UHGV virus genome: UHGV-0095852
From: a virus
Reading direction: 5' to 3' (one strand)
Length of the DNA: 28,110 nt
In this document: piece after piece, positions 1 through 28,110 of the stretch
How the letters are laid out: the number at the start of each line of letters is the position of its first letter
Position numbering within the stretch: position 1 is the stretch's first letter
The notes under the pieces: generated by a model
The model's database searches: none
What the model was told of the DNA's origin: nothing
The model's input: only the letters and a program-made list of their open reading frames with translations
Position numbers and translations under genes: made by a program

Positions 1-142
1 GGCTTCTTAGGCCGCTACCATCATCAGATCATCGTTTGCATTTACTTTAATGGTCGGGTTCTAAACCGCCGCAAAGTCGCTAACCATGACGAAAACCCTA
101 AAAAAGCCCACCCGAAGATGGGCAAATACGCTACATCTCACA

Positions 143-221
143 CAAGAAAGAAGCCGACTGCCTGAGCTGGATTCACTTTCAAATGCCCGCAGAAAGGGAT
201 CACAAGTCGGCTTCTTTCTTG
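143..221. repeat. perfect 17-bp inverted repeat (CAAGAAAGAAGCCGACT / AGTCGGCTTCTTTCTTG) separated by 45 bp
   Basis: Read directly: 143-159 is the exact reverse complement of 205-221; lies in an ORF-poor region. Confidence 0.6.
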
Positions 222-706
222 ATGCGGCACTCTCTCCGCCCGTCACCGCTCTGTCTCGGTTGTCGCGTTTGCCACGCCAGCCGTAACGAGGTTTAAAGTC
301 TTTGCACGTTTCCATCACTCGACTGCCGTCTGTGGCTGTTCGTTGCAGCGGGGGTGCCTCCCCCTGGGGATATCCCCGGCCTTACCCCATTCTTTCAAGA
401 CACAATGCAAGGCCGCATCCGCATAGGTGCATTACCGCAACATTAAGGAGACTTAGGGCAAAAGGTAATCGCCACAAAAAAATCCCTATGCCTCCTTAAT
501 GTTGAGGATGTGCATTGATGATGATTCGATGCGGCGAGTCCCGTTACTCTCTGCCGGACCATCATCAATGAACATCTTAAAAAGACCTTCCGTGGCTCAA
601 CATGTCTTGTTGTTTACTCCGTAAAGTGCTCTCTCTGAAACCACTTTACGCACTAAACCTGCTGAACTTTGGCTTGCTCGGTGCCAAAGCGAGCCCCTGT
701 ATGCAT

Positions 707-727
707 GTAATTTTCTAACACTTTAAT
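707..727 (+). promoter_or_regulatory. operator-like motif, copy 1 (core TTTTCTAACA)
   Basis: Intergenic; shares the (A)TTTTCTAAC core with five other intergenic copies. Confidence 0.3.
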
Positions 728-859
728 TTGTTATTTGCTGGTGGGCGAACAACAACCAATAAGTGACTATCAAGCCCAGCAAGCGAAATGTGGCAACGCT
801 CCACCAGCAAGGAAAATTCTAAGTTAAGTTACTCTCACAATCAATATGTTCGTTTAATG

Positions 860-880
860 AAATTAGATTTCTAACATATT
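860..880 (+). promoter_or_regulatory. operator-like motif, copy 2 (AAATTAGATTTCTAACATATT)
   Basis: 20 of 21 identical to copy 3; abuts the stop codon of the 879-2099 gene. Confidence 0.4.
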
Positions 881-2099
881 ATTTCCCATAAAGATCTTCT
901 ACGCCCCCATTCTTCTTGTCCCATTCGTTAGCCCACACCCGGCAGGCATCAATAATTTCTTGACGACGGTCGCCCTGCATAAAGGGGATGCTTTCATGAA
1001 AACTACTTGGGATACAGGCCACGCTGAATACGGTATCAAACGCAGTCTGTTTGATAGCTTCCAACGTCTCTGGGCGCATTTTCAATTCATCGATCGGCGC
1101 ATCCTTAGAGTCCATAATCCGGCGATGCAGGCGCGGGAAATCAGTCTCCAGGTACGCCATAATTTTATCTGCCAGGCATTCGTCTATATCGGTATTCCAG
1201 TCCGTTTCGAAGCCGGGCAGGCGATAGTAAAGCGGCGTTCCCCATACTGATGGGATCACATCCATCGTCAGCAGGCGGTTGGTTCTAATTTGTTGATGGT
1301 AATTAGCCGTCAACAGAGCTTCACCACGCTGACCAGTCTCCGCAACCAGACCATGCGGGTACTCATGGATATAGGCAATAGCATCCACCCCGTCATACAT
1401 GAGCGGGAATGTCTCTGGCCTTTGTCCCATACCACAAGCGCGGTTCAGATCATGACCAAGCTGTGAGCACTCTCGTTTCAGCGTTTCAATAATGTTCTGC
1501 GCTGCTGCTAACTTTTTACGCAGTGTGACGCCTTCGCCTTGATACTTAATGCATTGCTGATTCAGCTCTGTTAAACGCTCTTTTAGTTCCCGACGCTCTC
1601 TTTTCAGCGCACGGTTATCCTTCTCCGCAACATCCAGTCGTTTTGACAGACTGGCTGGATAGTCTTTTTTGTAACGACTCAAATCGGCTTCTGCGGATTT
1701 GCGCAGTGTGTTTGCCTGTTCAAGACGCGCTTCCAGATTGCCGATCTCACTACGCATATTCGCGGCAAATTGATTAACAGCATTGCCAAGACTTTCAACT
1801 GTCGCTGATACGCCTGTGACTTGTGAAAAACGGATCAAGCCATCATTAACGGCTTGTTGATATTCCTCAAACTGATCCACCAGCTTGTTGTAATCAACCG
1901 TCCCTTCCTCAAGTAGCTGGTTGATCTCCGCGACCAGGTTATCAGTAGTGGCAATGACGCTCTCATGTAGCCGTCTGGACAGGTCATCCCCCGGATTCCG
2001 CTTTTGAATAAGGGCGATCTGTGTCCGCAGCGTTTCAATCGCGGCTGAGATGATTTCCAGATTAGAAGTATCAGTTTGTTGACTCATTGCAGTTCCCAT
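879..2099 (-). CDS. hypothetical protein, 406 aa; N-terminal about 230 aa coiled-coil-like (heptad-rich, E/K/R/L/Q rich), uncharacterised C-terminal domain
   Basis: Long uninterrupted ORF; own regulatory motif upstream and bidirectional terminator further upstream; no family recognised by eye. Confidence 0.6.
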   Translation of the reverse strand: MGTAMSQQTDTSNLEIISAAIETLRTQIALIQKRNPGDDLSRRLHESVIATTDNLVAEINQLLEEGTVDYNKLVDQFEEYQQAVNDGLIRFSQVTGVSATVESLGNAVNQFAANMRSEIGNLEARLEQANTLRKSAEADLSRYKKDYPASLSKRLDVAEKDNRALKRERRELKERLTELNQQCIKYQGEGVTLRKKLAAAQNIIETLKRECSQLGHDLNRACGMGQRPETFPLMYDGVDAIAYIHEYPHGLVAETGQRGEALLTANYHQQIRTNRLLTMDVIPSVWGTPLYYRLPGFETDWNTDIDECLADKIMAYLETDFPRLHRRIMDSKDAPIDELKMRPETLEAIKQTAFDTVFSVACIPSSFHESIPFMQGDRRQEIIDACRVWANEWDKKNGGVEDLYGK

Positions 2100-2112
2100 T
2101 GTTTTTTTTGCA

Positions 2113-2133
2113 AAATTAGTTTTCTAACATATT
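2113..2133 (+). promoter_or_regulatory. operator-like motif, copy 3 (AAATTAGTTTTCTAACATATT)
   Basis: Sits 14-34 bp upstream of the start codon of the 879-2099 gene; contains TTAG-N4-CTAA dyad. Confidence 0.4.
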
Positions 2134-2171
2134 TTATTAGTATGAGGACAAGAGCGAAAGATGTGATAAAC

Positions 2172-2198
2172 AAAAAACCCGCTAATCGGCGGGTTTTT
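2172..2198 (-). terminator. rho-independent terminator (bidirectional), stem ACCCGC/GCGGGT, 6-nt loop, A-run and T-run flanks
   Basis: Hairpin 2177-2194 with T tract on the minus-strand reading; separates the small-ORF operon from the 406-aa gene. Confidence 0.6.
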
Positions 2199-2204
2199 GA
2201 GCGG

Positions 2205-2519
2205 TTATTGTGTCATTGCCTGGTAGATAAAATACACGATGCATACCGGTACGATAGCCCATTGCAGCAATGAAAGCAGCCTCATGGCTGTCATGGGAGT
2301 AACTCCGTCTACGTATTCCTTCTCTGACATTTTCCCTAACCAACTAACCGACAAAAGGGTCGAGTTCTCCCCCATTTCCAGCTCCCTGAGGGCTTCCCGG
2401 ATTAAAGGCGCTGTTACCACCTTGCGGGCAGTGTTGAGCGTAATGCTCCGCGTCCTCCCGGCGTCATCGGCAAACGCCAGGTTCACATGATATTTTTTGC
2501 TCAATGTACAAACTCCCAA
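2205..2519 (-). CDS. small hypothetical protein with hydrophobic C-terminal segment; true start may be internal (Met49 has an AGGGAG RBS)
   Basis: ORF begins at TTG; C-terminal LLSLLQWAIVPVCIVYFIY looks transmembrane; preferred over the antisense plus-strand ORF because the terminator is oriented for minus-strand transcripts. Confidence 0.3.
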   Translation of the reverse strand: MGVCTLSKKYHVNLAFADDAGRTRSITLNTARKVVTAPLIREALRELEMGENSTLLSVSWLGKMSEKEYVDGVTPMTAMRLLSLLQWAIVPVCIVYFIYQAMTQ

Positions 2520-2701
2520 TCATCAGCGCCTGTACTTTCCGGGGTAATGTGAACCTTATCACCAGTGACAATATTCCGAGCCTCTATTGTTCCATTGTTG
2601 TGTTTCAACAACTCAACACACAATGGTTGCTGCCAGGAACGACGGCGAGCAACAACGTTAGCACCAGCAGGGATAAGTTCAGCCACGTTAAGTAAACGCA
2701 A
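2501..2701 (-). CDS. small hypothetical protein, 66 aa
   Basis: TTG start preceded by GGAG at about 9 nt; lies directly downstream of the nuclease gene. Confidence 0.3.
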   Translation of the reverse strand: MRLLNVAELIPAGANVVARRRSWQQPLCVELLKHNNGTIEARNIVTGDKVHITPESTGADDWEFVH

Positions 2702-2715
2702 AACGATTTCTCCGT

Positions 2716-3207
2716 TTAATCAAGACAAACATATTCCGTGATAGCTTTTATGGCTTCAGCGGCACTGCGCGCCTCAAAGCAGTAGTAACCTGCTTCGGTG
2801 AGGCGAGTCATCCAGACGAGTTGTTCGGGAGTCAGGCGATTTCTCCCATGTTTCATCTCAATGCGCATTCCGTGGTATCCCCCACAAGCAAGGTCTATAG
2901 AAAGATCGGGATATCCCTTCTTTTGGCCCTCTGCCACCATTTTTATTGCCGTCCTTATGCCTCGCAGACCGCCGTTTGGAGTGGCGTGTGTATGCTCATA
3001 CACATAGCGCATATTGCGATACAACCAATCCAGGACGCGTACCTGCTCGTAATGCTCATGGTTCCTTTTGATTAGATCTGGGTTTTTCTCCAGTTCTCTG
3101 AGAGCTGCGGCATGTGGGGATGTTTCAGAATATTCACTGCGACGCCTTCTTTTTCTCGCTATTTTTCTAACACACCCATTGATAGTAAATAAGCGAAATA
3201 ATAACAA
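2716..3207 (-). CDS. VRR-NUC-like (PD-(D/E)xK) nuclease; start uncertain, probably downstream of 3207
   Basis: GYPDLSIDL ... IEMK motif pattern typical of VRR-NUC; operator-like motif copy 4 lies inside the N-terminal extension, so the real start is probably later. Confidence 0.55.
   Translation of the reverse strand: MLLFRLFTINGCVRKIARKRRRRSEYSETSPHAAALRELEKNPDLIKRNHEHYEQVRVLDWLYRNMRYVYEHTHATPNGGLRGIRTAIKMVAEGQKKGYPDLSIDLACGGYHGMRIEMKHGRNRLTPEQLVWMTRLTEAGYYCFEARSAAEAIKAITEYVCLD
3158..3175 (+). promoter_or_regulatory. operator-like motif, copy 4 (TATTTTTCTAACAC)
   Basis: Same core as copies 1-3; positioned in the presumptive 5' region of the nuclease gene. Confidence 0.3.
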
Positions 3208-3346
3208 CTGCGTTAGATTTGTAAAACAAGAGAGATACTACTCAAGGCTGGGCTATATGCAACAGGTCGGATTTGCTTTTAGAGTAAAAAGTGACCTTAA
3301 TCAACAAGGAGGGTAAATCGCATGGCATTTACCCAACTTGTTATTT

Positions 3347-3607
3347 TTAAAGGTTTATTTTATCCGGTTCGGATATTTCTGTGATTGTCTTGTCGATTGC
3401 GATCAACCACCCTTCATAGGTTAAATCATCAACAAGCTCTACCAGTTTGTCTTCTGTATGAGGGAAGTATACCCAGCTCCAGCTCGCTGGGTTTTCTGCT
3501 TTTCGCAGCGTAAAAACCTTCTTGTAACGGTGAAACTCAAGGACATACCCCTTCGATATGGAATATTCCTTTAGGTCTTCGACCGTAAACCTACGATTCT
3601 TTCGCAT
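3347..3607 (-). CDS. hypothetical protein, 86 aa
   Basis: ATG start 2 nt after the stop of the upstream gene; GGGG run 8 nt upstream. Confidence 0.5.
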   Translation of the reverse strand: MRKNRRFTVEDLKEYSISKGYVLEFHRYKKVFTLRKAENPASWSWVYFPHTEDKLVELVDDLTYEGWLIAIDKTITEISEPDKINL

Positions 3608-3609
3608 GG

Positions 3610-4044
3610 CTACCCCATGATTCGATATTTCTCTATTGACTCGTCGTAACTTGTGTACACGTATGGCTCTGTATCATCAGCATAAGGTGCGACTTCCAGA
3701 GCATGAACGGGATTGTATACCGCGTCATTTTCCAGGCGATCGCTCGAATACAGATGCCCAGCCAAAACCGTAAGCGCCGGGCGACTCATTTTGTAGATCT
3801 CTGCCACATCACTATCTACAACTTGTCCAAATGATATGTCGCCGCGCTCCAGCAATATCGTTTTGAGCGCGGGCCACCACGGACCATAAAGGTGATAAAG
3901 CTGTGGATTTTTCTTCAGTCTTTCTACCATGCCATCAAGATAAACTGTCAGGTATTCTTCTTCACTCCTGCCATTGAGTGCCTGCGGCAAGATTTCCTCA
4001 AGGTAGGATTCCGTCGGTTTTACAGTGTCAATTAGTGTCGTCAT
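3610..4044 (-). CDS. hypothetical protein, 144 aa, immediately downstream of the DarB-like gene
   Basis: ORF with ATG start; position corresponds to the gene co-transcribed with darB in P1 (ulx) by recollection of synteny only. Confidence 0.5.
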   Translation of the reverse strand: MTTLIDTVKPTESYLEEILPQALNGRSEEEYLTVYLDGMVERLKKNPQLYHLYGPWWPALKTILLERGDISFGQVVDSDVAEIYKMSRPALTVLAGHLYSSDRLENDAVYNPVHALEVAPYADDTEPYVYTSYDESIEKYRIMG

Positions 4045-4051
4045 TCAAATT

Positions 4052-4069
4052 CGGCCCCGGTTGGGGCCG
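4052..4069 (-). terminator. GC-rich stem-loop (CGGCCCC-GGTT-GGGGCCG) just after the darB-like stop; weak U-tract
   Basis: Perfect 7-bp stem read directly; follows stop codon at 4081. Confidence 0.35.
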
Positions 4070-4080
4070 CTCCTTATCTG

Positions 4081-7000
4081 TTAGGCCGCATCGGCGATTA
4101 TTTTACGCAGTTCATCTACCGAGTAACGAGTAGATACCATCCACGCCGGACGGTCAAAGTTCACATCAGCAACCGGGTTTGCTTCAAAATTCCAGAAACG
4201 CCCGCCAATCTTCTTAATCGCGTCTTTGGCGTTCCGTATTGTCGAGGAACCTGGCTGGTCGGCAATGAGATAAACCGCGCCAACGTCTTCGCTGACGCTC
4301 CACCAGCGCCCGCGAACACGCGCCTTAGCGCGAATCGGCTTATCATTAACCACAATGATATAGTCATCATTCGCCGCTTCATCAGCTCTGGCTTCAGCCA
4401 CTGCCGCCTGCTCTTCTCTTTTGCTTTCAGCCTGCTCAAGCCTTTCCGCGATCTCTGATTCAGTGGCCCCGCCGTTTTTCAGCGATACATAGTCCTGCCA
4501 CGTTGCCGATTTGAGCGCATCCGGCAACTCATTCACATAGTCGCCGTCTTTCAACTCACGGGCGCGACGGGTGGCCATTTCTACCAGGCGATTAACAGAA
4601 ACAGCATCAGCAAAATCGTCCTTACTAATGTGTTTTTCATCAAATGCATTGATGACAGCCCCCACCTTAATCCACTGCGCTGCTGGCGAATCCAGAGGAT
4701 TATCGGCCTGAACAATGGCTAATTTCGCTCCATCGACACCATTATTAGCCAGCTGCTCCAATGCCGACCAGCCATCGGCATCGCTGAGTGATTTATATTG
4801 CTCAAACAATGCATCGCGCCAGGCCACCAGCGCAGCTCGTGTTTTCTCAATTTTCGCCGTAATTTTCGCGGCCTTCACCTGATTAAACATCCGTTCAATG
4901 TCATCAGTGTTGCTAAAGGCTTTCATCCTGCCCTGGAATAAACGGTATGCCACCACGGTCTTCCAGAAAGATTCCAGCCCTTCTCCGGACGGTTTACGGA
5001 ACAGGCTAAGAATATCTTCAGAAGTAACTTTATTAAGTGAGCGACCGGACAAACCACGCCCTGCCATCCAGTTTTCAAACTCCTGGGAAACATCATCCAT
5101 CGTGGCCTGTGACCCCCATGCCTGCATTCCCTGGATGTAATCATATCCATACAATGCCTGGAGGAATCCCTCGCCGTCCACGACATTCAGCGGGTTATCA
5201 CTGGCTTGTATTTTTGCCACTTCACGCTTCAGCGCCTCGTCGTTGCCATCAGGATATATCCATCGCTCAGGTGCTATATCCGATGCTCGCCCGATTTTTT
5301 GGCCTATCACGCCATCATAGGTCGATGACAGCGCGATCTGACCATCATCTGTGCGATAAGCCCAGTATTTAATAGCTGAACCACCGCCCCATACTCTACC
5401 AGGCTTCCCGGCAGTGACATTCATTACCCCATTGCGAATAGCATCATAGAACTGATCGCGCGTAAGTGTTGTTGATAGCTGGTGGCATTGAACACCACGT
5501 GCAGCTGTTTCACGCGATTCTGCAACTCCCTCTTCAAAGGTTACCGATTCAATTATCAGGTTAAAGGGCAAAAATAATGCCGTCCCCGGAGAACGAGAGT
5601 AACGACTAGCCACATCCAGCCAGGATATGCGGCACGTACACCCGCCCCTTTCCGCATCAATGGCGGTAACACGAACAATTGCTGTCGTATTGTGATTCTC
5701 ATCGATGATCGCGCGATAATGGCTGCCCTTGTGCAACAAGATATTTTTCTCAGTGCGTACATACTCCTGTGGGTTCTGCAATACATCGGCATCAAGCTCC
5801 AGAACCCCGGCTTTAATCGCACGTTCCAGATCACCACGAGAACGTTTCATAACGGTGTCAGCGTCTTTAGCTCTGGTGATCGCAAAGCGTAGCTCCCGCA
5901 CACGTTTTCTGTAGTCTCGCAACTGTTCCAGAACATATTTCTGCCCGTTCCTGTTCGTCCCCGCTTTAATCAGGTCGTCAAGATTGCGCTGGTAATGCTC
6001 TACCTGCTCCATCGCGCTTTTCAGTTCTGTCTCCATCATGCCGATATCTTTCCCGGCAGCATTCGCCGCTTTCAGGTAGTTATCGAGAGCATTATTGGCT
6101 TCGCGTAGGGCTTTCAGTTTCAGACGTTCTTCACGCTCTTGCGCCTGACGACTCATGATTGCACGGCGTTCTTCCGGATTTGCCGCCAGCATAATGGCGC
6201 GTTCATCTGCGTCATCCGCATCACCATTGGCGATCTCTGACATGTCTGAGGTCATCACCATATTGATCCAGTCCTTCTTACGTTTCAGCGTATCCAGACG
6301 GAAGTCATCAAATGTGCCTTTGCCACAATAGTAGTGAACATTGACCTTTTCTTGTGGTGAGCCTACCCGAGCGCCGCGCCCATTACGTTGGTCGATACTG
6401 GCAGGAGTCCAGGGTAGTGTCAGATGGTGGATATCGGTTGTACCGATGTGCAAGTTAATACCTACTTCAGCCTTCTTGTTACAGATTATGATGCGCGTGC
6501 GACCTTCGTTATAGTCGGCGGCAATACCTTCCATGCCCTCAAGGCCAGCATCATTTTTAGCTGAGAGATAATCCTCATATTGGGCAAGTTTGCTGTAGTA
6601 GGTTTCCCATGCACCTTCTTTGTATTCACCGTTTTTATTTGGCGTAGGTTCAGTCGGCTTATTCACCTTCTTCAGCTTGACGCCGCCAGCCTGGCTAACT
6701 GTCGTCGCATTGATAATGCCTATCTCCTGCTCCGGCATTTGCAGTGCACTGGCAATAATACGGCGCAGCTTCTGGTGCTGGGCTTTTTCATCAATGAAGA
6801 CGATTTGTTTACCGTTCTTCAGACCTTCACGAAGGTTTTCGATCAGCGCGGCATACTTCGGCGGGATGGGGTGTGATACCTGCTGCATATCAATACCGGC
6901 AGCCGCAATGGCCTTCAGTATTTCAGCTTCCAGTTCAATGCCAGCACGTATTTCAACATGCGACGGATGTTCGCTAAAGGTGGTCTTCACTACCTTGCTG

Positions 7001-10000
7001 GTACGCGTACTGACCAGCCCACCAGCGCCATCTTCTTCGGCCTCGTCTGCATCATCTGCCACTTTACCGCCAGCTACTTTTGGCAGGGCATCAGCAATAG
7101 CTTTTACCTTGTCTGCAAGCTCAACGGGGAACTGGAATGTAATCGCACTGGCATACAGATCAGGATCTATAGCAACCTTATCCATGTCGCGGATGATGGA
7201 GAAGATGAAATCATCCGGTTTTTCGTTTGTGATATGCCCGTTTTCATCGACCGTCAGCGCATCTTTACTACTTAACTCCTGTGCACGCTTACGAAGTTCT
7301 TCGTAAATGGCCTCTTGCTCTCCTGTCATCGGGATCTGCAAGGTATTCTCGACAATATCAGGGATTTTTACCGTCGCCCCGACGTCCGCAGCAGTCTTCA
7401 GAGTAGTCCAGCGATGGAAAATACCACGCAGACCATCCAGGTTCTGGAAGCCCACCAGTCCCTGCTTCTCTTCCACCTCACCGGAAATTTTCTGAACCTG
7501 AACTGTGGCTGTTTTACCGAACACGCGAACGAAATCATCCGGCGTAACAATACCCATGCGCATCCACTCTTCCTGCGGAATGACAGTAGACAGCATGTTG
7601 AAAGCATCAATCGGGCTGTTCACCAGCGGTGTTGCCGTCAGCATAACCACACCACGCCCGTTGTTGCGTTTCATCATGTACGCAGCTTTTACAGCCATGT
7701 CGCGGGCCATTTTGGATACTGCCGGGTTAGGCAAATATGCCAGTTGCCCCGCTTCGCGCCCGGCGCTAAAGGAGTTGCGGTAGTTATGTCCTTCGTCGGC
7801 AATTACGCTATCGAAGTTCATATCCTCAAAGTACGGGATATTCTGCTTCTTCGTTGTACCGGTATTTGCGGCCTGGTCCTTAATCTTGTTCTTCTTCTGC
7901 GCGTCACGGTGTTTGCCAGATGCCAGGTCAAGACGCCCCATTTCCACAGCATTAAAGACCGCTTGCTGTGAGTTTTCCTCAATGGTTTCTTCTCGTAGCG
8001 GGATAGACGCGAATTGCTCTTTTGTCATGATGACCGTTCGCCAATTTGACGACGGGATCATGTTCATGCGCTGAACGATAACGGCGCTGGCGGACTCTTT
8101 CACAACATTTCGGGTAAGAGGCTGCCCGTTACTGTCGAGGCGTGGTTCGCCATTTTCATCAAGCACCGGCGCGGTCAGAATATTTCCGCTGTCATCACGA
8201 ACTTCATCCAGACCGATAAACATCATATTGGCGAAGGCATCAGCACTGTAGAAGCTCTGTGCCTCGTGATACCAGTTCTGATAAACCGCCTTCGGAACAA
8301 CAATACACGTGCGTTTAGTGCGACCTGTTTCGAAGTTATACGCCTCAAGCGCAAGCGCGGTCGTGGTTTTACCCAGCCCGGTACCAAATCCCATGATGCC
8401 GCGCCCATCTTCTGACAAGCGCCGAACTTCTTCATTCTGATAAGTCAGAGGAATGCGCTTCCCACTAATCCCCTCCAGGCCAAGCGGTGCGTCAGAATGC
8501 GTAAACGGGATGAAGCCATTAAATGCGTCGTTATAGTCGCGGGCTATCTGATCAGCCTGCGGGTGAGTGCGTAACCAGTCGTTGAAGCTAATTTCCAGTT
8601 GAGCAATCTTATCCAGGTACTCGTTAGCGTTCTGCCCACGCGGTTTAATGCCGTTCAGGTAGTTTTCTAACTGGTTCAGGAAGCCGTCTTTATTGTTGGC
8701 CTTCTTGAACTCATTCCCGTTTTTGCCGTTTACGGTTCGTAGTTGATAGCCAGTAAATACCCCGTCCTTACCTTCGTAATCGTCCGGAGATACCAGAATG
8801 CCGTCCTCAACCTTAAGGTCGGGTTCTGTATACTTAAACTCGTCATAGCCCTGCTCTGCCAGGAACTCTTTTATCAAGCGGCGATCCAGCCAGCGGGCGT
8901 TCAGATTAACGGTGACTTTATTTAGTGGCGTGAAAATGCGTTTCTCTTCGATTTTCGCCAACTGACGCTCAAAGTTCGCTTTCTGCTCACCTGTTGACGC
9001 ATCACGCCAGCCCACCAGCAATGCTGTTTTGGTTGCAATATCGCCGCTGGTGGCGCGGTCCATCGGCAGCAGGCAGCCATACCCATCAATAGCGATATCA
9101 TCAAATTTCGCCAGGTATTCCAGAGCAGCATCGTCGTCTCCTGGCAGTTCGCCAGCAAACGCCTCACGAAAATCGTCCAGTGTGATTGGATTAAGTGCCA
9201 CGTCACTGAAAAGGTGGGTTACAACTTGTTCCGGGCGTGTAAAGTCAATACCGGCAGCACCATCCGTTACATCAAGTCGTCCAGCAAGGAGGTCAGAAGC
9301 AGAGCCGTCCTGTTTCACGTTGCCAGTGAAAGTCATCCAGTTTTTAGCGCCAGCTTCAGCAATCCCATTCAGCTTAATCGCGTGCGGCGGACCATACTTC
9401 GCAATTTCGGCTTCCGCCAGGCGCGCGGCATCAGCAAGTTCATCATCAACATTTTCCCCCAGATTACGCTTATCAAGCGCCTTGTTGATCAACTGCCCTA
9501 TCAGTGCGCCGCGCATAACGCGTTCTCTGTCTTTTTCTCTCTGCTTGCCAGCAAAGCGAATCATTGCCGCTACTTCATCACTGATAACCGACGGATAGTC
9601 GGACGCGATCGCCGATATCTGGTCCCATGACAACGCCAGAATGCCATTTGTTGACTGAAACGCGATCTGCAGATCACCAAACGTCGTAACACCATATCGA
9701 TTTACATCAAGAGCGGAGGATTTGGTTGTCGCGTCCTTGACCCATTTCAGGCCATCAAACTCATGCCAGATGCCGCCTACAAGGCGTTTATCGCCCACTT
9801 TCGCGCCCTGCCATGCCTGAGTAGTTACGCCAAGCAAATCCCAATTAATGCGGCTTTCAAAGCGGCGCGATAGAGCGGTTTTCATCGACTCATTGGATAC
9901 ACGACCGTCCTTTTTCACCACCAGGGTATTGCGGAAGCTGGTACGCTCCATATCGCCGTAAACAAATCGCTTCCCTTCGGTTGTAAACCATTTCCCTTTG

Positions 10001-10920
10001 AGGAAGGTATCCCAAAGGACGTTTGCCGACTTGAGCGTTGCATCATCCGTGTCGGGGATCATCTCCAGGAAGGTTTCCGGGTGTTTACGCAATACCCATA
10101 CGTCCACCACTGTATCTGTACCGGATTCGCTGAACGTACCAGAAGGCATACGATGTGCGCCCAAAAATTCCGCTTTACGGCTGACTTTATCGCGCAATTT
10201 TTTGTATTTCGTACCATCGGTCATGCCATTCGGCACCACCAATACAATTAGTCCACCAGGCTTAACCTTGTCGATCGTGCGCAGCACAAAGTAATTGCCA
10301 ACGTTCTTCTCGTTTGCATATGCCGGATCAAGCCCGGCAACGCCGGAACGCCCTTCACCAAACGGTACGTTACCAACAGCGTGGTCATACATTGCGTCTT
10401 TCGCCGCCAGCGCCTCAAACGCCCCGATATTCACATCGTCTTCCGGGTGCAAAAGCTGGTTTATTCGACCGGAAATCGGAGATAGTTCGGCGCTGGTCAT
10501 TATCATGCCCTGCCGTTTTGTCTCCTGGAAAATACCTGTGCCCGCTGATGGTTCCAGTACGTGCCCGCCATCAATACCGTAGTCAGCAAACAGATCCCAT
10601 ATACCTTCAGCCATAAACTGTGGTGTGTAGTATTCGTATTGGCTGCCCTCACCATCTGTCAGGCCGCCTTCACCGGTATACCCGGCAAGAATCTGACGTT
10701 GTTCGTCAGTTAATTTCGCCCCATCGAAGCCGGGCGGAAGGGAATTAAGAAGCTCTACTGCGGCGTTGTTTGCTGCCCGCCGTGTTTTTTGAATGCTGAC
10801 ACCATCGACTTTCTTAACGCCAAAGGTCGCAACAGCACGTAATTTATGCAACCGACTAACAATTTCAATCAGTTCGCCTAAGCTGGAGGCTTCACTGATT
10901 GAATGAAGTAGTTTATCCAA
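4081..10920 (-). CDS. darB: DarB-like antirestriction protein: N-terminal N6-adenine methyltransferase domain fused to SF2 helicase
   Basis: 2279-aa ORF; MTase motif I LEPSAGTGIF and motif IV GNVPFG; Walker A GFGTGLGKTT; DEGH box VIADEGH; helicase motif VI QRNGRGARVG; GAGGGGG RBS. Confidence 0.9.
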   Translation of the reverse strand: MDKLLHSISEASSLGELIEIVSRLHKLRAVATFGVKKVDGVSIQKTRRAANNAAVELLNSLPPGFDGAKLTDEQRQILAGYTGEGGLTDGEGSQYEYYTPQFMAEGIWDLFADYGIDGGHVLEPSAGTGIFQETKRQGMIMTSAELSPISGRINQLLHPEDDVNIGAFEALAAKDAMYDHAVGNVPFGEGRSGVAGLDPAYANEKNVGNYFVLRTIDKVKPGGLIVLVVPNGMTDGTKYKKLRDKVSRKAEFLGAHRMPSGTFSESGTDTVVDVWVLRKHPETFLEMIPDTDDATLKSANVLWDTFLKGKWFTTEGKRFVYGDMERTSFRNTLVVKKDGRVSNESMKTALSRRFESRINWDLLGVTTQAWQGAKVGDKRLVGGIWHEFDGLKWVKDATTKSSALDVNRYGVTTFGDLQIAFQSTNGILALSWDQISAIASDYPSVISDEVAAMIRFAGKQREKDRERVMRGALIGQLINKALDKRNLGENVDDELADAARLAEAEIAKYGPPHAIKLNGIAEAGAKNWMTFTGNVKQDGSASDLLAGRLDVTDGAAGIDFTRPEQVVTHLFSDVALNPITLDDFREAFAGELPGDDDAALEYLAKFDDIAIDGYGCLLPMDRATSGDIATKTALLVGWRDASTGEQKANFERQLAKIEEKRIFTPLNKVTVNLNARWLDRRLIKEFLAEQGYDEFKYTEPDLKVEDGILVSPDDYEGKDGVFTGYQLRTVNGKNGNEFKKANNKDGFLNQLENYLNGIKPRGQNANEYLDKIAQLEISFNDWLRTHPQADQIARDYNDAFNGFIPFTHSDAPLGLEGISGKRIPLTYQNEEVRRLSEDGRGIMGFGTGLGKTTTALALEAYNFETGRTKRTCIVVPKAVYQNWYHEAQSFYSADAFANMMFIGLDEVRDDSGNILTAPVLDENGEPRLDSNGQPLTRNVVKESASAVIVQRMNMIPSSNWRTVIMTKEQFASIPLREETIEENSQQAVFNAVEMGRLDLASGKHRDAQKKNKIKDQAANTGTTKKQNIPYFEDMNFDSVIADEGHNYRNSFSAGREAGQLAYLPNPAVSKMARDMAVKAAYMMKRNNGRGVVMLTATPLVNSPIDAFNMLSTVIPQEEWMRMGIVTPDDFVRVFGKTATVQVQKISGEVEEKQGLVGFQNLDGLRGIFHRWTTLKTAADVGATVKIPDIVENTLQIPMTGEQEAIYEELRKRAQELSSKDALTVDENGHITNEKPDDFIFSIIRDMDKVAIDPDLYASAITFQFPVELADKVKAIADALPKVAGGKVADDADEAEEDGAGGLVSTRTSKVVKTTFSEHPSHVEIRAGIELEAEILKAIAAAGIDMQQVSHPIPPKYAALIENLREGLKNGKQIVFIDEKAQHQKLRRIIASALQMPEQEIGIINATTVSQAGGVKLKKVNKPTEPTPNKNGEYKEGAWETYYSKLAQYEDYLSAKNDAGLEGMEGIAADYNEGRTRIIICNKKAEVGINLHIGTTDIHHLTLPWTPASIDQRNGRGARVGSPQEKVNVHYYCGKGTFDDFRLDTLKRKKDWINMVMTSDMSEIANGDADDADERAIMLAANPEERRAIMSRQAQEREERLKLKALREANNALDNYLKAANAAGKDIGMMETELKSAMEQVEHYQRNLDDLIKAGTNRNGQKYVLEQLRDYRKRVRELRFAITRAKDADTVMKRSRGDLERAIKAGVLELDADVLQNPQEYVRTEKNILLHKGSHYRAIIDENHNTTAIVRVTAIDAERGGCTCRISWLDVASRYSRSPGTALFLPFNLIIESVTFEEGVAESRETAARGVQCHQLSTTLTRDQFYDAIRNGVMNVTAGKPGRVWGGGSAIKYWAYRTDDGQIALSSTYDGVIGQKIGRASDIAPERWIYPDGNDEALKREVAKIQASDNPLNVVDGEGFLQALYGYDYIQGMQAWGSQATMDDVSQEFENWMAGRGLSGRSLNKVTSEDILSLFRKPSGEGLESFWKTVVAYRLFQGRMKAFSNTDDIERMFNQVKAAKITAKIEKTRAALVAWRDALFEQYKSLSDADGWSALEQLANNGVDGAKLAIVQADNPLDSPAAQWIKVGAVINAFDEKHISKDDFADAVSVNRLVEMATRRARELKDGDYVNELPDALKSATWQDYVSLKNGGATESEIAERLEQAESKREEQAAVAEARADEAANDDYIIVVNDKPIRAKARVRGRWWSVSEDVGAVYLIADQPGSSTIRNAKDAIKKIGGRFWNFEANPVADVNFDRPAWMVSTRYSVDELRKIIADAA

Positions 10921-10928
10921 AGGATTAC

Positions 10929-10973
10929 CCCCTCTAAACCGTAAAAAATCCGCTATGCGGTACGGTTGAGAGG
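10929..10973 (-). promoter_or_regulatory. inverted repeat (CCCTCTAAACCGTA / TACGGTTGAGAGGG) overlapping the darB-like ribosome binding site
   Basis: 14-bp arms with one mismatch and 17-nt loop; the arm proximal to the ATG contains the Shine-Dalgarno purines. Confidence 0.3.
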
Positions 10974-11070
10974 GTATGGAGAATGTTATTTTCAGGGGGA
11001 CGATACTACCGTCAAAATCACATACTCCCCATAGTTTGCCTACTTATTAACCCATGACCGGGAGAAAAAT

Positions 11071-11556
11071 ATGGCAAACATTGAACCTCGCTGGCTAATT
11101 GAAGCCCGTAAGCACATTGGCCTGACTGAAATAAAAGGCGCTAAACACAACCCTGAAATCGTTCAGTTCTGGCGCGACATCAAGCGCGGCGGAATTAAAG
11201 ACGATGAAACGCCGTGGTGCGCAGCATTTGTCGGTGCAATGCTGGAACGTGTAGGCATCCGCTCAACAAGATTTGAGTCGGCAAAATCCTATCTGGATTG
11301 GGGCGAGAAATTAGATACACCGGCATACGGATGTATCGTTGTATTTACCCGCGTAGGCGGTGGGCACGTAGGCTTCGTTGTCGGACGCCGCGCCAATGGC
11401 GATCTGCTTGTCCTGGGTGGGAACCAGGGGGATGCGGTTAATATTCGCGCATTCCCAACATCAAGAGTGTCTGGCTATCGCTGGCCTGCTGGCGAACCAC
11501 GCAATACCGCTCTGTTACCAGTCGGAGACGCAGCAACCTCAACTAATGAGGCATGA
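11071..11556 (+). CDS. putative cell-wall peptidase, NlpC/P60 or CHAP-like papain fold
   Basis: Conserved Cys (ETPWCAAFV) and His (GGGHVGFVV) in the spacing typical of this fold; GGGAG RBS 7 nt before ATG. Confidence 0.65.
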   Translation: MANIEPRWLIEARKHIGLTEIKGAKHNPEIVQFWRDIKRGGIKDDETPWCAAFVGAMLERVGIRSTRFESAKSYLDWGEKLDTPAYGCIVVFTRVGGGHVGFVVGRRANGDLLVLGGNQGDAVNIRAFPTSRVSGYRWPAGEPRNTALLPVGDAATSTNEA

Positions 11557-11580
11557 AAAAAGCCCCGGCCAGGCCGGGGC
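11555..11580 (-). terminator. rho-independent terminator for the minus-strand antirepressor operon, shared with the convergent peptidase gene
   Basis: Stem GCCCCGG/CCGGGGC followed by T6 on the minus-strand reading. Confidence 0.6.
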
Positions 11581-11588
11581 ATCACGCA

Positions 11589-11789
11589 TCAAGTCACGAT
11601 CCAATCATTACCGACTATATCAGCCGTCGATAAATAAACTTCCCGGATCTGGAGTCCATTAATACAAAACCATCCGGTAGTAGAGTAATTATCAGGCCAG
11701 GCCCATACACCAACACTCCATGCTTTACGGCGGCACACTTCAGCCTGTTCTTCCCTGATTTTTTTTACCGCCTGCATGATGTCCATCAT
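11589..11789 (-). CDS. small hypothetical protein, 66 aa, translationally coupled to the upstream Rha-like gene
   Basis: Start overlaps the Rha-like stop; GGAGG RBS inside the 3' end of the upstream gene. Confidence 0.45.
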   Translation of the reverse strand: MMDIMQAVKKIREEQAEVCRRKAWSVGVWAWPDNYSTTGWFCINGLQIREVYLSTADIVGNDWIVT

Positions 11790-12493
11790 TCACCTCCCCA
11801 ACCGATCACCTGGAATTGCCCCATTTTGGGGTGATACCAGCGTTTTCCTCGGTGTTCAGCCTCCGACATCATCCGGTTAAAAGCATTCATGAAGGGAGAT
11901 AAGGCCACGATGGAACGACGCGACAATACCCCCTCTGGAGTTAAAAACTCATGTGTATCGGTGGGAATCCGGTAAGCGTTAACCAGGTTGCGACATTTGG
12001 CTTCAGTCAGGCCACATTTCGCCGCCAGCTGTCGGTAGCCAATGTAGCCTTCCGGAATATTGCCTTTCTTGATTTGCTCGACGGTTTCAGCGACCTGGCT
12101 AACCTTTGACTCAACAGCATGAAGCCGCTTTTGCTGCTGAACTGCATTTGCAGCCATTGCGGCGATCATCTCTATTTCGGTCAACGGCTGGCGTACTTGT
12201 TCTTCCAGTTCGCGCCAGCGGTCCACCAGCCGGGCGGTGAATTCGGGAGAGAGCTGCGCGACGACGATAATGCTATCGCGCTTGCCTTGCTCGCCTTCGA
12301 AGACGTAAGCCTCAACACTACGCCGTAGTCCTAAGTTATTGATTTTTTCGAAAACCTCAATTTGAGGACGAGCAATAACGCCACCTTTGGCTAATGTCTC
12401 AATAGTGCGTTTCACATTGTCATGACGTTTTCCCACCAGCTCCGCGATCTCAATGCTGGTCATTGATGGCTTTTCGAGAATGCAGATATCCAT
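11786..12493 (-). CDS. Rha-family phage regulatory protein (antirepressor-like)
   Basis: N-terminal MTSIEIAELVGKRHDNVKRTIETL matches the characteristic Rha N-terminal motif; GGAGG RBS 7 nt before ATG. Confidence 0.75.
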   Translation of the reverse strand: MDICILEKPSMTSIEIAELVGKRHDNVKRTIETLAKGGVIARPQIEVFEKINNLGLRRSVEAYVFEGEQGKRDSIIVVAQLSPEFTARLVDRWRELEEQVRQPLTEIEMIAAMAANAVQQQKRLHAVESKVSQVAETVEQIKKGNIPEGYIGYRQLAAKCGLTEAKCRNLVNAYRIPTDTHEFLTPEGVLSRRSIVALSPFMNAFNRMMSEAEHRGKRWYHPKMGQFQVIGWGGE

Positions 12494-12717
12494 CAGTGAG
12501 CCTCCGCAATGCCGGGATTGGTAATATTGCGATACCAGGGATTGGTGTTTGGTTGTGGGGAAGTAGAGAAACGACCAGTGAGAACGCCATACTGATCAGG
12601 GATCAGAGAACGGGCTTCTTTTTCAGTTGCGGCAATTGCGAAGTGATCGCAGTGTTTTTGCAGGGAGTGAAAACGCCAGATGAATTCTGGACGTGAGCAA
12701 GGATTGGCATTAACCAT
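12493..12717 (-). CDS. small protein, 74 aa, overlapping the start of the antirepressor gene (icd-like position)
   Basis: ATG start with GAGG 8 nt upstream; stop overlaps the Rha-like ATG. Confidence 0.45.
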   Translation of the reverse strand: MVNANPCSRPEFIWRFHSLQKHCDHFAIAATEKEARSLIPDQYGVLTGRFSTSPQPNTNPWYRNITNPGIAEAH

Positions 12718-13046
12718 AGTTACGGCCTCACTAACAGGTTTAACAACCTGCTACCCGCTGTCAAACAGGTGGCAGGACGTGACAGGGTTGACAGACTGGC
12801 GTTAGTGAAACCAGCAGGCCTAAGCCTCCCCATCACGCCCCACCATAATTCGGGCGTAACGCGGTTTACGGACACAAAAATACCGCAATATCGGAAATCT
12901 GCGGTTGTCCGCACTAACATTCAGGCTGTCAAACCTGGTCGCAGAATTTGCTACGACGGCATGAATATAAGCCTGAAAACATGGAAGATCAACTAAAAAT
13001 TTCAGCAATGGATGACTTCAGTCGATGATGCAGATCATACATTCCG

Positions 13047-13080
13047 ATTTAGAAACAGCAAATTAATTTTCTAATACAAA
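13047..13080 (+). promoter_or_regulatory. operator-like motif, copy 5, composite dyad (ATTTAGAAA ... TTTTCTAAT)
   Basis: Two inverted half-sites 12 bp apart, upstream of the immunity-like operon. Confidence 0.4.
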
Positions 13081-13130
13081 TCATCGAGAGAACATTTTCC
13101 GATCATTGGGATGTTTTGTAGACACACAGG

Positions 13131-14093
13131 TCATCCCCTAAATCCCGCAGGGATTGACCAATCCTCCCGGTCAAATTCAGACCGATAGCCACGCTGTTTC
13201 ATCAGGTCAAAGGCTTCACCAATGGTTGCACACCCCTGGGAGCCAGAATAATCCATTGAGAAATCCAGGGCACTGGATTGTTTAGGCTTATTCACTGCGG
13301 TAGCGGCACTACGTATCCATGCAAATTTTTTTGCCAGCTTTTCAGCGGTACGATACAGAGCCTGCCGTTTTGCGTGCCCCTCGTCTGAACGACGCTTTGC
13401 AGCTCTCGCTTTTGCCGCCGCCAGGCAGTGGTTGGTATGTTCTTCCCTGATTACTGGTTTTTTATCCAGTAATCCATTATCCGCTTGGGAACTATCTGCT
13501 GGTGAAGCCTTTGGCTGAACCGCGCATGATCTTTCTCTTCTTTTGGCTATAGAGTGACTCTTATTTTCTATTGGCTGTTCATTTTGAACATGGGGGGACT
13601 TGTTCAATTTGAACAGGGGGTTCCCAGTTTCAAAAAAATACCGAACCTTTGAAATCAACTGCTTAACCAGTTTTGTGGCGTTCGCAAATTTGATGCCCTG
13701 CTTACCCCCTATCTCCATTGCTACATGAATGAAGTGGAGAAATTGTGTTGTAAACCGGTATACGTTACACACCTGAGCATTGTTATTCGCTACCTGATGT
13801 TGCTTAACAAGCATTCCGCACTTCGTCGCTTCAGCAAATGCCCGGCGCACAGTAGAAATACTGCGTCCTGTAATCTCGGACATATCAGCATATGAGCGAC
13901 GGATCATGTATTCATCGGTAGCTCCTGCCAGGTTGGCGAACTCGGCAATAATGGCGCTATGTGAAGGGGAAAGAAAACCGCTATGACGAGCAAAAAAACT
14001 CAACTGATGACCTTTGATTTTTTTGTGGTATTCAGTGTTGTTTTTATACTCAGAAGTGTTGAAAGTTACTGAAACTGAATTTAAAATACTCAT
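13131..14093 (-). CDS. hypothetical HTH protein, 320 aa; possible RepL-like lytic replication protein with internal origin-like repeats
   Basis: HTH-like segment ISTVRRAFAEATKCGMLV; dense direct and inverted repeats inside the coding sequence at 13509-13656. Confidence 0.55.
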   Translation of the reverse strand: MSILNSVSVTFNTSEYKNNTEYHKKIKGHQLSFFARHSGFLSPSHSAIIAEFANLAGATDEYMIRRSYADMSEITGRSISTVRRAFAEATKCGMLVKQHQVANNNAQVCNVYRFTTQFLHFIHVAMEIGGKQGIKFANATKLVKQLISKVRYFFETGNPLFKLNKSPHVQNEQPIENKSHSIAKRRERSCAVQPKASPADSSQADNGLLDKKPVIREEHTNHCLAAAKARAAKRRSDEGHAKRQALYRTAEKLAKKFAWIRSAATAVNKPKQSSALDFSMDYSGSQGCATIGEAFDLMKQRGYRSEFDREDWSIPAGFRG

Positions 14094-14150
14094 CAGATAG
14101 TACCGTGAAAAATCTATCTACCGTATAAATCTATGTCCGGAGATTTATAC

Positions 14151-14189
14151 ACCCAAAAGCCGCTTCTCAGCGGCTTTTGCTTTTTTCGG
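14151..14189. terminator. rho-independent terminator, stem GCCGCT/AGCGGC, with TTTTGCTTTTTT on the plus side and TTTT on the minus side
   Basis: Hairpin 14159-14174 read directly; lies between the protease-like gene and the 320-aa gene. Confidence 0.5.
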
Positions 14190-14261
14190 CAGTCGCTACC
14201 GGAGCAGTGACCGCGATCCTACTCGATCACATCGGACAGGATCAACAGTGTATATAAATAC

Positions 14262-14283
14262 ACTATGTTAGAAATTTAACTTC
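14262..14283 (-). promoter_or_regulatory. operator-like motif, copy 6 (minus-strand reading GAAGTTAAATTTCTAACATAGT), overlapping palindrome AGTGTAT-ATAA-ATACACT
   Basis: Same TTTCTAACA core in the opposite orientation; intergenic. Confidence 0.35.
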
Positions 14284-14292
14284 ATGCAGCGG

Positions 14293-15291
14293 TTATGCCC
14301 GTCGCGAAACGAAGAGTAATGGGGTAGTATTTTTGCTATCCTTCGGCGATAACTCCGGCTCTTTCTTGCCTGATATCGGCAAGCCATAAGTCGCATTTGC
14401 CCCCAGAGATTCAAGCATCGCAGCCACTATGCGAGCATCATCTTCAGACTGCATACGGCAGAGCGCCCGACGCTGTTCTGCGCTGATAAAAACAGGCATT
14501 TCCTGGATAGCGTCACGCAAAATCCGACGGCATTGCTTTGCATTTTCCCCCTGGCTTTCCATCATCGCTGTTTGAGCGCGCAGCTTATCTCGAAGCTGTA
14601 TGTTTTCCACTTCAAGGAGCATCAATTCTGATTCCAGGGCTTCACGATGTGCAGATTCGAGCATGGCTTGCTGATTTTTCATTGCTGAAAAGTGGTGAAC
14701 CAGATCCGTAGCAGCGTTATCGGTAAAACCTTGTTCGATAAGTGCTGCATGAATAGCCGCATCGCGCTCTTCTGCTGATTCAAGCATCAGGCTTTTCTTG
14801 TCGAGGCTGATATAGTTAGGCACAGTTACGTAATCAAAGCCGTGGAAAGACTTTACCAGGGATACCGATGAATCTGGACCAGATGTAGCCCACGACCAAC
14901 CACCAGCACCAGAATTAATCATGCCCTGAACAATACGCCCGGTGTCTGTATCCAGTATTTCCTGCGTATGGGTAACAATGCCGTTGTCGTCAATCGAAAT
15001 GTCGATAGTCCTGTTGGATGGCACGTTCTCCAATACAACAGGCTTCCCATCTACCATCACAACAGAGACTTCCGGCAAGTTCAGGCTTTTCGTTTTGTTA
15101 TAGTGCATCGCCCGGCGACCATGACCGTAATAACCATACATCTCACCCAGCGCGATACGCTCTTTTGTTTCTGGCGAGTTGAATGTGTCTCGTACCGACT
15201 GAATGACGTAATTTCGGTTGTTCTGCGGTGTGTGTTTGCGGATTTTCTCTACCAGGGAGAAGCGATCCGTAACAGTATTCAGTGATTGCAT
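14293..15291 (-). CDS. putative prohead protease or scaffold protein (Pro-like)
   Basis: Placed directly after the portal-like gene; His- and Ser-containing N-terminal half and coiled-coil C-terminal half; assignment by context. Confidence 0.5.
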   Translation of the reverse strand: MQSLNTVTDRFSLVEKIRKHTPQNNRNYVIQSVRDTFNSPETKERIALGEMYGYYGHGRRAMHYNKTKSLNLPEVSVVMVDGKPVVLENVPSNRTIDISIDDNGIVTHTQEILDTDTGRIVQGMINSGAGGWSWATSGPDSSVSLVKSFHGFDYVTVPNYISLDKKSLMLESAEERDAAIHAALIEQGFTDNAATDLVHHFSAMKNQQAMLESAHREALESELMLLEVENIQLRDKLRAQTAMMESQGENAKQCRRILRDAIQEMPVFISAEQRRALCRMQSEDDARIVAAMLESLGANATYGLPISGKKEPELSPKDSKNTTPLLFVSRRA

Positions 15292-15304
15292 TATTTCCCT
15301 CCGG

Positions 15305-16987
15305 TTAATTGCTCATCACAAATTTTGCAAAGTTTATTAACTGTTCTGTCGTCCAGTTTTCCGGATCGTCACCGGACGACAACGGCGCGGATTCGTACAT
15401 ACCATGCTCGTTGTTTTGCTCTGATTCATTCGCCTTAAACTCTTTGATCATGGTGTTGAGAGTGTCATCGTCGATGTGCAACTGCTCGGTGAACAGATAA
15501 CGCATAAACGCGTCACTACCAGCCAGTTTCGGGTTGTTCTGGATCTGGTCCATAATTTGGGAGATGACAGCGACAAAGTTGGCGCGTGCATCCAGTTCCC
15601 GGTTTTCCTCTTCCTGGATAGCAGTGTTCATTGAGTTGAATTGCACGTCATAAGGACGGTTTTTTTCGGTGTAAACCTTCCCGTATTTATAAGCGAGGTG
15701 AATATCATGAAGCCGATAAATAGTTCGCTGGGCGGCCTGTCTGATCCAGTTCGCACGTAATGCGGCCTGGATAGCTGTTTGCTGCCAACCGCCTTCCCCA
15801 AGTCCACCACTCATCTGATCAGCCCAGCCAAGCATTGTTGCGTCAATGCCTAGGCTTGCAGCAAGCTGCCGGAGGTGAAACATAACGTCTTCGATACCAC
15901 TGATATCTGCGGGTATGGATTGCGTATCAATGGTGATGCCGTTCTTCCCATCGCCCATGACCGGGATCAGATGGTTAAGCACGGTCGGGATGGCGTTGGC
16001 ATTTATTGATCGCTGCGCCAGCATGTCACTGTGGCGCTTTAATGCCTGACTGACGCCTCGCGTATAGTTCGCGGCATTGACAGGATCGAGCGTATTAGTC
16101 GTCAGGGCGATAAGCCTGTCAATTTTTGCAGCGTTATTACGCGTAGATTTCAGCGCGGCAAGGGCAGCACATAGATTCAGGAATGGTTCGTAACTGTATT
16201 CCAGAAAAGACGTGCCATAGTTCTGTGTTTCAGTGAGCGGTTTGTCTTTCTGATCGCTCAACAGGGAATATCCCTTCGCCCCATAAGTCACGGGCATTAA
16301 TTTATGCTGCGGTGTCCAGTATGGGTTTTTCATCGCAACCAGGTTCCACGGTTCTGTGATCACCCGGCGCATACTTTCAGAATCCAGGATGTAATCACCC
16401 CCAAAGCCAACAAACTGGCTCCCCCGATAGAACTCCTGGATGAAGTGAGGCAATGTGTAATAACTCGACTCGATGCCCGTAATCCCTTTCCCCTGCTCGG
16501 CATAGGGACGAACATACGACACACCAAAAATAGCCATAATCATGGCCCATGACGGCAGGCCATCATTAATCATTGCCCCTAAATCGGCTGTTAACTCTTC
16601 ACACCTTTTGACGGATTCAGTATCTGCCCCGTCTTTTGGCGCAAGCATAAACGCAAGCCCCGTTTTTTTTGACGGTGCCAGAGCGTGCGCAATGTGAATA
16701 TTTAAGGCTGTGGAGATGGTTGGGCTTTTCGCCATCGTTTCCAGGATGTTGTACTTTTGCAGGCGGTCGCCGGGCAGTTCTGCCGAAATTGATACTGTAT
16801 CTGCCGCGCTTGTCATGCCATCGCTATTGCCACCCAGTATCCCCGGACGTAAAGCGGACAGACCAGAACGCGCAACGACACTATGACCGCTCGTAAAAAC
16901 GACCGGATCGGCAGGCGTGACATCGCCACTGTTGAAGGCTTTCTTCAATGCCGACAGAAAGCCTTTGTTTTTGTCTTTCGTTGCCAT
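15305..16987 (-). CDS. putative portal protein (Prt-like)
   Basis: 560-aa ORF followed by the protease-like gene; assignment by size and gene order, no motif verified. Confidence 0.5.
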   Translation of the reverse strand: MATKDKNKGFLSALKKAFNSGDVTPADPVVFTSGHSVVARSGLSALRPGILGGNSDGMTSAADTVSISAELPGDRLQKYNILETMAKSPTISTALNIHIAHALAPSKKTGLAFMLAPKDGADTESVKRCEELTADLGAMINDGLPSWAMIMAIFGVSYVRPYAEQGKGITGIESSYYTLPHFIQEFYRGSQFVGFGGDYILDSESMRRVITEPWNLVAMKNPYWTPQHKLMPVTYGAKGYSLLSDQKDKPLTETQNYGTSFLEYSYEPFLNLCAALAALKSTRNNAAKIDRLIALTTNTLDPVNAANYTRGVSQALKRHSDMLAQRSINANAIPTVLNHLIPVMGDGKNGITIDTQSIPADISGIEDVMFHLRQLAASLGIDATMLGWADQMSGGLGEGGWQQTAIQAALRANWIRQAAQRTIYRLHDIHLAYKYGKVYTEKNRPYDVQFNSMNTAIQEEENRELDARANFVAVISQIMDQIQNNPKLAGSDAFMRYLFTEQLHIDDDTLNTMIKEFKANESEQNNEHGMYESAPLSSGDDPENWTTEQLINFAKFVMSN

Positions 16988-17106
16988 GAGTCACCGCGAA
17001 ATGTTTTCAGTTTGCGGCAGCATAATCAGTATGTGATTTTTGATGATGGATCTTTTCAACTAGAAATATTGGCTGGCCCCTCTCGTAACAAAGTGAGGAA
17101 TAAAAC

Positions 17107-17135
17107 TTGAATATGCACATTGTGCGTATTAAGAT
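17107..17135 (+). promoter_or_regulatory. candidate sigma-70 promoter, -35 TTGAAT and -10 TAAGAT with 17-bp spacer
   Basis: Read directly; located about 35 bp upstream of the GGAG RBS of the 17171 gene. Confidence 0.3.
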
Positions 17136-17170
17136 TGAAAAAGTTGACCACTTTGCTGCGGAGAAATCCC

Positions 17171-17473
17171 ATGAAAAGCTCTTTAATTAATTCCAAATTA
17201 CACCAACTTGCTATCAAAAATCGAGTTCCTGCATGGTCGGTTTACATGCATATCAGCCGCGCATGTCTGAGCAATGAAAACATTTACAATCTGCAAATTC
17301 TAGGCCGGGAAGGAAGGACTTTGTTTAGCGTTGCAGAGGATTCCTATAAGGCCTGGGATATGCTGGATGACGCGTTAAGCCAATACGCGCAAACAGAAGA
17401 ATGCCAAAAAGAATGGGCCAGGTACTGTGATGAAGGGATGCCATGCTGCGGTCTGTTCGGCGCAGCTCTGTGA
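17171..17473 (+). CDS. hypothetical Cys-rich protein, about 100 aa
   Basis: ATG at 17171 with GGAG 8 nt upstream (the ORF track start at 17120 is a TTG without RBS); seven Cys, four of them in the last 25 residues. Confidence 0.5.
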   Translation: MKSSLINSKLHQLAIKNRVPAWSVYMHISRACLSNENIYNLQILGREGRTLFSVAEDSYKAWDMLDDALSQYAQTEECQKEWARYCDEGMPCCGLFGAAL

Positions 17474-17485
17474 ATCGATTCAACG

Positions 17486-17749
17486 ATGATATACTTCGTT
17501 GCGAATCACAGCATTGGCAAAGGGCATAATGTGAAACAACTCCCACCAAACACCCCGGAAACTATAATTGAAATCCGCCAGCGAATGGGGCTAACGCAAA
17601 CGGAGTTGGCCCACAAAATGGGGTATCAACTCCGGGCTTGGCAATTCAAAGAAGATAGAAATAAACCGAGACGCCTTATGGCTGGTGAATTTGAGTACCT
17701 GTTATTGCTTGCTGGAGAGCATCCTGAATTTATTCTTACACCACGCTAA
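17486..17749 (+). CDS. XRE-family helix-turn-helix DNA-binding protein; likely start at GTG 17531
   Basis: HTH signature IRQRMGLTQTELAHKMGY; AAGGG RBS 6 nt before the GTG at 17531. Confidence 0.6.
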   Translation: MIYFVANHSIGKGHNVKQLPPNTPETIIEIRQRMGLTQTELAHKMGYQLRAWQFKEDRNKPRRLMAGEFEYLLLLAGEHPEFILTPR

Positions 17750-17771
17750 AAAAACCCGCCTGACGGCGGGA
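17749..17771 (-). terminator. rho-independent terminator of the darA-type operon (stem CCCGCC/GGCGGG, then T7)
   Basis: Hairpin 17756-17771 with seven T on the minus-strand reading. Confidence 0.65.
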
Positions 17772-17783
17772 TTATCAATCATA

Positions 17784-18077
17784 TCAATTCACATCAATGT
17801 CTTGATATGATTCGCCAGTATCGTCTTCGTCGTCAGGATCTCCTTCCACCTCTGGCCACTCAACCTCCCAGCCAACAGTTTCCAGGCTCCGCAGAACAAA
17901 CACCCCATCGGCATGAATGGTATTCACGATCCCCATTGCGGAATTTGTGTTGATAAAGCGTATATCTTGCGCAATATTTTCTTCCGAAATATCGCCTTCA
18001 AATATACGCAATGTGCCGTCATCAGAGCATTCAACAATCCCTCTAATCCCAGCGGGACTCACAATGCTATACTTCAT
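17784..18077 (-). CDS. hypothetical acidic protein, 97 aa, last gene of the operon
   Basis: ATG with AAGGAG RBS at 7 nt; highly acidic C-terminus. Confidence 0.55.
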   Translation of the reverse strand: MKYSIVSPAGIRGIVECSDDGTLRIFEGDISEENIAQDIRFINTNSAMGIVNTIHADGVFVLRSLETVGWEVEWPEVEGDPDDEDDTGESYQDIDVN

Positions 18078-21000
18078 TTTGCAACTCCTTCATACATCCC
18101 AAGAAAAATTCCAGCACGCCGTCATTGTTTAATACAGAGTTAGTCGCCTGCTCCGGATCGGCATACATCTGCAAGGCCATAGAAAAAATCTCAGTCGCCC
18201 TGCAATTGCTTAATGCAGGTGGCTTTGATATAAATCTGCCGCTGACAGAACTTACCGTATTTTCCATATAAATTTTAGACATATATCCATGACTTAGGTC
18301 GGTTCGCACCAAATACTCAGCACTGCCACGGCTACCAATATTATGATAAGAAACTTTACCGTTAGTTTTTGATTTAATGAAGGCTTTGGCCCTCTCCAAT
18401 AGATGGGGATTTGAATGTTCTATATGGTGACCTATTTCATGCCATAATACACGCTCGTGATCACTATTAGCATCAATTGTTATATTCCCATTTCGACTTG
18501 CAAAAGCACGAACATTGTTCTCGTGGTTAATATTTTTTAATGTAGATAAAGTCCCTCCTGAAATAATATAGGCTTTTTCAATCGTCTCGCGAATACTGTA
18601 TGCTTTACGGGAGAAAGTTTCATTATCGTGACCACTTAACTGCTCTGCTTCATCAGAAATAGCAATCCCACGACTCCATTCCTTAGACTGGTCATGTGAC
18701 ACATTTGACGATTCAAGAATCATGTCAAATGCGGCTCTGACTTTTTTATGTACTACATTTTCAAGCGCATTAGGATAGGCTTTTTGTCCACGTGTTAATG
18801 AAGCTATTTCATATAGTTCTGCTTGCAAGTCTTCCGGTATGTCCAGATTAAAAACAAGCATTTTTTTCAGATCATATCCAATCCCATGATCATTCTGGTG
18901 CAAAACCTCAGCAAGGTAGTCAGTGAGTTTTTCCTTATTTGACCTAACGTTATTGATTTGTTCTATAGTAAAGTCAACACGCTCCTTGATTCCGTAATAT
19001 GAGGAATGCTCTGCTAATTCCACTATCTCCTTAAGCCTGACAAGTGTCTCAATATACGCATCAGCGATCTCCTCTGCCGTTAGTTCAGAGCTAACTCCGA
19101 CACTGGCTGTTATTTTCCTACCAGCCGCCATAATATCGTCGATATTATGCAAGCTCTTTTTGAATAACTTCAAAGTATTTTGGATTATGCGCACCATCTC
19201 TTCTGCGCTTCCAGCTTTATTCATTTCCTTTCTAAATCTTAAAGCTGTTTTCTCTGCAATAGACGCTGGAGATTTTAAATAGTTACCTAACCAAACAAGA
19301 CAACCATTGCGCAATTCATCAATGCTAAAGTCATCAGGAATATGTTTTGCTGCATTATGTAAAACACGTATAAATTGTTCAGCGGGCACGCCTTCTTCTG
19401 ATATGTTGCAAAACGTTTCAATATCACAATCAATATTTCTTTCATCTGCGAGCGAAGGAGCTTCATCTCCTTTTTCAATCGCGTCACGCAGTGCGTTAGC
19501 ATAAAAATTGCTGCGTTGATAAGACAATAACATCGTTGTTAACACAGCGTCGCTGTATCCATAACGTTTAGCCCACTCCTTAATCTCATTAACGGTGACA
19601 TTGCGAATATAAAAACCAAGTTCCAAAAATACATTGCGCTTTATTTTTTTTGCGGACTCCTTAATTTTTTCTGACACCTTCACGATTCGGATCAAGTCCT
19701 CCACGCTGGTCGCATCAGCAATTAGCTTTGAAATGTATGGTTCGACATCTCCTGAAACCGATTCAAACATGGCGAAATTAAGCCCTTTACCTTCGCCATA
19801 CTCAGCCTCAATTTCATCAGAAACGGCAGATAAAATGCTACGCAGATCGACATCTCCGCCGCCGAACATATCGCCTAACGCTTGTTGCTGGTGAATAAGT
19901 TCATCGTTAATTTTTTGCGCCAGTTTCTTGAAAGCTGCCCCCATTCGCTTAGCGCTTCGGTTGTTGGCAACAATAAACAGAGCAAGCGCTTCTGCTTCCG
20001 GAGTGCTATCTCCAAACAATCCACGCTGTGCGATCACCTCTTCTACTGCCTGACCGTTATCTTTTGCTTCACGAACAAGGTTAATTGCTTCCTGTAGCGC
20101 GGCAATAGCCTGTTTATCCAGACTATTCAATTGCTCTATACCGTCTACCAGTCCGGTTACCGTGTCATGGTGAACATCACCTGAAAGCGACTGCATTTGC
20201 GCAAAATCGCTGGCTGCCGTATTTAATGCGGTAAGGATGTTACGCATTTCCGGATCTGGCTCTTCCGCCACCAGCCGAACAAGCCTTTCATCCTTGTACG
20301 CTTTGGCAAAAATTGCATTCTGGATGCGGTCGATAAGTTGTTTCGTTGGACGCCCATCGGCAGTAAGCAAACCTGCCGTCGCCGTATCACCTATTTCGCG
20401 CAAAAACGCACGAATAAACGCATCATTGGACCGCGCCAGTAGATTTCCATCATCTGAAGGATTAAATAGCGCCATGACGCTCTCAGTGAGAAATTGCGCA
20501 TCCGCATACGCTTTTTCACTTGCAGCCATCTCTTGCAGATCGCTGATGTTTGAATCGCGGGCAAATTGTGCGCGGTCTACATCTGTGAGTCTTTCTCGCA
20601 CCAGTACGGGCATAGACATTTGTGAAATGTCGTCAGGATTCAGACCAAACTCTTTTGCATGATCGATCAGGTACTGGCGATATTCATCCGCCTGCCCTTG
20701 CTCATAGGCACGCCAGATACCCATGCTCCTTCCGTTGCCGGATTCAACAACGTTGTCCGGACCAACTATCGGCGCTCCGTGGCTGCTCATGCCGGAATCC
20801 GTTAATTGTGCCGGGCGTAAATTGGAGGCAATACGGTTAACCTGGAGTTTGCTGGATAGCCGTGTACGGTCACGTGGCTGGAGTTCTTCCGGGAAGGCCG
20901 GATTAATCGTACCGTCAAGGTTGTTCGAAATGATCAGACTGCTGGCATCAACGACCTTAAAAGCCGTCTTTACCTCTGCCCCTTTACTGGTGACTACGTA

Positions 21001-21108
21001 ACTACTGCGCCCCTGGCGTGTTTCTCGCCTCTCTAATGAAGAAACCAGCTCAATAACACTGTTAATGTCTGCTGCTTCGGATAGCGCGGAAGTAACTGAC
21101 TTGTTCAA
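18067..21108 (-). CDS. DdrB-like large internal head protein (by synteny) with a C-terminal HExxH motif
   Basis: 1013-aa ORF, TTG start with AAGGGGAG RBS; HEIGH encoded at 18427-18441. Confidence 0.75.
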   Translation of the reverse strand: MNKSVTSALSEAADINSVIELVSSLERRETRQGRSSYVVTSKGAEVKTAFKVVDASSLIISNNLDGTINPAFPEELQPRDRTRLSSKLQVNRIASNLRPAQLTDSGMSSHGAPIVGPDNVVESGNGRSMGIWRAYEQGQADEYRQYLIDHAKEFGLNPDDISQMSMPVLVRERLTDVDRAQFARDSNISDLQEMAASEKAYADAQFLTESVMALFNPSDDGNLLARSNDAFIRAFLREIGDTATAGLLTADGRPTKQLIDRIQNAIFAKAYKDERLVRLVAEEPDPEMRNILTALNTAASDFAQMQSLSGDVHHDTVTGLVDGIEQLNSLDKQAIAALQEAINLVREAKDNGQAVEEVIAQRGLFGDSTPEAEALALFIVANNRSAKRMGAAFKKLAQKINDELIHQQQALGDMFGGGDVDLRSILSAVSDEIEAEYGEGKGLNFAMFESVSGDVEPYISKLIADATSVEDLIRIVKVSEKIKESAKKIKRNVFLELGFYIRNVTVNEIKEWAKRYGYSDAVLTTMLLSYQRSNFYANALRDAIEKGDEAPSLADERNIDCDIETFCNISEEGVPAEQFIRVLHNAAKHIPDDFSIDELRNGCLVWLGNYLKSPASIAEKTALRFRKEMNKAGSAEEMVRIIQNTLKLFKKSLHNIDDIMAAGRKITASVGVSSELTAEEIADAYIETLVRLKEIVELAEHSSYYGIKERVDFTIEQINNVRSNKEKLTDYLAEVLHQNDHGIGYDLKKMLVFNLDIPEDLQAELYEIASLTRGQKAYPNALENVVHKKVRAAFDMILESSNVSHDQSKEWSRGIAISDEAEQLSGHDNETFSRKAYSIRETIEKAYIISGGTLSTLKNINHENNVRAFASRNGNITIDANSDHERVLWHEIGHHIEHSNPHLLERAKAFIKSKTNGKVSYHNIGSRGSAEYLVRTDLSHGYMSKIYMENTVSSVSGRFISKPPALSNCRATEIFSMALQMYADPEQATNSVLNNDGVLEFFLGCMKELQNEV

Positions 21109-21177
21109 AATACACTCCCCTTACATAGAAAGCAGGAAGTGTAAAAAGTGTGTGATTTATGGACTTACAGGAAAGTG

Positions 21178-21199
21178 AAAGGGGCATTTCAGCCCCTTT
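21178..21199 (-). terminator. stem-loop (AAAGGGGC / GCCCCTTT) between the DdrA-like and DdrB-like genes, possible attenuator
   Basis: 8-bp stem read directly, followed by a U-rich stretch on the minus-strand reading. Confidence 0.3.
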
Positions 21200-21201
21200 G
21201 A

Positions 21202-21570
21202 TTAGCCTGCATAACCGTTGGCTTTCACCCAGCTTATGGTCTGCTCTTTAGCCTGTTCCAACGTAAGGAACTCGCCTACATAGTTTGAGATCCCACGTAG
21301 CGCATCAATAAATTCCATTTGCGTGGACTTTGTGAATGCACCTCCAAGGAAGTCTGTCACTATCTTAGGAATGTCACCTGCAACAGTATCTGGCTGCGCC
21401 TGCGGATCCGATACTGATTGGGCCGCAGCCCCAAGCCCCAGTTTTAGCATCACATCAACAATCTGCTTACCAATGGCGACGCGTTGTAATACTGGCGCGG
21501 TTTTCTGCGCCTGCATTAAATCTGATAGCTCTTTACCCAATTTCAGACGGTCTAAAACAGAGATAGTCAT
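21202..21570 (-). CDS. DdrA-like small protein (by synteny), 122 aa
   Basis: Start overlaps the stop of the DarA-like gene (TAATG). Confidence 0.55.
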   Translation of the reverse strand: MTISVLDRLKLGKELSDLMQAQKTAPVLQRVAIGKQIVDVMLKLGLGAAAQSVSDPQAQPDTVAGDIPKIVTDFLGGAFTKSTQMEFIDALRGISNYVGEFLTLEQAKEQTISWVKANGYAG

Positions 21571-23507
21571 TAAGCACCTCCCTGCTGAATTTCAGCCAGA
21601 ATGTTGATCAGGTAGTCAACTGCTGCGCCAACCGTTGATTCGTTCTCGTCGTATCGACCAGCACTGATAAGAGCGTTTGCAGCTTCCTGCACATGGTCAA
21701 GTTCGGCACTGATTACCGTCAGATCGCGAGATGTAAACTGCACCGGGACGGATTTAAGGTACTCCAACGCTTTATCTGCTTCCTGATCAGCTTCAGTTGC
21801 CGCTTCTTCAGCGTCTTCCGGCGTTGGCTGTTGCTCTGGTGCTGTTTGTGGGTGTGATTCTGGCTCAACTACAGGTGCTAATTCAGGCTCTGGCGTTACT
21901 TCGTTTGAATGATTTTGAAGGGCGTTATATACGTCCATAATGAAAAGGTTCTCCCCATCACCAAGTGGATACGCCACGTTTGGAAACGCTTTGCGGAAAA
22001 GAATTTTCACTTGCGCCTTGAATGTTTTCAGGTCACTGCCAAACAGGTCTACATAGCCATCAATATGTTTCGACATGCTGGACACAACCAATTGGCCTGC
22101 AAAATCTTTCAGCTCATCTTCATCAGGAAGATAGAGCAACTCGTACTGGCTGACTTCTTCATCTGTCAGTTTACGGTCATACGTAATGATACCGTGACGA
22201 GCATATTCGTAATACTGATCAGCCTGGTCAGGACGATCAAGCACGGCTTTATTTCCATCCGGCACAGCACCAACACCAGCCGGGCGAGATTGAAGTGCAT
22301 AGTGGTATTTACCTACATCCTGGCTCTCTGGTTGTGATACTGGGTTCGTCTCGGGGTCTGTCTGTGGTGGTTCGGGGTCTTCCTGCTGGCCTGGTAACAC
22401 ATCAACTTTATATTTATCTGCGTTATGCTCTCGGTAGGCTTTAAGTAATTTGGTTGCAGCATCTGCCAAACTGCCTCCTTTGACAGCACTGGCATCAATA
22501 CTGAATTTACCTTCAGGTGCTACTATCGTAACGAAATTGTCACTGCCGGACGTGACATAATTAACTTCAGCGCCATTATCCAGCACTGTTTTTCCGTCAA
22601 TGGCAAGATTATGTTTTACATGTCGCAGCTGGTCGCTAAACGCTCGTTCTTTCGTTTTTTCACCTTTAGCAGACAACAATTTATCGCGTTTTGCTTGTAA
22701 TTCCTCGTTGATGGCTTTCTGGGCATCAAGTTTTTTTTGCATCTCCGTAAGAGCAGCACGCTTTTCAGTCAGCCCACGTTGCGCAACTTCCACCTGATCA
22801 ATCATTATTGACCGTTCTTCTGCCAGTTTATCTGCTTCATTGAGATAACTCTCAATATCTGCCTTCATTTTGTCCTGGCGCTCTTTTGCTTTCTTAAATT
22901 TTTCGCTGTTACGCTCAATCAAATTAGATAGCGCCTGGCATACCTGGCTTAAAGAAACATCTCTCCCACCAATCGGGGCGACAACGTGAGTTACGTTACG
23001 CTTATTAAGTAAAAACTGAAATGCAACAAGCTCGTCGTTACTCTTTATTTTTGCCCCGTCAGCTGTTGGAGAGTGGAAAATTATGCTTGTACTCTGCCCG
23101 TCAGTAAGCGGTATCTGCGCGGTCAAAACAGGGATATTAGCTACCCGACGTACACGACCGATAATCGCACCACCAATACAATTACGTCCATTTTCATCGG
23201 TCCCAGCTTCATCAGTCCCTGCCATAATATTCGTACCATTCAGGCCACGATTCAGCGCACGGACGAAAGCTCGCATTGTTTGAGCTAACCGAATTCTGGT
23301 TGTAGTTATGGACTCAAACATAGCTTCGTCAGACACAACCAGAATTTCATTGCCCATATAGGCAAGCTCAATATCTTCTAAGGTCGCCGCCTCAAAAATC
23401 AGGTCATCTTCGCTTAATTCTTCTGAAGACCAGCGACTTGGCATATAGCCGGGGATCGTATCAGCAAAAGTAGACTGAATATTAATTCGTAAAGGATTGT
23501 TAATCAT
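21570..23507 (-). CDS. darA: DarA-like internal head / antirestriction protein
   Basis: About 645 aa with a central coiled coil; start reassigned to ATG 23507 (GGAGG 6 nt upstream, overlaps upstream stop); size and position match the P1 darA operon as recalled. Confidence 0.75.
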   Translation of the reverse strand: MINNPLRINIQSTFADTIPGYMPSRWSSEELSEDDLIFEAATLEDIELAYMGNEILVVSDEAMFESITTTRIRLAQTMRAFVRALNRGLNGTNIMAGTDEAGTDENGRNCIGGAIIGRVRRVANIPVLTAQIPLTDGQSTSIIFHSPTADGAKIKSNDELVAFQFLLNKRNVTHVVAPIGGRDVSLSQVCQALSNLIERNSEKFKKAKERQDKMKADIESYLNEADKLAEERSIMIDQVEVAQRGLTEKRAALTEMQKKLDAQKAINEELQAKRDKLLSAKGEKTKERAFSDQLRHVKHNLAIDGKTVLDNGAEVNYVTSGSDNFVTIVAPEGKFSIDASAVKGGSLADAATKLLKAYREHNADKYKVDVLPGQQEDPEPPQTDPETNPVSQPESQDVGKYHYALQSRPAGVGAVPDGNKAVLDRPDQADQYYEYARHGIITYDRKLTDEEVSQYELLYLPDEDELKDFAGQLVVSSMSKHIDGYVDLFGSDLKTFKAQVKILFRKAFPNVAYPLGDGENLFIMDVYNALQNHSNEVTPEPELAPVVEPESHPQTAPEQQPTPEDAEEAATEADQEADKALEYLKSVPVQFTSRDLTVISAELDHVQEAANALISAGRYDENESTVGAAVDYLINILAEIQQGGA

Positions 23508-24120
23508 GCTCATCCTCCAGGCGCGCGATTTCTTCTTTAAGAGCACGTGTCTTAGCTACTTCCTGAGACAAGGCAGCTTTAACATTACCCGTATCTTGCA
23601 TTACTTTGTCTGACTTGCTCTGGAGTTTAGACAGTTTGTCGTTAGCATTAGCGATATCTTCACGGAGTGCATCACGTGATTCTTTCGCTTCAGCTAATTT
23701 CTGAGCGTTAGATTTAACTCCCTGCCGCTTCTTATTTCCGTCATCAATATTTTTTGCTGCACGAGCAAGTTTTCGAGCTAATGACTTCTGGAAAGAAGTT
23801 GCTCCACGATTAAATAAAGCCGCAAGAGATTGCCCCAAAGCCGACATTGTTTTTACTGGCTTGAACGGTACTGTTTTACCATTCAGTTTGATCCCAGATA
23901 TATCACCGGTATCGTTAACCTGAACTTCCATTGTCTGTTCATCAATACCAATAAGGGTAAACGTGCGCGTCATGATCCCATCTTTCTTCCTGCCATTACT
24001 TGCAGGGATCACCCTCGCTATCTTGTAACCACCTTTGCTGATTTCTTTGACGAGTTTTGACAGCCCCTTTTCGTTTAACTCATCATAATTAAGAAGAACA
24101 TAATTATTCTTATTTGACAT
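23500..24120 (-). CDS. Hdf-like protein (by synteny, upstream of the DarA-like gene)
   Basis: Start reassigned to ATG 24120 (AAGGAG at 6 nt); coiled-coil C-terminal half. Confidence 0.55.
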   Translation of the reverse strand: MSNKNNYVLLNYDELNEKGLSKLVKEISKGGYKIARVIPASNGRKKDGIMTRTFTLIGIDEQTMEVQVNDTGDISGIKLNGKTVPFKPVKTMSALGQSLAALFNRGATSFQKSLARKLARAAKNIDDGNKKRQGVKSNAQKLAEAKESRDALREDIANANDKLSKLQSKSDKVMQDTGNVKAALSQEVAKTRALKEEIARLEDEHD

Positions 24121-24556
24121 CCCAGTCTCCTTCACGCTTTTCGATCGTAAACTGGCGCTCTATGCAGTCATTGATAGGGAAAATGCGATAAAGCGGATTC
24201 AGTCGACAGTTACCGTTAGTCAATGTGACTTTCAGATCCCACTTCGTTGGTTCAAGATATTTCGTATCGATGAGCAAATACTCTTCTCTCTCACCGCGTT
24301 TTGAGGCGTCAACTGGTCGCGTTTTCCCTGAAATAACCACAGATGGATTTTTCAGGTCTTGCAACCAATATTCGATTTGAGCATTGCTGACCCAGCTTCG
24401 CTTAACACGTAGCGAAACAGGAAATGCTATAGCGGATTCTTTCACTACAGCGTCACCAATACTCAAAATCTCAACACTCTTGCGACGAAAAATGAAACGG
24501 TCAATGATGGCAACAAATGCCATGATAAAAATGAAATAATTTCCAAAGTTACCCAT
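24110..24556 (-). CDS. LydB-like protein (by synteny), N-terminal transmembrane segment
   Basis: Hydrophobic N-terminus YFIFIMAFVAII; overlaps the upstream gene stop. Confidence 0.5.
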   Translation of the reverse strand: MGNFGNYFIFIMAFVAIIDRFIFRRKSVEILSIGDAVVKESAIAFPVSLRVKRSWVSNAQIEYWLQDLKNPSVVISGKTRPVDASKRGEREEYLLIDTKYLEPTKWDLKVTLTNGNCRLNPLYRIFPINDCIERQFTIEKREGDWDVK

Positions 24557-24882
24557 TATTTCTCTCCACCTTTTCCCCCATTCGCTATTACGCTTAAGAG
24601 ATTCAAGACGTTACTAGCTCTGGACTTCAAGCCCTGTAAAATTTCACTACCGTTGTTACTGGCAATCAGAACAACGCAGAAAATGATACCTTCAGGCCAT
24701 TCTTGGCTAACCGCCACCCCATACCCCGCAAGCCCGGCTGTTACCGCAGTAAACAATTCACTCGCAAGATTGAGCAGGGACGCAGAAATGCGCCCGTCTC
24801 TAACTCCGAGAAGGAATACGCCGGTTCCACTTAGTAGGGATGTTATGACTACTACAGCCAGATTTTCATAATCTGCAAACAT
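24556..24882 (-). CDS. holin-like small membrane protein (LydA-like, by synteny)
   Basis: 108 aa with several hydrophobic stretches; GGAGG RBS. Confidence 0.5.
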   Translation of the reverse strand: MFADYENLAVVVITSLLSGTGVFLLGVRDGRISASLLNLASELFTAVTAGLAGYGVAVSQEWPEGIIFCVVLIASNNGSEILQGLKSRASNVLNLLSVIANGGKGGEK

Positions 24883-24985
24883 ACCCCTCCAGAAATAACA
24901 TCTAATGCGCCACTAACTTAGTCAGTTTGTTATTTCCTTACAGGACATCTTCTAGAATCGTATCCTTAGCATACAAGGGAGACAT

Positions 24986-25270
24986 ATGCTTATTGGATAC
25001 ATTCGCATTTCAACAAATGACCAAAACACCGCTTTGCAACGCCCCCCTTGAAAGCGCAGGATGTGAGCTAATTTTTGAGGGCAAAGCGAGTGGCAAAAAG
25101 GCTGAACGCCAAGGGTTAAAAAAGGTTCTGCGTATGTTTTCCAGAGATGAAGCCTTGGTCGTATAGCAGTTAGAGCGGCTTGAGGGCAATTTAGTTGTGC
25201 TGCTGTAATCGCTGCGTGCCAGATGAATAAACCTTCTGAATCCCACTAATTCTATCGACATCTGTACACC
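24986..25270 (+). pseudogene. degenerate serine invertase (Hin/Gin/Cin family) remnant
   Basis: Starts MLIGYIRISTNDQNTALQR then shifts frame at a C-run; a second frame continues with CELIFEGK ... VV; W codon replaced by TAG at 25164-25166; later SIDICTPMQR matches SIDTSTPMGR of the intact invertase. Confidence 0.6.
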
Positions 25271-25418
25271 AATGCAGCGCTCACGATGCAATTAAGATCA
25301 ACATTACAGGGATGGTTTTCATTAGTGGTCGGTCCGACACAAGATGCATCGAATTGATGCGCCGCGCGATAAGTGTATCTATTCCCTCGAGATAAACTAC
25401 ATCGACGCGGCATTTGTA

Positions 25419-25991
25419 TTACAACTCAGTTTGAGTTTGGCGCTTCTCTACAGGGTGATAACGATAAATCGTCGATACACCGATATCGTAAATAATTGCC
25501 AACTGTTTCCTGCTGTAGCCATTTTCGATCAACCTCGCTATTTGCTCATGTTGTTCTTTTGTCAACTTCGGGCGACGTCCGCCAATGCGTCCCTGTTCGC
25601 GTGCAGCTGCCAGTCCAGCCAGGGTTCTCTCAACAATTAATTCACGTTCCATTTCTGCTAAAGCCCCCATGACGTGAAAAAAGAAACGCCCCATGGGTGT
25701 TGAGGTGTCAATGCTGTCTGTCAGACTACGGAAATTAACACCTTTTTCCCGCAGCTCCTCAATAAGCGTGATCAGGTGTTTCATACTTCTGCCAAGCCTG
25801 TCCAGCTTCCAGACAACCAGCGTATCTCCTTCTGATAACGTTCTGAGCAGCTTTTTCAATCCTGGTCTGGCTGACTTTGTTCCGCTGATTTTATCTTCAA
25901 AAATTAGTTCACATCCTGCGCAGTTCAGTGCATTTCTTTGTAAATCTGTGTTTTGGTCATTTGTTGACACACGAATGTAGCCAATTTGCAT
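25419..25991 (-). CDS. serine DNA invertase, Hin/Gin/Cin/Pin/Min family
   Basis: MQIGYIRVSTNDQNTDLQRNAL resolvase N-terminal domain with catalytic Ser, C-terminal HTH; start set at ATG 25991 (GAGG 9 nt upstream) rather than 26000. Confidence 0.92.
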   Translation of the reverse strand: MQIGYIRVSTNDQNTDLQRNALNCAGCELIFEDKISGTKSARPGLKKLLRTLSEGDTLVVWKLDRLGRSMKHLITLIEELREKGVNFRSLTDSIDTSTPMGRFFFHVMGALAEMERELIVERTLAGLAAAREQGRIGGRRPKLTKEQHEQIARLIENGYSRKQLAIIYDIGVSTIYRYHPVEKRQTQTEL

Positions 25992-26045
25992 GAAAAACAT
26001 CCTCTTTGTTTAGTTAAAAATACATAGTTGGTATAGGTAGGGATT

Positions 26046-26071
26046 AAGACTAAAACGTTGGTTTGGGGGAA
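26046..26071 (+). other. 26-bp recombination crossover-type site 1 (minus-strand reading TTCCCCCAAACC AA CGTTTTAGTCTT)
   Basis: Half-site ending in AAACC, 2-bp core, degenerate right half; 55 bp from the invertase start. Confidence 0.55.
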
Positions 26072-26491
26072 GGCTCGGCGCTGCCCGTTGGTGTGCCTGT
26101 TCCGTGGCCCTCAGCCACGCCGCCAACGGGGTGGCTGAAATGTAACGGAGCAGCATTTTCTTCTGAAAAGTACCCAAATCTGGCAAAGGTTTACCCCACT
26201 AATAAATTGCCGGATTTACGGGGAGAATTTATTCGCGGTTGGGATGATGGGCGCGGGATTGATGCGGGACGTACCCTGCTTTCAGGGCAGGATGGTACAA
26301 GTTTTTCTCATTACGGAGGTAATTTCGACATTGGGTCTGGTCATTCAATCAATAACTATGACCAAATTGTTTCTAACCAACCAGGATTTTCCCGTTTTTC
26401 ATTTGCAGGGCCTTCACGAGGTGATGGGGTTAATTATGTAACCATTCGTCCTCGTAACATTGCGTTTAATTATATCGTAAGGGCGGCATGA
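26063..26491 (+). CDS. tail fibre C-terminal variable cassette 1 (promoterless gene segment)
   Basis: Conserved start GEGSALPVGVPVPWPSATPPTGWLKCNG, unique middle, conserved end RPRNIAFNYIVRAA; no ATG or RBS of its own. Confidence 0.7.
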   Translation: MGEGSALPVGVPVPWPSATPPTGWLKCNGAAFSSEKYPNLAKVYPTNKLPDLRGEFIRGWDDGRGIDAGRTLLSGQDGTSFSHYGGNFDIGSGHSINNYDQIVSNQPGFSRFSFAGPSRGDGVNYVTIRPRNIAFNYIVRAA

Positions 26492-26510
26492 AAACGTTGG
26501 TTTAGGGGAA
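26485..26510 (+). other. 26-bp recombination crossover-type site 2 (minus-strand reading TTCCCCTAAACC AA CGTTTTCATGCC)
   Basis: Same structure as site 1, at the junction between cassette 1 and cassette 2. Confidence 0.55.
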
Positions 26511-26930
26511 GGCTCTGCATTGCCCGTTGGTGTACCTGTTCCGTGGCCCTCAGCCACACCGCCAACGGGGTGGCTGAAATGTAACGGAGCAGCATTTTCT
26601 TCTGAAAAATACCCAAATCTGGCAAAGGTTTACCCCACTAATAAATTGCCGGATCTACGGGGCGAATTTATTCGAGGTTGGGATGATGGACGAGGTGTGG
26701 ACAATGGGCGAGCATTATTAAGCAGCCAAGAGGCTACAAACTTTTCTCAGCGTGCCGGAAATATAGGCGATGGTGCGGGGCACGCAATTAATTTTCATGA
26801 TGGCATCGTCGGAAATCAGCCAGGATTTTCACGATTTAATTTCACCAGTAACTCTGTAGGTGATGGTATAAATTTTGTTGCTGTCAGGCCGCGAAATATC
26901 GCATTTAATTACATCGTAAGGGCGGCATAA
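26499..26930 (+). CDS. tail fibre C-terminal variable cassette 2 (promoterless gene segment)
   Basis: Frame open from the crossover site (GRHENVGLGEGSALPVG ...); same conserved ends as cassette 1, different central part. Confidence 0.7.
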   Translation, partial: GLGEGSALPVGVPVPWPSATPPTGWLKCNGAAFSSEKYPNLAKVYPTNKLPDLRGEFIRGWDDGRGVDNGRALLSSQEATNFSQRAGNIGDGAGHAINFHDGIVGNQPGFSRFNFTSNSVGDGINFVAVRPRNIAFNYIVRAA

Positions 26931-26949
26931 AAACGTTGGTTTAGGAGAA
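26924..26949 (+). other. 26-bp recombination crossover-type site 3 (minus-strand reading TTCTCCTAAACC AA CGTTTTTATGCC)
   Basis: Same structure as sites 1 and 2, at the junction between cassette 2 and cassette 3. Confidence 0.55.
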
Positions 26950-27399
26950 GGCTCGGCGCTGCCCGTTGGTGTACCTGTTCCATGGCCCTCAGCCACACCT
27001 CCAACGGGGTGGCTGAAATGCAATGGTGCAGCATTTTCTTCTGAAAAGTACCCAAATCTGGCAAAGGTTTATCCCACCAATAAATTACCGGATTTACGCG
27101 GTGAGTTTATCCGTGGTTGGGATGATGGGCGAGGTGTGGATGCGGGAAGGGTCATCTTAAGCATACAGGGGTGGTTAACAGGAAGTCATTATCATAATAT
27201 TCGGTCATGGGACGCGTGGGATAACACGGTATTGGTGCCAAATGACAGAGGGGGGGATAGTCTGTTGTCGACAGATAACGCCGTCCAAGAAGGAGCGATT
27301 AATGGTAAATTTACCAGTCAATACAGAACGGAGTTATCTGGGGGGAATGAAACCCGCCCACGTAACATTGCCTTCAATTATATTGTGAGAGCAGCATAA
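26938..27399 (+). CDS. tail fibre C-terminal variable cassette 3 (promoterless gene segment), followed by a tail fibre assembly gene
   Basis: Frame open from site 3 through the stop at 27399; the ORF track shows only the part after the first GTG (27136). Confidence 0.7.
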   Translation, partial: GLGEGSALPVGVPVPWPSATPPTGWLKCNGAAFSSEKYPNLAKVYPTNKLPDLRGEFIRGWDDGRGVDAGRVILSIQGWLTGSHYHNIRSWDAWDNTVLVPNDRGGDSLLSTDNAVQEGAINGKFTSQYRTELSGGNETRPRNIAFNYIVRAA

Positions 27400-28010
27400 T
27401 GGATAATGCGATATTAAATAGCGAACTTATAGCCATACAGGCAGGAAACATTATCGTTTATAACTATGATGGTGGTAATCGGGAATATATTTCTGCATCA
27501 ACTGAATATCTTGCTGTTGGCGTTGGTATTCCGGCAAATTCTTGTTTGGATGCTCCAGGCTCACATAAAGCAGGTTATGCGATTCTCCGTTCAGAGGATT
27601 TAAGTTCATGGGAGTATGTGCCAGATCATCGTGGCGAAACTGTCTATAGCATTGACACTGGGAATCCCGAAGAAATCACGGTGTTGGGTGACTATCCGGA
27701 AAATACAACCACTATCGCCCCGCTAACACCATACGACAAATGGGATGGAGAGAAATGGGTGGTTGATACTGAGGCTCAACATAGTGCAGCTGTAGATGCA
27801 GCAGAAACAAAACGTCAGTCATTGATTGATACTGCGATGGATTCCATTAGTCTGATTCAGTTGAAATTACGGGCTGGACGGAAGTTGACGCAGGCAGAAA
27901 CCACGCAGCTTAACTCCGTGCTAGATTATATAGACGAGCTGAACGCGATGGATTTAACCACGGCACCAGATCTCAACTGGCCTGAAAAACAACTTTCTAC
28001 AGCCAGTTGA
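27399..28010 (+). CDS. tail fibre assembly protein (chaperone)
   Basis: Start overlaps the cassette 3 stop (TAATG); C-terminal TTAPDLNWPEK matches the conserved tail fibre assembly C-terminal motif. Confidence 0.8.
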   Translation: MDNAILNSELIAIQAGNIIVYNYDGGNREYISASTEYLAVGVGIPANSCLDAPGSHKAGYAILRSEDLSSWEYVPDHRGETVYSIDTGNPEEITVLGDYPENTTTIAPLTPYDKWDGEKWVVDTEAQHSAAVDAAETKRQSLIDTAMDSISLIQLKLRAGRKLTQAETTQLNSVLDYIDELNAMDLTTAPDLNWPEKQLSTAS

Positions 28011-28015
28011 TATAA

Positions 28016-28110
28016 TTAATCCGCCCTCACAATATAATTAAATGCAATATTACGAGGGCGGGTTTCTAAGCCAGCAGTACCTAAATTAGCTACGGACTGT
28101 TTATATGTTT
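28016..28110 (-). CDS. 3' end of a tail fibre gene or cassette (partial, 5' end beyond the window)
   Basis: Minus-strand frame open to the window edge and ending GLETRPRNIAFNYIVRAD-stop, the same C-terminal signature as cassettes 1-3. Confidence 0.6.
   Translation of the reverse strand, partial: TYKQSVANLGTAGLETRPRNIAFNYIVRAD
28021..28063. terminator. palindrome CCGCCCTC ... GAGGGCGG between the convergent assembly gene and minus-strand fibre segment; possible bidirectional terminator
   Basis: 8-bp perfect arms read directly; followed by GTTTCT on the plus side. Confidence 0.35.

Follow-up and report, generated by a model that had tools for sequence, protein, structure and literature searches.

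The two-gene unit on the plus strand at 17107–17770 of the window (the whole 28,110-nucleotide stretch of viral DNA analysed here) is best explained as an accessory ('moron'-type) cassette in which a repressor gates the expression of a cargo gene, in the layout of acr-aca operons; we put the probability of this reading at about one in two. Gene 1, the cargo, encodes a cytoplasmic protein of an undescribed and very rare family, and gene 2 encodes a small protein of the XRE-type helix-turn-helix (HTH) class. A preliminary description had proposed a toxin–antitoxin or other small regulatory module, possibly novel. The features that it described were found where it had placed them (Table 1), and the more general of its two proposals is upheld by the XRE-type HTH gene, by a conserved promoter that bears an operator, and by a cargo without a described family.

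Table 1. The cassette and its flanking genes, with positions in the window.
Feature	Coordinates	Strand	Details
Portal protein (prt)	15305–16987	−	Divergent flank; annotation of identical plasmid and phage D6
Promoter P1 (candidate)	17107–17135	+	−35 TTGAAT 17107–17112, 17-nt spacer, −10 TAAGAT 17130–17135; from sequence
Operator O1 (candidate)	17113–17127		15-bp near-palindrome ATGCACATTGTGCGT, core GCACA-T-TGTGC; fills the P1 spacer
Gene 1	17171–17473	+	100 aa; ribosome-binding site GGAG 17160–17163
Intergenic inverted repeat	17468–17511	+	CTGTGAATCG / CGAATCACAG; RNA hairpin, no U-run; encloses internal promoter element
Internal promoter P2 (candidate)	17487–17495	+	Extended −10 TGATATACT; conserved in relatives
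Gene 2	17531–17749	+	72-aa XRE-type HTH protein, candidate P1 repressor; homologue alignment, substitution pattern
GC hairpin	17755–17770		CCCGCC-TGAC-GGCGGG; intrinsic terminator of minus-strand dar operon (T7 run)
Phage P1 Hxr homologue	17784–18077	−	97 aa; last gene of dar operon, convergent with gene 2; PHROG 2292
DdrB-like protein	18067–21108	−	1013 aa, ParB-like N-terminal domain; PF18763 (Pfam) 1e-41; PHROG 2299

Genomic setting

The cassette is carried by a D6/P1-like phage-plasmid of E. coli, a plasmid of 93.1 kb, where its neighbours are the portal gene on one side and the last gene of the dar anti-restriction operon on the other. It had been described as the lone plus-strand unit of its region, and indeed no other lies between about 11.8 and 25.3 kb. 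The flanking operons had been taken to converge on each other, but both prt/pro and the hxr-like and ddrB-like genes are on the minus strand; the cassette is divergent from prt and convergent with the last gene of the dar operon. In phage P1 the order of the operon is hdf-darA-ddrA-ddrB-hxr, and the last gene here is 43% identical to P1 Hxr at the protein level (E 1e-16). An hxr-like convergent neighbour is present at every P1-like locus that has the HTH gene. Hxr ('homolog of Xre') shares the ddrB neighbourhood and its name suggests an XRE regulator, but its counterpart in the window is this minus-strand reading frame and not gene 2, and Pfam detects no HTH in either Hxr or the reading frame.

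The slot that the cassette occupies is a known variable site, holding isaB/IS1 in P1, ompD in a P7-like plasmid and orf23/24 in D6. Gene 2 is absent from phages D6 and P1, and the module was found in six of 5426 complete E. coli genomes and is therefore dispensable for this phage type. No Rfam RNA family occurs within 16900–17900.

Gene 1, a cargo of an undescribed family

Relative to the 75%-identical homologue at the related locus L004 (loci are numbered with the prefix L), dN/dS is 0.195 for gene 1 and 0.07 for gene 2, compared with 0.03–0.11 for the neighbours of gene 1. Gene 1 is thus evolving faster than its neighbours yet is under selection, and both members of the cassette are real coding genes under purifying selection. 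The protein had been said to belong to no recognisable family, a view borne out by the lack of a match in Pfam, PHROGs, NCBIfam and PADLOC and by a tblastn search of 50,697 phage records, which returned nothing. Nor did it match any toxin family or toxin fold, in keeping with the earlier remark that it does not look like RelE or MqsR. What the gene 1 family does conserve is a VPAW motif and a disordered C-terminal tail, P-x-x-G-x-x-G-x-x-L. The five cysteines that had earned it the label 'Cys-rich' are present, but this richness is not a family trait: Cys78 is mostly conserved, whereas C32, C86, C92 and C93 vary. We considered the tail as a sliding-clamp-binding motif and dropped the idea, the 185-aa upstream neighbour in L026 having no support from Pfam or PDB as a clamp.

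Three elements unrelated to one another have a homologue of gene 1 but not the HTH gene: a Citrobacter megaplasmid, an unassigned contig and an integrative element. In L003, L026/27 and L036–38 the homologue stands alone, with no adjacent small partner.

Gene 2, a small XRE-type HTH protein

The full open reading frame of gene 2 runs from ATG 17486 (17486–17749, 87 aa). Judged from the alignment, the most likely start is GTG 17531, because homologues begin with M-x-x-LPPNTPE at that column; the 45 nt upstream of this codon show two non-synonymous and no synonymous changes relative to L004. The RefSeq (PGAP) call begins at ATG 17585 (17585–17749, 54 aa), a start that would remove helix 1 of a confidently modelled four-helix HTH. 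Of the 72–87 aa originally allowed for the HTH protein, the 72-aa form is therefore favoured, and the HTH itself is confirmed by the AF2 model (pLDDT 87; helices 9–19, 23–30, 34–41 and 53–60) and by Foldseek, whose top matches to the model, Aca10, HipB, Aca1 and C.Esp1396I, are all XRE-type HTH proteins (probability 0.98–1.0). At the sequence level the family profile matched PDB entries for the MqsA HTH domain (2e-5), Aca3 (3.5e-5) and Aca10 (4e-4), as well as 434 Cro and HipB, and gene 2 matched PHROG 7950 'transcriptional repressor' (4e-6) and, under the Pfam cutoff, HTH_3 (E 0.004). By predicted fold and by similarity, then, gene 2 is an HTH regulator of the XRE/Cro-C1 superfamily, and the solved structures closest to it belong to small autorepressors: Aca10, Aca1, Aca3, HipB, C.Esp1396I and the HTH domain of MqsA.

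Homologues of gene 2 (41–54% identity) were found on 4208 plasmids, of which 3821 are conjugative, and lie near relaxase and leading-region genes. On thousands of conjugative plasmids the HTH gene is paired with unrelated partners of 83–93 aa. An overlap of 4–14 nt with the preceding small reading frame was seen on conjugative plasmids. We also considered whether this family might be AcrIE10 and ruled it out, AcrIE10 being a ribbon-helix-helix (RHH) fusion protein (PMC13530269).

A conserved candidate promoter with a palindrome in its spacer

The candidate promoter P1 (TTGAAT-17-TAAGAT), noted earlier, is present 5′ of gene 1. Its hexamers are weak, matching the consensus at 8 of 12 positions, and since the promoter scan had a threshold of 9/12 it was not listed there. 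Its position is nevertheless kept in the diverged relatives L004, L015, L021, L025 and L033, which have a TTG −35 and a TAnnnT-type −10 at the same place: TTGAAT-17-TATGAT, TTGCAT-17-CATTAT, TTGCCA-18-TATAGT, TTGCCA-16-TATTAT and TTGCCA-17-ATTATT respectively. An AAGTGA box at 17091–17099 was examined as part of a late promoter of the phage P1 type 5′ of gene 1, and was rejected on its spacing and −10, which are unlike those of LPpro, LPlyz and LPdar of that phage.

The spacer of promoter P1 is filled by the palindrome O1, which occurs once in the window and once in the whole 93.1-kb plasmid; its uniqueness rules out a site for a global regulator. L004 and L015–17 have O1 in the same place, and in L017 a second copy follows at a distance of 32 bp. 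The L021 site has the inverted orientation and keeps 14 of 15 positions, as expected for the site of a dimer, and L033 has a variant core, CACA-A-TGT, inside a 19-bp palindrome. The L025 promoter carries a different palindrome, with 19-nt arms and a 4-nt spacer (19-4-19). O1 is kept between the −35 and −10 elements even in lineages that share no alignable flanking sequence, and the gene 2 protein would be its ligand.

Probable separate expression of gene 2

Genes 1 and 2 are 57 nt apart in the window, and the gap is occupied by a predicted hairpin (17468–17511; −18.3 kcal/mol, z −2.7). Gene 2 probably has an internal extended −10 promoter of its own (P2), as suggested by a TGnTAnnnT element 56–59 nt 5′ of the PPNTPE codons in the window, L004, L015, L021 and L025, where the surroundings are otherwise unalignable. 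In relatives, an intrinsic terminator hairpin and a candidate internal promoter lie between the cargo and the HTH gene. This terminator is absent from the lineage of the window, and co-transcription of the two genes, as in a classical operon or toxin–antitoxin pair, is therefore possible there.

Downstream, the cassette had been thought to share a terminator with the operon on the other strand. The hairpin at 17755–17770 is there, but its T7 run is on the minus strand only and the plus strand continues with AUUAUCAAU, so that for the cassette it would act as a weak terminator at most.

Constant HTH gene, variable cargo

Across the P1-like elements, the HTH gene is constant and the cargo that precedes it is variable. 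Four arrangements were seen, all convergent with hxr/ddrB: (i) gene 1 then HTH, in the window, L004 and L025, (ii) gene 1, DUF905 and HTH, in L015–17, (iii) gene 1, then a gene-1-like domain fused to DUF905, then HTH, in L033–35 and (iv) DUF905 then HTH, without gene 1, in L021–23. In the L033 fusion, residues 4–85 match the gene 1 family (hhalign probability 96%, E 1.5e-9) and residues 97–160 match DUF905 (E 6e-22). Gene 1 and the DUF905/UPF0401 proteins (YkfF, YpjJ, YeeT) can thus hold the same place in the cassette or adjoin each other, and DUF905 can be fused to a gene-1-like domain, but they have no profile similarity, and gene 1 has two extra C-terminal helices as well as the conserved tail. 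That gene 1 is a divergent DUF905 (PF06006) was ruled out at the sequence level (hhalign probability 1.6%, no Pfam DUF905 match).

Cryptic prophages of E. coli K-12 contain DUF905, and in an F-type leading region it lies between ssb and psiB and adjoins ardA; its link to psiB/psiA has been reported (PMC12826799). An apparent gene-1-like extension of plasmid DUF905 proteins beside ssb was a tblastn artefact from an alternate frame of ssb.

Resemblance to known systems

With Acr-Aca operons the cassette shares a small variable cargo upstream and a conserved small HTH gene downstream on a mobile element, a candidate inverted-repeat operator inside the promoter, to which gene 2 is proposed to bind, and the presence of further anti-defence genes nearby, in this case those of the dar operon. 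The best Foldseek match of gene 2 is Aca10 (TM 0.68/0.83, 33% identity, E 0.026), but by sequence gene 2 is no closer to Aca3 or Aca10 than to MqsA or 434 Cro, which gives no ground for placing it in a named Aca family. The cassette departs from Acr-Aca operons in that gene 2 is apparently transcribed from a promoter of its own and that, in relatives, a terminator separates the HTH gene from the cargo. The restriction–modification (R-M) controller C.Esp1396I is also a structural neighbour (TM about 0.6), and C proteins resemble the gene 2 model in being small XRE HTH dimers that act at a palindromic promoter box and time the expression of their neighbours on entry into a cell. The cassette differs from these systems in having no R-M genes. 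C genes precede the gene that they control, and C proteins activate as well as repress.

Proposed mechanism and alternative explanations

Read as a repressor-gated cassette, the unit would work as follows. The gene 2 protein, a small dimeric XRE-type repressor, would bind the 15-bp palindrome in the spacer of P1 and silence gene 1. Gene 2 would also be expressed from its internal extended −10 promoter, so that repressor would always be present in an established lysogen; as repressor would accumulate later, cargo would be made mainly as a burst on entry into a naive cell. Such timing would follow the logic of anti-CRISPR/Aca operons, R-M controller proteins and plasmid leading-region genes. The payload, gene 1, would be a small soluble alpha/beta protein that acts with DUF905 proteins of the YkfF/YpjJ/YeeT type or in the same pathway, and whose conserved, flexible C-terminal tail probably serves to bind a partner protein. 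From its context, the most likely role of gene 1 is in establishment or anti-defence; neither PADLOC nor PHROGs tied it to a particular defence system. Aca proteins have been reported to govern anti-defence genes of kinds other than acr (PMC13551039). A bolder version of this reading, in which gene 1 founds an undescribed anti-defence or establishment family that works with DUF905 under an Aca-like repressor, is tentative and on present evidence rather unlikely to hold in full.

The same order of genes would also suit a type II toxin–antitoxin system, with gene 1 a new toxin and gene 2 an antitoxin that neutralizes it and represses its own operon through the palindrome. The parallel with MqsR/MqsA and HigB/HigA extends from the toxin-first order, with the XRE-type HTH gene second, to the small sizes, the plasmid location and a promoter that contains a palindromic candidate operator. 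In sequence, the nearest relative of the HTH family, and its best PDB match, is the HTH domain of MqsA, and distant members of the family pass the Pfam thresholds for MqsA_antitoxin and Xre-like-HTH (antitoxin). In structure, HipB ranks with the nearest neighbours, and the overlap of HTH homologues with a preceding small reading frame on conjugative plasmids points the same way. Against these points, gene 1 has no match to an MqsR/RelE-like ribonuclease fold or family, and gene 2 is a bare 72-aa HTH domain of four modelled helices with no extra neutralizing domain such as the zinc-ribbon toxin-binding domain of MqsA: its match to the MqsA Pfam model PF15731 covers positions 70–126 of 131, in the DNA-binding half (E 0.027, 15 bits, cutoff 30). 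The partners are also not co-inherited, each occurring without the other, as seen in the three elements with gene 1 homologues that lack HTH or small partner and in the loci where DUF905 replaces gene 1 and the HTH gene stays in place, as well as on conjugative plasmids, where the HTH gene goes with unrelated small reading frames. Relatives separate 'toxin' from 'antitoxin' by a terminator and a candidate promoter, and even in the window the two are separated by the intergenic gap. A canonical HigB/HigA pair is, moreover, already present on the same plasmid. The comparative data thus speak against the HigBA- or MqsRA-like module first suggested, and we disfavour a toxin–antitoxin system as unlikely.

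Temperate-phage accessory genes often encode defence, and an HTH-controlled gene 1 that shields its lysogen from other phages or plasmids would suit both the variable slot, whose D6 occupant orf24 has weak DUF4145/HEPN-like matches, and a sigma-70-type candidate promoter outside the late operons. Gene 2 has weak PADLOC HTH matches (e.g. capH, E 0.035) but gene 1 has none, and a cargo repressed in the established lysogen is a poor fit to constitutive defence. The leading regions of plasmids are the usual setting of both DUF905 and the HTH family, which lie there beside ardA, ssb and psiB (PMC12826799), and we consider a defence or exclusion cassette quite improbable. It is very unlikely that gene 2 instead regulates the life cycle of the phage-plasmid, through the dar operon or the lysis–lysogeny decision, with gene 1 as an unrelated passenger. 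The constant convergence of the HTH gene with the hxr/ddrB end in P1-like elements would fit such a role, and transcription of the HTH gene could disturb the dar operon at its end. However, the sole operator copy on the plasmid is at the cassette's own promoter, D6 and P1 do without gene 2, the rarity of the module marks it as dispensable, and homologues are widespread on conjugative plasmids that are not phages.

Significance of the cassette

The cassette alone is rare, and its value is as a handle on larger unknowns. Through neighbourhood and a natural domain fusion it links the orphan gene 1 family to the uncharacterized DUF905, and its small HTH family is present on > 4000 plasmids, always behind variable small genes. 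Should the bolder version hold, it would provide a first function for DUF905, a family widespread among cryptic prophages of E. coli and thousands of conjugative-plasmid leading regions, and the gene 2 HTH family could become a guilt-by-association marker for further cargo genes on Enterobacterales plasmids. If this HTH protein is an Aca-like repressor, it could help to find new anti-defence or establishment genes in plasmids and phage-plasmids of clinical importance.

Composition of the cassette

All of the elements that the preliminary description had assigned to the plus-strand cassette, namely promoter P1, gene 1, the gene 2 ORF and a hairpin, were found where it had placed them (see table). 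Its wording needs amendment in several respects. The flanking operons, which it called convergent late operons, both lie on the minus strand, so that neither converges on the other, and the label 'Cys-rich' does not suit gene 1, four of whose five cysteines are unconserved within its family. The hairpin said to be a terminator shared by both strands is present, but is followed by a T7 run in the minus direction only. Likewise, the hexamers of P1 exist yet fall under the threshold of the promoter scanner; the credibility of this candidate promoter comes from its conservation in relatives.

Both ORFs are real genes, as judged from dN/dS values against the related locus L004 (0.195 for gene 1, 0.07 for gene 2, 0.03–0.11 for their neighbours), gene 1 being the fastest-evolving of the genes compared. 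For gene 2 the most probable start is GTG 17531, with AAGGG six bases before it: this is the column where homologs of other lineages begin M-x-x-LPPNTPE, and the 45 preceding bases differ from L004 by two non-synonymous and zero synonymous changes. The RefSeq call (WP_164843726.1) starts at ATG 17585 and drops the conserved LPPNTPETIxxIR segment and helix 1 of an HTH domain that is modelled with confidence, and so is probably a mis-called start.

Features of the cassette and its surroundings
Feature	Position	Strand	Basis or remark
RepL, head-processing protein, portal protein	portal 15305-16987	minus	annotation of identical plasmid, D6, P1
TAATCAGTATGTGATTT	17023-17039		TA...A.T.TGTG.TTT
AAGTGAGGA	17091-17099		just upstream of cassette -35
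P1 -35, TTGAAT	17107-17112	plus	sequence; 17 nt to -10
Candidate operator ATGCACATTGTGCGT	17113-17127		core GCACA-T-TGTGC
P1 -10, TAAGAT	17130-17135	plus	sequence
Gene 1 ORF, 100 codons	17171-17473	plus	GGAG at 17160-17163
U-less inverted repeat	17468-17511
Gene 2 ORF, HTH sequence of preliminary description	17486-17749	plus	sequence; probable product 72 aa
Extended -10, TGATATACT	17487-17495	plus	conserved in five loci
Gene 2, RefSeq call, 54 aa	17585-17749	plus
GC hairpin	17755-17770
97-aa ORF, P1 Hxr homolog	17784-18077	minus	43% identity
DdrB-like ORF, 1013 aa	18067-21108	minus	beyond 97-aa ORF, before ddrA, darA, hdf

A variable accessory slot

The window is a portion of a ~90-kb non-conjugative E. 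coli plasmid, a D6/P1-type phage, and gene order was taken from the annotation of the identical plasmid, D6 and P1. Over the 1-kb region around the cassette, NZ_CP135715.1 is 100% identical and three further plasmids are 99% identical, while 117 other plasmids and phage D6 match the first 140 bases only, which are portal gene. The cassette is rare, occurring in 6 of 5426 complete E. coli genomes and on plasmids every time. To its right, the 97-aa ORF, the DdrB-like ORF, ddrA, darA and hdf are the last part of a P1-type 'defence against restriction' (dar) operon. In the stretch bounded by the portal side and hxr, D6 has orf23/orf24 (minus strand), P1 has isaA-IS1-isaB at the equivalent place, and a P7-like mcr-1 plasmid has ompD (PMC5786510); thus the cassette sits in a known variable accessory slot. 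Weak matches of D6 orf24 (L002:6550-7107) to DUF4145 (7.6e-4) and HEPN_RiboL-PSP (0.011) hint that this slot may carry defence-type genes.

Although P1 Hxr is annotated as 'homolog of Xre, possible repressor', no Pfam HTH was detected at E<=0.1 in either Hxr or the 97-aa ORF, so that the real XRE-type gene of the neighbourhood is gene 2, on the opposite strand. The DdrB-like ORF is intact, with a ParB-like N-terminal domain, a HEIGHH metallopeptidase-like motif near the C-terminus and TTG as first possible start; PLSDB does not list it among the genes of the identical plasmid, and several NCBI assemblies (L005, L006, L009-L014) leave it uncalled, but L007/L008 call it.

A constant HTH gene with exchangeable cargo

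The cargo family to which gene 1 belongs is undescribed and extremely rare. The protein had no match in Pfam, PHROGs, NCBIfam or PADLOC, or among 50,697 phage records. Three clusters emerged from 5.8 billion proteins searched through a word index. With HMMER, run exhaustively on 1.84 billion representatives, no more than about seven small homologs (94–102 aa) came up, and tblastn contributed one more member, on a Citrobacter plasmid. In three places a homolog occurs with no gene-2-type HTH nearby: on a 291-kb Citrobacter plasmid, on an unassigned contig downstream of a 185-aa ORF, and on an integrase-bearing element.

The genomic contexts of relatives provide the decisive evidence on the nature of the module. 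The exact 54-aa gene 2 product occurs in 356 assembly blocks, and all 10 places inspected hold the same gene 1–HTH pair in a D6-like context. More distant gene 2 homologs (68–78% identity) are likewise part of P1-like elements and in every case converge with the hxr/ddrB end, though the cargo upstream differs: a gene 1 homolog (43% identical) in L025; a gene 1 homolog (41%) followed by a DUF905 gene, whose product matches YkfF at 1e-18, in L015-17; a gene 1 homolog followed by a 161-aa protein in L033-35; and a DUF905 gene alone in L021-23. In Klebsiella plasmids the upstream part has been removed by an IS. The 161-aa protein (L033:4302-4787; also L034, L035), whose gene has a separate gene 1 homolog on one side and the HTH gene on the other, is a natural fusion of two domains. 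Residues 4–85 are homologous to gene 1 proteins (hhalign probability 96%, E 1.5e-9; BLASTP 5e-6), and residues 97–160 are DUF905 (Pfam, 6e-22). The fusion is a Rosetta-stone link between the orphan gene 1 family and DUF905 (YkfF/YpjJ/YeeT). Together with the gene 1 homologs that lack the HTH gene, these contexts identify the HTH gene as the constant element, and gene 1 and DUF905 as interchangeable, combinable and fusable cargo, gene 1 being independent of this HTH.

Candidate operator and promoters

The 17-nt spacer of P1 is filled by the palindrome ATGCACATTGTGCGT, present once in the window and once in the complete 93.1-kb plasmid, even at three mismatches. In L004 and L015-17, whose flanks are otherwise unalignable, the element recurs with a TTG-type -35 on one side and a TAnnnT-type -10 on the other; L017 has a second copy 32 bp upstream, L021 has the element at 14/15 in opposite orientation, and L033 has a variant, CACA-A-TGT, inside a 19-bp palindrome. 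L025 (3924-3965) has, instead of the GCACA-N-TGTGC operator, the perfect palindrome ATTACGTCATAATGTCGTA-TTAT-TACGACATTATGACGTAAT (19-nt arms, 4-nt spacer), which overlaps the -10 of its cassette promoter. The L025 HTH recognition helix also differs (YPLRSWQRKE versus YQLRAWQFKE). Orientation-independence, spacer position and uniqueness are what would be expected of an operator for a local dimeric repressor, and we infer that gene 2 is a repressor acting at the spacer palindrome.

In five loci a second conserved element, the extended -10 TGnTAnnnT, precedes the PPNTPE codons by 56–59 nt. Between cargo and HTH gene, the segments L015:3954-3985, L025:4314-4345 and L033:4783-4815 carry it as TGATACACT, TGATAAACT and TGCTAAGAT, respectively. 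It is directly followed by a GC hairpin and T-run in L015, L025 and L033, and more weakly in L021, making a start of the HTH transcript within the cargo terminator stem likely. A transcript from the cargo promoter would stop at this hairpin, and one begun ~7 nt past the extended -10 would have its 5' end within the stem and so avoid termination. A U-less inverted repeat replaces the terminator hairpin in the window lineage, where read-through into gene 2 is therefore also likely.

Outside the cassette, TAATCAGTATGTGATTT precedes the leftward gene, be that the portal gene or a CHAP peptidoglycan hydrolase, and does not vary among five diverged P1-like loci. It may serve the leftward operon as a late promoter or in its regulation, though its match to the late-promoter box of P1 (AAGTGAnTn, 4 nt, then -10) is not a simple one. 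AAGTGAGGA looks like a -22 box of the kind found in P1 late promoters (AAGTGACTA, AAGTGATTT, AAGTTACTT), but no properly spaced TAnnnT -10 follows it.

Relatives of gene 2 in conjugative plasmids

The AF2 model of gene 2 is a four-helix XRE-type domain (pLDDT 87). In the PDB, Foldseek ranked Aca10 first (TM 0.68/0.83, 33% identity), then HipB, Aca1, the R-M controller protein C.Esp1396I and the Stl repressor. The window protein itself was under threshold for all Pfam models, while its family profile matched the MqsA HTH domain (2e-5), Aca3 (3.5e-5), a 434-Cro-like design, Aca10 (4e-4) and HipB. Within the Pfam MqsA model the window protein aligns to positions 70–126 of 131 only, the DNA-binding half; gene 2 thus consists of an HTH domain alone, of the MqsA-C/Aca/Cro kind.

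By tblastn, 4208 plasmids carry homologs of 41–54% identity, a few kilobases from relaxase genes and amid typical leading-region genes; conjugative plasmids (IncX3/X4, IncK, IncL and others) account for 3821. The HTH gene there overlaps a preceding ORF of 83–93 aa, which belongs to a further uncharacterised family (IncK L029:2738-3207, IncX4 L030:1561-2026, IncX3 L032:2215-2728; e.g. MRKNKG..TY.LE...). Upstream of this ORF, and close to the relaxase genes, come a 180-aa uncharacterised ORF and a DnaJ-domain gene. On IncL (L031:3234-3713), a 159-aa protein carries the HTH as its C-terminal portion. DUF905, for its part, lies between ssb and psiB, adjoining ardA, on an F-type plasmid, and is reportedly associated with psiB/psiA (PMC12826799). 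Both partners of gene 1 thus belong to the gene pool that plasmids express on entering a new cell.

A proposed repressor-gated cargo cassette

The preliminary description had suggested a toxin–antitoxin module, a reading favoured by gene order, the kinship of the HTH with MqsA and HipB, the operator and the plasmid location. We consider it unlikely. Co-inheritance fails both ways, with gene 1 found without the HTH and the HTH without gene 1; gene 1 has no toxin-like fold or family and gene 2 no neutralising domain; a terminator and a promoter separate the two genes in relatives; and a canonical HigB/HigA pair is already on the plasmid. The latter, an annotated HigB-family toxin and HTH partner, lies outside the window (NZ_CP135715.1 54856-55521; L040:4957-5622), and with ParM-type partition genes on the same molecule it gives the phage-plasmid conventional stability functions. 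A defence or exclusion role for the gene 1 cassette seems somewhat less probable still, and we regard a role of gene 2 as a life-cycle regulator as improbable.

All observations can be accommodated by one architecture, a repressor-gated cargo cassette. The same layout is seen in acr-aca operons, where variable small cargo precedes a constant small HTH gene and an inverted repeat lies in the cargo promoter; like them, the cassette is on a mobile element beside anti-restriction genes, and among solved structures gene 2 is closest to the Aca proteins. These reportedly govern other anti-defence cargo too (PMC13551039). On the strength of this layout and kinship we propose that gene 2 represses P1, which it would do via the palindrome. 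Gene 1, together with or like DUF905, would be the payload, made in a burst on entry and afterwards shut off, and, judging from its context, may act in establishment or anti-defence. Small HTH-autoregulated accessory cassettes on mobile elements are a kind of system already known; the new leads are the link of gene 1 to DUF905, by fusion and adjacency, and a plasmid-wide HTH family with variable upstream genes.

Follow-up and report, generated by a model that had tools for sequence, protein, structure and literature searches.

The window that we analysed (the whole stretch of 28,110 nt from virus genome UHGV-0095852) is 100% identical at the DNA level to the E. coli plasmid NZ_CP135715.1, a D6-like phage-plasmid. 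Its minus strand contains a ddrB-like gene that encodes a protein of 1013 aa (Table 1), and the TTG start codon at position 21108 is the start annotated for ddrB of phage D6. Homologues of DdrA, DarA and Hdf are encoded upstream of this gene, and the Pfam search detected DarA_N and DarA_C in a 658-aa ORF of the window and DarA_N in a 211-aa ORF. On the other side, an hxr-like ORF overlaps the stop of the ddrB-like gene by 11 nt, which is the same overlap as that of hxr in P1; no HTH match was found in this 97-aa ORF with Pfam. The portal protein and the prohead protease (Pro) are encoded further downstream, beyond the hxr-like ORF. The gene order hdf-darA-ddrA-ddrB-hxr is common to the window, P1 and D6, and the ddrB-like gene occupies the position of a P1-type DdrB within the darA operon (lydA-lydB-hdf-darA-ddrA-ddrB-hxr).

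The 1013-aa protein can be aligned over its whole length to P1 DdrB (45% identity) and to gene_116 of Cronobacter phage JK004 (47% identity). Furthermore, residues 9–1012 match phrog_2299 of the PHROGs database (E=0). P1 DdrB (P1_gp022, YP_006491.1) has the orthologous operon position, the ddrB-ParB domain at its N-terminus and the same three-module layout, whereas the backbone of the window is D6-like and thus differs from P1. Judged from sequence and gene order, we conclude that the 1013-aa ORF is the orthologue of P1 DdrB on a D6-like phage-plasmid.

When comparing the modules, we find that they differ in their conservation. Residues 42–450 are 51–95% identical to 12 homologues, and the first 1346 nt of the gene are 95.5% identical to ddrB of phage D6, which encodes 454 aa. 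The middle domain, where helices are predicted with confidence (pLDDT mostly 75–96 over residues 457–772), is 17–19% identical to P1 DdrB over its 326 residues; in an alignment of the homologues (A3), the columns between residues 449 and 852 are all variable. The peptidase module at the C-terminus (residues 777–1013) is 22–59% identical to its homologues, with 38–40% identity to P1 DdrB. D6 and D6-type plasmids with short ddrB alleles (453–454 aa) do not have the peptidase module. Such an allele is carried by most D6-like relatives, and no remnant of the C-terminal half was found in phage D6. Since these short alleles lack the module and ddrB is non-essential in P1, the peptidase domain is dispensable for growth.

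Table 1. Features of the ddrB-like gene, its product and its neighbours. Coordinates refer to the window; a slash marks the bond that would be cut.
Feature	Coordinates	Strand	Remarks
Prohead protease Pro	14293..15291	-	separate enzyme
hxr-like ORF, 97 aa	17784..18077	-	43% identity to P1 Hxr, E=1e-16
ddrB-like gene, 1013 aa, TTG start	18067..21108	-	full-length orthologue of P1 DdrB
C-terminal zincin-type metallopeptidase (MPTase) domain, aa 777–1013	18070..18780	-	
E973-I-F-S976, predicted 'glutamate helix' motif	18181..18192	-	helix 974–983 starts there
Y942...Y947, tyrosines before the glutamate helix	18268..18285	-	
E931, near-invariant acidic residue	18316..18318	-	part of the insert that separates the two catalytic helices
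E897 (HExxHxxE), invariant acidic residue	18418..18420	-	3 residues after the second His
H890-E891-I-G-H894, predicted two metal ligands and general-base Glu	18427..18441	-	on helix 885–899
R867 in the R-A-x-A strand before the HExxH helix	18508..18510	-	adjoins strand 869–871 of the core beta-sheet
Hypervariable all-helical middle domain, aa 451–776	18781..19758	-	8–41% identity despite conserved flanks
A446-M-F-E449/S450-V451, candidate Pro site	19756..19773	-	in the linker, aa 440–453
Conserved N-terminal module (ParB and helical region), aa 1–450	19759..21108	-	sole part in D6-type short alleles
ddrB-ParB domain, aa 42–173	20590..20985	-	Pfam PF18763, E=9.9e-42, 142 bits (cut-off 27.6)
Strong Shine-Dalgarno sequence AAGGGGAG	21115..21122	-	direct reading of the sequence; 6-nt spacer before the TTG start of the ddrB-like gene

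The C-terminal zincin-type domain

A first-pass annotation of this DNA had pointed to an HExxH motif of the metallopeptidase type near the C-terminus of the protein. The codons CAT GAA ATA GGT CAC (18441..18427, minus strand) encode the HEIGH of the 1013-aa ORF as described there; the minus strand around the motif reads ...tggc atgaaataggtcac..., and the protein context is HERVLWHEIGHHIEHSNPHLLERAKAFIKS, again as noted. The motif had been placed about 124 residues from the C-terminus, which agrees with the 123 residues that come after H890. A bare HExxH is weak evidence and not significant on its own: 0.044 such motifs are expected from the composition of the 1013-aa protein, and 4.5% of 20,000 shuffles of the protein have one, whereas the extended HExGHxxE occurs in 0.015% of the shuffles. 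It is the conservation of the motif that is decisive.

To describe this conservation, homologues were gathered with the full-length protein as query. An HExGH is present in 70 homologues, chiefly long DdrB proteins of roughly at least 900 aa; each of the 70 has exactly one, located about 105–135 residues from the C-terminus. Among 30 non-redundant domains (alignment A2), the invariant residues are R867, A870, H890, E891, G893, H894, E897, E931, Y942, E973 and S976. With a profile of these domains, at least 6,095 representatives of 50%-identity clusters were found at E<=1e-3, including 407 at E<=1e-30. From the best 150 of the 6,095 representatives we obtained a set of 147 domain copies, in which H890, H894, E897, Y942 and E973 are conserved in 100%, E891 in 99% (the catalytic Glu is missing in only one domain), R867 in 98%, E931 and S976 in 97% and Y947 in 96%. 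The proposal that the HExxH arose by chance and has no function is consistent with the frequency of the motif in the shuffles and with a second, probably fortuitous HExxH in the window (IHEYPH, 1353..1367, minus strand, in a coiled-coil ORF); nevertheless, it has a negligible probability and is refuted by the conservation data, as the motif stays 99–100% conserved in the 147 domains even where identity has dropped to about 20%, eight further positions are conserved alongside it, and it is situated on a helix of a zincin core fold.

The domain family extends beyond DdrB. The N-terminal module of DdrB was found in only 11 of 135 new representatives; the others include proteins of about 620 aa, MuF fusions and one fusion with Mu-portal and InPase, and nine of the 135 contain several copies of the domain. 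Family databases contain little on this region. When the last 237 aa of the window protein, or those of P1 DdrB, were compared to Pfam, no family was found at E<=10, and the search with the full protein gave no match in the C-terminal region at E<=1. The NCBIfam search with the C-terminal domain yielded no usable match, and a profile search of the domain against all PDB sequences gave nothing significant (best E=0.12, an unrelated protein). In PHROGs, the domain matched only families of 'unknown function' and, weakly, 'minor head protein'. We have thus sized an unannotated family of at least 6,095 cluster representatives for which neither Pfam nor NCBIfam has a model.

The AlphaFold2 model of the domain, which was built on alignment A2, has a pLDDT of 96.2 and a pTM of 0.92. 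An initial helix and three strands lead to the HExxH helix, after which come a variable beta-rich insert and another helix, which starts right after E973. In domain-model numbering, helix 63–73 and strands 83–86, 93–95 and 99–102 lie N-terminal to the HExxH helix (109–123), which corresponds to residues 885–899 of the protein and bears H890–H894 at a pLDDT of 96–98. As modelled, this arrangement matches the MPTase core as defined by Iyer 2017 (PMC5512222). The same core of a helix, a three-stranded sheet, the HExxH helix and a Glu helix is described there for the MPTases of polyvalent proteins, such as the C-terminal domain of ArdC and the HExxH region of the N4 vRNAP; like DdrB, these MPTases belong to proteins that are delivered to the recipient cell together with DNA. 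We scored the model as similar to solved zincins, yet Foldseek returned no significant match from the PDB. From BFVD, only four matches were obtained, all of them uncharacterised phage proteins. Thus, the predicted fold is compatible with a zincin core that has the HExxH on a helix, and the motif is conserved among orthologues, which are two of the checks that the first-pass annotation had proposed.

Within the predicted active site, H890, H894 and E973 would bind the metal, and water would be activated by E891. The first-pass annotation had considered a Glu 15 residues past H890 as a third ligand. This residue exists (E905, GAG, 18394..18396); however, it is not conserved outside close relatives and not among the conserved columns of the family, and the invariant E973-x-x-S976 fits instead. 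The gluzincin glutamate-helix motif, as quoted in the ArdC paper, is (E,H)xx(A,F,T,S,G), with which E973-x-x-S976 agrees as far as sequence and secondary structure go. Alignment and model thus indicate that the third ligand is most likely E973 rather than E905. Y942 and Y947 may be candidates for the tyrosine that stabilises the transition state in gluzincins, by analogy to the conserved Y255 of ArdC, which has been proposed to stabilise the bound substrate chain; either of the two could have this role. E897, E931 and R867 would line the pocket. Among these, E897 parallels an Asp located three residues past the HEXXH in a phage-type MPTase clade of Iyer 2017 (PMC5512222). P1 DdrB and the window protein both conserve WHExGHHxExSNPxLLE and TExFSMALQ. 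Taken together, the conservation and the model make us highly confident that HEIGH is the signature of a genuine zincin domain, which is probably active and is the orthologue of the domain described in P1 DdrB.

Compared to the gluzincins of the anthrax lethal factor/Pro-Pro endopeptidase (PPEP) group and to MtfA, the domain has 10–15% identity, a different spacing from the Tyr to the Glu and a variable beta-rich insert; the DdrB domain also has R867, E897 and E931 as further invariant residues. The lethal factor/PPEP group is MEROPS family M34, and MtfA belongs to M90. No significant match to either family was detected by sequence, profile or Foldseek comparison, and aligning the family profile to E. 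coli MtfA with hhalign gave a non-significant match that covers only the HExxH region (E=0.19). The likeness to these enzymes is hence one of mechanism and not of family membership.

The first-pass annotation knew of no description of this motif for P1 DdrB; the domain is, however, already known from work of 2004, 2013 and 2017, so that the belief in its novelty was wrong. The ddrB note in the P1 RefSeq/GenBank record reads 'unknown protein function; possible metallopeptidase', and the record of phage JL22 lists ddrB as 'putative metallopeptidase'. In Lenart 2013, which cites Lobocka 2004, the DdrB family is listed as a suspected zincin that is not yet formally described. Iyer 2017 (PMC5512222) identified the C-terminal MPTase domain in P1 DdrB and proposed autoproteolysis, by which DdrB would reach the 76-kDa form that is cited there from earlier work. 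Our literature search found no report of metal binding or proteolysis by any DdrB. What stands of the initial interpretation is therefore a conserved zincin-type domain in a protein whose P1 orthologue occurs in virions, whereas the proposed ligand E905 and the presumed novelty have to be given up. Our new points, the Pro-type site described below and a list of residues for mutagenesis, are modest additions.

A candidate Pro cleavage site in the linker

The N-terminal module and the middle domain are joined by residues 440–453, which have a pLDDT below 50 in the full-length model and form the only long (14-residue) internal disordered segment at a domain boundary. This linker contains the motif AMFE/S, which is kept in 28 of 30 homologues; in the other two, D replaces E. 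The motif resembles sites in proteins of the P1 head. In gp23, the major capsid protein of P1, the maturation site has been mapped to KAMLE120/S121V (Gonzales 2022, PMC9024508), so that AMFE/SV in the DdrB linker is nearly identical to AMLE/SV. About 9 kDa are removed from P1 DarA by Pro, and residues 1–69 are absent from the cryo-EM map; the aligned position reads LLE68/A69 in P1 DarA and AMFE/S in DarA of the window. Copies of the motif also occur inside Pro itself, three in the Pro of the window and four in that of P1. Across the P1 proteome, seven of eight [ML][LF]E[SA] motifs belong to Pro, DdrB, DarA or gp23, four proteins that account for about 10% of the residues. Furthermore, the D6-type short alleles end 4–6 codons past the site.

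From the conserved linker motif, the match to gp23 and DarA, the distribution of the motif and the ends of the short alleles, we infer that Pro parts the two halves of DdrB. Based on sequence and model, we consider a cut by Pro at E449/S450 somewhat more probable than its absence. Pro is a separate enzyme, which comes in as an alternative agent for the processing of DdrB and not as kin of the HExxH domain. A cut in the linker predicts fragments of about 48 and 61 kDa, and neither of them fits the second-hand figure of 76 kDa, which argues against cleavage by Pro. In mass spectrometry of P1 virions, DdrB was present with 39 unique peptides and a coverage of 59.5%; we found no peptide map of DdrB in the supplement of the virion proteome paper. 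This coverage is higher than either half alone could provide (about 44% and 56%), and therefore both halves are probably kept in the virion. In consequence, ejection probably carries the peptidase into the host.

Possible roles of the peptidase

As the best explanation, we consider it likely that the window encodes a gluzincin-type domain of a DdrB orthologue in the darA (defence-against-restriction/head) operon, and we propose the following mode of action. DdrB would enter the prohead in full length, along with the other Dar proteins. A cut at the disordered linker A-M-F-E449/S450, made more probably by Pro than by the metallopeptidase, would then part the halves, and both would stay in the virion. 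The C-terminal half, which consists of the hypervariable helical domain and the peptidase, would be ejected with the DNA, and the peptidase might cleave a substrate in trans, for which another Dar protein or a protein of host defence comes into question. This action in trans after ejection, as opposed to self-processing, is a tentative proposal. A comparison to ArdC counts against this explanation: among antirestriction proteins with an MPTase domain it is the best studied, and its peptidase is not needed for antirestriction. The dispensability of the domain for growth counts against it as well.

Iyer 2017 (PMC5512222) offers a different explanation, in which DdrB is cut by its own MPTase, either ahead of packaging or later, so that the N-terminal ParB-type effector is freed; the MPTase would have no other substrate. 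That paper proposes autoproteolysis as the source of the cited P1 DdrB form of about 76 kDa. The model, however, has no flexible segment near residue 700, where the N-terminal product of 76 kDa would be expected to end, and the linker carries the recognition motif of another protease, Pro. The distribution of the domain fits a polyprotein-cutting role: some polyvalent proteins of great length (P0139, P0141) contain two to four relatives of the domain, and other relatives adjoin MuF or portal modules. The loss of the C-terminal half is tolerated in D6-type alleles, which would be expected of a peptidase that removes nothing but itself. On the other hand, the peptide coverage indicates that both halves are present in virions, and a single intramolecular cut does not need a conserved pocket (R867, E897, E931, Y942, Y947) beside a hypervariable domain. 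On balance, we regard self-processing as rather unlikely, slightly behind the action in trans.

If self-processing is wrong, the C-terminal half split off by Pro could be an anti-defence protease that is delivered by the virion. It would then combine a helical recognition domain that diversifies rapidly with a zinc endopeptidase that resembles lethal factor and PPEP, and the target might be a component of host defence, for instance a subunit of a type I restriction enzyme, or another early target. This more specific version of the action in trans is doubtful, and we give it a little less weight than self-processing.

A role in trans might also be exerted earlier, if the peptidase processed DarB or Ulx in the cell or the prohead. 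P1 DdrB has been described as aiding the incorporation of DarB, which such processing would explain, and for the Dar proteins the order of incorporation is DdrA, DdrB, DarB and Ulx. No processing of DarB or Ulx was found in the literature that we examined, though, and D6 has a DarB homologue (the darB-like orf15) together with a short DdrB that lacks the peptidase. The N-terminal module could equally aid the incorporation. We thus consider an assembly-stage peptidase improbable. Still much less probable is a zincin-like fold that does not cleave proteins, which might be a metal-dependent nuclease like YbeY, a hydroxylase of the HExxH type, or a module that has kept a metal site but serves purely in structure or in capsid targeting.

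The Pro-type motif in the linker provides a testable alternative to the autoproteolysis model, and H890, E891, H894, E897, E931, Y942 and E973 are supplied as a list for mutagenesis. In P1-like phages, the Dar proteins travel in the head and are injected with the DNA to defeat type I restriction. The peptidase of DdrB has been a lead in the literature since 2004 and 2017, and a zinc peptidase that is predicted to be active and enters the cell with the DNA is among the few concrete enzymatic leads on how the Dar proteins work.

A motif shared by ddrB, darA and pro

Three genes of the window, namely ddrB, darA and the prohead protease gene pro, have a motif in common, (A)(M/L)(L/F)E|(S/A), which agrees with the mapped maturation site of P1 gp23, AMLE120|S121 (Gonzales et al. 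2022, PMC9024508). Judged from sequence, the P1-family prohead protease seems to use this motif as its recognition site. In the literature searched, we found no description of it as a consensus. In the low-confidence loop of DdrB near residues 312–328, we recognised no protease motif. If DdrB were cut there, the C-terminal product would have a size of ~74–76 kDa, which is near the size quoted in the literature for processed P1 DdrB (76 kDa, second-hand via Iyer et al. 2017, PMC5512222).

Positions of motifs, loops and the hxr-like ORF in the window
Feature	Position	Strand	Gene or protein
Motif copy, interdomain linker	19756..19773	-	ddrB
Motif copy, N-terminal processing position	23310..23321	-	darA
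Motif copies (three)	14776..14787, 14653..14664, 14407..14418	-	pro
Further low-confidence loops, aa 312-328 and 415-417	within 19759..20172	-	DdrB, otherwise conserved N-terminal module
hxr-like ORF	17784..18077	-	97 aa; 43% identity to P1 Hxr
Second HExxH, IHEYPH	1353..1367	-	ORF 879..2099, 406-aa protein

The DdrB-type peptidase domain

The family of DdrB-type peptidase domains is large, with 6,095 representatives of 50%-identity clusters found by the A2 profile, which was built from 30 such domains (E<=1e-3). Neither Pfam nor NCBIfam has a model for this domain, and its PHROGs families carry the label 'unknown function'. The domain also occurs in ~620-aa proteins and in fusions with MuF, Mu-portal and InPase modules (family representatives P0122-P0256). 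For the 406-aa protein that contains the second HExxH of the window, only sub-threshold Pfam matches to helical or coiled-coil-type families were observed, and this IHEYPH has most likely arisen by chance.

Long and short ddrB alleles in D6-like phage-plasmids

We compared the region 18067..19760 (-) to phage D6 (L001, 10346..11425) and to two D6-type plasmids (L006 and L007), out of roughly 35 records having a D6-type N-terminus at >=90% identity. In all three, ddrB encodes only 453–454 aa, and the long allele is present in only 4 of the 118 matching PLSDB plasmids (megablast level). Two parts make up a facultative module of D6-like phage-plasmids: the last 564 residues of DdrB, which comprise the variable domain and the peptidase, and the hxr-like gene. 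In D6 and pLD93-1, the short ddrB is followed by a DUF4145/HEPN-like gene.

P1 Hxr is annotated as 'possible repressor; homolog of Xre'. This repressor label looks doubtful because neither P1 Hxr nor the window's 97-aa ORF has a helix-turn-helix match in Pfam. The genes hxr and ddrB overlap by 11 nt in P1 and in the window phage alike, which suggests translational coupling.

Between the hxr-like gene and the portal gene, two small ORFs of 87 aa and 117 aa are found on the plus strand (17120..17749). The 87-aa ORF has a weak HTH_3 match (E=0.005), and a shorter ORF at its position in an identical plasmid is annotated as XRE family. Neither ORF is present in D6; therefore, this interval seems to be a spot for variable cargo.

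Follow-up and report, generated by a model that had tools for sequence, protein, structure and literature searches.

A probable ψcin remnant beside a Min-type inversion module in a D6-like phage-plasmid

Plasmid p15B, which was sequenced in about 1990-92, provides the closest described counterpart of the locus considered here, and its truncated invertase gene was reportedly described as ψcin by Sandmeier, Iida and Arber in 1992. In p15B (Escherichia coli 15T-, GenBank X62121), a 5' fragment of a cin-type DNA invertase gene lies beside the lysis genes and is convergent with an intact Min invertase, which serves a multi-cassette tail-fibre inversion region. A note in the P1 RefSeq record states that p15B nt 7147-7408 match the cin promoter and the first 173 nt of the gene (cin -90..+173) at 89% with one gap, and that p15B nt 6463-6533 match the cin enhancer at 83% with no gaps. 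The P1-like plasmid p1506-2 returns the same figures (89.35% with one gap, and 83.1% with no gaps for a second match that lies in its convergent min gene), along with the same 614-bp spacing. Thus, p15B also has a convergent ψcin that faces min.

In P1 and D6 themselves, cin is an intact gene of 186 aa that ends in the crossover site cixL. A 2019 survey of P1-like plasmids treated cin and the C segment as a "region of difference" with partial invertase ORFs and Min-type substitutions, and included a truncated cin in pSvP1 and pTZ20_1P as well as a reversed Min-like invertase in pJIE250-3 (PMC6906374). The region in pSvP1 and pTZ20_1P is marked by IS-mediated insertions, deletions or rearrangements (PMC6906374), whereas the locus described below shows a clean replacement of one module by another.

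The window, by which we mean the whole analysed stretch of 28,110 nucleotides (UHGV virus genome UHGV-0095852), derives from a D6-like, P1-related phage-plasmid of E. coli. The genes neighbouring the cin-type fragment, or stump, form a P1-type lysis and anti-restriction set as in D6, comprising the holin gene (lydA), lydB, hdf, darA and ddrA. E. coli plasmid pMTY1586_untypable1 (NZ_CP135715.1) matches the region at 100% identity, and 13 listed plasmid records, each covering at least 80% of a 1601-nt query, are 98.6-99.0% identical; these relatives are about a dozen plasmids of 90-93 kb, from E. coli plus one Salmonella. Two further observations concern other parts of the window. At the position of ddrB, a 1013-aa ORF (18067-21108, minus strand) contains the motif WHEIGHHIEH, a zincin-like HExxH sequence, and the D6 ddrB-like gene at that position is far shorter, at 1365 bp. 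Additionally, Rfam finds a C4 antisense RNA at 12765-12850 (68 bits) and an a1/b1 target element at 12918-12970 (54 bits), both on the minus strand, which together point to a P1-type immI immunity region. The features of the invertase locus are collected in Table 1.

Table 1. Positions, in the window, of the features of the cin stump, the Min-type module and their surroundings.
Feature	Position	Strand	Basis or remark
Holin gene	24556-24882	-	adjoins the intergenic region of the stump
Intergenic region between holin gene and stump, homologous to the D6 cin upstream region	24883-24985		92% identity to D6
Shine-Dalgarno-like GGGAGA, retained, 5' of ATG 24986-24988	24977-24982	+	sequence
ψcin, decayed 5' part of D6/P1-type cin (cin nt 1 to ~307 of 561)	24986-25281	+	identity, codon-position spread, Pfam, PGAP
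Homologue of the annotated P1 cin recombinational enhancer (cin nt 19-90)	25004-25073	+	P1 RefSeq feature 31678-31749
Fis-core-like 15-mers in the stump	25008-25022 and 25054-25068	+	heuristic scan
C6 run at 2-bp deletion (frameshift)	25042-25047	+	alignment with D6 and P1 cin
TAG in place of cin Trp61 (Trp also in intact neighbour)	25164-25166	+	alignment
Decayed 3' end of Min-type tail-fibre cassette	25272-25354	-	blastn E=1e-11 to cassette end in relative L004; local alignments to the three cassettes of the window
3' flank of Min module, common to P1/p15B-type plasmids	25299-25418	-	alignment of 25299-26100
Intact Min-type serine DNA invertase, 190 aa	25419-25991	-	Pfam Resolvase and HTH_7; upstream ATG at 26000 possible
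Enhancer homologue inside intact invertase gene (gene nt 19-90)	25902-25973	-	82% identity to P1 enhancer segment; cores 48 bp apart
Mix-type 26-bp crossover sites	26046-26071 (+), 26485-26510, 26924-26949	same orientation	pattern scan

The original prediction had described a degenerate second invertase gene lying tail to tail with the intact one, and the details it gave of this gene are present in the DNA: the ATG with its ribosome-binding sequence (GGGAGA, for which D6 has GGGGGGA at the equivalent position), the frameshift in a run of C, the continuation in a second frame, the TAG in place of Trp, and the later SIDICTPMQR, found at ~25245-25276. From the ATG, the first frame reads MLIGYIRISTNDQNTALQR and ends at a TGA (25049-25051), which yields an ORF of only 21 aa. 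Relative to the cin genes of D6 and P1, the frameshift is a 2-bp deletion of cin nt 57-58, beyond which the cin frame resumes in the second frame as CELIFEGK...LVV and continues up to the TAG. Owing to the intact ribosome-binding sequence and start codon, the 21-aa peptide could be made. In one IMG/VR contig (L016) the run is C5, so that the deletion is in frame and the ORF reaches the TAG at codon 61; this difference in the run reflects either homopolymer length variation or a sequencing error. Further lesions had been overlooked, namely a 9-bp deletion near 25188 and two additional in-frame stops, one of them a TAA at 25206-25208 in the aligned frame, for three in-frame stops altogether. Everything past cin nt ~307 is gone, and homology to cin, which had been noted to fade before 25419, stops at 25281. 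The stump and the intact invertase are indeed convergent, with 137 bp between them.

A working serine DNA invertase of the Hin/Gin/Cin/Pin/Min group would be expected to have an uninterrupted ORF of ~185-195 aa, which the stump does not have. Its translation matches the Pfam Resolvase family (E=2.6e-16) after correction of the frame, over profile positions 2-111 of 145, and retains the motif YIRISTNDQ with its Ser. This match is limited to the N-terminal domain; Pfam returned no HTH_7 match in the stump, whereas the intact neighbour matches both Resolvase and HTH_7. At the nucleotide level, blastn gives E=5e-74 against P1 cin, and E=9e-174 against D6 when the flank is included. The similarity goes far beyond a chance match.

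The stump shares 81.8% identity with cin of D6 and 78.8% with that of P1 over cin nt 1-307, and over its first 180 nt these values rise to 89% and 84%. Its position and orientation are those of cin in both elements, where the gene likewise adjoins the holin gene, and its upstream region and enhancer segment are homologous to theirs. The comparison with related genomes proposed along with the prediction finds the gene intact at the equivalent position in D6 (orf31), pTB423 and pSX48-3, followed by cixL and S'-type tail-fibre segments; the stump lacks nt ~308-561 and cixL, and has frameshifts and stops instead. The suggestion that the fragment is a relic of an ancestral invertase gene is upheld by this identity and position. 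Differences between the stump and D6 cin are spread over codon positions 1/2/3 as 15/13/17, as compared with 1/0/19 between the intact genes of D6 and P1, a pattern indicative of a pseudogene under neutral decay. Identity to D6 also falls along the locus: it is 100% over 24400-24882 and 92% in the intergenic region, and within the stump the first 90-nt block matches at 91%, the second at 87% and the remainder at 68-75%. Such a gradient is consistent with an old scar in which recombination with the backbone has partly renewed the 5' side, and the alleles of ψcin show a visible mosaic of D6-type and P1-type backbones.

The intact gene encodes a protein that differs by one residue from UniRef entry Q05517_ECOLX ("DNA-invertase"), and its best solved relative is a "DNA-invertase" (4m6f/3uj3) that we take to be Mu Gin. 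The 5' end of the gene faces the first of three mix-type sites, which are spaced 439 bp apart and each head a promoterless C-terminal tail-fibre cassette with a Collar domain. The invertase, sites and cassettes make up a multi-cassette inversion region of the Min type. Further on lie a tail-fibre assembly gene (27399-28010) and an inverted cassette end (from 28015), such that the window closes inside the invertible region.

As in p15B, the stump is flanked by the holin/lyd lysis genes on one side and, on the other, by an intact Min-type invertase that is convergent with it. From 25299 rightwards, the window also shares the Min module with the p15B type, as judged from p1506-2, which is 94.5% identical over window 25299-26100 (L007 2692-3492). 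Despite this shared arrangement, the two differ in several respects. The backbone of the window is D6-like rather than P1-like and its stump is of the D6 type in sequence; the stump measures ~307 nt, as opposed to ~182 nt in the p15B type (the cut in p1506-2 being at ~nt 182), and its lesions are different, with the 2-bp deletion in the window and a TAG at codon 9 in the p15B type. The window also keeps ~25 more nt of a decayed cassette end at the junction. Because p15B has the same arrangement, the stump is ordinary. The arrangement is already known from that plasmid, and pseudogene status is already flagged in current RefSeq records, as in NZ_CP195333.1 (99.5% identical), where PGAP labels the stump [quoted passage not shown].

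The boundaries of the replaced segment can be placed on both sides. The 137 bp that separate the stump from the stop codon of the intact gene are part of the incoming module, and the decayed cassette end at its edge reads …HPCNVDLNCIVSAA, to be compared with RPRNIAFNYIVRAA. The junction of ψcin with this cassette end falls within the ambiguous 10-mer ATGCAGCGCT (25272-25281), which is derivable from either partner. In the complete relative pKOr024_2, homology to D6 ends at the equivalent of window position 25281 and resumes, at 97.4%, in the constant part of gene S, with ~7.1 kb in place of the ~5.0 kb that hold the 3' part of cin, the C segment and part of S. The cassette remnant is shorter in P1/p15B-type plasmids, which suggests one ancestral junction that was trimmed later. 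Recombination at a quasi-site was also considered for the junction of ψcin and cassette, and was set aside as not supportable, the likeness to the right half of mix amounting merely to TGGTnTA.

Stumps of this kind recur. Among 5426 complete E. coli genomes, 160 contain a junction of the p15B type and 17 one of the window type. A survey of IMG/VR anchored on cin nt 1-21 gathered 66 contigs, 28 with an intact cin of 186 aa, ~36 with a truncated or disrupted gene and two too short for classification. The junctions in these contigs are of at least eight types, at cin nt ~35, 52, 53, 182, 225, 250, 265 and 296. Besides the two Min types, two more stump types face a convergent intact invertase: one with a ~35-nt stump (L023, with L025 and L026), whose invertase has 84% amino acid identity to the Min-type protein, and one with a ~250-nt stump (L055 and L070), whose invertase has 57%. 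Since the stumps face different kinds of invertase, the cin locus has been overwritten several times by different inversion modules, and it is a hot spot of host-range module exchange in which the length of the stump looks incidental. In all eight truncation types (L007-L009, L013-L078) the cut falls short of cin nt ~300 (of 561), with none in the 3' half, an outcome with a chance of ~0.5% if junctions were uniform. This could reflect ascertainment, or else selection against fragments that contain the whole catalytic domain and the dimerisation helix.

It is therefore very probable that the stump is a non-functional ψcin, the remnant of the ancestral cin of a D6-like, P1-related phage-plasmid, left behind by module replacement; from homology, synteny, lesions, replacement boundaries and recurrence we infer both its lack of function and the following order of events. 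The ancestor would have had the D6/P1 layout of holin gene, cin, cixL, an invertible C segment (S', U', U, Sv) and the constant part of S. Recombination would then have exchanged all the DNA between cin nt ~307 and a site within S for a Min-type module, which brought an oppositely oriented invertase of the Gin/Pin/Min group with its own enhancer, together with an array of C-terminal tail-fibre cassettes and the mix crossover sites between them. The orphaned 5' part of cin would subsequently have decayed neutrally and would have no role in inversion, which would now depend on the intact Min-type invertase, the enhancer inside its gene and the mix sites.

A residual cis role for the stump is nevertheless possible, as both Fis-core-like 15-mers are kept and the block at cin nt 71-85 is invariant. 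From this invariant block, and from the lack of any junction past cin nt ~300 in the eight types, it could be argued that short 5' fragments of cin are tolerated or kept for a function in cis, be it as an auxiliary Fis-binding site or enhancer or through convergent transcription, and that longer ones are removed because they poison the incoming invertase. We regard this combined reading as unlikely.

The more specific proposal, that the stump has been retained because it gives Min-mediated inversion a second, Fis-dependent recombinational enhancer, was raised in the original prediction, where the fragment was held to be a possible supplier of an enhancer. It has some appeal, for the enhancers of Hin, Gin and Cin are cis-acting elements that work from a distance and irrespective of orientation, and the stump spans the homologue of the P1 enhancer. 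Using a simple scan for 15-bp cores, a heuristic of our own, Fis-like cores were located at positions centred on cin nt 30 and 78 in P1 cin, D6 cin and the intact Min-type gene, in each case 48 bp apart. Both cores of the stump are nearly intact, with changes at 2/15 and 0/15 positions, but they are 46 bp apart, the 2-bp deletion falling between them, and so depart from the 47-48 bp expected of an enhancer. In hin, the two Fis sites are 47 bp apart and function depends on their helical phasing, and the native distance from hix to the enhancer is 99 bp (PMC3798978). Better conservation of the enhancer segment than of stump nt 91-180 was tested for and not seen, in either the window type (8/72 differences against 11/90) or the p15B type (10/72 against 12/90). 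The 15-mer at nt 71-85 shows no change in any stump long enough to include it, but is taken here as a hint and not counted as evidence, because the lineages are mosaic and the test was post hoc. Meanwhile, an enhancer homologue is present within the intact invertase gene itself; its distance to the first crossover site, measured to the centre of that site, is ~85-155 bp and hence close to the 99 bp of Hin. Stumps of ~35, 52 and 53 nt are without the enhancer, one of them (L023) next to an intact invertase, and in the JS316/129130 type a stump persists although no invertase gene is annotated or detected in the 2.5-4 kb examined downstream. Collectively, these comparisons argue against the stump as a supplier of an enhancer, and we consider its retention for this purpose quite improbable.

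The region upstream of the stump bears on another alternative, in which the retained cin promoter and start would drive transcription into the 3' end of the convergent intact invertase gene and dampen its expression, through antisense RNA or transcriptional interference. Both the upstream region of cin and the ribosome-binding sequence are kept, just 137 bp separate the two genes, and a search for a terminator-like site on the plus strand between them found none. A consensus scan for a sigma-70-like promoter in 24883-24985, however, found none either, and the upstream sequence of the stump differs between P1-type and D6-type elements that have the Min module in common. A wider scan of 24883-25420 for promoters and terminators likewise gave nothing convincing, and an Rfam search found no RNA family in the stump region. 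Such interference thus seems very improbable. A partial match to a gix-type half-site, which had been reported in the same upstream region, does not hold up: merely 8 nt match (TCCTGTAA, 24938-24945, minus strand), and this 8-mer occurs three times in the window as against 0.63 expected, with at least three matches in 2 of 100 shuffles. The opposite half-site beside it, ATAACAAACTGA, bears no resemblance, and a 26-bp dyad of two 12-bp half-sites around a 2-bp core was not found; a scan of the window with the mix-site pattern, allowing up to three mismatches, matched only at 26053, 26492 and 26931, which are the three true sites. The "gix half-site" is a chance 8-mer. It aligns over the predicted -35 hexamer of P1cin in P1. 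The minus-strand sequence AAGTTAGTG at 24908-24925, which precedes the holin start (24882), is similar to AAGTTACTT, the -22 box of LPdar, a late promoter of P1, and may be the late promoter of the lysis/dar operon. If so, it would explain why the intergenic region beside the stump has been retained.

The prediction had also allowed for an origin by duplication or inversion, and this part of it is not sustained. Had the intact invertase gene been duplicated in inverted orientation, or been split by an inversion, this could account for the 54-nt inverted repeat, 83% complementary, formed by the 5' ends of the stump and the intact gene, but this stretch is conserved among all the invertase genes aligned. 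The proposed nucleotide alignment with the intact gene was run and yields an identity of 60.9%, lower than the identity of the stump to cin of either D6 or P1. Since the stump has both this higher identity to D6/P1 cin and the synteny of cin, it represents the ancestral cin and not a duplicate of its neighbour, which came with the replacement module; inverted duplication is ruled out by the identity comparison, and descent from the neighbour in any form is extremely improbable.

Least tenable is the notion that the frameshift is a homopolymer sequencing error in a gene that is really intact, for although the C-run varies (C5 or C6) in one metagenomic contig, the three in-frame stops, the 9-bp deletion and the lost 3' half are all independent of that run and recur in agreement across the many plasmid assemblies listed above, which rules out an artefact and leaves this reading with practically no probability.

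With the stump most probably a non-functional ψcin, it matters little for the mechanism of inversion and serves instead as a scar by which a module exchange may be dated and mapped. For annotation, the 21-aa and 79-aa ORFs at the stump should not be called genes. Its use is as an evolutionary marker of the repeated overwriting of the cin/C-segment locus in P1- and D6-like phage-plasmids, in which the different stump lengths left by each event allow both these events and later recombination of the backbone to be traced.

Follow-up and report, generated by a model that had tools for sequence, protein, structure and literature searches.

How would tail-fibre gene segments that stand in tandem beside a DNA invertase gene come to be used? 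The question is raised by the right end of a 28,110-bp metagenome contig, the whole of which we refer to as the window. The contig comes from a D6/P1-like phage-plasmid and from one short-read metagenome assembly with ~5x coverage. All the elements that an initial annotation had described at this end are present (Table 1), including a Hin-family invertase beside three tandem plus-strand segments, which we recover as Resolvase/HTH_7 domains and a three-copy direct repeat. The gene order is holin/LydB (minus strand), cin remnant (plus), invertase (minus) and cassettes, and no tRNA genes were found in the window. The evidence described below indicates that the window very probably carries one half, on the invertase side, of a Min-type multiple DNA-inversion system, with the contig ending within the inversion region, 95 nt into the fourth cassette.

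Table 1. Features of the invertase and cassette locus, with positions in the window.
Feature	Position	Strand	Description
cin-type invertase pseudogene (remnant)	24987..25281	+	5' ~300 nt only; frameshifts and stop codons
Intact serine DNA invertase, Min/Pin type	25419..25991	-	190 aa; transcription directed away from cassettes
Putative recombinational enhancer	25902..25973	-	Within 5' end of invertase gene; Fis-dependent in Cin, Gin and Hin
Crossover site 1	26046..26071	+	AAGACTAAAACG-TT-GGTTTGGGGGAA; invertase-proximal
Cassette 1 (C1)	26057..26491	+	144 codons from core codon, plus stop; silent here; Collar domain
Crossover site 2	26485..26510	+	GGCATGAAAACG-TT-GGTTTAGGGGAA; overlaps C1 stop codon
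Cassette 2 (C2)	26496..26930	+	144 codons plus stop; silent here; Collar domain
Crossover site 3	26924..26949	+	GGCATAAAAACG-TT-GGTTTAGGAGAA
Cassette 3 (C3)	26935..27399	+	154 codons plus stop; silent here; Collar domain
Tail fibre assembly (chaperone) gene tfa	27399..28010	+	203 aa; only tfa of locus; Pfam Caudo_TAP 4.7e-30
Cassette 4 (C4), 3' end	28016..28110	-	Last 30 codons plus stop; convergent with tfa; cut by contig end

The invertase open reading frame (ORF; 25419-26000, minus strand) matches Pfam Resolvase (2e-51) and HTH_7 (3.5e-15), and its YIRVSTNDQ motif includes Ser9, as expected for a small serine recombinase with an N-terminal catalytic domain and a C-terminal HTH. Translation likely starts at the ATG at 25991, which would give the same 190-aa length as in database proteins of 99% identity. 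The protein is identical at 189 of 190 positions to Q05517_ECOLX, an early UniProt entry whose protein occurs on at least 1000 contigs; Q05517 had no match in a literature search. With 81% identity to e14 PinE and 74% identity to P1 Cin, the protein is, judged from its sequence, a member of the Hin/Gin/Cin/Pin/Min (Din) family. NCBIfam gave the invertase no specific name, with only sub-threshold matches to other serine recombinases, and no match for the cassettes or tfa. The neighbouring cin remnant is 79–84% identical to cin of P1 and D6; aligned to P1 cin, it has 2-nt and 7-nt deletions and in-frame stops, and it retains a stretch homologous to the P1 cin enhancer. The putative enhancer in the intact invertase gene matches the annotated P1 cin enhancer in position (cin nt 19–90), with 84.5% identity over 71 ungapped nt.

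A crossover site of Din type, AAAACG-TT-GGTTTrGGrGAA, is present in the window in three exact copies. Its 20-nt motif AAAACGTTGGTTTRGGRGAA has exactly three matches, all on the plus strand with 0 mismatches; as a control for chance, 100 shuffles contained no match even with three mismatches allowed. The sites are 26 bp long with a 2-bp core and GGTTT/AAACC arms, and they fit the crossover consensus of 26 bp in the literature as well as the type of site used by Phi2 in E. coli EC958 (PMC4134206). As is usual, conservation is strong in the half on the coding side, whereas the opposite half is degenerate; the left half of site 1 is identical in 26 instances among relatives. The three sites are direct repeats only, and no inverted partner is present up to the contig end. 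In a search for the right flank, a two-anchor pattern across the C1-C2 junction had no match in viral_contigs, and an exact-protein look-up led back to the contig itself (ERZ1303445 NODE_626), which the window covers in full. An inverted partner site was found in all fetched relatives that keep the fibre gene, and the number of sites per relative ranges from 3 to 9.

C1–C3 form a three-copy direct repeat with spacings of 439 and 439 nt. As the initial annotation had noted, each frame opens at a crossover-type site just past an in-frame stop, either 1 codon (C1) or 5 codons after it, and none has a start signal of its own; the start codon is unconserved, being TTG in C2 and CTG in C1 and C3. 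Pfam detects a Phage Tail Collar domain in all three cassettes, and in a profile search C3 also weakly matches a short-tail-fibre receptor-binding domain. The conserved 5' block and the common end both proved to be real: the first 66 codons are identical in protein at 66 of 66 positions, and a 43-nt 3' repeat encodes the C-terminus RPRNIAFNYIVRAA in C1–C3. Since the DNA of the 5' blocks is only 90–93% identical, all differences between them are synonymous, indicating that the cassette frames are under purifying selection and hence are used. The middles had been said to differ completely; this does not hold for C1 and C2, which are homologues with 56% identity, the remaining pairs being 23–30% identical. 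The C3 stop codon overlaps the tfa start (TAATG). A fourth segment does end on the minus strand at 28016, as described, with a C-terminus of RAD and not RAA; this C4 tail (28016-28110, minus strand), detected through inverted repeats I2–I4, translates to ...ETRPRNIAFNYIVRAD*, and its sequence TYKQSVANLGTAGLETRPRNIAFNYIVRAD is identical to that of a 167-codon cassette in relative L001 and others.

The locus has matches in 1583 of 5426 complete genomes, and hundreds of public E. coli plasmids and prophages carry the same invertase and cassettes. Wherever a fetched relative keeps both invertase and fibre gene, as the nearest backbone relative does, the constant fibre gene is found past the cassettes as seen from the invertase and reads towards them, on the minus strand in window orientation, and it carries the inverted site, supporting the earlier prediction that the constant part lies past the right edge. 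The constant fibre ORF of these relatives has 310–839 open codons 5' of the inverted-orientation site, and the gene order is invertase, cassettes, tfa, cassettes, fibre, R, baseplate. We observed 160 cassette instances of 17 types in the fetched relatives, with up to 9 cassettes stored per locus. All of the C1–C4 types recur elsewhere with 97–100% identity, in other orders and orientations, and cassette sequences form the C-terminus of fibre proteins of 516–965 aa. For each of the four types, some record shows an in-frame fusion with the constant fibre ORF: C1 twice (L001, L004), C2 once among 18 occurrences, C3 in four of 27 instances (among them L005, L007 and L020), and C4 five times (among them L008, L025, L026 and L027).

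Inversion itself can be seen in two isolates from the same patient, Ec-050-T5-ESBL and Ec-050-T20-MAC (L005 and L006), whose 89,996-bp plasmids are 99.98–99.99% identical except for a 1.9-kb inversion. The exchange point falls within TTGGTTTGGG, mapping the crossover to 10 nt around the predicted TT core, and the invertase of these plasmids is identical to that of the window at 189 of 190 positions. Homologous (RecA) recombination was rejected as the cause of this inversion because the recombining sites share only ~14 nt, which is too short. Together with the fusions, these isomers support the Min-like swapping of fibre C-termini among several cassettes that had been proposed from the window. 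Inversions at the same site type have been detected by PacBio sequencing (PMC4134206), and a P1-like plasmid has been reported with a Min-like invertase in reverse orientation that is 98.5% identical to Min (PMC6906374). For this particular molecule we infer switching, because its three sites all point the same way and the contig ends before an inverted partner.

The array could instead be a fossil of past duplications and inversions in an element that no longer switches, for example through loss of the partner site or the fibre gene. The right flank is indeed missing from the contig, and degraded relatives exist: in L027 an IS has removed the invertase and cassettes, the cassettes of L028–L030 are truncated, and P1-like plasmids with crippled switches have been described (Venturini et al., PMC6906374). 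However, the invertase ORF is intact and differs at a single residue from that of plasmids with demonstrated inversion; the three sites are perfect; no cassette frame is interrupted, and the conserved block varies only at synonymous positions; and the relative closest in backbone, with 99.9% identity over 25 kb, keeps a complete fibre operon. We consider a relic very unlikely.

It is extremely unlikely that the order or number of cassettes is a chimera, generated in assembly by the repeated 5' block or a mixture of inversion isomers. Coverage is only ~5x, the contig ends inside the repeat region, and the repeated blocks are 90–93% identical; however, the longest exact stretches common to the blocks are only 50, 44 and 23 nt, the invertase-C1, C2-C3 and C3-tfa-C4 adjacencies are all seen in complete plasmids, and the same contig is on record for four samples. 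Even if the order were wrong, the identity of the locus would be unchanged. A reading of the three segments as separate small genes for 'phage tail protein', each with its own start, in the manner of PGAP-style annotation and of RefSeq records that list separate CDSs of 136–167 aa, has a negligible chance of being correct and was rejected on start-codon, frame and fusion evidence: the start codon varies and no convincing RBS was seen by eye, the frames begin only 1–5 codons upstream of the crossover core, the same sequences end long fibre proteins, and Forde et al. warn of mis-annotation of such fragments (PMC4134206).

The multiple-inversion system that we favour would operate as follows. A tail-fibre gene homologous to P1 gene S would have its constant 5' part just past the contig end, on the minus strand, ending at a 26-bp crossover site, and three promoterless, start-less 3' cassettes lie on the opposite strand, each behind an oppositely oriented site of the same kind. 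Each cassette encodes a Collar domain and ends in the invariant tail RPRNIAFNYIVRAA, and the variable middle between them would bind the receptor. The serine invertase (25419-25991) would pair the site in the fibre gene with any one of the oppositely oriented sites. As with Hin, Gin and Cin, this pairing would probably require Fis, together with an enhancer located 5' within the gene of the invertase itself. Cutting at the central TT would invert the DNA between the paired sites, such that the chosen cassette would join the constant part in frame and the previous one would go into storage. The array would be stable because directly repeated sites are not recombined. The cassettes would be expected to confer different receptor specificities.

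The match to Caudo_TAP supports the earlier assignment of the gene after C3 as a tail fibre assembly gene. After fusion of C1, C2 or C3, this single tfa would lie downstream in the same orientation, and its product would most likely recognise the C-terminal motif common to the cassettes. An identical Tfa protein occurs in ~95-kb phage-plasmids in both orientations relative to flanking genes, and tfa is antisense to the fibre operon when C4 is the expressed cassette (L025–L027, L035). A sigma-70 scan of 24850-28110 for a tfa promoter found none on the plus strand, and a promoter pattern based on P1 LPdar had no match in the region, its matches elsewhere being at chance level. The chaperone part of the model is thus incomplete, given the antisense position of tfa in the C4 state and the negative promoter search. 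It is possible, although we regard it as doubtful, that the invariant C-terminal motif RPRNIAFNYIVRA(A/D) serves all cassettes as a tag on which a single common Tfa chaperone docks. If so, any number of receptor-binding cassettes could be added without an assembly gene of their own, expression of tfa would have to be independent of the orientation of the fibre operon, given its antisense position in the common C4 state, and the locus would have a modular 'plug-in' architecture, a step past the Sv-U pairs of P1, Mu and e14.

That invertases can exchange the tips of tail fibres has been textbook knowledge since Mu, P1, e14 and p15B. The p15B ("Min") system was reportedly first described around 1990, in E. 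coli 15T-, with work by Sandmeier, Iida, Arber and colleagues in 1990–1992. Like the window locus, it resides on a P1-related phage-plasmid, has more than two crossover sites and swaps fibre 3' ends by inversion; its invertase gene is likewise opposite to P1 cin and beside a cin 5' remnant and lydA, in an order deduced for p15B from cross-references in the P1 record. The invertase-gene stretch has nearly equal identity to P1 in the two, 84.5% in the window and an annotated 83% for p15B min. Together with the 189/190 match to Q05517_ECOLX, this is indirect evidence that the invertase may be an orthologue of the p15B Min protein (X62121). The p15B system has six mix sites and 240 isomers, whereas the window has three sites with at least one more implied. 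The backbone of the window is D6-like rather than P1/p15B-like, and its cin remnant is longer than that of p15B, reaching ~codon 100, and closer to D6 cin.

The Pin/P-segment of e14 in E. coli K-12 shares with the window an invertase, 81% identical, that is transcribed away from the invertible DNA, a site type with AACG-TT-GGTTT, and homologous fibre fragments and tfa genes. By contrast, e14 has two sites, two cassettes and two tfa genes (tfaP, tfaE), whereas the locus described here has several cassettes per side and one tfa. The P1 Cin/C-segment and the Mu Gin/G-segment work on the same principle, with an invertase of the same family and an enhancer inside the 5' end of its gene, to which the putative enhancer of the window would correspond, and the P1 C-segment likewise sits between the lyd/dar operon and gene S. 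P1 and Mu, however, have two sites and two alternative Sv-U sets, with cin transcribed towards the segment, whereas in the window a Min/Pin-type module has taken the place of the cin-type gene, which survives only as a pseudogene. EC958 Phi2 shares the site pair type, ...ATTACC-TT-GGTTTAGGAGAA and ...AAACG-TT-GGTTTGGGGGAA (PMC4134206). The three-cassette Gin 'shufflon' of Enterobacter FR-phi has been dissected experimentally and, like that of Phi2, its switching was seen by long reads; its three C-terminal isoforms occur at measurable frequencies, and only one uses the receptor FhuA (PMC13418256). Both are chromosomal prophages with two or three cassettes, whereas relatives of the window locus have up to 9. 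Of the initial label 'Min/shufflon-style', only the Min part stands. The R64 shufflon also relies on inversions among several sites to select which of its C-terminal segments a surface adhesin carries, but it does so with the tyrosine recombinase Rci, sfx sites and the pilus gene pilV, as opposed to a serine invertase and a phage fibre gene. We rejected membership of the shufflon family because the sole recombinase is a serine invertase and the sites are of Din type; the likeness is one of analogy.

The system is thus already known, a well-known type of phage host-range switch, and the locus reveals no new biology. Annotation routinely turns silent cassettes of this kind, wrongly, into 'phage tail protein' genes of their own, and assemblies, this contig included, break or turn chimeric at such loci. 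Phage-plasmids and prophages draw on a common pool of at least 17 cassette types with constant ends, which amounts to a ready-made parts list for retargeting P1-like transducing phages.

All of the elements listed in the initial annotation were found at 25.4–28.1 kb. Downstream of the invertase gene, the plus strand carries a three-copy direct repeat with a spacing of 439/439 nt, and a 43-nt repeat that encodes the C-terminus common to the cassettes. We observed three exact copies of AAAACGTTGGTTTRGGRGAA, with zero mismatches and on the plus strand only; the sequence was absent from 100 shuffles, even with up to three mismatches permitted. The cassette frames open 1 or 5 codons upstream of the core codon. 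Cassettes 1, 2 and 3 (144, 144 and 154 codons, respectively) each encode a Phage Tail Collar domain and end in ...RPRNIAFNYIVRAA. They share no conserved start codon: where cassette 2 has TTG, cassettes 1 and 3 have CTG. Over their first 66 codons, all three encode identical protein (66/66), with DNA that is 90–93% identical over 205 nt. Every DNA difference in these codons is synonymous, which is unexpected for decaying fragments and suggests that the silent cassettes are in use. The cassettes had been described as completely different in between; this overstates the divergence of cassettes 1 and 2, which are 56% identical, the remaining pairs being 23–30% identical. A fourth segment had been assigned the same C-terminus, and cassette 4 does share the ending, with one residue different.

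Features of the proposed switching locus and its left flank
Feature	Position	Strand	Details
cin-type gene, dead 5' third	24987–25281	+	Frameshifts and stop codons; between holin gene and invertase
Serine recombinase ORF	25419–26000	−	Pfam Resolvase (2e-51) and HTH_7 (3.5e-15)
Site 1	26046–26071	+	26 bp, central TT; AAAACGTTGGTTTRGGRGAA copy
Site 2	26485–26510	+	26 bp, central TT; AAAACGTTGGTTTRGGRGAA copy
Site 3	26924–26949	+	26 bp, central TT; AAAACGTTGGTTTRGGRGAA copy
Tail fibre assembly gene tfa	27399–28010	+	Caudo_TAP
Cassette 4, 3' end	Last 95 nt of window	−	Ends ...ETRPRNIAFNYIVRAD, then stop

The window is the entire ENA metagenome contig ERZ1303445 NODE_626 (28,110 bp, ~5x coverage), and its right end falls 95 nt into cassette 4, inside the inversion region; therefore, no rightward extension exists for this molecule. 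Inversion regions are usual break points of short-read assemblies, and the assembler probably stopped at repeated or invertible DNA. We compared the locus with ~30 relatives, which lie on complete plasmids, in prophages or on viral contigs. All relatives that have kept the invertase as well as the fibre gene share one architecture: the invertase, 1–8 cassettes, a single tfa, more cassettes in the opposite orientation and, further along, a full-length fibre gene that is read towards the cassettes, followed by R, gp16 and baseplate genes. In these relatives, the fibre gene's constant part lies beyond the cassettes and points towards them, as the initial annotation had predicted. It terminates, after 166–839 open codons, at an oppositely oriented site (TTCTTrATTACC-TT-GGTTT... 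or TTATCCAATACC-TT-GGTTT...). The fetched loci contain 160 cassette instances of 17 types. The types of cassettes 1–4 recur at 97–100% identity, in varying order and on either strand, with two, one, four and five in-frame fusions to the constant part, respectively; the cassette 3-tfa-cassette 4 block is invariant. In some relatives, one cassette is present in two copies: an identical protein (WP_023156927.1) is encoded at 10202–10630 (+) and 12737–13165 (−) of related locus L003, and the WP_085459230.1 cassette is present twice in NZ_CP135715.1 (L035, the nearest backbone relative). These repeats indicate that arrays also expand by duplication, and the long perfect inverted repeats in duplicated arrays could permit homologous inversions. 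At loci L001–L006 and L035, PGAP calls the start-less silent cassettes separate "phage tail protein" CDSs of 136–167 aa, or sometimes labels them pseudogenes "missing N-terminus"; judged from the sequences, the separate calls are a systematic annotation artefact.

Inversion was observed directly between the plasmids of Ec-050-T5-ESBL and Ec-050-T20-MAC, two isolates from one patient. Both plasmids are 89,996 bp and they are 99.98–99.99% identical over the compared 17.6 kb; the sole difference is the inversion of 1.9 kb, from site 2 to the fibre-gene site. The junction sequences map the exchange inside TTGGTTTGGG, bounded by the diagnostic left halves (AAAACG vs ATACC) and a diagnostic position 10 nt onward. 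Homologous recombination was ruled out because the partners have only ~14 nt in common, the cassette on one side being unrelated past the site. The Ec-050 invertase is identical to that of the window at 189/190 positions. These isomers answer, for the family rather than for this contig, the objection that only a single arrangement might exist. We propose that the invertase would bring the fibre-gene site together with any oppositely oriented storage site, with strand exchange at the TT core. Exchange with site 3 would fuse cassette 3, with tfa directly after; exchange with site 2 would fuse cassette 2, followed by untranslated cassette 3 and then tfa; and exchange with site 1 would fuse cassette 1, followed by cassettes 2 and 3 and tfa. 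Hin, Gin and Cin do not recombine directly repeated sites, so the tandem array should be stable.

Over its first 25 kb, the window shares 93.9% identity with phage D6 and 99.9% with E. coli plasmid NZ_CP135715.1. The genes left of the locus (ddrB, ddrA, darA, hdf, lydB, holin) stand in the same order as in P1, whose next elements are cin and the C segment. Within this backbone, the ddrB-ParB family gene (18067–21108, −) encodes 1013 aa, whereas its P1-like counterparts have 995 aa and some D6-like ones (L002, L037) have 454–461 aa. A SNF2-related (DarB-like) ORF of 2279 aa fills 4081–10920 (−); the anti-restriction module differs among these phage-plasmids. The cin remnant is interrupted by TAG and TAA stops and by deletions of 2 nt and 7 nt, and stands head-to-head with the intact Min/Pin-type invertase gene, ~900 nt apart. 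Together, the 5' ends of the two genes make up an inverted repeat of 54 nt with 83% complementarity, and both contain an enhancer-like stretch. Evidently, a Pin/Min-type module took the place of the ancestral cin module, as in p15B. The ~135 nt from the end of the remnant to the 3' end of the invertase gene (25282–25418) have no assigned feature, and may be the junction joining the Min-type module to the D6-like backbone.

The invertase probably starts at 25991, since database homologues are 190 aa long and begin MQIGYIRVS. It is 81% identical to e14 PinE, 74% identical to P1 Cin and identical at 189/190 positions to UniProt Q05517_ECOLX, a sequence found on at least 1000 contigs. A strict shufflon was rejected, as shufflons proper use a tyrosine recombinase and the window enzyme is a serine recombinase. 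At its 5' end, the invertase gene retains sequence homologous to the enhancer annotated in P1 cin; by analogy, the system would need Fis and this enhancer. According to the cross-references in the P1 GenBank record, p15B (X62121) has lydA, the cin 5' remnant and the min gene in the same order as the window, and the enhancer-like stretch in its min gene is 83% identical to that of P1, compared with 84.5% for the window. Based on this gene order, the enhancer-like stretch and the multiple sites, we assign the locus to the Min type, with p15B compared through the P1 record.

A single tfa serves all cassettes, and its ATG overlaps the cassette 3 stop codon (TAATG, 27397–27401), which suggests translational coupling of tfa to cassette 3 only. 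One cassette type alone departs from the common C-terminus (it has 156 codons and ends ...CCFIALGY), and it precedes its own, different tfa (138 aa), supporting the inference that the shared C-terminal motif pairs with the single Tfa. In the state that expresses cassette 4 (loci L008, L025–L027 and L035), tfa is convergent with, and antisense to, the fibre operon. We found no sigma-70-like or P1-late-like plus-strand promoter for tfa; either an unrecognised promoter would drive tfa, or cassette 4 would fold without Tfa.

Overall, the data support the tail-fibre switching proposed in the initial annotation, as a system of a kind already known. EC958 prophage Phi2 has the same site type, with inversion shown by PacBio reads (PMC4134206); a P1-like plasmid carries a Min-like invertase in reverse orientation (PMC6906374); and a Gin-driven fibre "shufflon" with three cassettes and a defined receptor has been dissected (PMC13418256). 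Matches to positions 25300–28110 occurred in 1583/5426 complete E. coli genomes, and each piece of the locus has near-identical counterparts in many public records. Only the design of one chaperone for many cassettes, with tfa antisense in one state, is mildly new.

Follow-up and report, generated by a model that had tools for sequence, protein, structure and literature searches.

The Min multiple DNA-inversion system of the E. coli 15T- plasmid p15B was reportedly described by Sandmeier, Iida, Meyer, Hiestand-Nauer and Arber in 1990, by Iida et al. in the same year and by Sandmeier, Iida and Arber in 1992. In the first of these accounts, p15B is said to have six sites. Min is placed in the same family as Cin of phage P1, Gin of Mu, Hin of Salmonella and Pin of e14. 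The DNA analysed here, a single stretch of 28,110 nucleotides (the window), contains three repeats, which are very probably the crossover sites of a multiple-inversion switch of the Min (p15B), Cin (P1) and Gin (Mu) type in a P1-like phage-plasmid of E. coli. The switch lets the prophage put alternative receptor-binding tips on its tail fibre. The locus is a further example of the system described in 1990 and adds no new principle of site-specific recombination.

The three sites are located on the plus strand. Site 1, which is proximal to the invertase gene, occupies positions 26046-26071 and reads AAGACTAAAACG-TT-GGTTTGGGGGAA with its core at 26058-26059. Site 2 (26485-26510) reads GGCATGAAAACG-TT-GGTTTAGGGGAA with the core at 26497-26498, and site 3 (26924-26949) reads GGCATAAAAACG-TT-GGTTTAGGAGAA with the core at 26936-26937. 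A first-pass annotation of this DNA had quoted three minus-strand strings as crossover sites of the same orientation; all three are present at 26046-26071, 26485-26510 and 26924-26949, and they do share one orientation. The inner half conserved in the sites of the window is GGTTTRGGRGAA, the core is TT, and the outer half varies with its context. In the 28-kb window, exactly three copies of the 12-mer AAACGTTGGTTT are present, all within sites 1-3, and exact matches in the window to the inner half with its core, TTGGTTTNNNNGAA, are likewise confined to the three sites. On the minus strand of the window, no site comparable to sites 1-3 was found. A near-match with one mismatch on that strand (23938-23951) was rejected as a site, being at chance level.

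The spacing of the sites corresponds to a 439-bp period within a direct-repeat family of ~300 nt, each repeat spanning the C-terminal coding end of a cassette, the site, and the conserved N-terminus of the next cassette. Repetition alone is therefore no proof of a site, because the three copies sit inside this repeat family and are not independent events. What establishes the repeats as crossover sites is their context and the comparative evidence.

Each site opens a stretch of about 145-155 codons, which encodes a tail-fibre C-terminus. Silent cassette 1 (26060..26491, plus strand) runs from GLGEGS to RPRNIAFNYIVRAA with its stop codon at 26489-91 and matches the Pfam domain Collar (1e-14). 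Silent cassettes 2 (26499..26930, stop at 26928-30) and 3 (26938..27399, stop at 27397-99) are on the same strand, with Collar matches of 9e-15 each. In their alignment, the 78 residues at the N-terminus of the cassettes hardly vary, the middle is variable, and the end RPRNIAFNYIVRAA is invariant. The C-terminal motif common to them is 14 residues long, and the ~230 bp following each site are ~90% conserved between cassettes. The cassettes are promoterless and encode the last 145-155 residues of the tail-fibre protein, that is, its receptor-binding tip; a promoter scan found neither a promoter for the cassettes nor one for the invertase gene.

The stop codon of cassette 3 overlaps the ATG of a tail-fibre assembly (chaperone) gene as TAATG. 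This gene (27399..28010, plus strand, 203 aa, Pfam Caudo_TAP 5e-30) is single-copy and stands at the pivot between plus- and minus-oriented cassette arrays, a position which it also holds in relatives. Beyond it, the 3′ end of a fourth, inverted cassette (28016..28110, minus strand), indicated by inverted repeats I1-I3, is cut by the end of the window; these 95 nt comprise the last 31 codons, ending in RPRNIAFNYIVRAD, and the stop codon. The array of the window thus consists of three direct sites and the end of an inverted cassette, by which at least one more site is implied.

The invertase gene is located at 25419..25991 on the minus strand and is transcribed away from the cassette array. Its product is a serine DNA invertase of 190 aa, starting with MQIGYIRVST, with the Pfam domains Resolvase (PF00239, 2e-51) and HTH_7 (PF02796, 3e-15). 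Residues 1-185 align with the Mu Gin structures 4m6f/3uj3 (E 4e-92, about 75% identity) and the catalytic Ser9 is present within YIRVSTNDQ. In Hin, residues Q151, R154 and L155 together with the basic residues at 47, 48 and 51 contact Fis and the enhancer; these are specific to invertases and absent from resolvases (PMC3798978). By sequence and by the Gin alignment, Q150, R153 and L154 and K46, K47 and R50 of the window's enzyme correspond to them. A comparison with NCBIfam returned sub-threshold matches only, and a large protein search with the invertase returned generic names only ("recombinase family protein", "Pin-like", "Fin"), with no match named Min.

A putative recombinational enhancer (Fis-binding region) was located at 25902..25973, within the 5′ portion of the invertase gene. 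It is homologous to the enhancer that the P1 record gives for cin nt 19-90, with 59 of 72 positions identical, and includes two G-N13-C motifs in the same columns as in Mu gin. Since the region is coding, its conservation is not independent evidence of an enhancer. A second, P1-cin-like invertase gene is represented by a remnant of its 5′ 300 nt only (24984..25281, plus strand), which runs opposite to the intact gene; it is 79% identical to P1 cin nt 1-307 and in relatives it is annotated as a frameshifted partial recombinase.

The window has the backbone of a P1-like E. coli plasmid-prophage, as its gene content and its matches show. The neighbouring genes include LydB, DarA, ddrB, RepL, P1 gp16 and tail-fibre R, and the surroundings are those of a Min-type locus, namely a P1-related plasmid-prophage with lysis and dar genes beside the switch and the R-S tail-fibre operon downstream. 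The window matches 206 plasmid records, 198 of which are predicted to be non-mobilizable, and those listed are mostly 90-100 kb. In detail, NZ_CP135715.1 is 100% identical over window positions 14000-25455 (11.4 kb of backbone), is mosaic beyond and has a different cassette region. At the DNA level the backbone has diverged from P1, blastn matches to P1 being limited to the two invertase regions. No record among plasmids, phages and E. coli genomes was identical across the cassette region, a scan of IMG/VR with exact 40-mers gave 11 loci, none of them identical, and of the 10 contigs obtained by looking up the exact invertase protein, none was identical to the window.

The boundaries of the sites were examined by comparison with known sites and with 20+ related E. 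coli P1-like phage-plasmids. The sites of the window align column for column with cixL/cixR of P1 and gixL/gixR of Mu. In the P1 record, cixL reads CAATCCTAAACC-TT-GGTTTAAGAGAA and cixR reads TTATCCAATACC-TT-GGTTTAAGAGAA, with the crossover annotated at the same TT, between its two T's; in the Mu record, gix reads TTATCCAAAACC-TC-GGTTTACAGGAA. The earlier proposal of a geometry of the hix/gix/cix type is upheld, as a 12-bp half, a 2-bp core and a second 12-bp half match the columns of cix and gix. One of the halves had been called degenerate. It is the outer half, which falls into three context classes, reading in related loci AAGACTAAAACG beside the invertase, GGCATRAAAACG at cassette ends and TTCTTRATTACC in Sc, the constant part of the tail-fibre gene. 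These classes combine freely with the inner-half variants GGGGG, AGGGG, AGGAG and GGGAG, and every listed site, whether of the window or of a related plasmid locus, has TT as its core. For instance, relatives combine the outer half of site 1 with three different inner halves, and also with a cassette family that is unrelated.

Unrelated cassettes define the inner boundary. Three unrelated cassette families of the plasmids and a fourth in P1 have only GGTTTNNNNGAA in common and diverge at the next base, continuing as GGCTC..., ACGATAAATC..., GCGGCAA... and, in P1, CTCGGTACC... Similarly, one relative (L023) is homologous to the window only as far as site 1, the similarity being lost at 26072, the base that follows it.

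The reading frame through the sites is consistent with their use as fusion points. The frame through site 1 is closed just upstream by the stop codon TAA at 26051-53, and the outer halves of sites 2 and 3 contain the stop codon of the preceding cassette. Sc reads ...AAT TAC CTT GGT TTG GGG GAA..., in which the TT core takes codon positions 2-3 (cTT), and on the cassette side the core again takes codon positions 2-3 (gTT). Exchange at the core would be in frame, because TT has the same codon positions on both partners. The first-pass annotation had predicted such an in-frame fusion, for which these codons and a fused ORF in a relative (L016) now provide the evidence. It had also read N-V-G-L-G through the site. 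The frame (N-V-G-L-G-E-G) is correct, but N-V never enters the fusion protein, since Y-L of the constant part replaces it; the product is ...S-V-L-N-Y-L-G-L-G-E-G-S..., to which the cassette contributes from G-L-G-E-G on.

Joined forms of the same cassettes are found in relatives. The module of cassette 3 and the assembly gene is present in L016 and L011 (98-99% identical), where it is inverted relative to the invertase and joined to Sc at the core, the homology starting at window position 26936 in L016 and 26933 in L011. L007 shows a junction with the Sc half-site for a cassette ~94% identical to cassette 2, with homology from 26497. In L016, a 588-aa tail-fibre ORF (TTG start) ends with cassette 3 and is followed by the same assembly gene, and in L002 the annotated tail-fibre protein of 965 aa has cassette-type sequence as its in-frame C-terminus. 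A cassette of opposite orientation in L002 is 97% identical to cassette 1.

An inverted partner outside the window had been postulated, and this agrees with the present results. Neither strand of the window holds an inverted crossover site, and for this reason the partner is deduced from relatives, in which the end of Sc is formed by an inverted site, TTCTTRATTACC-TT-GGTTT....GAA. Probably, therefore, the constant part of the tail-fibre gene of this element lies beyond the window and ends in the same inverted sequence. Relatives that share the module have their nearest inverted site 1582 bp from site 3, with the Sc site further on; in L009, which is 99.3% identical, the same 1582 bp separate the two sites. 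A module identical to the fourth cassette is located at 11715-12212 of L002, with its site at 12217(-), and the fourth cassette's own site is accordingly predicted about 400 bp beyond the end of the window.

The number of sites per array in the relatives ranges from 2 (L016 and L011) to 9, a maximum reached among relatives with the identical invertase in L018, where 5 sites point one way and 4 the opposite way. Complete arrays are convergent, with plus sites, the assembly gene and then minus sites, with two exceptions. In L008, which contains an N, the invertase-proximal site and a Sc-type half-site share a strand. In L019, on an 822-kb contig, the assembly gene is present and the locus includes neither an AAGACT-type nor a Sc-type outer half. 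Both irregularities may be misassemblies. By our own reasoning, the convergent pattern would be the sole arrangement closed under inversions between inverted sites.

On these grounds a mechanism may be outlined, several steps of which are taken from the family. The Sc site, or another inverted site, would recombine with one of the sites of the window, so that the intervening DNA flips, and the inversion would fuse the chosen cassette in frame to the constant part (...NYL|GLGEGS...). As in the family, an invertase dimer would bind each site and make a 2-bp staggered cut at TT, with strand exchange by a 180-degree rotation of subunits. The enzyme would be active only in a Fis/enhancer invertasome on supercoiled DNA, in which inverted sites are aligned. 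The three direct sites would then keep alternative tips in reserve, any of which one inversion with an inverted partner could bring into use. A single exchange between two direct repeats would bring non-complementary cores together. Since activation is confined to the invertasome, direct-repeat sites would not normally be deleted. The control against deletion that the first reading of the sequence had expected is indeed a long-established, built-in property of Fis/enhancer-dependent invertases, according to the literature on the selectivity of the invertasome.

The direct arrays could be more than passive stores. Occasional deletion or intermolecular exchange catalysed by the invertase might lead to loss and gain of cassettes and to their traffic between phage-plasmids and prophages, with co-transcription of the chaperone being phase-variable in addition. 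Among plasmids with an identical or nearly identical invertase, the sites number 2 to 9. The same cassette families are found in many chromosomal prophages, and in L013 a deletion junction from a cassette site to a secondary site inside the invertase gene lies exactly at TT. Since the assembly gene is at the pivot of the array, every inversion would flip it, and its co-transcription with the tail-fibre gene would thus become phase-variable; we know of no earlier examination of this point. On balance this extension is considered rather unlikely.

Of lower probability still is a fossil switch, in which the sites are genuine and of the Min/Cin type, whereas the partner, the function of the enhancer or the expression of the invertase has been lost and the cassettes are permanently silent. 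Such decay does occur in the group, as the invertase gene of L013 is truncated and fused to a cassette, and P1-like plasmids with truncated invertases or lost segments have been published. In the Ec-050 patient time series of a related plasmid, moreover, the four plasmids are all the same isomer and no inversion was seen, and the partner site is not within the window. On the contrary, the invertase ORF of the window is intact, the identical protein is encoded on 698 contigs, and TT core and inner half are kept in all three sites. Near-identical modules are found in both orientations among relatives. In addition, of the 10 draft contigs that encode the identical invertase, 7 end within the array, as does the window, and breaks of this kind are expected where DNA is repeated or heterogeneous. 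A lost function is therefore judged improbable for this locus.

An even smaller chance is given to switching driven by RecA-dependent homologous recombination or gene conversion between the ~230-bp blocks, with the 26-bp element as just conserved coding sequence. At ~90% conservation, blocks of this length could also rearrange cassettes by homologous recombination, and the ~300-nt direct repeats, the 78 nearly invariant N-terminal residues and the common 14-residue motif at the C-terminus would speak for this. Relatives carry from 1 to 8 cassettes, a variation which needs events of gain and loss beyond inversion alone. Nevertheless, cassettes without homology past the 26 bp (L020, L021 2786, L023 1718 and P1) carry the same inner half-site and core. 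Partners are exchanged exactly at TT at the invertase-proximal and Sc junctions, even though these lack homology on the outer side, and a dedicated Gin-like invertase adjoins the array.

Least credible of all, and rejected, is the reading of the three ORFs as independent small tail-protein genes whose repeats are shared 5′ ends without recombination: TTG starts at 26063 and 26520 and the annotation of RefSeq equivalents as separate CDS ("phage tail protein") would fit it, but no promoter-like site precedes any of the three on the plus strand, the open frame that crosses the site is blocked just upstream of it, and the same sequences form the in-frame C-terminus of a long tail-fibre protein in relatives (965 aa in L002; the 588-aa ORF of L016).

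The multiple-inversion switch accounts for an annotation that RefSeq gives for hundreds of P1-like phage-plasmids of E. coli, a group of which some members carry resistance genes: strings of small "phage tail protein" genes adjoin a gene for a "recombinase family protein". It also accounts for draft assemblies that break at the locus. With the coordinates of the sites and the sequence of the partner, the host-range repertoire can be read from sequence and the isomers can be counted in long reads. The value of these results is practical and not conceptual.

Among the systems compared, the R64 shufflon (Rci/sfx) is a functional analogue: its numerous sites lie in both orientations, the gene pilV has alternative C-terminal cassettes, and inversion prevails over deletion. 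It differs in its tyrosine recombinase, its asymmetric 19-bp sfx sites and its other mechanism of directionality. The present locus is not a shufflon, because its recombinase is a serine enzyme, and its sites are of cix geometry; this identification was rejected. Hin/hix of Salmonella flagellar phase variation and Pin of e14 belong to the same family of Fis/enhancer-dependent invertasomes, but Hin flips a promoter and not coding cassettes, and both systems have two sites only.

Gin/gix of Mu provides the closest solved homologue of the invertase, the same orientation of the gene to its proximal site and the same site geometry. On the other hand, its core is TC in place of TT, its sites are only two and its cassettes are different. 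Cin/cix of P1 shares the 26-bp site with the same TT core, the inner half being GGTTTAAGAGAA in P1 as against GGTTTRGGRGAA in the window. In P1 the crossover is also inside TT, the enhancer is in the 5′ end of the invertase gene and the switch acts on the tail-fibre gene S. P1 differs in having two sites only, with a single 4.2-kb segment, Sv cassettes of ~530 aa and two assembly genes. Moreover, cin points towards its segment and cixL overlaps the 3′ end of cin, whereas the invertase gene of the window, which is 71% identical to cin in DNA, points away.

Compared by description, the likeness to Min of p15B is the most extensive. The host element is a P1-related plasmid-prophage in both. Each has a Din-family serine invertase beside more than two crossover sites; these lie in both orientations in p15B and in relatives of the window, and probably do so in the present element, of which the window shows three direct sites and the end of an inverted cassette. 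Both have short alternative 3′ cassettes of a tail-fibre gene, and here the in-frame fusion of one of them to a constant 5′ part is seen in L016. A cin-like 5′ remnant is found next to the active invertase gene, the P1 record noting a cin-5′ fragment for p15B, to which 24984-25281 of the window corresponds. The difference is in the number of sites, since p15B reportedly has six, as against 2-9 in the relatives of the window and three, with at least one more implied, in the window itself.

By sequence comparison, turnover is much faster in the inversion region than in the remainder of the element. In detail, the plasmid L006 (NZ_CP135715.1) shows 100.0% identity to the window across 11.4 kb of backbone (window 14000-25455) but departs from it over 25456-28110: its invertase gene is 98.3% identical, and its cassette set, with 7 + 1 sites, is mosaic and differs from that of the window. 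Similar invertase-cassette modules (87-90% identical) are found in many chromosomal prophages.

The tail-fibre assembly (chaperone) gene (window 27399-28010) is present in a single copy, at the point where the convergent array pivots, and is therefore flipped by every inversion. In the isomers of two related loci (L016 and L018) this gene follows the tail-fibre gene, downstream and in the same orientation, whereas in those of three others (L002, L003 and L006) it converges on the tail-fibre gene. Among the ten draft-genome contigs encoding an identical invertase, seven end inside the cassette array (L021-L027), as does the window at 28110. Such breaks are expected, because short-read assembly cannot resolve repeated cassettes or mixed isomers.

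A natural deletion derivative is provided by L013 (IMGVR_UViG_3300030379_000127), with its junction at 4757-4761, equivalent to window 25636-25661 with the TT at 25647/8. The invertase gene is cut short at ...AATTAATTCACG-TT and is there fused to the GGTTTGGGGGAA of a cassette. The junction falls at a TT with the same polarity as in the cassette sites, and looks as though a directly oriented secondary ("quasi") site had served as the recombination partner. An event of this kind would have removed the 5′ half of the invertase gene, the putative enhancer and the proximal crossover site. The overlap at the junction is 5 bp (ACGTT), and a microhomology-mediated deletion may alternatively have produced the junction.

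A 2279-aa ORF (window 4081-10920, minus strand) is probably the counterpart of the antirestriction protein, DarB-like, that P1-type phages encode. By blastn, similarity to the compared P1 region (record nt 30000-39000) is absent from the backbone except in two invertase regions. The lineage is therefore distant from P1 in DNA, while being P1-like in protein.

Apart from the intact invertase gene, the first ~300 nt of a P1-cin-like invertase gene remain at window 24984-25281 (plus strand, 79% to P1 cin), running in the opposite direction. With this remnant the enhancer region would be present twice; relatives have it annotated as a partial, frameshifted recombinase. A similar fragment exists in the P1-related plasmid p15B, according to a note in the P1 record.

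The biggest array seen is that of L018 (3864-8934), which adjoins an invertase identical to that of the window and includes nine crossover sites, five in one orientation and four in the other. This number exceeds that of the p15B Min system, which reportedly has six.
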